A stretch of DNA of 64,000 bases from Vermamoeba vermiformis (taxonomy: Eukaryota). Below the pieces are notes generated by a model, which was not told the DNA's origin, ran no database searches, and saw nothing but the letters and a program-made list of their open reading frames with translations. The position numbers were made by a program, and so were the translations under genes. This document shows, piece after piece, positions 1-64,000 of the stretch. Where the stretch lies: assembly GCA_045837725.1 (NCBI GenBank), contig JBEWZL010000270.1, forward strand, positions 186,001 to 250,000. The letters are read 5' to 3'. How positions within the stretch are numbered: position 1 is the first letter of the stretch; each line of letters begins with the position of its first letter.

Positions 1-3000
1 TTGTTCTTGCGTCTTTTTTCTTCGGCTCTTGTTCCACTTGAAAAGAGCTTCGTTTAAATCTGTGCCAAAGAGTAACATACGATTATTACCAAATAAGGAA
101 ACGCAAAATACGTTTTGGACGTACCTGTCAAGTCCACTTTTATCGATAGGCGCCAAGATCCGCCTAAATGTTCCACGAAGTCTACGCCAAAATGATATCC
201 AAGTGCGGCTATTGCACACAAGTATTCAGGCTCAGCGTCATATTTATCGAGAATTTTACGGACAGCCGAGTGTGTCACAGCTTGAAAAGTCTTGCGCGGA
301 CTGTACTTCAAAAACCGCTTGATAAGATTGTAGACCTAGTTAAGTTCGCATAAGTCATATTTAGAGCTTGCGTAATATCAATAGTGATATTAACTTACCA
401 TTTGCAAGTTTTTCATTTTAGCGAATTCCGTCGTTGAAAAATTAAAGGCAAAGTCCAACGAGTGTTCCATTAGATTCGTGAGCGTTTCTTTAGAGCACTC
501 GATAAAACCAACAACCTATTTATAATATAATATTAATATCAATGATGTGGAAATAATGATTTGTACGTACCAGTGAATGAAATTTGTACAACATTGCGTG
601 AAATTTTTCATTCTTAAGGCGAAAAACCTGCTGTTCCGACGCTCGCAAACAAATAATGCTTATTACTTCAATGTAACGTTCTTTGTCTTCTTCAGACAAC
701 AACGGCGCTAACTTCTCGTACAAGTCAGCGACTGCTTGGTACAACGACAGGTCGATACATTTGCAGCGAAGGAAGCCAAACAACACACGTAACGCTTGTT
801 GCGTGTGCCTGATGGAAAAATTTTCGTTGTCTTGGTTGAAGATCTCAATCAATCTCTTTGCAGCCTGCAAATTTGTCTCTTCATGCGCAAGCTATAATAA
901 AAAAATAACGAATAAATAACAATTATTTAACGGATCTTATTCTTAATTCGGTAATGTCAAATTATTATTATTAATGTTACCTGCATCAATTCTTCATAAC
1001 TATATTCCCATTCGGTATCGCTCGTGGGATTGAATTGCACAATGTCCGGATGATACTGCGTATATTTTACAGCCGTCTTCTTCATGCCTCGATATCCCGA
1101 TCCTATATTCTTTTCAGGATCGTACTCGACTTTTCTTGGCTCTGGATTTTTGAACGTGAAAATTTCGTCCGTTTGATTTTTGGTCGGTTTTTCAAGCTTA
1201 TTGTACGCTGCAACTGCGTTTTTGTATTCTTCTAAAGTCAGCGGAATGTATTTAGGCCAGCGGGAAGTATACCATGCGTAAGTCATGTCGTATTGTTGTT
1301 GCTCCATAATTTCGCTCTGGCCGAACGAATGAATGTCGGCTGGAATGACTTTCAACAAATCATCGATCATTTGTTCAAGCTTTTTCGGGTCTTTTTTCAT
1401 CACTTTGTAGCACGCCTCGCCAAACAGTGCTTGGAACTCAGGCATGTCTACGTCAAACCCAATCGATTTGTCCATCACTTTCTCGACCAGTCGTTCAATT
1501 GTAGGCTCAAATTCTTCACCGATAGCATATTTACCTATCAATACGGATTAATAATTACATATTACATTTAGGATAAAATTCTTACCGAGAAGGGCGTACT
1601 GGTACAAAATTTGAGGCTTCGTTATCAACGGAATTTTCTTCTCGTTAGTGTATGGTCTGTAACGCTTAACTTTTGACGCAGCAAGTTTCACAATAGCGTC
1701 TTCGTAGAGTGGCAGATACTAAGCGCATATTAGATAAGGTATTAAAAATAACTAATAGACTTCGCTTACTTTCTTCATTCGAGTGCCAAATGTTGCTCCG
1801 AGCTGGCCAAATTCTTCCCATAATTTCCAACCACGAGGTTGATGAGTATATTTGTTGAAAATTTTACGGTGTTGTGATAATAGATCCAAAATATTCTTGT
1901 TCACTTGATCAAATCGTTCGTCATCGATAAACTCGGCAACGTTGACCCCTTTCAATAGCTCAACAATAGCTTCGATAAAATATAATCTACGAACGTACGT
2001 ATAAGCGATATAATATAATTATAGGATAGAGGATGAATAATAGTTCTTACCCGCTTCGAGGTTTTGCCGCAATGCCTCTGTTGAGAATATCAAACACTTC
2101 TAATTTCTGTTTTTCATCGATCAAATCAGCCAATTCATCTGTAACGATGACACGTGCAAGTATAACATATGCGTTGAATACTAATCGATCGTGGCCGCTG
2201 GCTTCAGCTTCAATTGCCATACTGAAGCAAAAAATTTTAACTTAGTATTCCGTAACAAAGGTTTAAGTCAAATATAGACCATGGTTTACCTTATTAAATC
2301 GTCCACGTGATCATCGGACAATCGTCGAATGATATCAGTCAGCTCCAATGCGAACGCTTTCCGGTCCAAATCTTCCGTGTCTTCAAAGTACTGCACAACA
2401 AGATCAAGCAGCGGATCGGACAGCTCTAAAATATTGATTATAAGCGAATATAATTATGGCACTGGTAATATTTTTTACCGAACGGATCGTCAGTGTCGAT
2501 CAGGCAATGCACCAGTCGAGTTTTCCGCGGATGAAGTTTTCCTCGTTGTGGAAATCTCATTATATCACAGGGAATATTCTCTTTTTCTTCGAGATCTTCT
2601 TCGCTCTCGCTTTGTTCGGGATAATTCTGCGGAAAATTGATCCATTCAGCTGGTTTGTAGTCTTCGTCTCCGAAGTCGCTTTCATTCGATTGTTCCCAAT
2701 CATATTCTTCAACGAACTTAAAGCTCTCAATGATCTCATTGACGATTCGTTTGAACATTGCGTAGACTTCGTCTCTATCCTTCGTTTGTTTGTAGAAAGG
2801 CACCCAAAGCTGGCAGATCTGCATCAACATTTTGTCTCTCAGCCGGGGCTGGTACTTCACTAGCTCATAAACAGTGAATGCGCGGTAGATAAATCTATTA
2901 CATTGATCGTGTTAGATAGATGACAACATTGACGTTTGACGTGTACAAGTACTTACATTTCTTCTCTTGCCTGGGTAAAATAAGGTCCTTTGTTGTTCGA

Positions 3001-4111
3001 GTACATCAACCACGCGCATTGTTTGACTCGCTTGTGCATTCCGTATTCAATAAACAACGGCAAAAGTTCAATAACGAACGCAGTTGTAATTCGAAGTAGT
3101 CTACGTGGTCTGTTGAAGATGTATTCATCTTGTGATACATCATTCAATAAGTGCATTATGCTTTTTGTATACGCATCGATATCATTTTCATCGAGTCTGG
3201 AATATTCTACGCTTGCGCTCTCATCGTCGTCTTGATCGTCATCTTGATCGTCCTCGTTTTCACCTTCTTGGTCTTCTGAATCAATATTTTCGCCTTCTGA
3301 TTGTTCTTTTTCATCGCTTTTTCCCTCGTGTTCTTCATCGCTCATTTCGTCTTCGATGTTGCTATTGTCCGACTTTGGCTCGTTCTGTGCGGCCAATTTT
3401 TTGGCTGCAGCTTCTTCAGCAGAGCTCTCTGTATGCCAGCTATCGTATCTTCCTCTAATATAATCTTCGTGTCGCTTTTCGATTGCATAATGGCCGTCGA
3501 GAGCCTTGATCATATTTTGGATCGTGTGTCTGAAAGTTCAAGTTTAGTCTTTTAATCCAGTTTTACTATTATTAATACCTTAGTTTAAAATAGCGCTTCC
3601 AATCGATGTGCTTATTGTTGCCGTCTAAAGCCAACATGATTAGCGAAGTAACAAATTCACGATCGACGTACCTGAAAAGGTCGGAAGCAAGTACTCTGTT
3701 GGATCGAACTCTACAACTCCTTGTGTATTAGTTACTTTCAATGGAACAACATTAGGGCCGAAGGTTGCGATCGCCATAGACTTCCAGAAGTTTTGGAGCT
3801 TTGTAACGGCATTGAAACGACGACAAAGCGAACAAAATCGTGCTAAAATAATGGAATTAATTAATGTAATGCTTAAACCGTGTTATAAACGCAATAGAAA
3901 AATTCTGTAGATTTTTGCGGATTTTTTTTGATCAGATCGACTTACCCAGTTCTGAATAATCGGTCGAAACGAATATATTCTGAATTATTTCATCACTTAA
4001 TCTATCAAATAAATTTGCTTTGTCTTCAATTTTCTGTTTTTTCGTTGTTCGCGGATTCGGATCTTTTCTTCCCGTCTCCGTCGCTTTCCTCTTGCCTTGC
4101 CCACGTGGCAT
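1..4111 (-). CDS. Large multi-exon F-box-like protein, paralog 1 (3' end runs off the window)
   Basis: Starts MPRGQGKRKAT..TKKQK (NLS-like), then LFDRLSDEIIQNIF..RFCSLCRRFNAVTKLQNFWKS (F-box-like, split by a GTAAGT intron). It has an acidic tract, and its exons are collinear with the paralogs at 4256-8223 and 10752-14892. Confidence 0.7.
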
Positions 4112-4255
4112 TGAGTATTGAATCAAAAAATTCCTTGTCTTATTGTTGCATTTAATTCAGAGCAAAAAAAGACGATGACGGTCGTAAAAAGCTTATTACA
4201 CACGTGGTAACGCTTGCTGGGATCTCCCGGCTGTTTCCTTATACAAGATGTACTT

Positions 4256-7200
4256 CTACAAGTTGTCAATATCGAACATATCTTTCGTCGATGTCCATTT
4301 CTTGACTCGTTCATTGAGTGATTTGATTTTTGTGTCGAACTTGTCGTTCTTGATTGCACTCAAAAATATCTTCTCGTCGAACAAGACGGAGTTGTACACG
4401 CACAAATGTTTCAGTTCTTCGTTAATAGAGCACGCTGCCAAGAGCACTACAAATCTCTCAACGTCAGCAATTTGTTCTTCTGTTGTGGTCTTGTTGCTCT
4501 CTAACCAATTGACGCAAGCAACATGTAACTCTAAAATAATAAAATTAGTTAGTAGAACCAATTTAAGTTTTTTGAAATTGCGTCAAATAAATTCAAAACG
4601 GATGCAATATTATACCTGCTAAGAAGTTTTGGCGCAGTTTTGTACTCGGTAGTAAAGTCTTAACATAATACACTCCAAACTGATATCCGAGCACTGCAAC
4701 AGTACAATAATATTCCGCTTTACTATTGCTCGCCATCTTGCTGATTTGTGCGTGACGACATGCTCGGTATACTTTGCGAGGACTATATTTCAATAGACGC
4801 TTGAGGAGGGTCAAGAACTTCAATTGAAACGTCAGTGTTTGTCAATTGTATGCATAAAAGCTTACCGGAAAAGGATACTTCCTTTGCACATGCTTGAAAG
4901 CGGCAATTTTTCGAGCGTATTTAAATGAGCGTTCAATTATAGTTGTGCTTGTAGTCGGTGATGAATGTTCTATGAAATTAATCGTCTGCGATATCTTAGT
5001 TAATATTGTGTGTATTCATATTAACGAAGATAGACTAGGTTTTTTGCAACAACGATAATCTCATTAATGTTACAATATTGGCTTACCATCCCATGAATTT
5101 TTTGAAATGGCTTGAGTAATCTGTCGCGATTGTCTTCTACCTCCAAGAGACTAGACATTCGATCAATAACGAAGCTCAAAACTTCGAGGTATTTCTTTTT
5201 GTCTTCTTCGGATAATGTTGGCGATATCTTCTCGTACAATTCAATCACTGTTTCATAAAATGACGGCTCGCGTGTTCGAGCTCTAATAAACCCTATTAAA
5301 GTCCAGAGCAGATTTTGAATTTGCAACGCTGATAGCTTATCTCCGTGTTCTTTGTAAATTTTAATCAATTGTTTTGCAGATGCAAGATTTGCGTACTGAC
5401 CAAATATACACATTAGTTTTATCATTATCACAAATAGTCGTTAAATTACCTCGTTGTAAGATGACTTGTCGTAACCTCTTTCGTTCAGTAGGTCGGATTC
5501 GGTACTGTCGTGAGTCGCGTCAACTAAATTAGTGTTCGACTGAAATGAAAAAATCTCCTGTTCTTTTAGCTTCTTCGATGATTGCTGGTATTTTTTGATT
5601 GCGCTTTTGTATTCGTTGAGCGTTAAAGGAATAAAACCGGGACAGGTGTCGTGCTCAAAATAATCCGTGCCAGGAACACTGAATTGTCCGGACTGTAGTA
5701 AGTCTTTTGAAATATGAGCCAGCCAAGTATCGAAAACCTTCAAAAGTACAGCTTGATTCTTTTTGATGACTTCAATGTACACGTCACCAAACTGCATTTG
5801 AAATTCGAGAATGTTGACTTCAAAACCGATCGATTTGTCCAATACACTCTCTACGAGTTGTTCAATTTCAGGTTTGAATTCATTCTCTCCAAGTACTTTA
5901 TTTCCTATCCCGATTGAAGAATCAATAAGTGTGCTAAATTTGGTTCGTTATTCTTGAAAAGCATACCCAATACTGCGTACTGATGAAGAATTTCAGTAGC
6001 AGTTACAAATGGCTCCAATTCATAATGCTCGTATTGGCGATGCTGTTTAACTGCTGACCCTGCAAGCTTGATAATGGCCTCTTTAAACAACGGCAAGTAC
6101 TGGCAAACAGTCAGATATTCGATCGATCAATCAAGAAAAATACTCACTTGTTTGATACGGAGCCCAAATCGTTCGCCAAAAAAAGAAAAATTGGACCAAT
6201 AAACTCGTCCGTTACTGGTGTTAGCATTGGTGAATATATCTAACGGCTGTGCTAACAAATGCAATGTGTTTTTGATGAACTGATCAAGTCTGTTATCGTC
6301 GACACTGTCCGTTCTATTGTGTGCTAGATTCAAAATGGCGGTGATGAGGTGCAACCTAAAAGCAGTTCAACAATCAGATTTGGCGAAGAATACAATATAT
6401 TGACGTACCCGCTTTTAGGTCGAGCCACGATTCCTTGATTAAGCACATCAAAAATTTGGCTGAATTGTTCGTGAGAGATGTTAAGAGTCAAATCTTCTTC
6501 AATTATTTTCCACAAGATAACGTGGCCGTTAAAAATTAATCGCTCGTATTTGCTTGAAATCGCTTCACAAGCCATCCTTGAAAATCAAAACTTAATACCG
6601 TATCAATCTTAATAATTATTTACCTTATCAAATCTGTGACATGCTTATCAGAAATCTTGTTGAAGAAGTTATATAATTCTAACGCGAACGCTTTGGCCAA
6701 GAAGTTGTCATTTTGCTCGAAGTAGGTTTTCATCGTTTGTATCAGGATTTCTTCGAGGTCTAGCAAGGATTAGAATATTTCTTACATATATACTACTATA
6801 CTGCTTACTGAAATTATCCCATGCTACAAGTTCTTCAACCGTGCAATACCTTTCTTGCAGTTTTGGTACGACGAAAGCTGAAATGTCACAAAAAATGTCT
6901 TCCGAATCATCTTCACTTTCACTATTCGTGCTGTATTCAAGCGAGCTTTCATCCAATTCGTTGTCTTTGCCATTCTTGGTTCTTTCTTCAGAAACCAGAT
7001 AGACTTGTATAGTCTCCGTAATTATCCGTCGAAATACCGATTGAACTTCCTCTCGATCAGTAGCCTCCTCGTAAAATTTACGCCATTGGTTGTAAATCTT
7101 TTGCAATATTCGTTCTCTAAGACGTTGGTACTCCACTATTAAGTCATAAACTCTGAAGAATTCTTGATTGAGGCGTCTATTACAACTAATAAGAACTCTT

Positions 7201-8223
7201 CTAATAGTTGATAGCTCAAAAGTATCTTACATTTTAGGGCCAAAGTAAGGATCTGGCCTTCCGTCAGTTTTGCATACGCACTTGACACATTGCTGGACTC
7301 TGTCGTGCATTTCTGCTTCAATGAACAACGGCAGAGCTTCCAAAATAAACCTTATCAAGGCGGCACTAAACCCAAATGCCGATCGTAAGAGGGTCTTCTC
7401 ATCTCTGCCACTACGTGATCTAAAAATGAAATAATGGTTTCTAAGTACGCATCTCTCGGAAAGCGAACAAAATCTTTGCCGATGTTTTTGAGTTGCTTTT
7501 CGGAATCGATATCGGAGTCAACCGAACTAAAATCCAATTTTCTGCCTATGCAAGCGTTCTCTTCTTTTCTCAAGCTGTGCTCTTCAATGATATCCGACAA
7601 ATATTCAATGCCAATTCTGAGTTATTAATTAGCTTATTCTCCATAATTACTAACACAATGCTCGCGTCAATACCTTAAGTTAGTGTAGCGCTTCCAATCT
7701 ATCCGCTTATTTTCTCCGTCTGATGCATAATTAGCTTTGAAATAAACCTATCGACAGATATGATTTCGAATGCAACGTACCTAAAAAAGTTGGAAGAAGA
7801 CATTTTACACCATCGAACGTTATGAGTTCATCAATATTGACTATGTGCAGCGGAGCGATATTGGAGCCAAACAAAGCGATCGCCATTGACTTCCAGAAGT
7901 TCTGATGGTTGGTTATCCCATTGAAACGATGGCAAACCAAACAAAATCGTTCTAAATATATACAGTTAAATATAAGCAATTATAAATGGTCGATATAAGC
8001 CGCAGTAATTTTTAGAGATTTATTATTGATTTTCGAAGCTGATCGACTTACCAACATTTGAAAAACCGGCTGAAATGATTATATTTTGCACTAACTCGGC
8101 ACTTAGAGCTTCAAACAAATTTTCTCCGTTGTTATTTGGCTGATCGGATTTTTGCTTTTTTGTTTTTCGTGGATTCAAGCCTTGCCCAGCTTCAGTAGCC
8201 TTCCTTTTGGCTCCGCTAAGCAT
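4256..8223 (-). pseudogene. F-box-like paralog 2, apparent frameshift (pseudogene or sequence error)
   Basis: Same exon series as paralogs 1 and 3. Near 7350-7400 the homologous frame (ETIISFLD..) hits TGA TAA, while the next homologous block (FILEALPLFIEAEMHDRVQQCV) lies in another frame. No plausible intron was seen. Confidence 0.5.
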
Positions 8224-8375
8224 TGTTTTTCATATTAATATTAATAAAATGTTTCGTTGTGGTGCTAAACTCAATTCAAACTAAAAGAGTTTGTTTTTTT
8301 TTGTGTACAAAGAACGGATCCGTTCTTGGCAGATTGAGCGGGCTCATTAAATAGTTATTCAATTGAAAGATTTAT

Positions 8376-10617
8376 TTATTTCTTCAGTGCAGTAAGGAGT
8401 TCATTCGAAAAATCGATGTTGACCCCCGGATGTCGCAGCTGCTTGAAAATCATTGACCAAACTTCAAGAGGCGCTACGTCTTCAAACGCTTCTAATCGCA
8501 GCTTCATCATGTTAATTAACGAGTAAGTCAGCCTGACGAACTCTTGTTGCTTTCGCTTGTTTTCGGCCACCATGTCAATGACCTTCTTTTTAATCTCGCC
8601 AACGGATTGAATCTGATTTAAGGCACGATTCTCGTTAAGGACGGTCGTAAGTTCGGAGTAGACATAGTTCGAGGTGAAAGCCGGACCAGGAAGTACGAGA
8701 TCCAGATGTGTCAAAGTGTCATTGTTCTTCAACTTCGCTATCATATTATCTGCCGCGACCTTGTCTACCGTTGTTGGTAACTTTATCGATCTGAGCGATG
8801 AATTCGCCCCAAATACACTGCCAAAACTGCTGTAGTAATCCTCGGTGATGAAGTCATGCGGCATCACGATTGCCAATTCTTCCAAAGCGTTGTTGAGTAC
8901 CAATCCTTGACACAATAATTGCGCGGAATTTTGCGGCAACAGAATCTTCAAGCCTTTCAGTGAACGGTTGTTCGTGAGTGCAACGGAGATCGCATCGATT
9001 TCCTCAGCGCTTAATGGCATCACTAGCGATAACTTCGTGAGCACTGTGTTGACACTCAAAATGGCGAAAATGACGGGAAACAGATCTTTCGAGGACTCTA
9101 AGTGCAGCTCTTTCAACGTCTCGCTCGATTTGGCCGCAAGGAGTAGGCTTGTAGGAACTTCTTTCATTCCTTTGAGGTCCAAGCGAGTCAAGTATGATAT
9201 TTTCATATTTTGATCGTTGGGAAATCTAGGGAATTCAGTGTTGGCCAATCGGAGATCAGTAATGTGCTGACCGCTGTAAATGATGTCCCAGATCCGTTTG
9301 GGTAATTTGATCTTGTCCACGTCGAGTGTCTTAATGTTGTGATTATCATACGCTGCTTCAATGAACACTTCTGAGTCCGCACAAACAGCTTCTGCAATCT
9401 TGACACTTCGTACTTTAGAAAATCTGACCACATCCGCCATTTGACCGATTGCTGCATCTTCTATTTGGACCATCTTCATTTCCAAATCAATAATTCGAGG
9501 GTTTTCACGTAAAACTTCGAGGAGCTGCGGAGTTGTAAGGATTGAGTGCCAAGTTCCGTTCAAAATTAGTCTCGTTATCGTGTCGTGGCCGGCGATGCCT
9601 TCACAAATATTCTTCCAAGCGCTAATTGTCAAACCAGACTTTAGTTCTATAGTTCGTAACGTTTGATTTGTTCGAAGAGCGTGGGCCCAGTGATGGTTGA
9701 TAGGATCGTCTTTCTTGAGGACCAGATCCTTGACGCCAACCAAAATGAATTTATTGTCGCTTTTGGCAAATTCATTTGCTTGTTCCTTATTATATGCTAC
9801 GTAAACCTGCCATATAAAAAGTTAATAGGAGACAACATGCAATGTTAATAAAAATCGCATTACCGGATCGCGAAAAATTGTCAAGCGTTTAATGCTATTA
9901 GCCGACTCAAATGTTGACTTAAGTTGTTGTAATTGCGATTCTGTTAAGCTGTCGCGTGAGACTTCTATTTCTGACAGTTTTGGGGCGTCATTCAGTGATT
10001 GACACAAAACGTCAAAACTGTTCGGTTGAATTGTCCAGTGATCAAATCTTACTGATTCTATATGAGAAGATTTAATAATGTTACTTATGAATCCAATGTT
10101 TTCCTCATTAATGTTGATCGAGTGCAAGCGAAGTTCCGAAACGGATTTGTTTTTGGCCATCCCTTCTGAAATTGTTGTCCAATCCGCCGTTCTGAACTTG
10201 GATTCGGATAAATCGATAGAGCATATAGTCGTAGTTGATTGCAATAGTTTTTTCAGCTTTTTGTGGTCCAGATCCTCGGGCATGGGAATTGTTAGGTCGA
10301 TCTGACAAGTTTTTTCCAACAAAAAATCACCAGAAGAGTCTAATTAAGTTAGTTAATGCGACGAATAATTCAAAATATTACCTTTTTTGCCCTTCGAGGT
10401 CCCCTTGTCCAAAATCAGTAATGCAAACAACGGATTTCGAAGCATTGTGGTGTGTTGTCAATAACTTCTTAATTTTTCGACTGCTAGGAATTGAGTGTTC
10501 GTCAATGTAATTAATGCCTACAAAAATGCGAACGGTGATTCAAAAAACCGAACTGTGTGATTTTTGAGGACGAATTGGAATTTTTGGGGTTGCTAAAATA
10601 TCTCCTTGTTCTTGCAT
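8376..10617 (-). CDS. Leucine-rich repeat (RNI-like) protein with a C-terminal F-box-like helix
   Basis: Repeated 'L..N.TL..L.L' units (LRTNQTLRTIEL, LSVNTVLTKLSL, LKNNDTLTHLDL). Exons reconstructed from ATG 10617. C-terminus reads APLEVWSMIFKQL. Confidence 0.75.
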
Positions 10618-10751
10618 ATTTAATAATAATAAGCAACCTAATACCTTGAAGGCTATTTTACCTATACAAGTATAAAGTATTATGACAGTTCATTAATCAG
10701 TTTATCAACACGTACGCGCCGTAAAATAACGCCTGTAAGCCATCCCTACTT

Positions 10752-13700
10752 CTACAAGCTATCAATGTCGAACATATCCTTCATCGATGTCCATTTCTTG
10801 ACTCGTTCATTGAGTGATTTGATTTTTGTGTCGAACTTGTCGTTCTTGATTGCACTCAAAAACATGTTCGAGTCGAACAAGACTGAGTTGTACATGCACA
10901 AATGTTTCAGTTCTTCGTTAATAGAGCACGCTGATAACAGCACGATAAATCTCTCAACATCCGCAATTTGTTCTAAGGCTTGTTCTTCTGAATTGTTCTG
11001 GTTGCTCTCTAACCAATTGACGCACGCCGTATGTAACGCTAAGATAATAATGAGACATAATTTTCGAAAGTTTAGGGTTCGTTGTCATACCTGCCAAATT
11101 AGTCTTCTGAGGTTCGCATACCCAACTTGCGTGCCAATTCTGAACATAATCTACTCCAAAGTGACGACCAAGTACTGCAATTACACAAATATCGTCGCTG
11201 CCGTCATACCGATTCACCATCCTCTTGATTTGAGCGTTGCGACACGCTTGGTACATTTTGCGTGGACTATATTTCAACAATCGCTTGACGAGGGAATAGA
11301 ACTGATTCGATGTTAGTATTTGGGCCTAAACTGAGAAATTTCAGAGACATACCGAATATTGATACTTCTTTGGCAAGTTTTCTTGTAGAGACAGCTGTCG
11401 CGTAAAATTGAGGGAATATTCGATCAAGTTGGTTGTTGTGGTCGTGGAGCACTCAACGAAATCAACGACCTAAGGACCAAATATAAGCAATTGGCCAAAT
11501 CGTTAGACATACACTTACCATTCTATGTATTCTTAAGAACATGTCAATAAACGCTTCGTCGTGGGGCCTGTCCGTCTCCACTCTGCTATGTTGTCGACTA
11601 TACAACAGGTCTTGAATAGTGAAGCAGAACACTTCGATGTAATTCTCTTTGTCTTGCTCCGATAACAGCGGCGATAACCTCTCGTACAATTTGATCGCTG
11701 TCTCGTAAAAACTGAGATCGTAGATTTCAGCTCTAATGAATCCGAGCAGCTTGCGTAAAAAATGCTGAATTACGCCAAGAGAAAACTTCTCCGGATAATC
11801 TTGATAAATCTTAACTAACCGCTTCATAGCGTTCATGTTAACCTCCTTTTCGGCTTGCTATTTACAGCTGTTAAATATTGACCCATCAATAATAAAAAAA
11901 TCAACGAAACTTACGATTGTCATTTCATCTGCGCAATGATCTATCTCTCTGTCATTATACGGGTTGAATTGGACTATCTCCGGGTGATATTGCGTGTACT
12001 TAAATCCACTCTTTGGTATTCCGCCATATCCTGATCCAACGCGACGATCCTCGTCAATTTCGTAAATCCGCGGTGCTGCATCCGCGAACTGAAATATTTC
12101 TTCAATAGCTTTCTCCGGGTTTGCTTGGATTTTGCGATACTGCTCAACAGCTTCTTTATACTCGTGCAAGGTCAAGGGAATGAAAGGGACGCATTCTGTA
12201 GGATAGATATTCTCGCCATGACGACGACTCTCGCCAAATCGTTCAAAGTGAGAAGGCACGACTTTGATCAAACTATCAATTAACTCCAAAATCTTCCCGC
12301 CATTAATCATAGCTCGATAACACGCTTCATCGAACAGCGCTTGAAATTCAGCCAAGTTGATTTCAAATCCGATGGACTTGTCTAATACTTTGGCCACTAA
12401 GCGATCAATCTCCGGTTCAAATTCTTCGCCAATTGCATTTTTTCCTATGCAAAATATAATTTAACGCCAATACACCTTTTTTCAAAATAATTTACCAACT
12501 TACCTAGACGAGCGTACTGGTGCAATATCCTAGTGTTAGGTACCAAGGGTTTTGGTCTTGCAAAAAAAATGCTGTCTCTTATCTTCGAACCAGCAAGCTT
12601 GATAATAGCGTCGCCGTACCTCGGTAAATACTAAACAAGCGTTAAGTAGTGCAAACATTAATATATGAACTTAAGTTGAACGACATACTTTTTTCAAGCG
12701 AGCACCGAACAGCGTTCCAAGTTCACAAAAGTTTTTCCACAAATTTTGCTGGCCTTGAGTTTCCATATTGAATATTTGCATAGGTTGTGCTAGCAGCTGC
12801 AAGATGTTTTCGTTCAGTCGATCGAGACGATCGTCATCGATCCATTGTGGCTTCTTTACCAAGTCCATAATTATGATAATGAAGAATAATCTAAACCAGA
12901 GACCACATTATACCAGCATTTCTTTAGTTTTGAGAGGTAAAATTAACGTACCCGCCCGGAGGTCTAGCCACGATTCCTTCGCTAAACATGTCAAAAATCT
13001 TCAAGACTTGCTCTTGACTAAATTCCTCGGCCCACGCTTCTCTCGTAATTTTGCAAAGTATTACGTATCCCGCATGCACTAACCCTTCGTAACTGGTTGA
13101 AACAGCCTCCTGTGCCATTCTTCACCGCGGTTAAACTTAGTAGAACTTAATATTTAGTTAATCAATTACCTTATCAACATATCTGCATGCTTTTCTGGAA
13201 TTCTGGCACAAAAATCGACCAATTGCAATGCAAACGCTTTGGCCTCAAAGTCATCGCTGCCGTCGAAGTGTTTCTGCATCATTTCAAACACAAAATCCTC
13301 GAGCTCTGCGGCAATTTCGTTAGATATAACCATATAACGGCAATCAATACTAACCTTGGTCCTCCTTGCCAACCATGCAATCCACCATGAGATATTTCTT
13401 TGACTTACGTTGGTGAGAAAAGTCGGAAATGTCGTAAGTAATTTCTTCTTCGTTGTCGTCATCGGATTCAACACCATCTTCTGTAGCCCGTTTATAATCT
13501 GAGTTTCCAAAATCGAACGGATCATAATCGGAATCTTCATCGTCGTTTTCCTTCGTTCCATTTAAATAGAATTCGACTATTTCGGTCACTAGTCGTTTTA
13601 CCAAAGATTGCACTTCGCTCTTGGGAGCCTTTTTAGCGTATCTATTCAAAAAACTGTTTACGCGTAACATCATGTCTACTCTGAATCGTCGATTGTACTT

Positions 13701-14892
13701 AACGAGCTCATAAATAGCCAAAGCTTGCGGGAAAAATCTAGAGGGACACTGCGTTAGTCACGTTCAAGTAAAAAGATTTCTTGCCGTACATTTGTTTGCT
13801 ATCACCGAAATAGAAACTATGATACTCGCCGCACAGCAAATAGACACACTGTTTCACTCGCTTGTGCATTCCTGCTTCGATAAGCAAAGGCAAAATCTCG
13901 ATAATGAACGCCAAAGTGATTCCAAGTAATCTGCGGGGTCGATTGATCCGACACAATTCTGGTGAGATCGTGTTTAGTAGCTGGATAATACTCGTTGTGC
14001 ATGCGTCGACTGGAAGCTTAAATCGCCAATTAGCAGGTGTCTCTTCGTCTCTTGGAACTTCATTAGCTATTTCTTCGTCACCTCCGTCCCTTGGAGCGTC
14101 ATCCGCTATTCCTTCCTCATCTTCGTCGCTTGGGACGTCTTCAGGCATTTCTTCGTCTTCTTCGTCTTCTTCGTCATTTTGCAGATTTGACTGCTCGTTA
14201 TCTTCTTCCTCTGAGCTTTCAGATTGATATTTGCCTCCTCTTCCGTGCATGTAGTCATCTTCTTCTTGATTCCGACGCAAATGTTCCTCCACTGCGCTGA
14301 CCATGTTACCAATCGCGTGTCTGGCGAAATTGTAAATCTAAGCCCATTATGATAAACAGATAATACCTTAATTTAAAATAGCGCGTCCAATCCATGTATT
14401 TTTTGTCTCCATCTATTGCAGAAAAAGTAAATTAAAATCTGAAAGATCCAAATCCACGATCGTCGTACCTGAAAAGGTTGGAAGCAAATACTCCGCTGAA
14501 TCATATTCAACAGTGCCTTGAATATTTATAACTCGAAGAGGAATGATGCCAGAGCCGAAGGAAGAGATCGCCAATGACCGCCAAAAGCTTTGATATTTTG
14601 TAGCAGCATTAAAGCGGCGACAAACCTGGCATAATCGCCCTAAAAATAGTATTATTTGCTATAATGCATAATCCACGGCGATCGAAGATGGAGGACTTTT
14701 TTGCGGATTTATTTCGATTTATTGAGCTTTTTTTCGTAAGATCGACTTACCAAGGTTGGAATAACCAGCCAAGACGATGATATTTTGAATAATCTCAAAG
14801 CTAAAATTGTCAAACAAATTTTCTGAGCGGTCCATTTTGTGTTTTTTTGTCGATTGTGGATTTGGTTCGCTCTCAGCCTTTCTTTTAAGCAT
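10752..14892 (-). CDS. Large multi-exon F-box-like protein, paralog 3
   Basis: MLKRKAESEPNPQSTKKHK..LFDNFSFEIIQNII|..RLCQVCRRFNAATKYQSFWRS. Collinear exons, ending KKWTSMKDMFDIDSL*. Confidence 0.72.
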
Positions 14893-15027
14893 TATCGTTA
14901 AGCGCTGACTCGTTTAATTTTATAAACCTTGTAAAGGCTAGTGGATTGCTTCGTTGATTTTCAAAAAAAAGAAAAACCGATCAGGGACTGTCTCTGTGCT
15001 CGCTCATTTATTCCCTCGTAAAGATCA

Positions 15028-18000
15028 TTACGCGCTATTTTCATCTTCGCCATCTACTTTGGGTCGCAATGTTGGAGGAGCCAACTTCGCCAAAGCAGGC
15101 TTGGGTTGTGCAGGCAAAGGTCGGCTTTGCTTCACAGGGCTTGGCTTGGGTGCAGGAGCAGGACTATTAGCGCCACTATTTTGTGCGCTATCCATTTTCG
15201 TAAAGATATTATTCTTTACGTTGTTCTTGGATGCGAAACTGATCGCGGTTCCGTTGGGACTGGATGCTTGCTCAGTACTTGTTTTAGTCTTGTCCACTTC
15301 CAAGCTGCCCTTAGGACTAGCACTAAGCTTAGCATTGGCACCGCTAGTAGTCACTCCTGCGCTTGGTGCCGAAGTCGATTTTTCCATTGAAGTGCTCGGG
15401 GTTTGAGTCGTGGATGCGCCAGTAGAATTGGACGCAAATTCATTTGATACAGCTGGCGAGACTTTAGTCGGCGACTTGCTCTTGGGACGAACAGGTTTTT
15501 GAGGCAAAGGCTCGATGGTGATTGTCGGGACATCCAAAGATGAGCCCACTGACGCGGATTGTTTAGGTCCGTCTTCTATTGATGAAATATCAAGAGTTAA
15601 TAACTTAGCCATATAAAAATACACCGAGTAGTACCTTTGTTAGACTTGGAAGATTTTTTCTTCTTGGAATCGTTAAGTCCCTTGGCGTCACTCAACGACT
15701 TCTTCAACGAATCGCTGCTCGATTTGACTTTTTCTTTTTTGTCTTTTTTCTCTTTCTCCTTCTCTTTTTCTTTCTCCTTGCCGATGTTTTTCTTCGACAA
15801 CCGCTTCGAGCTGCGCTTCTCCTTGGCTTCTTTATCTTTCTTGCCACGCGGCGACAAATGCGCAAGTTCAGCTGGGATTTTTTGCTTGTCTTGTTCGCTG
15901 GCTTGATTAACGTTCACGATTGAAATAGTGCTGCTTCGTTGCTTAGTCACCTGATCACTCGGTGAGCTGGCAGGAAGATTTGAAGCTGTCTTGCGATGCG
16001 ATCGATCCTTCTTCTTCGAATCAACGACAGTAAGTTCAGGAACCTTCACTTCTTGTGACACATTTGGCGAAGTCTGGACAGGTGGCGTTGGCGACTTTTC
16101 TTCGACTGGTTTGGCAGGCAAGGGCTTGTTGTGGTGATGGTGTTGCTCGAGCTTGGCTTCTTCTTTCGGTGCTGTTTTCTCTTCGACAACTGGCTTGGCA
16201 GGCAAGGGCTTGTTGTGATGATGATGAACCGGCTGGGCTTCTTCCTTGGGTGCTTCTTGCTCGACTTTGAGCTCTTCCTTGGCAACCTCTTTCTTCTCCT
16301 CAACAGCAGCAGGAGCAGTAGGAACGTTGTGTTCGTGAGGGTGAGTAGTATTTGCTTCGACGTGCTCCTTAGTTGCAACGACCTCGGGAGATTTCTCGGG
16401 TGAAGATAGTTGAGGAGCGTGAATTACATTCTTAAACGGATCCTCTGAAGTGCTGAGTTAGACTCGAAGACTTTCATACATCGCTACTACTTACCGTTAA
16501 CTTCAGTAGCATCGTTTTGCGCTCTCAGAGGAATCAAATCTCCAAAGAATTGATATGCCACGACTGATACGGGATAGATAATCTCGTTCTTGTTGAACGA
16601 AGGCACGCGTCGACCACCAAGTCTGCACCATAAAGCGTTAGTTACACGTGCGCCTTTCTGCCCAAATACTTGTATATAAGCTTACCTCAACGCGTTTAAT
16701 ATAAATTTAGTTGAAATGAGCTCTTGTTGAACGAGCGGACCGATTCGCGATGCGGACAAATCGAGTCTTGACATCAACGCAGCAACTTCCTCGGGGATGT
16801 CGTCGTATTCGATCTATTATGATGAAATTATTTTATCTCTATACTTAAGATTAGATTTAAAATGTTCAATGGTATGTCGTCTTACTGTCGCTTTTCCTTT
16901 TTTAATGTCCCAGATCCAGTCGATCATGTTGTTCTTTGCTATTTCCTCTAACGGCTCCCTATGTCAATCGTTATTATATGCCAATGCAAGAGTTAGTAAC
17001 ACGAGCTTACTTCAATGGGCACCACCAAATGTCAGTGCCGTAAAATGCATGCAATCTCTCGTGCATGCGGAATAAGTTTACGCCACAAATAGGTTTATCC
17101 TTGATACAAAAAATTAGTAGGAGAATATGCAATATTTTAAATCTTACGTCAAATGCGTCCAAGAAATTTTCAATGTTTCGAGACACTTCAAGTATGTACA
17201 GTTTCTTCTTTTGTGTGTATTTGTTAGGCAATTCAACGACCATTCCAACGCGCGAATACTTTGAACCTGACAAGCTCTTCACAATAGAATGCGTTGTGCC
17301 TATTAAGGCCGTATTAGTATGATCCATCAATGCTCGAAAATGCGAGTCACACAAGGGTCATACCAATGCCGCTGTACACGATTAAATCTCCTGTTTTGAA
17401 TTTGTCTTTGAACTCTTGATAGTGGAAAGTGCTTTCTTGTGTAAAATGAAGGCGAGGAGGCGTTTCCTGAGTACGTGTCAAAAATGTCATCGTGTCAAAA
17501 AGTGAAAGAATGCGAAACGTACTGGAACGGTCGAGTAATAAAATCGCAAGTGTACATTGCCGACAATCGCGTTAGGGTCCTAAATAAGGCATAATTAATA
17601 AAGTACTCATTTCAAAAACCAGAACCAGTAGATTTTCCAAAATAGTAAAAAAACGAAAAATCGGCATACTTTCCGATCAAGAATTCTTTTAAATATAGAA
17701 ATATACGTACCACAGCTTTCTTTCCTGGTTTTATTTTCAAATCGAACCATGAATCGAGAATATGCTCGTGAGGAAACGTCGTTGGCAAACCGACATTGCA
17801 TTCGCCAATCATTTTATCCGAACCGAGCGTGCTGTGTGACCATACTTCGAGCTTTAATTCTGCCTTATCGTCTACAATTTCGCTACAGATCGGAGTTAAT
17901 AAATAGTGAAATTGAAATTGCACGTGCGGACAACATCCAACAAATTTTAATTAAATTGAATTTAAAAGAGTTAAAGTATTAATTATAGTCATATTATTGA

Positions 18001-18524
18001 ACGAAGCTAATTATAAAAATATTTTGTATTCTTTGAGCGTATCTTCTCATTGTCGTACGAAAATTTGGAGGGCGAAAAGTCAAACAAATAAATGCGATTT
18101 CTATGAATGACGAAATTGGGGTACCAAATAGCCTACTTACAAGAAGAACAATTCCTTCCAGCACGGATCTACTTCGTTCTTTTGAAACGAAGTTTTGAAT
18201 TTTTGTTTATCGTAGCTTAACTTGACAAATGGGCTTCCAGCACCTAAATTTTCATTAATTACCGTTCAATATAATATAATTAATATATTTACCTTTTTTC
18301 AAACGCACTAGACCGACTCCCTCCATCACTAAAATACTAAATTAATTTCGGTTCAATGTGCCGATAATTAATTGGCAGATCAGGTGGTTAATATGGTAAG
18401 AGTACTATTGAATATTACTATCAAGCATACCATAAACAATAAGCTTCTTGGGGCTGCGATCCCAAACTTCTTCAAGTGTCTTGGGAACTTGCCCTTCGTG
18501 TGTTTTAATTGGCGGAGATGCCAT
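15028..18524 (-). CDS. C2-domain protein with permuted papain-like (NlpC/P60) domain and long Pro/Lys/Ser low-complexity tail
   Basis: C2 motifs (PFVKLSYDKQKFKT, LKLEVWSHSTLGSDKMIGEC), then KFKTGDLIVYSG..SKYSRVGMVVE typical of permuted NlpC/P60. The tail contains two HHHHNKPLPAKPV repeats. Confidence 0.65.
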
Positions 18525-18862
18525 ATGACAATCAAATAAATAATACTATGTACAAATAAATAAGTTTGTGTTGTTAATCAATGATTCAGATTTTTATGGC
18601 AGCGAGGAAGCAAGCCAAGATTTTTTGACACGCAACACAACAATTTAAAGAGATTTCGCTTATAAAAGTGTTGAAACAAGAACAAGATTACCAGAACAAT
18701 ATTTCAAGAGCGTAATTGTGCGAATTATACTCAGATCCCGGATCGTATCCGGTTGCAGAACGACCTTTCGTGTTACCCACAGAAGGTTCAAAGGTACTTT
18801 ACGTCCAGTTAAACAGTCAAATACTCATATTATTTTTTCGGTTAGCAATTCAAGTGTTCGCG
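18506..18862. repeat. Direct repeat copy A (~350 bp), covering the C2-gene start and upstream region
   Basis: catatgacaatcaaataaataatactatgtac...cggttagcaattcaag aligns with 23797-24160 with few substitutions and small indels. Confidence 0.95.
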
Positions 18863-19260
18863 AACAAAAAATTAATAAATCGAATCCATCCAACAGCACA
18901 ACCACAACGAACTTGAGTATCGATTCAAAATCATGCTCAATTGATTTACTGGCATACCGAGTACCGATTGCACGATGAGTAAATGTTATGAAGGCACATG
19001 GACACTGTGTAGAGGTTGGATGGCACGCGTGTAAAATTTTCAATTTTGATCCTCAACCAACGCCTGCTATTTTACTATAACAAGCCTCGTATGTAAAATG
19101 TAAGTTGAACTTTACTACGTTGTATTAATCGTTTCAGAAATTACATATGTAATATTATTTTACCGTTTTTTCAATTTATTTTGCTGGTCCGAAAGATTCT
19201 TCAGTGTAATGCAGCGCTAATTAATAATGATATTTTATTTAGCTCACATTTCAATGGTCC

Positions 19261-19890
19261 TTAATCGAGATCCGATAAATCAAACTGTAAGCGCAACGGG
19301 ATCGCGGCTGGCTCTGGTGACTCTTTTACAAAGCGAAGGATGTGGCACACGTTAGCGGCTATTTCAATCAATTCGCGAGTACTCTTTTTAGCCTTGGGCG
19401 ATACACCATTAGCGCACTTAAATCTGGCCTCAATGCTCGCAAGTTCAATGGCAATGTCAGAGCCGCCATTCAAACGAGGGATGCGCAAGTCGAAATGAAG
19501 TTTGTGCTTCTCTTTGTGGTCATTACCGACGCAAATATACGGAGTATCAAGGTCATCACAGTAAGCGGCCTAGAAAATAACTGATTAATCATGATGCGTT
19601 CAAGAGGCAAATCTGTCCATACTTTTTTAAAATCACAAACGGACAAAGCCGCAGAGGAATTTTTAAATATAACTCGAAATATTTACTATGGTTTCATGCT
19701 TTAATAGCGTAAATTAATGGATTTCCTACCTCAGGAGCCTTGCATCCATATTCGCTGAAAACAATCTTTCGGGGACGTCTGACGGCACTAACGATGAGCC
19801 AAACACCAACTCCAGCGAATCCTGTGGCCATAAACGTAATGAATAGGATTAGGCCAGTAAGAAGGTAATAGCTTTTAGTCTCGTTGCAGA
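19261..19890 (-). CDS. Small two-exon hypothetical protein or gene fragment with a TM segment
   Basis: Hydrophobic YYLLTGLILFITFMATGFAGVGVWLIVSAV..KAPE|GTAGG intron, TAG|AAYCDDLD..DLSDLD* splices in frame. The start is unclear. Confidence 0.35.
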
Positions 19891-20068
19891 TTCAATCAGA
19901 CTACAACTCCGCCTTTTGCTTTACCAAAAATTTGCCTTTGAGGGCCACGAATCTGGCGTCCTTCAATAGGCTAACTCTATTTATTTAAAATACTCCTCTA
20001 TGTAAGTAAAAATTCAAAAAATCATTAACTGTGCTCAGACCAAATTAGGAAATTCTCCACGTACTTTA

Positions 20069-23000
20069 CTAGTGAATCTTCAATTTCTTTTTGGTTCTCT
20101 TCTTCTCTTTGTCTTCACCATACTCAACTTGTTCGTGTTTTCTTTTCTGAGATTGGCGCTTGGGCCCTTCAGTTTGGATTTTATTACTGTGCTTCTTCTT
20201 GACTGATTTTTCTTCCAGGGCATCATCCATTTCTTTTTCATGCATTCTACGCATAGTATGTGCATGAGTTGTTTCCACTTCATCATCATTACTCTCTTCA
20301 TTGATGCAATTTTCTTCTCTGACACTATCTTTTTCCTTCTTAATGACTTCATCAACCTTTTTCATATCTGTGTTGAGAATTAAAAATAGCTCCCCTAGCC
20401 AACCTTTGCCATTTGTCTCAATAAGATTCTCTTGGTACATTTTTAATTGATTTTGCACTTCTGGGCTTTTAGCTTGGGCAAGCCATGTGCCTGGTGGTAG
20501 GTTAGGTGACATCAAGACATAGAAGTGTCCCTCCCTCTGCATCAAGCCACTTACGCCTTGAGAATTCAACTCCTTTGCAATACTGGATGGTCCAATCTGA
20601 TAACAATTGTCATTCAAGCTTCTTGTTTTATTAAAACTTACTTTTGAATTATTGGCCTTCATATTGCGACATTGAACAAGCAAGAATACAGTTGATTCAA
20701 GGAGTGCATCTTTCAGCTGTGTTGCCAATTCCTGTTGGTCATTTGTCTTATTCATTTCATCTAATTGTTGCATTTGTTCTTTAATATTCATGATTTTCTG
20801 CATTGCTTCTGTTCCTTGCACAACAGGAACCATCACATCTGCAAAGTGTGAGTTCTGCACATTAATAACAATACATTGCTCCTGTTTTAGGGTCTCAGAT
20901 ATTTGAGAATTCCTCATCAAATCATTCACTTTAATTTGTTGTGTTGCACAACCAACCCCAGAGAAGCAGACCTGTGAATTTTTAATGAATAGTGAAATTA
21001 ACCACAGTATGACAGTACATACGTAGTGATTGTCCTTTGGCCAGCTTGGAACAATATCTTGCAGCTTAACAAACTCTCCTGCTTGAGCTTGCATCCTATA
21101 ACGTGCCCAAAGAGAAGTTGCACAAGCTTGCTCAAGATAATCTCCTTGAGCTTGTAGCCCATCTGTCCTAGTAGACCCAACAATATCACCAATGACTGGC
21201 GTGAAGGTTTTAATTAACTTGGTTGAACTTTCAGGGGGTGTCAAACTCTTCAAGGATTTTCCCTGCATTTGAATTGTGAGAACAATTAATCATAGAATGA
21301 TAGATAACATCTGATAAAGGATATTTCATGCATACCAGCATCTCTGAAAAGTATAAAAAAGGCATGGTGTAGCATCGAGATATCTTTGCATTGAATTCAG
21401 ATTCGTTAAATTTGATTGGTAATATTGCTCCTTGTTCTTCTAATTGTGAATAGGTGACTTCAACATTACTGTTGACGAATGATTACTAATATTATTTAAA
21501 TTCATTTGATGTTTGCAACTTACTCTGCAATCTTGGCAGTTGCAACTCGTTCTAAGCCAAGACAACATTCAATTGTTAAATTCTCCCACACATCTTCAGG
21601 CACTCGATAACTGGCTGCAGATCTTCTCTGGAAGTACTTCTGTGTTTTTATGTTGAATTCTCTCAGAATACTTTTTTCATCTTCTGCTGAGAAATTTTTG
21701 TTCTTTATGATATGCAACAGTTTAGTATTGAGAAGTCGGTGCAAGATTTGAACTGCACGAGGGATTCCAAGGCAGCGTTGCCAAAGTGAGTGGATAATTT
21801 TTTTGCCAGCCTTTGATGGTTCTACTCTGGTCAGTTTTGATCCTTCTGTCAAATATATATTTTGTATCACTGTGTCACAGTAGTCATACTTCAGCAGTGG
21901 ATTTAATGGCAGAGTTAAGTCAACCCTAAGCACTGTGGCATCTTCCAAGAGACTAGCTTCACGTGTTGCCAAACCAGTCATGAAAACAAAAAAGCGAATA
22001 TCCAACTTATCAACAATTTGCAACTTAGGAGCAGCGTCATAAAACAGCTTGATGACTTCAAATGCAAGTGTGCGAGAGCCTGCTGGAACAAGTAATACCT
22101 GAATAGAAAAAATCAATCAGAAATTGTTTGGAGATTGTTTGACAACTTACTTGTGACTCATCAATATTGATCAACAATAACAGAGAGTTTTCATCTTCTT
22201 GTTTGGGATGTTCTTGAAGTACTAACTTGACAAACAATGAAAGCAATGAGATAAGCTCTCTGTTATTTGATCCTGGCAGTAGAAGTTGATTCGCCTCCAA
22301 GAACTTCCTGTCTTCATCTCTGTCGACTTCCAATGGAGTAATAGTGACCGGTTTACCATCGATAGTGACTTTCCTGCCTGCAAATCGAATGCTGATTGCT
22401 GATTCAACAACTTTTCGACATAAAACATCTACAGCTTGACAGATGATTGCATTGTCGTTGTTGTTCGTGATTTGTATCATATTCTTTGGTTCGGATGCTG
22501 ATATTATCAACGACCTTTTGAGCGTATTCTTAAGCACGCGTAAGAACTCTACATGGTCTTTATCAAAAGCTGGATCATATGGTGATTTTGTGAACTTGTT
22601 GTATAACTCCTCAAATGAGTATGGACATTCTTTCTGTGCTAATTCAACCTTCTTTGGATTTGTATCTGCTGCAGCGACTGGTGTTCTGTCTACCAAGAAT
22701 GAGTACAAAACATTCTTGTCGTGAAACGCTCTGATCGCCCATTCGAGCAACAGGCGTGTTTTTCCGTAGCCTGCAGTTGTTCCAAGAAACGCTGCCAGAG
22801 GTTTTGCTTCTTCGTTACCACTTCGTTCAATTTGCATGTAGTTCAAAAAACAGTCGTGCAACAACTTCAATACTGCTCGTTGACGGTTTAAAAATGGCGG
22901 GTGCTCCATATTCATCCATGCGGTTGGTAGATCGATTCCGCGAGGCAGCGGGAAAGTAAGTTGGTCGGGGATATAAGGGTGCGTCACGTTTGCTCTTCGT

Positions 23001-23395
23001 TGTTGTAGCAATTTCTTTTTCAGTTGTTCTTTCAATACTTCTCCCGAAATTTTACCATCGTCCACGGCCTCCAAAACACGAGAAATTGTAATTTCAGATT
23101 GGTTGGTGACCGCTCTTGTTGCCAAAAAGGCTTGTACAAATTTCTCTCGCAATCGGTGGACACATATCGGGGTTACCTCCGGGAGTACGGTTTGCATCCC
23201 GGCAAGAAGGATGAAGTTATGCCATTGAGAATCGAACCAATCCCCAAGACGGAAGACCTGGCATATTCGATCCGCGTCCTCGTCATCACATCCTATAACG
23301 TGACGAATCCAATTTTTATATTCTGTCGCTGTCCAGTCTTTATTCGGCAAATTCTGATTCGCCAGATTTTGTACGGCTGACGAATTATAATCCAT
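20069..23395 (-). CDS. Crinkler-like protein: N-terminal header, P-loop NTPase and PD-(D/E)xK restriction-endonuclease-like domain
   Basis: Walker A GTTAGYGKT, Walker B LLINIDESQ, FFVFMTG and GIPRA motifs. Downstream NVQNSHFADVM..VFLLVQCRN is REase-like, followed by a basic NLS-like tail. Exons splice in frame via GT-AG. Confidence 0.7.
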
Positions 23396-23796
23396 CTAAA
23401 AATTAAAATATTATTGCCCTTCTTTATATTTATTAATTTTTAAATTATAATTATACGTAAAGTATTATAACACTAAGAACTTACAGCTTAAAAATACCAG
23501 TCCGAAACACCGAGATACGTTTTTGGAGGGACCTAAAATCTCTTCTATCAACTGAAAATTCCTTTAAAAATATATAAGCATAAGCTACTAAATAGAGTAA
23601 GCTGTGCTAATGTGGTACTGCGGATCTAGTAAAAAAAAAAAGCAAAAATCTGCTAATTTTAAAAAAGCTGATTTATTACGCGTGCGTTTGCCGATATTTG
23701 TTCAACAATTTCGCCTTCAAAAGTACCAACAGGAATCTGTCACTCATAAAGTGTGCCTTGTTCACGATAATCGTTTTGTCCGATCTGATCTTAGCA

Positions 23797-24160
23797 TAAT
23801 TGGCGAGCATATGACAATCAAATAAATAATACTATGTACAAATAAATAAGTTTGTGTTGTTAATCAATGATTCAGATTTTTGTGGCAGCGTGGAAGCAAG
23901 CCAAGATTTTTTGACACGCAACACAACAATTTACAGAGATTTCGCTTGTAAAAGTGTTGAAGCAAGAACAAGATTACTATTGTACTAGTACAATATTTCA
24001 ACAGCGTAATTGTGCGAATTAGTTAACCAAAGATCCGGATCGTATCCGTTGCAGAACGACCTTTCGTGTTACCTACAGGAGGTTCAAAGATACCTTAGAA
24101 CCTACTTTATGTCCAGCCAACACTCATATTATTTTTCGGTTAGCAATTCAAGCGTTTGCG
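23797..24160. repeat. Direct repeat copy B (~350 bp)
   Basis: Paralogous to 18506-18862. It lies upstream of the Crinkler-like gene (-) and of PhoD (+). Confidence 0.95.
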
Positions 24161-24298
24161 GTGAATTCTCCCTGTCTTGGTTGCTCGTGCGATTTTGTGT
24201 TTCATTATTTGAATGATCCGAACAAGAAGAGCAACTGATAGTCATTAATTTATCTATCAATAGTTGCTAATTCTTATAATTAACTCAATTGGAATAAA

Positions 24299-27200
24299 AT
24301 GAAGCTCAGTTCTCTTCTTGTGTGCGTTGCAGTTCTCTGCATCGCGCGTTTTGCAACCGCTAAATTTATGTGGTCTGGCGCAGTCACTGATACATCGGTA
24401 TGTAGTATATTAGACTCACATTCTTATTAAAAGAATTATTCTCTTTGGTTTTAACATCAGATTCGGTTAATCCCTTTCGCAACGTAATCTTTTATCCAAA
24501 TGCTTGATAACAATTATTTAAGCGACAATATCATTTATTCTTATATTTTATTTCATATAATCAACGAAAATCTCAATTATTAGAGAAAGATTTTTTGGCG
24601 GCATACGGCCCACATCCAAATCAACCCTTTTCGCGCATTGCTGGTCAGTATTAATATTAATTATCGTAGGCCTCAGTCAGAGCTGTTGGTTATAAAGGCG
24701 AAACTTTCGTTATTAGCGAGACCTCAGATCTTGCTAATCCTCTCTTTACCACCACTATCCCTGACGACTTTGCCGCTATTTCGGTAAGACTTCATACACC
24801 CTAATTATTTATATTAATATGATTGCTCTATTCATTGCATTACTTGTTCGAGATGGATCTCGAGGTTGACCTTGTAGAATTCCCATATTAATTTTATTTC
24901 ATATTTAATGCGTATATTAATTGTAATATACACGTTAATGCATAGTAGATATTTATTAATGGAATTCGCAATACAAGTTTGACGTCTGGCAGTTTTGCCG
25001 GATTAAGTTGACACACGAACTACCGCACAATTACTAATACATTACTATTTAGATTACTGGTCTGACCGAGGACTCCCTCTATTATTATGGTATCCCCTCG
25101 TTGAATGAGGTTGGTGCCTTCTTGACTTTCAAGATCAACAAAGCTCTGAACTTCACTGTAAGTAGACACGATCTGCAACAAACGAAATTCTTTATTGATT
25201 TTATTGTACACAAGCATTATAATAACATATTTAATTGTAATTGAGCATATAATCAAATGTAATTGAAGCAAAATTAGCTTGCAATCATTGAACTGTCAAC
25301 AGAATCGATTTCCCAACCACACTTTTAATCGGGTTATTTACGCTCGTTAATTCTCCAATAGTCTTAAAGTCATTATTATGCACTGTTTAAATATAATACT
25401 AACATCAAGTTATTAAGGCTGTCGTTGGTTCTTGCGGTGAAACCGGATCTGTCTCTGAAAGCTACCTCAAGGCTGCCCAATTGTTCCCTCACATTGTTAT
25501 TCACATGGGTGATTTGCACTATGAGGACATTGATGTTGATGATGAAAGCCTGTAAGTGTTCGCGATCCGATCAGATGCACCACATCCGCGTGTTTTGATT
25601 CAGTTAAATATCTAACGGTATTCTTTTTATAGCTATGATGCTGCTTATGAACGCGTTCACGCTTCATACACTCAACGTACACTTTACAGAAACATTCCGG
25701 TATGATACAGATCCACACAAACATTGCGGATCACACGGCATTTTCTAACTCGTGTTTATTATTCCAGATCGCCTATATGTGGGATGACCATGATTTCCGT
25801 GGTAACAACAAGGTTGGCGATGGTCCTGGTCGCCCTGCTGCTCGGTAAGTTGATCTTCCGATCTTGTTTTCATTCGTTACACGCGGATCACAATACGTCA
25901 GGTGACGATTTTTGTGGCCTGTAAAGTCACGTGAACGTTCCTGTTTTATATCACCATGCGTTAATTAATATTTTGCACTTTTTACCCTCGCGGCGAATTG
26001 GCAGGCAATTCTAACGGTCATTTTGTTTTGCAGCGCTGCCTATCAAAACAACGTTCCTCACTATCCTTTGGGCATTGGTAACGCCACTGTCGATGTTCCA
26101 ATCTATCAAGTAAGGCACCTATATTAAATTGATTATATAAGGCATTGGTACTAATACAGCGTTAGGCCTACACCATCGGTCGTGTCAGATTCATTATGCC
26201 CGATCTCAAGTCTACCGCTACTTCTGGCACCAATGTTATGGATGATACTCAAATGACTTGGTTCTTGAACGAGTTGGGCCAAGCTTCTAATTACGGATTG
26301 GTCGTTATTGTTTCTTCTCAACCTTGGATTATTGCTCCTGTAAGTGCTCGATCTTGACGTCAATTTTTTTTATACTACTCTAAAGAGTGGCTAGTATATG
26401 TAGTACATGGATGCTAATGTTCCGAATAATTAGGGAGGTGATGGTTGGTCTGTGGCTGAAAAGAAGAAGATCGCCAACTTCATCGTCGAAAAGGGCATTA
26501 CTAACGTCGTTTTGATCGCTGGTGACGCTCATATGGTAATTTAACATATACTTATTCGAAATAGAGCAAAATATTGATTTTCTATTTTTAGGTTGCTATT
26601 GACGACGGATCGAACTCCGATTACAGCGACAATGGTGGCGCTGGTTTCCCTGTCTTCCAAGCCGCTGCTTGGGACCGTCCTGGTAGCTCTAAGGGTGGTC
26701 CTTACACTGAGGGCTGCTTCACTGAAGCTTTCAGATCCCAACAATTCGGTGTTTTCGAAATTGTTGACTATACCGACAAGATCTGCTTCACTTGGGAAGG
26801 TAAAAATTCCAAAAAAATATCTAAATGATTCGGAATCGTAACGCTAATTTCTTGTTTTATTCCTAATTAGGTCACTCTATCCATTCTGACACTCCTCTCG
26901 TTTCTTTCGAGAAGTGCACTCCTACTACCGTCAAGGGAACTGGTGGTGACCAACTTTTCTGCACTTTGACTCGTCCTGGATGGGTAAGTCACCTGCTTTA
27001 AAGCACGTGCCACATCGTTTCTAACCGTGCATTAGGAATGGGGTGTTCTCGCCGTCGAGTGCGTCATCGCCGCTGGTCTCTTGATCATCGTCTTGGTCTT
27101 GCCTCCCAAGCCTCTTAGCCGCAAGGTACGTACCTTACTCGTTGTTTTCTGTGTACGTGAGCCATGGCTAATAGAACTCGCACGCAGAGATGGATCACTG

Positions 27201-27778
27201 CTGCCGTTTTTGGTGCTAGCTACGTCCCTATCGCCGTTATTTGGGGTGTTGTATCAGGCCCTGAGATCGCCACTTTCTACGCCTGCTTGATCGTTTTGGC
27301 TGGTGTCGACATTATCTTTGCCGTTATCATTGCGTTGTTGTTCACTGTCTGGAAGGAAGATAGCGACAAGAACATCGATTCAGAGCTTCAACGTATCAAC
27401 AAGACCACTCGTCCTTCCGTCTCTCAAACTGTCTCCCCGATCCAACCTACTGCCAAGGTTCCCGACCACGAGTCTGGCAGCGAGGAGAGCGATGAGGAAG
27501 AAGATGAAGACGAAGACAGCGAGGAAGAGGATGACGAAGAAGAAGACGAGGAAGAAGAAGAGGACGAAGATGACGAAGACGAAGATGACAGCGAGGGCTC
27601 TTCATCATCTGGTGGTCAACAACAACGACCTGCCATGATTGCCAAGCCAAGCAACACTGGCTTGCAAGCTGCTTCTGAAAGCTCTGGTTCTGAAGGTTCT
27701 GAAGGCTCTGAAGGCTCCTCCTCAGAACAATCCTCATCTGAAGGTTCATCGGGATCCGGATCTAACGAGTCCAGCTAA
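24299..27778 (+). CDS. phoD: PhoD-like alkaline phosphatase/metallophosphoesterase with signal peptide, C-terminal TM helices and acidic tail
   Basis: Signal MKLSSLLVCVAVLC..FMWSGAVT; motifs GSCG, HMGDLHY, WDDHDF, IAGDAHM..DDGSNSDY and KGGPY; hydrophobic helices followed by a D/E/S tract. Confidence 0.85.
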
Positions 27779-27911
27779 ATTTAGCCCGCTAACCAATCTT
27801 ATTTATTTCGAACCTCAGCTGTACTGTAAACTTTTTTATAATTAACCTACTTAATAAATATACGGAACAATTTAAAACAAGATCTGGTTCGGGAACGCTT
27901 TAATTTACATT

Positions 27912-29293
27912 TTATTGATTTTGCTTGTGCTCGAGGACGATATGCGGGTTAGTTGCGGCTAATAATTCGGTAATCATTTCTACGATGTGTTGGTTAATGT
28001 GGAACTTCTTTAGTCTGGCGATCGGGATGTGTTCCGCGCCAGCAATTACTTGTAAGCACTGCGGCGAATCACACGTGCAAACGAAAGGTGAAGCCATCTT
28101 CCATTCAGTGGAGGGATAAAAAAACGTCAGCTCGTCACCTGGCACGAGATCTCTGATTGCTTTGACTTCCATTGCCTGAACGTCGACAATTACCGACGGG
28201 TTGCAGCTATGATTCATACAAACCTATATTTCGCAGTCGACTGTAACAATAAAATTACGTTTTTCAACATAGAACGACCACACTTATATCTTAAAGTTAT
28301 ATTTCTGTAAAAGGTCCCTGAATGACGGCAAGATGCGAAGCCGTAACTTTTGGAACAGAGGTTCGATCCGCAAAAAAAGAATCACGAAAAAAATATTAAA
28401 AAGAGCCCGAAGCACAATAAAATAAAACCCCGATTTGCAAAAAAAAAGGGAAGGGCGATAAAATAAAAAGAAAGTAAAAAAACTGAGCCTACCGGGGGGA
28501 AAGGCCGGGGGGGAAAAAAAAAAGCCGGGCTAAGGTGAGCCGGGAGCTGCAATAAAAAAAGCCGTGGTGGACGCCGGGGCGGCCGGGCGGAGCACCTGGA
28601 CTGGTCTAATCCCGCTAGGCTTGTGCTGTAACACGTGTGCTGAGCACGAGTGCCTGAGGCAGTTTGACGCAAAAAACCTCGTGTGTAGGCACTGAGAGTT
28701 TGGGGATAGTCAGTTTGCTTCAGATTTACTCAACAGACGATAGCCTGGGCTACTATTGAGCTTATTTATGAGAAATGGGAGCAGCCATGTCCAAATTCTG
28801 GTACGTCTACCGTGTAGACTTCCAGTTGGTTAAGGAATATAGAGATCGTTAGCACGAGCCTGAGCCAGATGCGAGATCTTGGTTCACAAAAAGTGGATTT
28901 CGCTGAGTCTATTTACGCTCGCCAATATCTTAATGGCAAATTAGTGCAAACATCAATTTTAAAAATGTTATAAAAGCGTTAATATTATATTCATGAATTA
29001 ATCAGCTCCGTGCGAAGATCTGGGAACGTAAAAATTTTGTTTAAATAAAATTCTGGAATTTAATTAATGCTTACCAACTCGTCGTTAATTTCAGCGTGCA
29101 TGTTTTTGCCGATTTGAATAGTACTCCATTTTTTAGAGCCAGTGTAAGTGACATTTTCTATTTTAGCAATCGTTTGGCCTTTGGAGAACGGCTTAAGCGT
29201 CAAAAGTTTAGAGAACACTTCAGTGCCTGCCTGGTCTTTAGCAATTTGCAAGACATCCGGATGCGCGATCAGGATTTGTGTTTGTGCCGCCAT
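27912..29293 (-). CDS. Small SET-domain protein with post-SET cysteines (2 exons; intron 28224-29074)
   Basis: MNHSCNPS..GDELTFFYPSTEW..FVCTCDSPQC. Exon 1 ..DEL|GTAAGC joins AG|VCMNHS in frame. Confidence 0.85.
28380..28900. other. GC-rich structured intronic element (candidate cis-regulatory RNA or ncRNA)
   Basis: Six CCGGG units between A-runs plus several hairpins, inside an otherwise AT-rich intron. Confidence 0.5.
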
Positions 29294-29463
29294 TTGTTAG
29301 ATAATTACTGAACAGCGATAGAAACTCGGCAATTTACAACGTAATAGGCGCCTGGCGCTTATAGAGACTACCGATCGACTAAACAGCGCAAGCCCGGTGC
29401 TACTTCCGAAAGCCCTTAAAACGGAAGTTACCGTTACAAACTGTCAAACAACAGATCAAAGCC

Positions 29464-30984
29464 ATGAGCAATACAACAAACAATAATGTTAATATAAATA
29501 ATAAAAGCAATGATAAGGAAAATATATTAGAAGGCAAGCTGCGGAGGAGCGGCAGAACACCAAAGCCATCCGAAAAAGTTCGAGAAAGGACTTTAGGCTC
29601 ACCGAACGGTATTTAATCCGCTTAAAAATATTATTTTAATATATAAATATGGCCAATATTGCAGTTTTAATCGAGGCACTTGACTAGAAGCCCAGATTTC
29701 GCTTCGAATTTTTTTTAAAAAAATACTTGACAATCTAAAGGTTTTACTGATAAGAATATACATTAGGGAACAAATATGGAGTTCGAAGAGTAATTCGCGA
29801 AAGGTAATTATTTTTCGTAACACGGCTATTTGTAATTAATTTCAATCTCACCAGGCGACAACCACAATATGAAAGAGTTTTAAGAAATAGGAGGATAAAT
29901 TTAGACGTACCAGCAGATACTTCTATCTATCAATTGAGCAGAGAATGGGTTGCTGACAATCCGCATCAGTTTCCTGATCACGTTGTGGTAAGTGCTGGGG
30001 CATGTAATGCCTATAAAAAAATCAAAATAATATTGCTTGTGTTGCGCAAACAGTTTGAAATTATTTAATGCTTGTGGAATAATTAACTTGATCAGCTGAA
30101 TTTACTTCTTGATATTTCTATCTCTGCACGATTCAACCGACTTTTTCATGAACAATGAATAATATTCTAATTATAAGGCCACTCCCATCGATTCTACAGT
30201 AATATCAACGCACTCTCGAACTCTCGCCTCGATCATTCAAAATCCGCAGCTTGCAGTGAGCGAAGCGGATCCAAAATTTAGTGCAGAAGGCTTACCTATT
30301 AGACAAAGGAGAAGCAATGATGATTTCGACGTAAGTCTAGCTTTCCCGGATCTGCTACTTAGAAACCTCTGAAATTCTTTTTGTACTGGCGAGCGGAAAT
30401 TGGAAAATCGATTTTACGTATTGGTGATTAGTCGGAGAATTTGCCGCACGATTTGTGCTACGGAATACGTGGAGCTAGTAATATTAATGGATCTCTTGTA
30501 CAGAAAATAATACGACACGAGCAACTGAGTCAAACTAATGCTGATAACACGAAGACAATAATAGCTGAAGAAGACGAAGACTTGTTAATGCATCATTTGG
30601 AACATTTTAAGAAAGTTAAGGCTTGGTAAGTTCACATTTTAAAACCAAATCCGTTAAATCGACAAATTACCTTAACGTGTGGGAGTGGATTGGTCGTTCT
30701 GTTTTTATTTTAGCGAATTTTAAATGCCGGTGGACCACCGGAGATTCCATAGTGCCTCTATAAGGCAAAAATAATTTGGTAGCGGAGTATTTGATCCAAA
30801 ATTGTAAATGTTCTCAGACAGTAATGCGATCGTGGTATATGCGTCCTGGCATAACTACAAAATATTATAATAATTGTTTCGAAAATATAGGTGGCAAGGT
30901 ACTATGGAGGCGAGACTAGTCCCGGTGAAGCAACAGATCGATCCGATCTTGGCGTCCAGCGTTAACTCAGACGAAGCCTCTTAG
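29464..30984 (+). CDS. LIN37-like (MuvB/DREAM) protein
   Basis: The five-exon model gives DTSIYQLSREWVADNP and LLMHHLEHFKKVKAWWQ, resembling the two conserved LIN37 blocks. It is not a single ORF in the track. Confidence 0.55.
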
Positions 30985-31401
30985 CGGTCGTTTTACGTAC
31001 AGATAAGTCAAATATAAATAATGTATTTTATCCAGAAATTCGTTCATAGTGTCCCTAAAGGGCAGATGAAAGCGAAGTTTCGTTGTTTAAAAATTGCTTT
31101 TTTGTTTCTTTGTGGTGCAATCCAAAATCTCTACTCCTGATCGAGATACTATTCATTGATATTGCAATATCGATCACGAAAACCACCTTTTATGGACAAA
31201 TTCCAGTTCAATCTCGCGTTTCATCTGGCGGAATAATTCTGGTCAAAAATAGTCAACGGTTTGTTTATCCGGGTGGACCAATTATGACACCGGATTTACT
31301 TACCAATTCAAATTAAATCCAATACGAGCAACACGCAGGTCCAAACTTTCGAATAGAAATTTTTATTTGAAGTTCAAATAGATCCGCTACACATATAGAG
31401 A

Positions 31402-34306
31402 ATGAGCGAAGATTTGCCTAAAGTATTATGCGGATACATGATCAAGAAGGTCCTGGGCCAAGGCTCTTTTGGCACAGTTAAGTTGGGTGTACATCCGAAA
31501 ACTGGCGATCACGTAAGTCAAAAAACAAGCAATATTCCTGATTAGAGCTAACTTCTATTAAACAGGTCGCTATTAAAACCCTTAATTATAAGGCGGTTAG
31601 ATCACCCAAAGAACTCGATATGATTCAACGCGAGAAAGACATTCTCAAAACGTTAGATCACCCCAACATTGTCAAATTGAAAGAAGTCATTGAAGATCCA
31701 GACAAGGAAAAGTGCCATATGCTCTTTGAATACGTGTCTGGAGGCGAGTTGTTTGCCTACATTGTGGCTCACGGAAGATTAAAAGAAAAGGACGCTCGTC
31801 GCTTCGTTCGTCAGGTACGATCTAACTTTCAGATCTTTTAATGAAATAACCGAAAACGTATTCACTATTTAATTTCATATTCAATTCTGAGTCTAATTTA
31901 AACATTGGTCTAATCGCAATGATTTTGTATTTGCGCGGTTCCGAATTTGAATTTTTCCGCTATACGCTACACAGAAAAACTTCCGTTGTGTGCTTTAATT
32001 AACCTCGGTTATATTATTAGATGGTCTCTGGCCTCGAGTATTGCCATAATCACTTGATTATTCATCGTGATCTGAAGCCTGAAAATTTGTTGTTGGATGA
32101 GCATCTGAACATCAAAATTACTGACTTCGGCTTGGCCAATAGAATTACGCCTGGAGCTAAATTTCAGACTTTTTGCGGTAGCTTGTTGTATGGTAAGAAT
32201 AATCCTTGGCCTCGAAATTGGAGATAAACTCCGAAATTCACAATTTTTTATTTTTCTGCAGCCGCTCCTGAAATTCTCCGAGGCGAAGCTTACCAAGGTC
32301 CCGGCGTCGATATTTGGGCTCTCGGTATCATCCTCTTTTGTCTGGTAAGTTCTACCATTCCAACCGATTTTATTGCGGATCTGCCAAGATCTTAATTTGG
32401 TGGCGATATTTTTATACCAAAGTCATGAATTTAATTAAAATTTCTTAGATTGCTGGTAGACAACCTTACGACGGAGATAACCCCACGAGATTGTTAAAGC
32501 TGTTCAATCATCCCATCCCGTTCCCTGAGCACGTTACTTCAGGTACCAAATCCACTAAAACTTCGCAACTCTATTTACTAATTATGGTATATTTAGAATG
32601 CAAGGATCTTATTAAGCGAATGTTAACCGTTTCTGAACGTGACCGCATTACTATTGCCGAAATTAAGCGACATCCGTGGATTAATCAGGGTTACTCTGCT
32701 CCAATTGATCCTTTGTTGCCTGCCGTCAGCTTTGTAAGTACTAATTATATATATTCATTAAAATTAGTATTAATTATCGATTTTTAGGTAAATACGCTCG
32801 ATCCTGAAGTACTGAAACAACTTCAGTTGCTCGGATTTGAGGACTCGCCTGCCTTGCGTCGTGCAATCTTGCAAAGCGAAGCAAAAAACCCCGCAGTCAC
32901 TATGTATCATACTATTTTAAGAAACTTGCGCAAAGCTGGAATGAGCCAAAGCACCAACAGCGCATCCGAATCTGAATACTCGAGCATCACCGATTCAGCT
33001 GCTTGTGATAGCGCTGAATCTGCTGGCAGCGAGCGAAATGTTAGGGGAAGAAGCCACTCACGCGAAGGAAACCACACAACCGGTCATTCAAAACGAAAGT
33101 CGGTCGGATTCGAATCTAACGGTGGATCGGACTCGAGCGAGCACGCTGCTGCTTCATTGCCTTCATCGCCTGCTCCTGAACCCGCCGCTAAGAGACGCAA
33201 TTTGACTCAGAGCATGGGCGGCAATCCCGCTGCGGTCATGCAAGCCAAGGCCGCTAAAGAAGCCATGGCTCGTCACGCCCAACACACTTCGCACCACGAG
33301 AAGAAAAAATCTGGCGACCACACGACGGATCCGCTCCGACACTCGCACAGTCCTAACGGACCTAATGTTCCTAATGGCACCACTGCTCATGAGGAGCCTA
33401 CTACCCGCCGCCGTGGAAACACTGTTGTGGCTGGTGCAGACTTTGACGACTTTGTGCCTCGTGCAGTGACCTCGGTAGATCCGGAGCTCGTTAAGAAGAT
33501 GCGACGCAGATCTGATAAACCCGTCTCAAAGAAAAGAGAAGAGAAGGAGCCTAAAGAAAAAGACGTTAAAGACAAAAAAGACAAGAAGGATAAAAAGACT
33601 AAGGTCAAGAAAGAAAAATTCGAAGCGGTCGAAGAAGAGATCACCATCGCAGATTTGCCCGCGAAGAAAGAAAAGAAGGACGATAAGAAGAAAGATAGAA
33701 GAAAATCGGACAGTTCTTCTCGTCATAAGGGCGATATTAAGAAAGAAAAGGAAGAGAAGAAGACAGTCGGTGGTAAGTTTTAGTTTTGAACCTCGATCTT
33801 GATCCACAATTCTCGGATACAAGCGAGACTAGATTTTTTCAGATTGAGCGGAAAAATTTGCCTATATTAAGCATTACTTAAGTCTATGCATCCGTGGTTT
33901 AGATTTAAAACTCTCGTGGATTATGCTATCGAAAATAGCCTTATTTGGCAAAACCAGTTTTAATTCTATCTCGTTCATTGAACCACCGAACTCATATCCT
34001 TATTTAGTATTGGCTACTGACGAACCCGTCGGATTGTTCGGAGCTAACACCACATCCACCAAATCCGCGAACGACATTGCCGACCAAGTCAACAAGGCGC
34101 TCGATGGCTTGAATGTTCGTCGCTTAGAGATGCCTAATGCTACTTTGCACTACTCTTGCGTGTTTAAGAACATTGCATTCGAAATGGAATTGGTCGAGAT
34201 CGGAAAGTTCGAAAACATGCGTGGCTTGAAATTCACTCGCCGCAGCGGTGATATTTGGGAATATAAGCGATTGGTTGAGTCGTTGCTCGGTCAACTCAAG
34301 TTGTAA
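31402..34306 (+). CDS. CAMKL (MARK/AMPK-related) Ser/Thr kinase with C-terminal KA1-like domain
   Basis: [38 protein letters not shown]-terminal [21 protein letters not shown] (KA1-like). Confidence 0.92.
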
Positions 34307-34516
34307 ATAATAATAATTGTACATTACATGCAAGTAAATTTTTAATGATGCGTTCTTTTCGTTTCTTGAGTTATAGCTGCTGGGCACTGTCTCTGTCATT
34401 TTCCTTCGTCTTTTCAACATCAGGAAGGTTAAAACAGTCTCAATCCAAGCAACTGTTAATCAAATAAAAAAATAATATTCTGTACTTCTTTGATCGAACA
34501 CTTATTTATTACACAG

Positions 34517-35685
34517 CTACTTGAAATGCTCGCATGGACATTTATTTTCATGTGCGTAGTTTATGCAATCTATATGTCCTTCTGACATTGCATTGGCGCA
34601 AGTTGCTGAATCCCAATCACAACCGTTCTCATGAGCATATTTTAGTATCTCCAAATGGCCACCATATGCTGCTGAAGAACAAGTTTCTGTGTCCCAATCA
34701 CATCCATTTTCATGAGCATATTTGAGTGCTTCTAAATGTCCATGCTGTGCTGCTGAAGTGCAAGTTGCTGAATCCCAATCACATCCATTCTCATGTGCAT
34801 ATTTTAGTATTTCCACATGACCCTGAGAGGCTGCTACAGCACAAGTGTATGCATCCCAATGGCATCCATTCTCATGAGCATATTTGAGCACTTCCAAATG
34901 TCCATGCTGTGCTGCTCCAGAGCAAGTGTACGAATTCCAATGGCATCCATTCTCATGAGCATATTTTACTATCTCCAAATGACCACCAAATGCTGCTGAA
35001 GTGCAAGTTGCTGAATCCCATTTGCACCCATTCTCGTGAGCATATTTGAGTGCTTCTAAGTTTCCCTTCAGTGCTGCTGCAACACAAGTGTATGAATCCC
35101 AATGGCACCCATTCTCATGAGCATATTTGAGTGCTTCTAAGTGGTTGCCCTCTGCCGCAGAATGACAAGTCCTTTCATCCCAAGGGCATCCATGCTGATG
35201 AGCATATTTGAGACATTCTAAATGCCCATTACTTGCAGCTAAGTGGCATGTGTATGAATCCCAATCACATCCATTTTCATGAGCATATTTGAGCACTTCT
35301 AAATGTCCATGCTGTGCTGCTGAATAACAAGTTACCGAATCCCAAGCACATCCATTCTCGTGTGCATATTTTAGTAGTGACAAGTGGCCATTTGTTGCAA
35401 AGTCTTCACAAAATGATCTTGAATCTACTCTGACTTGTGTAATTTTGGCTCTCTCTTTTATTCTGCGACAAAGTGCGTTGAATCGTTTCGATGTAGAAGA
35501 AATAAATGCAAGTCTGATGACCGGAGTTGGCATGCTGGCCGTTGCTAAGTAATTCAATATCTCAGTCCACATATCGTCATTCAACTCGATGTTCTGCTAC
35601 TCAATTGTCAACGAAATTATTACCAAAAAATTAAGAAAATGTAAATATTTTTTAAAAATTAAATTAAAAAATGGCTTACCATCAT
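34517..35685 (-). CDS. F-box-like plus short ankyrin-repeat protein (giant-virus-type repeats)
   Basis: Micro-exon ATGATG|GTAAG, then LNDDMWTEILNYL (F-box-like) and 11 tandem 27-aa units GHLE.LKYAHENGC.WD..TC..AA. Confidence 0.88.
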
Positions 35686-36327
35686 AGTTGTGTCGGTAAT
35701 ATTACGGGAATATTTAGTAACTGCTCTTTCTGGAGAAAATATTTCCTGTTAGTAAATTGCCGAAAATTATTAATTATTAACGAAAATTAAAAGTTAATCC
35801 AAATTAATTAGAATTACAAACCTATGGGATTCTCTGCTTTGCGTTTCATAAATATTTCGATTGTGGTTATGATATTGAATATAAATCATTCTACGTAAAA
35901 AAAATTTACTGTTCGTCGAAAGTTCCAACGAATTGTAGCAATTTGTTCCAAAAATAGATTTTGTTTTAACTGTAGTATTTTTGCTGGCGACTTCCGTTCC
36001 AGTCCGTTGGCGCGAACTCCGCAGCTCTTCGTGAAAACTCGCGGAAGTTCCTTCAATAGTTAGAATTGCGGTCACCTGCCAATGACACTCTTTCGGTAAA
36101 CTTTCTGCGGTCGCCCGTTCGATGCGTGCGCATTAAGCGGGCTGGTGGTGAATTGTCACTTACAAACGATTGGATCCGGAGAAAAAAAAAAGCAAGTTTA
36201 GTTGACCAGTGCAAAGTCCAGTACGGCGATTTAGTATAAAATTAGCTTTAATTTGTATCTAACACATTGACAACAAATTTTTGCACAGCAACACGAGCTG
36301 CATGCAATGTATTAGTCCGTAAAAGTT

Positions 36328-39300
36328 TTACTCGTCCTTTTTGACGTTCGTAGCGAACTTTTGTCTCTTGGTCGGGAAGAAGTCGATCGCGAAGAAAAAG
36401 ACGATCATCAAGATGTGCGGGATGAAGTACATTGCGGAGTACATCGCAATAGCTTCAGTGAAGCCCAAGAGCTAAAAATAGAAACACTTAGCTAAACGCT
36501 CGAACAATTATAATAAATAACCTTCAAATTATTAATTTAAGTAGCATTTGTTAATTATGAGATTTGAAGCAAATTTTTTGGTTGGATCCGGCAATTTTTT
36601 GGGCAGGATCCGACCTGAGATTATACATTTGGCATGAATATTTTGTACTTACGACGAAGGAAGAGAAGATGTAGCTGAGAGCCCAAGTGGTGGTAATGAT
36701 CGACAAGACATCGTAGAGCCACTTCAAGGGTTTGTTGTGCTCGACACCCTTCTCGTCAACATCCACAAAGTACGGGCGGAACTTTCTGCGCATTTCTGTT
36801 GGTAACAAAATCAGCACGTGATTATTACGAGAGATATTTCCTTATTTGGTAATATTGTGTATTTGTGATAACACTTACTGCGTGCCAACAAAGTAACGAG
36901 GGCAGCGAAACCGAATGAGAAGTAGTAGCCAGGATAGAATCCCTAATTAGGAAATGTCCGTTAAATAATGACACGTGTCATAATCAAAGCATTATTGGTC
37001 GATTAGAGCGATAAAATCACGTGTCATCATAAACAGTGAAAATTTTGCAGTGCGCGTGGTGGTAGCCGCAAGGATTTCCTTATTTGGCAAACAGTACTTA
37101 CGTGCCAGATGGCAGAGATGGTGTAGACAGCAATGACATCAAACTTCTTGTACTTGGTGGCAGCAACTCTGAAGTAAATATAGTACTTGAGCCACTTGTC
37201 CGTGCCCTTGTTCCAGCGCGAAGTCAATTCTTTGAAGTTTTGCGACAATTCTAAGCCGAGAGCTTCGACGTTAGAGGCACGTTGCCTAATTAGGAAATAT
37301 TGCAATTAGTCACCAACTCCTCAAAGTCACCGTGTAAAAAATACAAAAATCATAAAATACGATAAAACACGCATTATTTACGATTAGTTGGCATCACACT
37401 GCATTACCATATATGGGAATATGATTGCTATAATTGTCCGATACGTACCAGCTGTAAACAACTTTGCCGTTGACCTCCTTCTTGCCGCTGTAGCCGAGAC
37501 CAATGACGATGTTTGCACCTTCAGAAATCAACCAAGCAAAGTAGTACGTGCCTCGGCAGATTGTTGCGGAGATCCATTGGTAACCAAGTCTAAATTAGGA
37601 AAGCGTTAGAATTGTTGCAAAGTCTTCCCTCGAACAGATCAAAAAAATTCTTAGAGTACTACAGATCTAACTAACGATATTATAATACAATGTTTAGTAC
37701 TTACTTATAATAGTAAGGTCGTTGAGCAAACTCAGCGGTGGTCATGTAACGAACCGGCAAAAATCCTTGAGCGATGACCTCGACGACTGTGAACAAACCG
37801 TAGCCGAGTCTCAACAAGCCTTGGAAGAGAGCACCAGGAGGAATAGGTCCGGGGGTCTTGCCGGGCTGTAGAACAATATTACCATATTAGTACATGTATA
37901 TCTTTCGTACGAGCCAATAAAAATTAACGCAAAGTTCGATCCACGCAACAAAAAAATTATTCAATTTCCATTAAAATACTATTTAAAACTCTATATTCTT
38001 CCAATATTGCTATAGTATTAAATATTATTACGTACCACGCCAAACATGGTCATGTCAATGAAGTCCAAGTAGTCGCGCATCCAAAGAGTAGGGCCAGCCA
38101 AGAAAGTGGTGAAGAAGTAGACGTAGCCGTAGAATTCCAACAACGAAGCTTGTTTGGTCAAACGAGTCACTTGAAGCTTGGGGTGAACGAGTTTCTAGGA
38201 ATTAATCGTACGTTAAATTTGAACCAACTTTTAGATCTGATTGTTAAGGCCAAAAAAATAATTATAGATGCCATTAATAGCGCTAATAACGTACATCCTT
38301 CGGCAAAGTGCCATCATAGACGTCAAAGGCGTACATGGACAACTTCATCGTGAGAATCATTTGGGGACCAGTGAAGTCAAGTGACCAGCCCATGTAGTCC
38401 ACTGACATACGGTAGATGTGACTATATGATTATATTAGTATATAGTGGGACTATTTAGCGTTTAAAGCTCGATCTAGAATTAAAATTTGTAAGCGGATCT
38501 CGATCGACCGTTACACGAGCTTAGTTGACCATTAATAGCTCGATCATCGGCATTGTATTGTTAGTAGTGTTCAATATATCGCTTGTATGTAATATTTGAA
38601 TTGATATCAAGTGTTGTAAGCGATAAACGATTTGAGAGCAGATTTTGCCGTTTAATAATTAGAGTTACGTACCTGATCATAATATATAGAATAACGAATA
38701 CAAATACGACTCTATGAGCAATGCCATTGGGCAAGAACTTGACCATAAAGTAAACAATGGTCGAGGAAATGAACGAGTGCAAGATCTGCCAGCCAATGGT
38801 GAAGACACCGAACCAGACACCCAAAATAATACCAACGATGTGCTATAATATGAAGAATAATATTTGTTAGTTAACTGAGTCTTCGAAAGCTTGGAAGGAT
38901 AAATATTTCGTTTGGCGCTCTAAATTTAGCGCCGATAAAGGTATAGATTATAATTATAAGCAGCGTTATCAATAAATATAAAATAAATTATTAGATTTAG
39001 TGTGCCAAATTATTCAGGCAGTAACACCTGGGGATCAAGCTAAAAAATTGCAAACGAAAATAAATCAAATTATTAGTCGTGCAAATTAACTTCAATGGTG
39101 CGCTAAACCGAAGAGTGCTACAAAATATTATTAAATTATAATTAGCGCTTTAGAAATAATTTTTAAAAAGATATTTTAATTGAGCACCCGTTTAATAATT
39201 TATGTCATATTTACCTTCAAGGTAGGGATGTTAGGCAACAATCTGAACAATAGAGCAAGGGGATAGGCCAATAATAAGCAGAACACATATTTAGTCTTGT

Positions 39301-39397
39301 CGTGGGTCAAAAATCCGGATGCATCGGTGACGTATCTCAACTGGTTGTCCAAATAGGTGTTAAAATCACCTAATGGTCCTAAAGGAACTAATTCCAT
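36328..39397 (-). CDS. MBOAT-family lysophospholipid acyltransferase
   Basis: LDFTGPQMILTMKL, YFFTTFLAGP, WNKGTDKWLKYYIY and ISAIWH|GFYPGYY. Confidence 0.92.
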
Positions 39398-39512
39398 ATT
39401 TAATAACGTCCTAATGTGGTCACGCGTCCAATAAAGGAACAAAAAAATTTGATCGCGAATCTTCCATAAAACTTTCGTTGGATCAACACAGGTCCAAACC
39501 TTATTACTATTT

Positions 39513-40947
39513 ATGACTCAAGCTGCTATTATATTATCTCATCTACACCCAGACAATCGATTTGTCACATTCTCTACAACAGAAAGCAAACTTCAACTCC
39601 GACAATCCACCGATCAAACAAAATCCACGTCACAAAATCAAGATGTAGCCGAATTCAATACAGAAGAATGTTTATTTACAACATTACTATGCAGTGATAT
39701 ACTTATTGAACTATTATTACATTGTACACCCCAGATTTCAGCGTATCTACTAAACAAAGAAATTACCGCCATGTTGACGCGAACTGGCGATAAATTCGCA
39801 GAAAAAGCATGTAAACGTAAATGGAGCGATGCAACGCTCGAAAAATACGCTGCAAGAAGCTGGCAGGAGTGTTTTTGGCTGGTCGAGTAAGAAAATCCGT
39901 TCAAAAATTCAAACAAAATCCAAATAATTATTCGTTCAATCCTTTTATTATTGTTGTGCGCGGTATTTCATATTTTCAAGAACATACTAATATTTGTTCT
40001 GTTTAATTTAGCAAAGTGAAGAATCCAGAAACGTACGTTCACGTAAGTTCAAGAACACATTTAAATACATAAGCAATATTGTGCGAAGATTACGTCAGTA
40101 TAAATTATTTATGATCAATTTCGAGAATGGATTTTGACGTTTTCGAGTCAATTGGATGTCGACTTTTGAAGCAATACTTTGTTCTTGGGTCTCGTGCTTA
40201 ACCTTTTTATTACAGCGACCGATGCCGTACGCAACGAAGAATACCAAGGCAGGCTATTTAATTCACAAAGTAACACCTACTAAGGCTAAAAGAATCGCTG
40301 TAAGTCACGCTCTCAAACAATTTTTCATAGCGGATCCGCTTAACTTCGACACTCATCCAACAACTTCAAGCAATATTATACGATACTTTATATATGTACG
40401 TGTACTAACTGCCGGCCTCTAGCAAAAACAATGGTTGATCTTGAAAGGCAGTCTGTTGTTATCGTGCCGCAATGCGATGGAGTTGCGTCCTCACAACATC
40501 AAAGTTCTCACGCACGAATGTCACGCGTACTTGGCCACACTGCACGAACATCGTTCTCAAGGGCAATTTCACGTACATTTTCCTGATGACAAAACACTCA
40601 CTTTTGTTGCTGGCTCTGAAAAGGTACGAAACCCGTTACGCGTATTAATTCGGAAATAATTAGATCCGGTATATATGTTTGAAAATAATTCGTCATCCTT
40701 ATTGAAAGATGGATCCGGAGTTTAATTTCTTTACTTTTCGATCTTACTAATGTTTGATATGCAGGACGCAGAAGATTGGGTCAATGCGCTCAAAAGGACC
40801 ATTCAACGCTTGATCAATACAGAGATGAAACTGAACAAGAGTACCAGTTCACTGAACGACAGCGCGAGTTCTCTTTCACTGAACGGCAGTACGTCGTCAT
40901 TACTTTCGTTATCAATGAACGATATACTGCAATACATTCAACAATAA
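39513..40947 (+). CDS. PH-domain protein with possible N-terminal F-box-like segment
   Basis: KAGYLIHK..KKQWLILKGSLL..FHVHFPDDKTLTFVAGSEK|DAEDWVNALKR is a PH pattern. LCSDILIELLL..ACKRKW is weakly F-box-like. Confidence 0.65.
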
Positions 40948-41117
40948 ACATCGAGTTGATCGCAAAGGATGGATCCTTTACTATCAATAATAGGTTATTC
41001 CCATATGCAGTATTATTGCCTTGATGTATAATACAAGTCTTGCTTTTAATAATTTAATCTACCGAACTTGGATCCGTTACATTTACAAAAGAACAAGATC
41101 TGTTAACATGGGAGCCG

Positions 41118-43655
41118 TTATTGCACGAGGCACCGATCTGGTTACAAAAAAGAATATTAGTACAATTATGCATTATTGTTAATAATCAGCGTTGAATTTA
41201 TCATACCTCCTTTCTTCTTGCTCTCTTTCCACTTTTTGTATTGCCTTTCATAACCAAGGCCAGGCCACGACTTTTCAGCGACTTCAAAGTGTTCTGCAAG
41301 TGCCAAAAAGTCCTTTTTGTCTTTGATCGAGTTGTAGTTGACACGCATCAGCCAGATACAGTAAGTGTGTAGCTCCTTGTATCTCGCTCTGGAGATATTC
41401 GTCCACTCAAATACGTTTTTCAAATTGATCACTGATTCGACCAAAAAGTACTCAACCGATTGTGACATGCTCGTAGACCACTAAAAAATAATTAATTTCC
41501 TTATTTGGCAATTATTTCTGTTTGTTAGTTATAAATACGTACCCTTGCAGCCCATCGTATCAAACACTCTTGGTTGTGCGTGTATTCATCCACATCATGC
41601 GGCAACACTCCTTCGCTCGCAAATTTTAAGAAATGAGCGATGAATGAGGACGGTGCTTCAACTTCGATCTCTTTCATGTTCGGATCCGTCAATTCTTCTT
41701 GGAAGTATTTGGATCTGCACCATAACAACGCCTATTTAAGCGTCAGTATCATACTCTGGTTATTAATTAGTACTATCTCGTACCTTGATCGAATGAAATT
41801 TCTTGGAATCACCGGCGGCAATAATTTCAATGTCGTGCATTGTCTTGATATTCGCAGCAATTGACTTTTTCATTTGCGCTCGTCGATTGACTTCAATATA
41901 ATATGGCATTATTAATAAGGTTCAATAAATATGTTTAAATAGCGGCATACCAGTATAGTCAATGCCGCAAACCTTCGCCAATTGAATGAACTCGTTGGTG
42001 GGTGATTGTTTTGGTTTGCCATTGTAAATGAACTTGATGAACTCCAACAGCTCAACGTGTGACACTTCTGACACTGACACGATGCACACATTGTTGTCGC
42101 TCTTCGATGTGAAGTATCCGCCGAGTGGCGAGTGTTCGAGAACCAACTTCTCAAGTGATGGACAAGCACTGCACAGCACGAACTTGTGACAATATATCTC
42201 CCTATGGTATCGTTAGCAATCACGTCAAAGCTATATAAATGCACTATCGTACTTGTCTTCAACATGAAACACAACATCATGGAACAATTTTTCGTTGACT
42301 AACAGTTCCAACTCGTCACAAACATCAGCCCCTAAACGATAAAAAATCAAAATTAATTCTGTCATTACGTTCCGAAAGATTACAAAGTGAAAAAAGCTTC
42401 TCAATGAAATATTATATTAATGAGATATAATCATAATGAAAGTCCGTTACGTACCGTTAGTGAAGGCAGGTGGATCCGGCTTCGGTGGCATTTGCGGCTC
42501 ACTGTCACTGACAATAATACCAGCACCGACCCTAATTACATGGTCCATAGCTTCGTTTAGACCAACAAACGTCTTTGCAGAGACCTATAGCGCGTCAAAC
42601 ATTAGTCGGATCTGGTACTTTCAGTCTACTTTACACGTACCTCAAAGAATCCTGTGGCGCCAATCTGCTGTGCAAGGTCTAGTCCCTGAATAGTAGTGTT
42701 AATATTCGCGAAGGACAATAGTGCCACTATATTATTATAATCTCGGTGACAGTCCGCGTTTCGCGCTCCAGATCTGCACACGAAAAACTTTCTCGAACAC
42801 TATTTATATTATTATACTGATATCATAATAATAAGGTACCTGTTCAGTAGTTATGCATGATTGCCCTTTGGCTGCGAGCCGCTGGACCACCTCTTCGTTG
42901 TTACGAAGATCTGTTTTGGTCGCAAAAAGTACGAACGGTGCTTCAGGGCAGTGCTCCCTAAGTTCAGGAATCCACTGCAAGCGTAATTATTAATAATAAG
43001 ATCTTAACTAAAAGAGTTTCGAGTATTAAGTTTTGTCGATCTTGATCCTAGCTCGTTTTTTCGTACCTTTTGCGTGACGTTGAGGAACGAATCAGGATTA
43101 GCAACGCTATATGCAACAATAAAGACGCTTGTTTGTGGATAACTAAAATATAAATCGTATTTAGAATCATAAACCTGGTTTCGAAAAGTTGACGGGATCT
43201 GGATTTAGAATTTTGGATCTGCTTACCTAAGAGGTCTCAATCGATCGTAATCCGATTGACCTAATGAAAATCATAGTTAATGATGTTTATAGGGCAATTA
43301 ATTGCTTACCGGCAGTGTCCCAAAGTCCTACGCTAATTGGTCTACCGTCTACCATGATATTTGCCGAATATTCTGTATTAAATTAATAATAGAATATTAA
43401 TATTACCTATATGTGGTATTTACCATCGAAAACCGTCGGTGTATACTCCTCTATGAAATAAAAAATTATTAATCGAAAAATAATAGAAATTCGAGATTCG
43501 CTCAATTTACCAACCTGGAAAACTATTTGTGGTGTACGCAATATAAAATGAAGTCTAATCATTAATAAAATTAGTATTTTGGCTTCAAAATTACGGATTT
43601 GCTTTACCTTTCCAACGGCACCATCGCCGACCATAACAACTTTAATCGAAATCAT
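41118..43655 (-). CDS. RhoBTB/RacA-like protein (Rho GTPase, PxxP linker, two BTB-like domains, CAAX)
   Basis: [72 protein letters not shown]; terminal micro-exon DRCLVQ*. Confidence 0.85.
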
Positions 43656-43949
43656 CTTGCTATTGCTGCCCACTGATTAATTAATATGAGCATAAATGAA
43701 CATTTCAAATGATTACGATACTCCTAACTGCCTTTCAGCTAACAGAGCACGTGCCACAATGGCGAAATTTCCCAACGACGCGGCACGCCATCCTCCCATA
43801 TTAACTAAAATGGCCGTACATTTATATCGTATTACATTTACATAATAAACTACGCAGCTGAATTGGCCTGAAGTCGAATTTCGCAGCCGGGCAAAATGAT
43901 CCAGTTTTATTATTGTAGCTTCGAAGCGTTTATCGCCAGGTTTATTAAC

Positions 43950-45085
43950 CTATTGCAGGAGACAACGCTCTATTTGCAGAAAAATCAGTTAAGATTACGC
44001 TTGCACCGAAATACTAACCTTTATCATTATTCTTCTTAACTTCAATCGCTCCGGTCGCAACTTTAGATACAAAATCCATCACGATCTTAAATTCTTCTGG
44101 ATTGGATTTACACACCTACAACAAACAGCAGCAATCAGATCCGTTCCACCCGATGACTTACGTCAGGCCTGTACGTACCTCAAAGTACCATGCAGCTTTA
44201 ATACGCTTTGCCATCTTCTTACCCTGCGTAGTATTCAAGTTTAGAAAGTATTTAATTGCAATAGCAAACGTACTTGTTCGGTAGTGATAGGTGCCTTTCC
44301 TTGCTGAGTAAGCGTTGCTATTATTTGCTCATCATTTCGCCGATCCGTTTGAGCAGCAACGAGCACGTAAGGAGCATTGGGACAGACGTGTTTAATTTCA
44401 GGAAGCCACTACAATAATTAAACAATTATTATTGTGTAAGTTACGGTCAAACATGCTCAAGTACTCAAATTTTACGACTTTACCTTTTCGGTGATATTCT
44501 CAAAGGATACAAGATCGGTAACTTGATAAACTATAATGAAAACGTTCGTGTCCGGGTATCTATGTGATATTAGGGCGGATCTAAAAGAAATTTTGAATTC
44601 AGAGCCTTACACCAAACATCGTAGGCGAATGTAGTCTTCATGACCTAACAATATCGGATTTAAGATCGTTTCTTGACTAGATTATATATACCATACCTGG
44701 TGCTTCCCACAGGACCAGTTTAACAGGTTTGTTTTCAACCGTTGCGTCTGCGTGAAATTCTATGACGGAGATCAGTTAAAATTTTATTTTAATTTTTTAA
44801 TAGTAGCAGAATGATGCTAGTTTGCTCTTACCTTCAAAAATGCGATTACCGTTCGCGTCGTCTTTAATAAAAAATTAATTTTAAAAATTCGAACGAAATA
44901 CAAATTGTTTGCAATTCAATTTGCCGTTGATGGTACATACCAGTCGTTTTGCAAGTTCCGAATGAGGACAAAAGAGATGTCTTGACGGGTTAGTCGCGGT
45001 TTACAAGTTACGTAACGGATTTGAAATTTACCTTGCCAACACCTTTGTCGCCGACCATCACTATTTTATAACTCGAAGTCTCCAT
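43950..45085 (-). CDS. Atypical Rho-family GTPase (degenerate G3/G4)
   Basis: VMVGDKGVGK, LWEAPGHEDYIRLR, LVAAQTD; ends ERCLLQ*. Confidence 0.8.
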
Positions 45086-45395
45086 GGTTGCTCTCAATAT
45101 TGCTGAACATTAGAAATTGTTCAAATGGAAACGATCACATGATTGCGAGTCTTTGAAATCTCCCGAATTTGGCTGCTCAGCTCCGTATCGTTGGATGCGA
45201 ACGCTTTAAATTCGAAACATGTTCTATTGTACAAGCATTGTTATGTTTGACTTAGTTCCATAATATAATCTTGATAATAGCATTATTTACTATAAGTATT
45301 TTTATTGGCTATTTACACTCAGCAAAAAGGTTCGGTCCGAATGGACGGAATACGATCGTGCTACATCGTCATCTAACACAAACCCAAGCGTGGAT

Positions 45396-46505
45396 CTACT
45401 GTACAAGACATCGCTCTGAGTACACATCAATTAGTTAGCTACGAATAATCAGTATATAGATATTACATACCCTTTTTATCCTTATCTTCCTTAGACGTAA
45501 TCAAGTGACGGAAGCCGACTTGCAAGGCAAATTCCATCGCCTCTCGCACATTTTCAACTTTCTTCGCACAAACCTAAGACAAAATGAATCCATATTATTT
45601 TCCTTATTTGGCGTTGCAGCGAGCTTACCTCAAAGAAACCTGCGGCGCCGATTTTTTTCGCAAGTTCCTGACCCTGTGGAGGCATTGTGTTAGTAATATG
45701 CTATAATAAACAGCGCTTTTATTATCGAAGCGTACCTGCTCAGTGGTAATGCAATGTTTTCCTTTTTCAGCAAGCTGCTGAATGAACGTTTCGTCAGTTC
45801 GTCGATCTGTTTGAGTAGCGACCAGCACGTATGGAACACCCGGGCAGTGTTTATTAATCTCTGGCAGCCACTATAATTAAAATAATAACGATTAAATGAA
45901 AAGTCAACTCCGGATCTGTGAAGAAATTTCATTAAGTACCTTTTGTGTGACATTAGCAAAGGAATCTGGCCTGCCTATACTATATGCGATAATAAAGACG
46001 TTCGTATTCGGATAGCTAAGCAAAATTTTAGCTTACAACACGAATTCGAAATTCAAATCTGCATCCTTACGAGAGGGGTCTTAAGTTATCGTATTCAGAA
46101 TTGCCTAAATTATGGGATTGCAATTATTATTCATTCGTTGGAATTCGAATCGTACCTGCTGTGTCCCTGAGCTGCATTTGGACCTCTTGATTTTCAACCG
46201 TTACGTTTGCCGAATAATCTTCGAAATGAAATTAATTTGGAAACGAGAAAATACTTATTAATGGTATTTACTGTCAAATATCAGCTTCATAAACTCCTCT
46301 TGCAAAGAAAAAATTAGTAATTATTTTTATTTATTAATTAAATTTGAAACTTACCAGGATACTCGTTTTGTACATACGTGAATAAGAAGCCGCTCTAAAA
46401 ATTGCGTAAAATTTACTTAACGGAAAGACTGCGAACGGATGTTTAAACAAAATTTACCTTGCCAACTCCGTAATCACCAACCATAACAATTTGGCAAGAC
46501 AACAT
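45396..46505 (-). CDS. Atypical Rho-family GTPase
   Basis: VMVGDYGVGK, RDTAGNSEYDNLRPL, LVATQTD; ends ERCLVQ*. Confidence 0.82.
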
Positions 46506-46843
46506 TCTTTTAATCGCTCTTGTTGTGGTTTTACAAATGAATTTGCTTTAAAGACTTCGCTTTAAGCGAAAACACGTAACGGCTGTATCTCCCGAAATCT
46601 CCCAGCATTGCCCTCGTGCAACCGCAGACGGATTCGAGTCCATTTGTAACAGTCGGCTATGGAAACAATCCTCATACAACAGGACACTCCCTGATATATC
46701 AACCATATATGGAATCGCCTCTCTAGCAAATGGTAGGCGTTTCTATGTCAGACGGTAACACCATTTTTATGGTTTTAAAGTTAGCATTAAATCATTAACC
46801 AAATTCATAATTTTTTTACAATTATAGACGATGGAAAGTGGAT

Positions 46844-49162
46844 CTACTGAACAAGGCACCGATCTATTTTGAAATCAGATTAGATCGCCAGTATTAAGAT
46901 TCAAATATTATACCTTTTCTCTTGCCGTTAGCTTGTTGCCACTTTTTGTAACGATAGTCATAAGCGGCACCAGGCCACCAATTTGAAAATAGATCACCAT
47001 ACTCCCGAAGTGCTTGGAACTCTTTTTTGTCGCAAATCGAGCTATAATTCACCCGCATAAACCAGACACAATAGGCGTGAATCTGAGGGTACTTGTCTCT
47101 GCTGATGTTCGTCCAGTCTATCACGTTCTTCACGTTGATAACTGATTCGACTAAGTAATATTCAATTGACCTCATCATACTCGAAGACCACTAACGTAAA
47201 TAAATAAGTACTTATATAAACAGTTCAATTGGGTACTCTGACCCTTACCGCTTTGGCCAGATCTAACAAATCTTCATCGACATCGCGAGGTAATATTCCG
47301 TCACTCACATAATCCAAGAACTGAACTAGGCGCGGTGAAGGAACATCGACTGCTATTTGGGTCATACTCCCGTCAGATAAGAGCGATCGGAAGTACTCGG
47401 ATCTGCACCATAACAAGGCCTGTTTAAAGGGTTACTACAACTGGGAGTACAGCTAATAAGTACCTTCATCGTAGATAGTATTTTTGTGTCGCTAGCAATC
47501 AGCTCAATGTCGTGCATTGTCTTGATATTCGCAGCGATTGACTTTTTCATTTGTGCACGTCGATTGACTGAACTCGAAATCATTATTAACAAAAGGTAAA
47601 ATAACAACCGTATAACTTACTGTTGTAATCGATACCACACACCTTCGCCAATTGAATGAACTCGTTGGTGGGGGATTGTTTTGGTTTGCCATTGTAAACG
47701 AACTTGATGAACTCCAACAGCTCAACGTGTGACACTTCTGACACTGACACGATGCACACATTGTTGTCGCTCTTCGATGTGAAGTATCCACCGAGTGGCG
47801 AGTGTTCGAGAACCAACTTCTCTAATGACGGGCATGCACTGCACAGCACGAACTTGTGGGAGTAAATCTCTCTAAAGGGATGTTAAAAATGCGTCCGAGA
47901 CCAGTTAGATAGTGAGACATACTTGTCTTCGACACGGAACACGACATCATGGAACAATTTTTCATTTACTAATAGTTCCAACTCGTCGCAAACATCGGGT
48001 CCTGAACCAATAGAAAATTCAGCTCCTTTGCTGTAAGATGCTTCATCTTGCATCAAATAGTATGATTTATAAGGAAGTTCCTCTATTGAACGGATATCGT
48101 CCATATTATTTAAGTAGTAATAAAGAAAACTTACCGTTCGTGATCGAAGGTGGATCTGGCTTTCGTGGCAGATGTGGCTCCGAGGCTAATTGAATTACTC
48201 CAACACCTGCACTAAAAACGCCATTCATCGCTTCATAAAGGCCCTGGTATTCCTTTGCAGAGACCTAACATCGAAGATTAGTCGCTCGATCATTGGATCC
48301 AGGCTTTCTTTTTACACACTTCAAAGAATCCAACGGCATCGACTTGCCTCGCCAGTTCCTGGCCCTGAGTATTGTTGTTAAAAATATATAAGCCAATAGC
48401 ATAGTGAGGCGAATAACGTCCGACTCCCATGACTCGTACCTGTGCAGTGGAAATACATTGCGGGCCAAATTCTTTTCGGAGATCAATTTTGGTGGCCACT
48501 AACACGTACGGAGTAGTAGGGCAGTATTTAGTAATCTCTGGCACCCACTAACAAAATATAAACGATGTTAAACTCGAGATCGAGCAAAATTTTAGTTTGA
48601 TTGATGTTACCTTCTCTGCAACATTAGCAAAGGAAGTTCCGTCACCAACGCTATAGGCAATAATAATGACATCCGCTGAAACGTAACTAAAGCTAATCAG
48701 CCTACCGCGAGAAGGATTTTACAAATCCACTTACCTAAGAGGTCTCAATCGATCATATTCCGATGAACCTGTAAACAAATATTCAGTAATTGATATCTTA
48801 AACTAGAAATAGCTTCGTACTGACCTGCGGTGTCCCAAATTGACATTTGGGTCGGCCTGCCCTCAACGATCACGTTTGCCTGATATCCTTGCCATCATAT
48901 TGCAATTAACTAAATATTAAAAGTAGCCAGCGCTTACCATCAAAAAAGGTTGGTGGATCGACTAATAAAAATAAAATAAATAATTATTTAATTCGAACCA
49001 TTAATCACTTGGGCTTACTTGGAAATTGATTTGATGTATATGTAATACAAATTGAGGTCTAAATAAAATTACTGTTAATAAATCTCTCGGATTACTTTCG
49101 CCCACAGGTTTTACCTTTCCAACGGCAGTGTCGCCGACAATTACCACTTTACAAGGTATCAT
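46844..49162 (-). CDS. Second RhoBTB/RacA-like protein
   Basis: VIVGDTAVGK, WDTAGSSEYDRLRPL, ATKID; BTB exons paralogous to 41118-43655; ends DRCLVQ*. Confidence 0.85.
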
Positions 49163-49446
49163 GGCCAGTTAATCTGGCTTTTCCATTGGTGGAACTAAAT
49201 ATGTATTATCATTGTTTTCATTCAGCTAAAGCAACGTGTGAACCGATGGTAAATTTCAGCAAAAATCAACGTGTTGTTGTTTACCCCGATTAATAATAAT
49301 CGATCATAGGATTGTTAATATTCTGCAACTATGCAGCCTTTCAATGCATCCTTATTTTGGAAATTTTGCTCCCGTTAATCATCTCCATAACGAAGCAGAG
49401 TCTGCGGTATTAGAGGAGCGTGATTTATACTATAATGATAATTTTA

Positions 49447-51814
49447 TTAATTTCCCCACGTGGAAGGGCTGAACTTGCCAGGGTTGATACCGAACACCGT
49501 GGTCAATACTTCAATAACACCTGAGTAAGTTAAGAACAAACCAATCAGCACACCAAAGACGCAGATAAGAACGTCCATAATCTTTTGAAGTCCCGAATAC
49601 GAATTCTTCTCGTCATCAGAAGCGAACTTTTTGAAAAATGCACGGCGCATCAAAGGCGGCAAAATGAAGGCTTGGATCGACAGCGACAAACCAGAAATCA
49701 AATCAATGACACTCTAAAAGACAATTTTGTTAGAATTATATGATAATATAAGTAATCGTATTGAATTTAAAATACCTGGAACGAATCGGTCAAAGCGAAC
49801 GAAATGCCCATGACCGCGCTAACGAGAATAGTTCTGAAAACAATTCTCGGAATTGCGTCACGCTTAATTTTGAGCTTGCTCAGCAACGATTCTTCAATGA
49901 TTTCACGAGCAGGTACGATAACGACCAAGAACGTGAAGAACAGATCCACGACCAACGCAACACGAGCAATTGATGCAAAGGTGCCCATTGGAATATTCTA
50001 ATAAAAGTGATGTTAGACCGATATAAGATTACATGTTTAAGCCTCGAAGCACCAGATCCATGCACGTTTTAAAAAAAGCGATAACGAAGATCCCGTAATC
50101 TCTTAGAATTAACACTTACGTTAATAATAATGCCTTGAGTCTCACTGCCCCACAACATATAGCTCAATGTAGCCAAGACCAAGTTGAGAATAGTAATCAG
50201 AGTGAAACTGATGTTCACTGCTTTGCCGAACTGCTGCCTGTTCTGCATCGATTGTTCGATCGGCACAGCCTACAATACAATTAATACACTATTATCCCAT
50301 ATATGGGTCACACTTACAATAATATGAATGGCAAATAAGAAGAAAGCAGGGCCAAAGAATTGTGGGAAACTGGGTCTGATTGGTGGGTACGCCTCGGGAT
50401 CGAACGGGCTGTGCAAGTCATGCACACGAGTTGAAAATCCGTAGTAGAGTAGTGCAATAACTGCAATGACTACTGCAAGATCGCCCAAAATGGAAGTGTA
50501 CGCTAAATACCTGCAAAGACAAAATTAGCCAAGGTTGATACGCGAGAAAGTTTAACTCGCTTATAATAATATTGATACTATTAAGCCTTAGTATTATAGA
50601 TACTACGTACTTGAATGATCTAAGCCAAGACAAGAAAATCAAAGGCACTGCTAAGATTAAAATCCACCAGCGGCTGCCGATCGCATCCCAGACAGAGATC
50701 AACATTTGAGAGCTAACAAGAACATTAGGATCATTAAATATATCTACTAATAATATCATTGTTCGTACCAGAACACCAAATAAGCCGAGCATGCGCCAAT
50801 AGACAAAATAACGATTGAAATGTACATCAGAGTTCCCATTGTTGAGCCAAGCAACTCACTAACAATATCGACGTAACTAACTGACTTTCTGTCATTGAAT
50901 TTCAGCTTGTTTTTGCAGAAGATAAGGATCTATAAATAGCAGCAAAGTTAGAAAAGGTAATACCGATCCTTTTCGAGAATTTTCGCGTAATCACGTAGTA
51001 GAATCTTTAATATAGATGGGCTATTACCTTAAGAGTATATGCGCACAAAAATCCTAAGAAAATCAAGCCAACAATACTGGCCCAAAGACCTCCTTTCAGA
51101 AATCCGGCTGGTAACGCGAAGGATCCAGCACCGACAGCAGCTTTCATTAAACTAACAATAGCGTGACCCATTCTATGACAAAAGTAATTAGAAATCACGC
51201 CTTAATAATGTAGGTGAAAAGTTGATCGAACTTGGAACGCAGCAACAAAGGCTAGTTTAAACTATAATCGCATCGATAAATATCTATAAATATACTTACG
51301 ATTGCTTGGTGGAATCGTGTGGTGCAGCACCTTTACCGCTTTCAAGCAGAGGCTGTTGTTCAGATCCAGCAGAACGAAAAGCGCGGTTGATACTACCAAC
51401 ACCACTTCCGTACCTGCACGCATATATAAGAATTTTAAGAGAAAAAATATTCGAAAAGGTGAGTAATAAAGGCTTGCTATTCTAGGATAGCAAAAATCTC
51501 TGGATCGCGTTAATTTCTAACGGCCACAGAATTTAAAAATAAAACCATTGGCTGAACTAATGTTAAATTGATGACGATAATTCTAAGGTCTGGTCTGCCT
51601 GATAATTACCAATTAATAAAGGCGTCGGCTTGATCTTCGCCGACATAATTGCGTTTCAATGGCAACGGCTCTGATCTGAAATTAATGGGGTCAATATTAC
51701 CATTTATGAGACTCCTTATGATAGTGTTTCATACCTGTATTCCGCGGGGTTGATCGCCAGAGTTGCTCCACGAGGAAGGGGCTCTGAACGGTATTGCTTT
51801 GAAAGATCATCCAT
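49447..51814 (-). CDS. Amino-acid transporter (AAAP/SLC36-38-like), probably vacuolar or lysosomal
   Basis: SLMKAAVGAGSFALP, PIEQSM, AFILPP and many TM exons. The reconstructed N-terminus MDDLSKQYRSEPLP..YRSEPLP..EQQPLL contains a dileucine motif. Confidence 0.88.
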
Positions 51815-52074
51815 TTACAGCCTTGTATGTGGATGATTTGTTTCGCCAACTGACATAAGCAACAAAAATAGGCCCTTGGTAATTTTTCGGCAGGAATTTT
51901 CTTTGATTCAGAAGATTCGGATCCAGGGAAGAAGCTTCTTTGGTCGTGCAGTTCTATACACTTAACAAGGTGAGAAATGAGCATACAATTCGTAGACTAG
52001 TTATGTCTCCTCTGCCGAACAGGACTGAAGCGACAGATCGGTAGTTCACAGTTGAATCTATTACTTTTGATAAA

Positions 52075-53760
52075 ATGGAAGTGAACAACACAAACACTGA
52101 TAATACAGCGCCTACAAATAAGAAGGATATCGCTAGATCCTTTCTGAAAGGCCACAAAGAGAGTGTCACCTGTTTGGATCTGATAGGTCATCGAGATCTT
52201 CTTTTGTCTGGCAGTGACGTAAGTAAATTCTCTATATTTTGTTGCCCTATATCTCTTCGTTATCGTACCACCATTGCAGCAACAAAAGCGGGAGATCTGC
52301 CCAACATATTAAAACAAAAAATCCTGTCTGTGCTCCAAAAAATTCTGAAAAATTAATTGTAGGATAATTCGGTTAGAATATGGGACTTGAACACGGGAAA
52401 AAGTATTAAAGCATTATTAGCATTTGATTCAGACGCGGTATGTTTGGAACATTATCTTCTCTCGTGTTTAAGCGTACCTAATGGGATGTCATTACCTTTA
52501 ATATAGCCTACTAGCATTACACATTCACATAAGGATGATAATAAGATCTATGTTAGCCATGGAACCAAGATCTCAACGTTTGATCTACGAAGGCCCGAAA
52601 TTTTATTAAAACAAGCTGAATCGACTTACAACTATTGCAAAGACGAAATTAATGATGTATGTTCTTATAGTATAGTATTTTAATATGTATTAACAATTTA
52701 TTCGCCAGATCCAATTGTTCTCTAACGATAAAGTTGATTATCTTATCTCCGCCGACGATTCAGGCACGATAAACTTTTATGATATGAAAGAAAATGTTCT
52801 TAAAGAGAGTGTCGGAACCATTAAAGGCCACACCAACGTAAGTTTTACCTCACGGATCCACCATATTCCAATATCAATAGGTATCTAACTTCCATCTTCT
52901 ATAATAGATCGTATCGACTATTAAACTTTTGCCGTCGGCTTCTCAAGGTAAGTATATAATATGTTATGTTCTGTGAAGACCTAAGGCGCACGCAGCTCGT
53001 GGATCTATCTGATGCAAAATGAATGTACTGCTAATCAGATTTACTTTTTAGTGCTTAGTGGAGGCCTAGATTGCAAAGTGATTCAATGGGACATTGAAAA
53101 ACGAAGAGCTGTTCACACGTATAACGTTAACGGTACGGACAGTGAGTGAAATCGTTACCCCGATCTAACCGCTGTTTTCTGCAGAGGTCGTAACGAAACA
53201 AGTTATCAATCCACCATATGTTCATAACTTGTCTATTACAAATGATGCGAAATACTTTGCTGCAGCGTTGGGCAATGGATCTGTTCCCGTCTATGATACG
53301 AGCAACTACGAACAATTAGGCCTTTTAGAAGACGCTCACTCAGTCGTAGTATCCCATGTGTAAGTCATATATAGCAATTAATCCTATATGATCGCTTCTG
53401 AACGAACCGGATCCGCTCCAACTACGACCCTTCAGATCCAGATTACTAACGTAATTAAATAGGCTGTTCTTAAACGATAGTCCACAATCACTCCTAACGG
53501 CAGGAAATGACGGATTAATCAAATTTTGGAAGCTTAAATACGAGCAAAAGAAGAATATTAAACCCGTGGCTAAAAATAGAAGGAAGAATAATAACAATAA
53601 TGAGGAAGAAGAGAAAGTTAACGACTTTGGTACGCTTAATTTAGTGATTAATCATAATTCGAAGATGAATACTGTCATTAGTAGCAATAACAATCAAAAC
53701 GAAAAAATATTCGTTGGAGATCTGTCCAATAATATTACTTGTTATTCAATAAACGGATAA
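52075..53760 (+). CDS. WD40-repeat protein, WDR53-like
   Basis: LKGHKESVTCL..SGSDDNSVRIWD, SGGLDCKVIQWD, INPPYVH, AGNDGLIKFW. Confidence 0.8.
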
Positions 53761-53849
53761 ATTCGCTTCATCATACCAAATTTTATATTAATTCGCGTTT
53801 TTATTGGTTGTTTACTATTTACAAATTATTTTAGTATGTTGTGTAGTCC

Positions 53850-54944
53850 TTACTCGCTTTCCGCCTGAAATTAACTAGCGCCAATATAACAAATAGGCCT
53901 ATTTTAAGAAATCAGCATTAGTTTTAGTCATACATAATAGCTTTCGATCAAATATTCGATTTTAGTACGTACCTATAACAACTAAAATTCCTACTACAAA
54001 TTGCGCGACGCCAACTTGCCATAGAATGTATCCACCATGGTTTTTCTAAGTAATATTGTCAGTAATTATTACTGTAATTCGCGCTCCATAATATATGGTG
54101 CCTTAATTGTGTTTTTAGGACTGACTCGAAGCGAGAAAACTAGATCTCAAGAAAATCATTGCCTTTTATGGAATTTAGCAAACGGCATGAAAATTAAACG
54201 CTACGTAACACTGTTATGCTATTAAGGATTTTGTTCTAAGGGATTTAATAGAAAATTGGAAGGTACTTACACAAAGGTCGCCGATCGGCCCAAACAAGGA
54301 CGCACCTCCAAACACTTCCCATGCCATCATAAACAACGTGTTTATAGACACCAGAATAACGATGCTCATGAGGCCAAAACTAAGGAAAGAAAAAAGTATT
54401 AGTTACAGATCCAACACGTCAAATCAATTTGACGCTAAAAGCGAAACTACGCGATACCGGCATTAAATATTATGTAAATTTGACGAAAAGAGGGCAATTA
54501 GTTATTTTCGTGCTTTAGAAATGTCTTGGGATATTTGACTTTGCAACACGAAGCATTTTGAAACAGTTTACCAAAATAAATCATAATAATAACAAAATAA
54601 TTATATATTCGCTATTAGACGATTCGTCAAGCCAATGTGATTCATATTTAGCGAGTAGAAATATTTTTAAAATTATTTTTTTATGTTGTTTACCTTGTAG
54701 GAATGCAGAATAAACACGGGAGTGAAATTAGACCCGAACCTAGTGCTATCATTGAATTGACCATAATCCACATATTTAAAGTGTTATCGATCCGTCCTTC
54801 TTCCTGATCTTTCAATTCTGATCCACATTCGTCGTAATGCTTAGCAGCAATAAACAATCCAGTGCCATATAATGGCAGATATATCAATATAAATAATACT
54901 AGCCATAGAATTAAGGCTATTGTTCTCTTCCTTGCTGGACTCAT
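53850..54944 (-). CDS. Small multi-TM hypothetical protein
   Basis: Hydrophobic exons (IALILWLVLFILIYLPLYG; WIMVNSMIAL; GLMSIVILVSINTLF) with GT-AG junctions. Confidence 0.5.
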
Positions 54945-55286
54945 TCACGCAATTAAACAAAATAAATTCTGCTACGAACGAGATGAATTCTTGCTAGTTT
55001 CTGCAATGGGAGCTTGCTGAATGCATAGTAAATAACTGTAATTGTTATCCGCCTTTCCTTACTACGGAAAATTAGCTCGTTTTTCACATGTATTTGTACC
55101 AGAACTTGGCCTCGCCCAATTAAACGAATAAACCCATCTTATAATTGATTTATATGAGTGATAGCACCAGGATAGAAACTCCACTAGCTTACCTATGAGC
55201 GCCGGTTAAATTTTACGTCGGCTTTTTGCTGATCAATTTTCTTCTAACGTTTTCTTGTGTAGCCACTATAGTCGATTACTATTCAT

Positions 55287-56705
55287 GTGATAATAGATGA
55301 ACACAATGGCTTTTTAGTCGACATTAACATGGAAGACGCAGTGGAATTATGGCCGTCCTCGATCGGTACTTCAAAGTCTAAAAAATTGATCGTATTTATT
55401 GGTTTAATTATACCTTTCTTTCTCTTCATAATATCGAGGACAGATTTGTTGGGAAGGATCACACGGAGCACAGATCAAACTTTTTGTTTCAAAGCTTCTA
55501 AAGATCAAGTTATTCTGGATCCGTTTTTTAGATTGGAAAATAATGGATGTAGGTCTACTATTATGGAGCCTTCCTTTGTTGACGAAATGATAATGAACAA
55601 ACGCTGCGATTCCGATCCACTTAACTTTTTTCTGCTGTGGTCAACAGGTCGCAACCAATGGAAGCTAAAGCATTATAGAGTAATTGATAGTATATTTACG
55701 TACCATCCTAATGCTAGAGTATACTTAATAACCAAGTTTATGTCTGCAACGGACTTCGCATTCTATTCAGAACGTTATGATTTGGTCCACGTTGTTATGG
55801 ACCCCAAAAAAATATTTGAAAATACTCCGCTAGAGCGGTGGCTAAAAGAAACGCCAAATTTCAAAGAGCACCAATACTTTTTCAGCCATCTAACGGATGC
55901 GATACGACTAGCTCTTCTATGGAAATATGGTGGCGTATATATGGACACCGACGCGATTTTAATAAGAAATATCGATAAAGTACGCAATGCAGTTGGTCGA
56001 CAGCACCCTTCAGAAATTGCATCTGGAAACGAGTTTAACGGTAAGCATCACTTCAATAGGAATCATCAATACTTAACTAGAACCTTAACTTTTCTTGTGG
56101 CCATATGCGGCAACGACCTAACGTTTGATACTATTAGGAGCTGTCATGGTGTTCGATCGCATGCATCCATTCTTGTACTACGCAATGCACCGCTTGATTT
56201 CAACCTACGATCCTGATAGATGGGATACAGCTGGTCCCGACGTCATTACTAGCTGCGTTAACGGCTGGAGTGCGTTGCATCCTTTCATGTTGCGTTGGAT
56301 TCCGCGACACGAAGTTGGTACGTTCACATCACGCTCCCTAATCATAATTATTATATCATTATTAATATTTCGAATAAAGGCACCATAGAGCTTCCAAACG
56401 AACCCGTTGGCTCGCCATTTGTAACGGTCTTTATGGATCAGTACGCGTTCTATCCGGTGTCTTGGTGGAACACTTCAGATCGGGTTGATATGAATCCAAC
56501 TCACCCCGAACTGCCTCAGTATAAGATAGATGTCGATAAAAGAACATACGTCTATCACTACTTTAATCAAATGATTAGAAATGATCAACTTGCGCAAGGC
56601 AGGTACTTGTTTGAGCTATTGCAAAGAGCTTGCTTGTTCGAATGCAGCTACACCAACCTTGAAATGGGGGTTATACATATCATTGATAAAAAGGCGTGTG
56701 CGTAA
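55287..56705 (+). CDS. Alpha-1,4-glycosyltransferase family (GT32, DXD) type II membrane protein
   Basis: N-terminal TM; SHLTDAIRLALLWKYGGVYMDTD; WDTAGPDVIT; AFYPVSW. The start may be ATG 55329. Confidence 0.88.
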
Positions 56706-58427
56706 TAGGCTTTGTCGTGCATTGAAGAAGAACCATTCGGGATCTATTACTTGCTCATTATCGTAAAACGCCAACAAAGAGCTAGCTGAAGTGAGGATGG
56801 TGTGTCAATAATGCACTCGTGAGACTCAATATTGTCGATCATTTGTGATATTGTCGATGAGCTGCATATGTCTATAACAATCAATAAAATGATCTGCGGA
56901 TCCATACTTCCACGAGGCTCGATGCTACCAGTAATTCATCTATTGCTGAGTATTGCACTCTCATTAGACTACAGTGAGTCCCCTGTCATATTTATAGCGG
57001 TCGCATAACTCTTGCTTTCAATTCTTGTGAGAATAGTCTATCAAAAGCTACCGATTTATTGTGCAATCGGCAACGTGTAACTATCTACAATTCACTATGG
57101 CAACTGTCTCTCATATTACTTCGTGCTAAGCTCGTCAAGGCTATGTGCACGTATAATAATTGGTCCTCTTAAACGCTTTGACCAGGCATTGTCAGGAGGT
57201 GATTGCGCAATGAACGGCTGAACACTGCAGCGGCAATCTATAGGCAAAACAATGCGCGTCAATATTGCATATAATATGTCCTATTAAAAAACAAACTTTG
57301 AAAGTGTGTTTGAGCAAAGGCACAACACTAACAACGTTGCGAAAAAAATTGAAAAATTGGGCGCGAACTAGTCACACGACGTGGTGCGCGTTCATATTGA
57401 GGGTTATTAGCTCGTACCTTGATAACTACTTCCAAAGCGGTCAATACTATAGCGAAAACGTTCAACCAGCCAATGTTAATGCTAAGAAGCTCGATCAACA
57501 GCACGAACAAATCTGCAACAGGAGAAACAATGGCAAGCCAAAAGAACTGTTTTCGCGACATGAACAATTATTACCAAGCTATAGCAAAGCATTAAATGTA
57601 CTCACGATATGGAGCGCCCCCGGTCTCATTAAATCTTGGCCGTAGTAACCCAAGAAGGCCAAGACGAAATCGCTCGTGGAAGTCGTTGTAGCAGTCATCA
57701 TAAAGTGGATAATATTGATAAACTACGTAAAGATTAGAAATATGGGTCATACAGAAGGTGCGAGTTACCGTATCCGCACAAACAATTTTCAAAATTCCAA
57801 AATTATTATTATAATGGTCATAATAATACCAATAATCCTCCAAGTGCCATACGAAGTCGTCCTGCTAACACCCGAGAGATTAGCGACGGGGTTGTCGTAG
57901 GTTGCGCGGGATCGTACAAGCCTCCCCCTCAGCGCCACGCTCTATAAAGAACGGTAATTGTTAATTTTTTTGTTCATTCGGGTCCATAAATCAGCAATAA
58001 AATCCACAAAGTAATAAAGCTGCGATAAAGATACTATTGCAACGACGATGTGGATTCGCCACGTCCAAAACGAAGAAATTTACCAGTATTGATAGATTGA
58101 TCGGCCATTATTGTTTTGCGATAATGTCGAGTAAAAAGCTGCCAAAGCTTCCCTCGTACTTGCGAATTTTCTCAAACTGGTGCCCTGAAATTTCGTCCTA
58201 AACATTTTCCGAAGAAAAGTCTCGCAAAATCGCCCAAAGAACACACAAGGAAACTGAGAAAAAGAGCAGACAAACGGAAAACAGGGAATATTTATGGCAA
58301 AATTCTGGTCCTCGTTTTCAATTCGCCTCCTAGGAACACTAAACCACAGCTACTTATATTCACCAAGTCATTTTGACTCAATACATTTCACACTTCGGTC
58401 AGATTACATAATCAACACAACCAATAC

Positions 58428-59716
58428 AATGATGATGAATGTTAACAACACTTTTGGTGATGATGGAAAGTTTTCCAACGGGCCGTCAACCGGCACCGTT
58501 AACAACAAACAATTCTCTCAGCTCATGACCGAGATGCGATCAATGCGTATGTAATCCACGACACCACAAAATATCTTGTTCAAAATTTTTATAATTCCAT
58601 CAATAACATATTACAATAATTTATTTTACGTAGTTGCACGTGTTACCAAATTATTACTAAGCAAAATTCTGTCCATCTTCTCAAGAAATTTTCGCACGAA
58701 TTAACCGTTAATTTTATAAGAATACAAGGACTAATAATAATTTTTCGTTATTACAGCCAGTTTTATCGAACCTAAACGAGTCAACACCACAAACAACTTC
58801 AACATGACCGCTGTTGCTCAACAAATTCTCTTGCCCGACGCACGTGGCTTTACTCCCCTCATCTACGCTTGCTCCAATGGTGCTTACGAAACTGTATCTA
58901 CTTTATTGAACCTCATTGCTCCTCATGGATCTTGGTTTAACGCCTCCCTCAACTTCCGTGACCCCAAGCAAGGTACGTTTCAAGATTGAGCTCAGATCGC
59001 TATTTTTGCGAAATTTATGTTAATTTGAATTTCTGACCGTTTTCTCAAGAGCAAATACTGATTTCATTTAATTAATAGGCAAGACTCCTCTTCACTTTGC
59101 AGTCGAAAACAACCACAACGAAATTGCAAAGATTTTGATCGAACAAGGAGCTAATCTGAACTTGCCTGACTTCACCGGCAAGCAAGCCTTGCACTTTGCA
59201 GTTTTGGGTGGCAACGTTGAACTCGTGGAATTCATTTTACAACACGGAGGCAATGTTAACGCTCAAGACGTCGACGGATTAACTCCCATTCACTACGCTG
59301 CTACCACTGGCAACGTCTCCGTCTTGGTCTTGTTGGTCCGTTTTGGTGCTTTTATCAACACTCAAGACCACCAAGGCGAGACTGCTCTCTTCTATGCTGT
59401 TCGTGAAGGCCAGATCAACGCTCTCAAGTTGCTTTTGCAAGCTGGTGCTAATCCGGCTTTGCAAAATGAAGACGAAGAGACCGTTGTTGAATTGTGCCAA
59501 GAACTCAACGACCAATCTTTGTTGGCTGTCTTCAATGGCGCCGTCGGTCACTCCAACGCTCAACATCGACAATTCGAGATCTTCCAAACTGTTAATACTT
59601 GCGAATCCGGAAAGATCCAATCGAGCGAGTTTGATGGTTGCGCTATGGACTGCGACGCTCCTTGCGCCAGTGCTAATTTCCTTCTCCCTGAACAACGTCC
59701 TTTGTCGTACGTTTGA
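58428..59716 (+). CDS. Ankyrin-repeat protein (canonical 33-aa repeats)
   Basis: GFTPLIYA, GKTPLHFA, GKQALHFA, GLTPIHYA, GETALFYA. Confidence 0.88.
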
Positions 59717-60244
59717 CATTTTGGTTTTAGTCAAATGGCGGGCATCGGAAATAGATCTTGGGTTAGGATATTCAATTAGCAAAAAACATATAAATAGTTC
59801 ACCGCCTGTAAATTTGTACAAAGAATATACTACCAGTATGAAATGTAAATTAAAACGAATAAAAAGAAGAAATTGAGAAAAACTCGAGTACGGCTTTATC
59901 GAACTTCATAATACGACAATACTCGAATATTGGAATTCGCGTTAACGCAGTAACGGAATATTGCCTTTAATGGCAAGTGTCACAATCCGGAACTTTCGTC
60001 CAGTTCTGGCTCGCGTAGATCGAGGCGCTGATGTTCGAACTTTCCCTAATTAGAGGTTAAACAATATCAATTATATCACTCCTTGTATGCTTTTGCATCC
60101 CTTTCGATCATTTTTGTTGTGTTTCGCCAGGGTTCGTTGGAAAGTGCTTAGCCTGGGCCGTTTTCAATTTTCGTCCTGTTGTTGTCTTTCGCGGCCATAA
60201 GTCTCGGTTAAATCGACGCTATTTATTAATACAGAAACACAAAT

Positions 60245-62593
60245 ATGAGTTCTACCATTCTGGAGACAGCACGATCTTCGCACGAGGACATCGAGCTCTT
60301 TGAACGCGCTGTGGTTCAATTAATGCTTGATGAGCCCAAAACGGTATGTAAAAATATAATATCGATTATTAACGGATAATAGAAGCCTTTACCATTCACT
60401 GGTGCTTTTCTATGATTTTTAGTGGATTTTGCATAATATTTTGAAATAATTAACCAAGCACCGTTTATAATAGCGCTATTCTTTAAAAATGAACACGCAT
60501 TAATTTATTATTTTTTCAATAGCATAAAGACAATATTATTCAAGCCCACAAAGTGAATCAGATTGTAGAAAAAATTGAAGATCGAACCAAAAAGCTTGTA
60601 GAGATCTATCAAGATATCGATGGGTATGTATTATTGCAATATTATATTTGAAATTGGATGGACGGAAACTGACTTGCAATAATTTTTTCTCAGCTCACGA
60701 AAGGATGAGATCGCAGCGATGGGAGCCAGCACTGGCCCCAATCTTTATTCTACATTTTATGATAGACTAAGAGAGCTCAAAGAATACCACAGACGGTTCC
60801 CCAACTTAGAACCTGACAGACCAGAAGCTGAAACAATTTTGAATTCATTTGGTGATGAACCTCCAGTTCAATTTTCTGGTGAAGAAGGTACGTATTGTTA
60901 TAAATATAGTATTATTCATAATGAACACGCACGGAATTATTTTACAGTTATTTTATGAATTTTTTAGAACGGATCTGACCTTTATTTTTAATTTTAGGCT
61001 ACGGTAAATATTTGGATTTGCACTCGTTATTCGTGCGATATATCAACTTGAAAGGAGTTAAACAAATCGATTATATGACGTTTTTGGATACCTTTTACAA
61101 GTTCAGCGATAAGAACGTGGCCAAGGATAGTGTTTACAGCAGCTATTTGAAGGATTTGCAAGAATATTTGATTTCATTTATTAAGAGGAGTCAGCCTTTG
61201 CTCGATATTAATAAGGTAATATATCAGCAATGTACCTAGAAGTTTCTAAGCATTTTTGGATCCGGCACTTTTACGCAGTTATACGAGCCTTAATATTCAT
61301 TATAAATGCAAGAACATGTACTAACGCACTATATTACACAGTTAACTCGTGAATACACCGAGGAGTTTATGAACCAATGGAGATCTGGTCAGTTTGTACC
61401 GATCGGCGAAGAGGAGGTTAAAAAGGCTAATGGACACGAGGACGGTGCCAACGGAGATCAAATGGACACTGAAAACGGCGGCGGCGATGCACACAAAGAA
61501 AATGGAGCGCAAGATAAGACAAATAACGACGCTAAAAATGAAGCAGATCCGCTGTTCTGCAAGTACTGCAAGAAGACTTTTGCTAAGGATACAGTCTTTA
61601 CGGCCCATTTGAAGGGCAAGAAGCACTTGGCTGCTGTTAAGAAACAAACAGGAAGCTTAGAAGAAGTATATAAGAGCGAAGTAATTATCAATCGATTGAG
61701 CGATCTGTTAGTCGATCAGATCGAGGCCACGAAACAACACATTGAAATTAAGCAAGGCTTGCGGCCTGAAGAGTTGGAGAACGAAAATGCTTTCGAAGAA
61801 GTAGAAGATGAGGATGAAGAGGAAGAAGAGGTAAAGATCCAAAATTCTTTTTTTTGTACGAGCAGATCTGACCAATTTTTTCTTCGTACAGGAGGTTCGA
61901 TTGACTAAGATGAACTACCCAGTTGGTTGGGACGGCCAGCCTATTCCTTATTGGTTGTATAAGCTCAACGGTTTGGGCAACGAATACAAGTGCGAGATCT
62001 GCGGTAACACTTCGTACTGGGGTCGACGTGCCTTCGAGAAACACTTCCAGGTAATAATAATCACAATAATACAATATAATACTGCCAGTTTATTATAAGA
62101 GATAGAGTTTTATCGGAAATTTGGAATTAATTACGGCTAGTTTTGATTTTATCGCAAACTCGCTGTTATTCATTTTATATGATTGGCTCTTATTCAATAA
62201 TTTCGAATACAAATAGTGCCTATATAGAGAGTTTATTTATTTATTACATTTTTGTTATATGGAGCGGATCTGACCCGCGCTTTTTTTGTACAGGAATGGC
62301 GCCATCAATACGGCTTGAAATGTTTGCGTCTTGAGAGCAATAAGGCTTTCAACGAAATCACTAGCATTCAAGACGCCATCGAGCTCGACAAGAAGTTGCG
62401 TGCTGATGTAAGTAGTCATTACGAATATAGATTTTATCGCGCCTTTGGTGCCATGAACAGATCTAAAACTTTTTTGTTGCAGAAAAAAACAGGTGTTTGG
62501 AATCCCGATGAAAATGAAGAATACGAAGATGCTGATGGAAACGTACTTAATAAGAAGACTTATCAGTTGTTGAAGATGCAAGGATTGGCTTAA
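60245..62593 (+). CDS. SF3A3: Splicing factor 3A subunit 3 (SF3a60/Prp9)
   Basis: [86 protein letters not shown]. Confidence 0.95.
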
Positions 62594-62735
62594 AAAGTCT
62601 AACCGGATCTGTTTCTCGATCAAGGTAATAATTAACAACAAAAAAATCTAATTGTACAATCTTACTAATAAATAAGGGTCATCCTATTTATAGGAATTTA
62701 ATCCGCATTTTTAAGAGTACAATTTGAACTCGCTG

Positions 62736-64000
62736 TTACATTATGATAATCTTTTCGAATTCTTCTTCCATCTTGTTATTATTATTCATTATAGGGCGAA
62801 CGTAATCTATATTCGACTGTTGAATATTATCTGGCGGCAAAATCAAGATCTCGAGCAAGATCCTTGGAGGCAAATCCGGATTGTACTCGGTAAAGTAATC
62901 CATTTTGAATTCATCAGGATATTTAGCGGGATTATAGTAGCAGGATCCACCTACTACTATCCTATTGGTCGGATTCGTCCAATAATTTTCTTTTATGTCA
63001 ATTATCCTGTTCGAAAGCCATTCCGAAACTATCAAAAACGAGACTTGCGTTAGCGTCCTATATAAACTATATGAATTCCTAAGTACGTACTCGTATTCTC
63101 GACTTGGTCTAGTTTATGAATAGGACTTTGCAGCGGTTCCATAATAAGGCATGTCGAGCTGACCGAGAGTGGATCTGACGGATTCACCAAGGTCGCTAGA
63201 AGATTTTCGCCTTTTTCGAGGCACAACACGAAGTCTATTTCATCAGTGAAGATCTTATCGTCTGTATCGACAATGTATTTGTGGCTCTTGCGTAGTTTAA
63301 GTGAGTACGTGGAACTCGCAATAACGAATTGATCACTTGAAATTGCTGGTTCTCTTTGCGTGTTTTGAACCTCCTGAGAAAAGTAAGAGTTAAAAAAATG
63401 ATAGCTCGCTAATTTATTATTGAGAGTAGAGTGATGTAAAATGGGCCGGCTAGGAATTTTTTGGATCGGTCCGTAGACATCCGGACCCTAGGTAAACAGA
63501 TACTATGCAGGATTCGTATAATACTTACGCGACAAAAGTTGATAAAGTCATCGTTCATGAAATTAGCGCTAACTATAACGTGAAAAGGTCTCGTTGACGA
63601 ATAATTCATTTTGATCGCTGCTTCAATTTGGTCCAATACAAAAGGTATTTGAACTACTGGTTCTTTAATAACAGCTTTCAAATTTTTAACTAATAGCCAC
63701 TGCACTGCCGACAATAAATTGGTGATTGTTTTTGTTCGCTCGACATCATTTAATTTTTCGTATTTATCTGTTGTATTGTTGAATAAATCCGGTGATAGTT
63801 GCTTATGATTGCTAATAATGGTCTTAATAAGCTCTAATTTAATATCTTCCTCCACGCAATAGCAGCACTTCAAATTATCAATAGAAAAAAATTCCTCCCA
63901 CTCTTTTATCGATAGCAAGTTGATTACTTCACTATTCAAATGCCCTGCAAATATAAATTAATTAATTTAAGTTTAAATTAATCCGCTAACGAAGCTTTGC
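62736..64000 (-). CDS. Hypothetical multi-exon protein (5' end beyond window)
   Basis: Open exons around 63530-63945, 63090-63373 and 62736-63057 with GT-AG borders. No family recognised. Confidence 0.5.

Follow-up and report, generated by a model that had tools for sequence, protein, structure and literature searches.

How did the upstream region of one gene come to stand, as two direct repeats, on both sides of a segment that carries other genes? The question is raised by a locus in 64,000 nucleotides of Vermamoeba vermiformis DNA (GCA_045837725.1, contig JBEWZL010000270.1, positions 186,001 to 250,000), referred to here as the window, whose own numbering is used throughout. The original prediction saw a Crinkler-like NTPase-nuclease cassette that had inserted into a divergent promoter, possibly by an undescribed mechanism of mobilisation or capture. 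We tentatively favour, at a probability of roughly 40%, a one-off, old break-repair rearrangement in which a 4.9-kb segment was inserted at a staggered break, and not transposition.

The repeat pair itself was predicted correctly. A segment of about 5 kb between direct repeats of about 350 bp was confirmed by both blastn and global alignment. Copy A occupies 18506-18862 (357 nt) and copy B 23797-24160 (364 nt); they lie about 5.3 kb apart, one on each side of the two-gene segment. The repeat search returned three co-linear direct blocks of 170, 39 and 50 nt (at 97%, 92% and 92%, respectively) with start-to-start distances of 5286-5296, and 0 inverted pairs. These blocks are merged by blastn into one match of 86.9% over 373 columns (E 4e-120), which is the sole internal match of 18300-24400 within the 64-kb window. 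In the global alignment, there are 324 matches, 16 mismatches (9 transitions and 7 transversions) and 41 gap columns, the ungapped columns being 95.3% identical; in total, 16 substitutions and about 12 indels separate the two copies. The edges of the repeat are sharp, since the 300 nt outside them are at shuffle-level similarity, with alignment values of 19.0 vs 19.7 ± 2.5 for shuffles beyond the left edges and 17.0 vs 19.3 ± 2.6 beyond the right edges. The repeat runs from TAATTG to GCG, and the predicted absence of TG..CA ends is therefore correct.

As had also been foreseen, copy A contains the start of the C2 gene, with the ATG at 18524 (minus strand) and the six first codons at its left end, and the remainder is the C2 upstream region. 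Copy B carries a degenerate, frame-broken stub of this start, in which the ATG is kept (23810, minus strand) while a 5-nt deletion shifts the reading to a different frame of 44 codons. The stub ATG lies 415 nt from the NTPase ATG at 23395, both on the minus strand, so the predicted placement upstream of the NTPase gene in the same orientation holds as well. Copy B is upstream of both neighbouring genes, separated from the NTPase ATG by 401 nt and from that of the PhoD-like gene by 138 nt. The differences between the copies are spread unevenly. Repeat positions 20-180 hold 5 events, all of them substitutions, as against 21 (11 substitutions and 10 indels) in positions 181-357 (Fisher p = 0.0035).

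On the left, the locus is bordered by the 5' part of the C2-domain gene (16800-18524, minus strand; exon 1 at 18431-18524), which continues below 16957. The C2 label stands, with a PF00168 match on 17612-17950 above the Pfam cut-off (E 1.7e-5, 25.4 bits vs 22). A spliced contig in the data set X12, from a relative of a lineage diverged by about 10%, matches 18431-18525 with 6 differences and intron-like skips, and codons 1-6 are part of the C2 mRNA in this relative. On the right lies the PhoD-like phosphatase gene (24299-26825, plus strand), which has many short exons and introns of about 230-280 nt. Its label holds only in part, through two co-linear, exon-level matches to PF09423 that are both under the cut-off (E 9.6e-4 and 0.21). 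In the X12 relative, the PhoD mRNA, again seen as a spliced contig, begins by 24244.

At the ends of the inter-repeat segment (18863-23796, 4934 nt), neither inverted nor direct terminal repeats occur. The segment is composite and includes, besides the NTPase gene, a piece of a small multi-copy gene. This extra-copy piece of about 1 kb (18895-19902, minus strand) was delimited by read depth and by loose ends at 18895 and 19902. Its source-read depth is 1252-1746, compared with a single-copy level of about 580-690, which indicates paralogs elsewhere in the genome, and it starts 33 nt from the right edge of copy A. A small ORF within it consists of two exons (19261-19569 and about 19731-19891, minus strand); the product has a hydrophobic stretch and a 102-aa exon, and one homolog was found, P0024, which is 72% identical. 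No Pfam domain was detected in the four scanned ORF pieces of the segment, reverse transcriptase and integrase domains included, and Rfam and tRNA scans of 16000-27000 returned nothing. The tandem repeats present are trivial ones. Neither the NTPase gene nor the small ORF has a second copy within the 64-kb window. Other local duplications do occur in the window, namely diverged sets of tandem paralogs with a spacing of 5.7-6.5 kb. The idea of the segment as a clean cassette was not borne out.

The putative P-loop NTPase gene (20069-23395, minus strand) encodes 1016 aa in six exons (23395-22151, 22098-21524, 21468-21336, 21262-21023, 20971-20642 and 20596-20069), separated by five GT..AG introns of 45-73 nt. 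All exon joins agree with the spliced homologs P0019 and P0021. The protein is 74.8% identical to P0019 over 966 columns. Its head appears to be variable, as its first 81 aa bear no relation to the N-terminus of this 75%-identical homolog. A P-loop (GKT) is present at residues 211-213 and a string of Walker B type at 406-413, and the C-terminal tail is basic, with a pattern like that of a bipartite NLS at 992. All five aligned family members share GYGKT and NIDE without change; the strict GxxxxGK[ST] pattern is not matched. In the C-terminal region, where a Crinkler-type protein would carry a restriction-endonuclease fold (PD-(D/E)xK), a D...QxR/K-like pattern was read by eye. AlphaFold gave a mean pLDDT of 44.2 for the C-terminal part of a homolog, which is unusable, and 46.4 for a second model, where the best Foldseek hit (E 0.3, TM 0.12) is meaningless. 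The N-terminus of a homolog gave an impression of a SAM-like look, which Pfam did not report. The GC3 of the gene (0.38) lies within the range of its neighbours (0.31-0.53), and so nothing marks it as incoming.

The family to which this protein belongs appears, from sequence searches, to be nearly orphan and lineage-restricted. The protein matched nothing in Pfam, NCBIfam, PADLOC or the PDB sequences; a PADLOC row for GajB with P0014 (E 0.0064, 13.6 bits) was treated as noise. With phmmer, 1.84 billion representatives yielded 10 relatives only, all of exon size, and among 7994 scored candidates there were 0 longer relatives of exon 1. The protein-atlas hits for exon 1 (AAA_22, KAP and RHSP) all score below 0.9 and are leads only. 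A protein language model pointed to an unnamed cluster of 1815 members, with Mucoromycota as the commonest phylum (score 0.94), and more faintly to RHSP (score 0.85, in 11% of members). The 213-aa product of the C-terminal exon, P0015, was found on 6 contigs, which possibly stem from several assemblies of one organism. Metagenome contigs scanned with exon 1 gave nothing. When the family alignment was used for the scan, a single contig of 2.3 kb came up, with a match of 70 aa only and no useful flanks, and viral contigs gave no match.

The name Crinkler-like is retained only as far as the P-loop motifs go. Neither strict nor relaxed patterns of LxLFLAK, the motif of the N-terminal LFLAK/ubiquitin-like header as defined in PMC6131194, occur in the 1016-aa model, and it contains no HVL..P string of the HVLxxP type that ends the DWL region. 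Pfam searches of exon 1, P0019 and P0014, with E values as high as 10 allowed, likewise gave no Crinkler family.

Read depth speaks to the copy number. In the source reads, the NTPase gene has a depth of 447-858 and copy B of 404-558, at or near the single-copy level given above. The NTPase gene is present there in one copy at the 85% level or more, together with a minor variant that extends over the flanks as well. Contigs of the source reads with zero differences bridge both edges of copy B (23381-23837 and 24048-24495), and no contig among the listed joints and loose ends in this data set (X1) breaks at a repeat edge. In these reads, neither the segment nor the repeat is a high-copy element.

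The relatives speak to the age. One water-metagenome contig joins 24195 to 18867, and in this relative, copy A is longer by 33 nt, which match the PhoD side of copy B. A second one joins 23802 to 18504, its copy B keeping an uncut C2 stub. Each of these joints is seen on one contig, at depths of 6.3 and 2.3. Among the contigs listed, relatives that differ by 2-12% carry both junctions between the segment and the repeat, and the rearrangement is therefore old. This comes close to the case that the original prediction had named as speaking against it, in which relatives carry the cassette as an old syntenic gene. An empty site, in which C2, a single repeat and PhoD follow each other without the segment, was sought in X1, X5 and X12, and no such joint was found. 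In a diverged X5 contig, similarity on the PhoD side reaches as far as 24132, and so crosses the junction that an insertion of the repeat only would place at 24195/6; copy B is possibly present in that lineage. A reading of the two X5 joints that go back as circles or tandem arrays was rejected, because a recombinant of A and B would have a B-like left and an A-like right part, the reverse of what the contigs show.

Under the favoured reading, about 0.5 kb of intergenic DNA would once have lain between the divergent C2 (minus strand) and PhoD-like (plus strand) genes. There, a break with a long stagger would have opened, reaching from C2 codon 7 to a point about 100 nt ahead of the PhoD ATG. 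A 4.9-kb patchwork of the small multi-copy gene piece and an intact P-loop NTPase gene would have been joined in, and fill-in of the overhangs would have left a stretch of 360-395 nt on both sides. The insertion would have survived probably because each flanking gene kept its whole upstream region; the upstream region of PhoD would be native and unbroken. Both inner edges of the repeat look derived, that of copy B because its stub consists of C2 codons 1-6 with a 5-nt deletion and a broken frame, and that of copy A because the A of the relative carries the 33 nt of PhoD-side sequence. This fits the duplication of a once-contiguous C2/PhoD intergenic region. The gap of 33 nt between the edge of copy A and the extra-copy piece is expected if fragments were stitched together at this edge. 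From these features, we infer the staggered break and the direction in which the event ran. Against insertion, it has to be noted that the source of the NTPase gene is unseen, there being no second copy of at least 85% in the source reads apart from the minor variant, and that a scenario in which only the 0.4-kb repeat moves needs an equal number of junctions.

Such a scenario is a templated insertion of the promoter only, which is possible but somewhat doubtful. The interval from C2 to PhoD would then have housed the small gene and the NTPase gene from early on. Some 50 nt ahead of the point where the PhoD transcript begins, a break would have been repaired from the nearby C2 5' region, and the pasted stretch of about 395 nt (codon 7 to -390) would be copy B. 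In the excerpted text of PMC11724301, templated insertions are described as local or distant, sometimes with multiple fragments, from a few nt to more than 1 megabase in size and derived from fragile regions, and the copy fits this range. It requires the same two junctions, and it agrees with the neighbour-like GC3 of the NTPase gene, with the 401-nt upstream region and TATA-like strings that this gene has of its own, with the other local duplications in the window and with a segment common to the relatives. However, the closeness of the extra-copy piece to the edge of copy A would be a coincidence of about 9% by our estimate (66 of 735 nt), the insert would sit about 50 nt from the X12 PhoD mRNA start, and the diverged X5 contig remains similar as far as 24132, beyond the junction expected here, which counts for less if that lineage holds copy B as well. 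It is improbable that the locus was once a tandem segmental duplication of about 5.3 kb, most of whose second unit has since been deleted. The tandem paralog sets of the window have a similar spacing, but extra steps are required, no second NTPase gene or small ORF is left in the window, and the edges are sharp, with similarity outside them at the level of shuffles.

The readings that involve a mobile element fare worse. An LTR-like or dispersed repeat, or an assembly artefact, is extremely unlikely and is already largely refuted. A coding segment between direct repeats about as long as LTRs would suit it, but copy A includes conserved host coding sequence, the inner genes bear introns, LTR ends and retroelement domains are lacking, the repeat depth is at or near single-copy, and the differences between the copies are unlike those of a collapsed or duplicated assembly. 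The features of a TIR transposon or a Helitron are also missing. The segment ends read AACAAA... and ...CTTAGCA without hallmarks of either, and the end-to-end TIR test gave 19 vs a background of 17.2 ± 2.6. It is very unlikely, too, that the NTPase(-nuclease) gene is a self-mobilising selfish unit whose staggered cuts of about 0.4 kb in compact divergent promoters duplicate the whole promoter. Its architecture resembles the NTPase and nuclease module of the Crinkler-type proteins, which reviews derive from transposons (summarised in PMC5289972), with a nuclease part that is putative here, and the variable head and the six P0015 contigs would be in line with mobility. Against it stand the single copy in the source reads, the composite unit, the missing terminal repeats, an event that is old and common to relatives, and six contigs that may be one organism. 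If it were true, the host genes would be intact with the incoming gene behind a copy of a host core promoter, of which the C2-proximal half would still be nearly unchanged. A new mechanism, which the original prediction had considered, is not needed, since staggered-break fill-in and templated insertion are both known outcomes of break repair that explain long flanking duplications.

With insertion of the segment as the preferred origin, copy B would have come to lie 0.4 kb ahead of the NTPase gene, oriented as in front of C2, and there it may add promoter or enhancer activity. A capture with retained function, in which the C2-proximal half of copy B is under selection and helps to drive the NTPase gene, could be added to either origin model, and is rather unlikely. 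The uneven distribution of the A/B differences, the compatible orientation and distance, and the 4 upstream ATGs in the would-be leader (8.5 ± 2.7 expected) point towards it. However, gene conversion or uneven mutation predicts the same pattern, the sole TATA[AT]A of copy A (18661, plus strand) is altered in copy B, and the stub ATG opens a 44-codon upstream ORF. The unique stretch between the NTPase ATG and copy B (23396-23796, minus strand, 401 nt) may be the NTPase gene's own promoter or leader, as it holds TATA-like strings at 23428 and 23576 (minus strand) and three of the four upstream ATGs. RNA runs under the same species label are mostly 85-95% alike and have zero depth over 19509-23120. 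The RNA run X9, which comes from a diverged lineage, has no reads on the NTPase gene and is uninformative on expression in the source strain.

If the insertion reading is right, the locus is a natural example of a gene landing harmlessly in a compact bidirectional promoter that was duplicated in the act. It would also illustrate a route by which a lineage-restricted gene ends up behind a copy of a host promoter, which bears on how new genes are expressed. This significance rests on known repair mechanisms and not on a new kind of mobile element. Spliced transcripts of the NTPase homologs exist in nature, and the family may deserve structural and biochemical study.

Finally, the locus can be set beside known systems. 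Crinkler (CRN/CR) proteins carry a C-terminal module of NTPase, HTH and REase (Zhang et al. 2016, as summarised in PMC5289972, PMC6131194 and PMC11064341). In comparison with these summaries, the protein described here has a variable N-terminal head that is followed by a putative P-loop NTPase, another domain towards the C-terminus and a tail resembling a nuclear localisation signal. It differs in lacking LxLFLAK, HVLxxP and any Pfam Crinkler or RHSP match, in having its Walker A and B about 200 residues apart, and in a gene with no sign of secretion or of a pathogen. With pairs of LTRs or solo LTRs, the locus shares two direct repeats of about 360 nt around a coding segment, but here the repeat is host promoter and host coding sequence and is not multi-copy, and unlike LTR retrotransposons, it shows no TG..CA and no gag/pol, and its inner genes contain introns. 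Templated insertions, in the cases excerpted from PMC11724301, likewise copy nearby or distant DNA into a break, at times as several fragments and with little junction homology. Those cases are from yeast mutants and cancers, whereas here a germline event has been fixed and the pasted piece is either the 0.4-kb repeat or the 4.9-kb segment. In the isochromatid model of Drosophila inversions, as given in the excerpts of PMC7584159, staggered breaks are filled in and repaired by end joining, and the breakpoints of the rearrangement then bear duplications of 58 and 534 nt, which are also the overhang lengths discussed. There, as here, a local stretch with a length of tens to hundreds of nt occurs on both sides of a rearranged segment, with sharp edges and without transposon hallmarks. 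The duplications in Drosophila are inverted and flank inversions, while those of the present locus are direct and flank a presumably inserted segment, and it is with this model of filled-in staggered breaks that the favoured reading of the locus is in keeping.

As the original prediction had described, two direct repeats lie around a segment of roughly 4.9 kb, and its coordinates are borne out by a repeat search, blastn and a global alignment. Copy A occupies 18506-18862 and copy B 23797-24160. The repeat search returned three co-linear direct blocks, of 170 nt (97%), 39 nt (92%) and 50 nt (92%), spaced 5286-5296 apart, and no inverted repeats. By blastn, the copies form a single match (86.9% over 373 columns, E 4e-120), and no further copies of any part of 18300-24400 occur in the 64-kb window. 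In their global alignment (357 vs 364 nt), 324 columns match, 16 mismatch and 41 are gaps; the aligned columns diverge by 4.7%, and there are about a dozen indels besides. The repeat edges are sharp, because the outer 300 nt align like shuffled sequence, both on the left (19.0 vs 19.7 +/- 2.5 for shuffled) and on the right (17.0 vs 19.3 +/- 2.6).

The C2-domain gene (minus strand) has its ATG at 18524, within copy A; its exon 1 encodes 31 residues, and the C2 domain itself is matched in an exon further downstream (Pfam, E 1.7e-5). The stub of this start in copy B keeps the ATG and the next codons minus 5 nt, and opens an unrelated 44-codon frame. To the right of copy B, a PhoD-like gene starts at 24299 on the plus strand, with weak co-linear exon matches to PF09423 (E 9.6e-4 and 0.21, both under the cut-off).

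Between the repeats, the predicted NTPase gene runs from 23395 to 20069 on the minus strand; its six exons code for 1016 aa in 3051 nt and are separated by five GT..AG introns of 45-73 nt. The predicted model is confirmed by outside homologs: its exon joins are identical in two proteins from spliced contigs of 3.4-3.9 kb, P0019 (1026 aa; 74.8% identity over 966 columns) and P0021 (1005 aa). The product can fairly be read as a P-loop NTPase with a nuclear-looking tail, because all five aligned relatives keep GYGKT and NIDE unchanged, a Walker B string occupies residues 406-413, and at residue 992 there is a bipartite NLS-like pattern. Of the ‘Crinkler-like’ label, the P-loop motifs alone are borne out. 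The CR modules were reportedly defined by Zhang et al. in 2016. The predicted protein lacks the defining Crinkler head, with neither LxLFLAK-type nor HVLxxP strings, which are the Crinkler motif definitions in PMC6131194 and PMC5289972. It has no match in Pfam at E up to 10, nor in NCBIfam, PADLOC or PDB sequence searches. A protein atlas gave leads only: an unnamed eukaryotic cluster (1815 members, most commonly Mucoromycota; score 0.94) and, faintly, RHSP (0.85). Neither AlphaFold model can be used: that of the NTPase part has pLDDT 46.4 (Foldseek best E 0.3), and that of the C-terminal domain, the putative nuclease, pLDDT 44.2. The C-terminal domain has only 10 relatives, all exon-size pieces, among 1.84 billion representatives. 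The gene is nearly an orphan. Its N-terminal 81 residues (23153-23395) show no detectable resemblance to the head of the 75%-identical P0019, and head domains seem to be swapped in this family. A 2.3-kb metagenome contig carries, at L001:1360-1545, the Walker-A exon and no other of a distant family member (44% over 70 aa). Membership of the family therefore extends past the close relatives, and the exon layout differs there.

A piece of about 1 kb (18895-19902) has paralogs elsewhere: depth in the source-like DNA run (X1) is 1252-1746 in bins 18907-19809, which is 2-3 times that of unique sequence; loose ends occur at 18895, 19399, 19436, 19719, 19753 and 19902, and four contigs have other letters at 19462/19463. 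The ‘cassette’ is thus composite. Downstream of the NTPase gene, the piece carries a two-exon small ORF (19261-19891) with a hydrophobic stretch and a 102-aa exon, whose one homolog is P0024 (72%); it is a small, multi-copy, lineage-restricted gene family. In the diverged RNA runs, 14 reads of expressed transcripts, with 12 start places, match the best-conserved 90 nt of the piece (19406-19496).

Elsewhere in the window, diverged tandem paralogs lie in 1400-14900, where pieces at 3573-4819 recur near 7876-8125, 10747-11303 and 14361-14868 (68-87%), and 41308-42347 recurs at 47018-48018 (72%); local gene duplication is therefore common in this region. The long ORFs of 1400-14900 and 41308-48018 have no Pfam match. 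At 34458-35405, at least nine tandem 81-nt units (60-77% alike) lie within a minus-strand ORF with strong ankyrin-repeat matches (Ank_4, E 1e-32).

X1 contigs cover all 30 bins, and zero-difference contigs span both edges of copy B (23381-23837 and 24048-24495). Depth is 447-858 over the NTPase gene and 404-558 over copy B, close to the unique level of about 580-690; neither the gene nor the repeat is therefore high-copy at a likeness of at least 85%, which speaks against the dispersed high-copy element that might have undone the original prediction. A minor variant in 16800-25800 is roughly 93% identical to the main one, with, for instance, 26 differences across 360 nt. It extends over C2, the NTPase gene and PhoD at a depth of about 167-200 (about 0.3 of main). 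It is a second haplotype or a (co-cultured) strain, and the segment is present there too.

The water-metagenome contigs (X5) listed differ from the window by 2-12%, NTPase gene and flanks alike. Both segment-repeat junctions are common to these relatives, because two joints were each found within a single contig. One (23802 to 18504, 4 letters between) passes from the right end of the segment into a repeat with an uncut C2 stub; the other (24195 to 18867, 3 letters between) carries the repeat and 33 nt like 24161-24195 before the left end of the segment. The original duplication was therefore of about 395 nt, and a few nt were lost at the inner edge of each window copy. Together with the A/B divergence, the common junctions make the event old and fixed, with no active element. 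Two further runs are from diverged lineages and have no bearing on expression in the window's strain. The X12 contigs are spliced, since intron-like stretches bounded by CT..AC or GT..AG are missing from them, though the run is filed as ‘DNA?’; their mRNA limits place C2 up to 18525 and PhoD beginning by 24244, with almost nothing on the segment. In the RNA run X9, 51 of 66 reads are below 95% likeness, and depth is zero across 19509-23120. Both bear the same species label, yet lie about 4-14% off the window (16800-25800) even in the exon pieces listed, and the name seems to span lineages that are clearly distinct.

How the duplication arose is best read from the inner repeat edges, which look secondary, because C2 coding sequence lies at the left end of copy B and PhoD-side sequence at the right end of the relative's copy A. 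The simplest history leads from a contiguous C2-repeat-PhoD region to 360-395 nt on either side of added DNA. A staggered break with its overhangs filled in would give just this outcome; we give it a probability of about 0.4. The extra-copy piece begins 33 nt from the right edge of copy A, which fits a junction of stitched fragments. A templated insertion, for which PMC11724301 provides the model, would be equally economical, with only the 0.4-kb C2 5' region moving between a resident NTPase gene and PhoD; we consider it somewhat unlikely. The others are less likely than these two. A decayed tandem duplication is improbable. A new kind of mobile element is more improbable still: no terminal repeats, inverted or direct, mark the segment, neither a transposase nor a reverse-transcriptase domain was found, tRNA and Rfam scans gave no matches, and the NTPase composition is not odd (GC3 0.38 vs 0.31-0.53 in neighbouring ORFs). 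Least credible is an LTR, dispersed repeat or artefact; TG..CA ends are absent, as had been predicted. Neither an empty site nor a site without copy B was found in the runs or metagenome scans.

That the NTPase gene captured promoter function from copy B is permitted by the A/B geometry but rather doubtful. The A/B differences are uneven (5 events at repeat positions 20-180, the C2-proximal half, vs 21 at 181-357; Fisher p = 0.0035), which fits kept function of a C2-type core in both copies; however, gene conversion or uneven mutation would give the same pattern. Moreover, the single TATA[AT]A string in copy A is altered in copy B, and the NTPase gene has its own upstream 401 nt, with TATA-like strings at 23428 and 23576. 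A transcript from copy B would include four upstream ATGs, one a 44-codon upstream ORF. That the gene spreads by duplicating host promoters is highly improbable.

The staggered break also has a known counterpart. According to PMC7584159, rearrangement breakpoints accepted as such often carry duplications of this sort as a footprint, tens to hundreds of nt long, and the A/B repeats share this size. What is found here is probably a repair scar of a known kind, in a new instance, around a nearly orphan NTPase gene.
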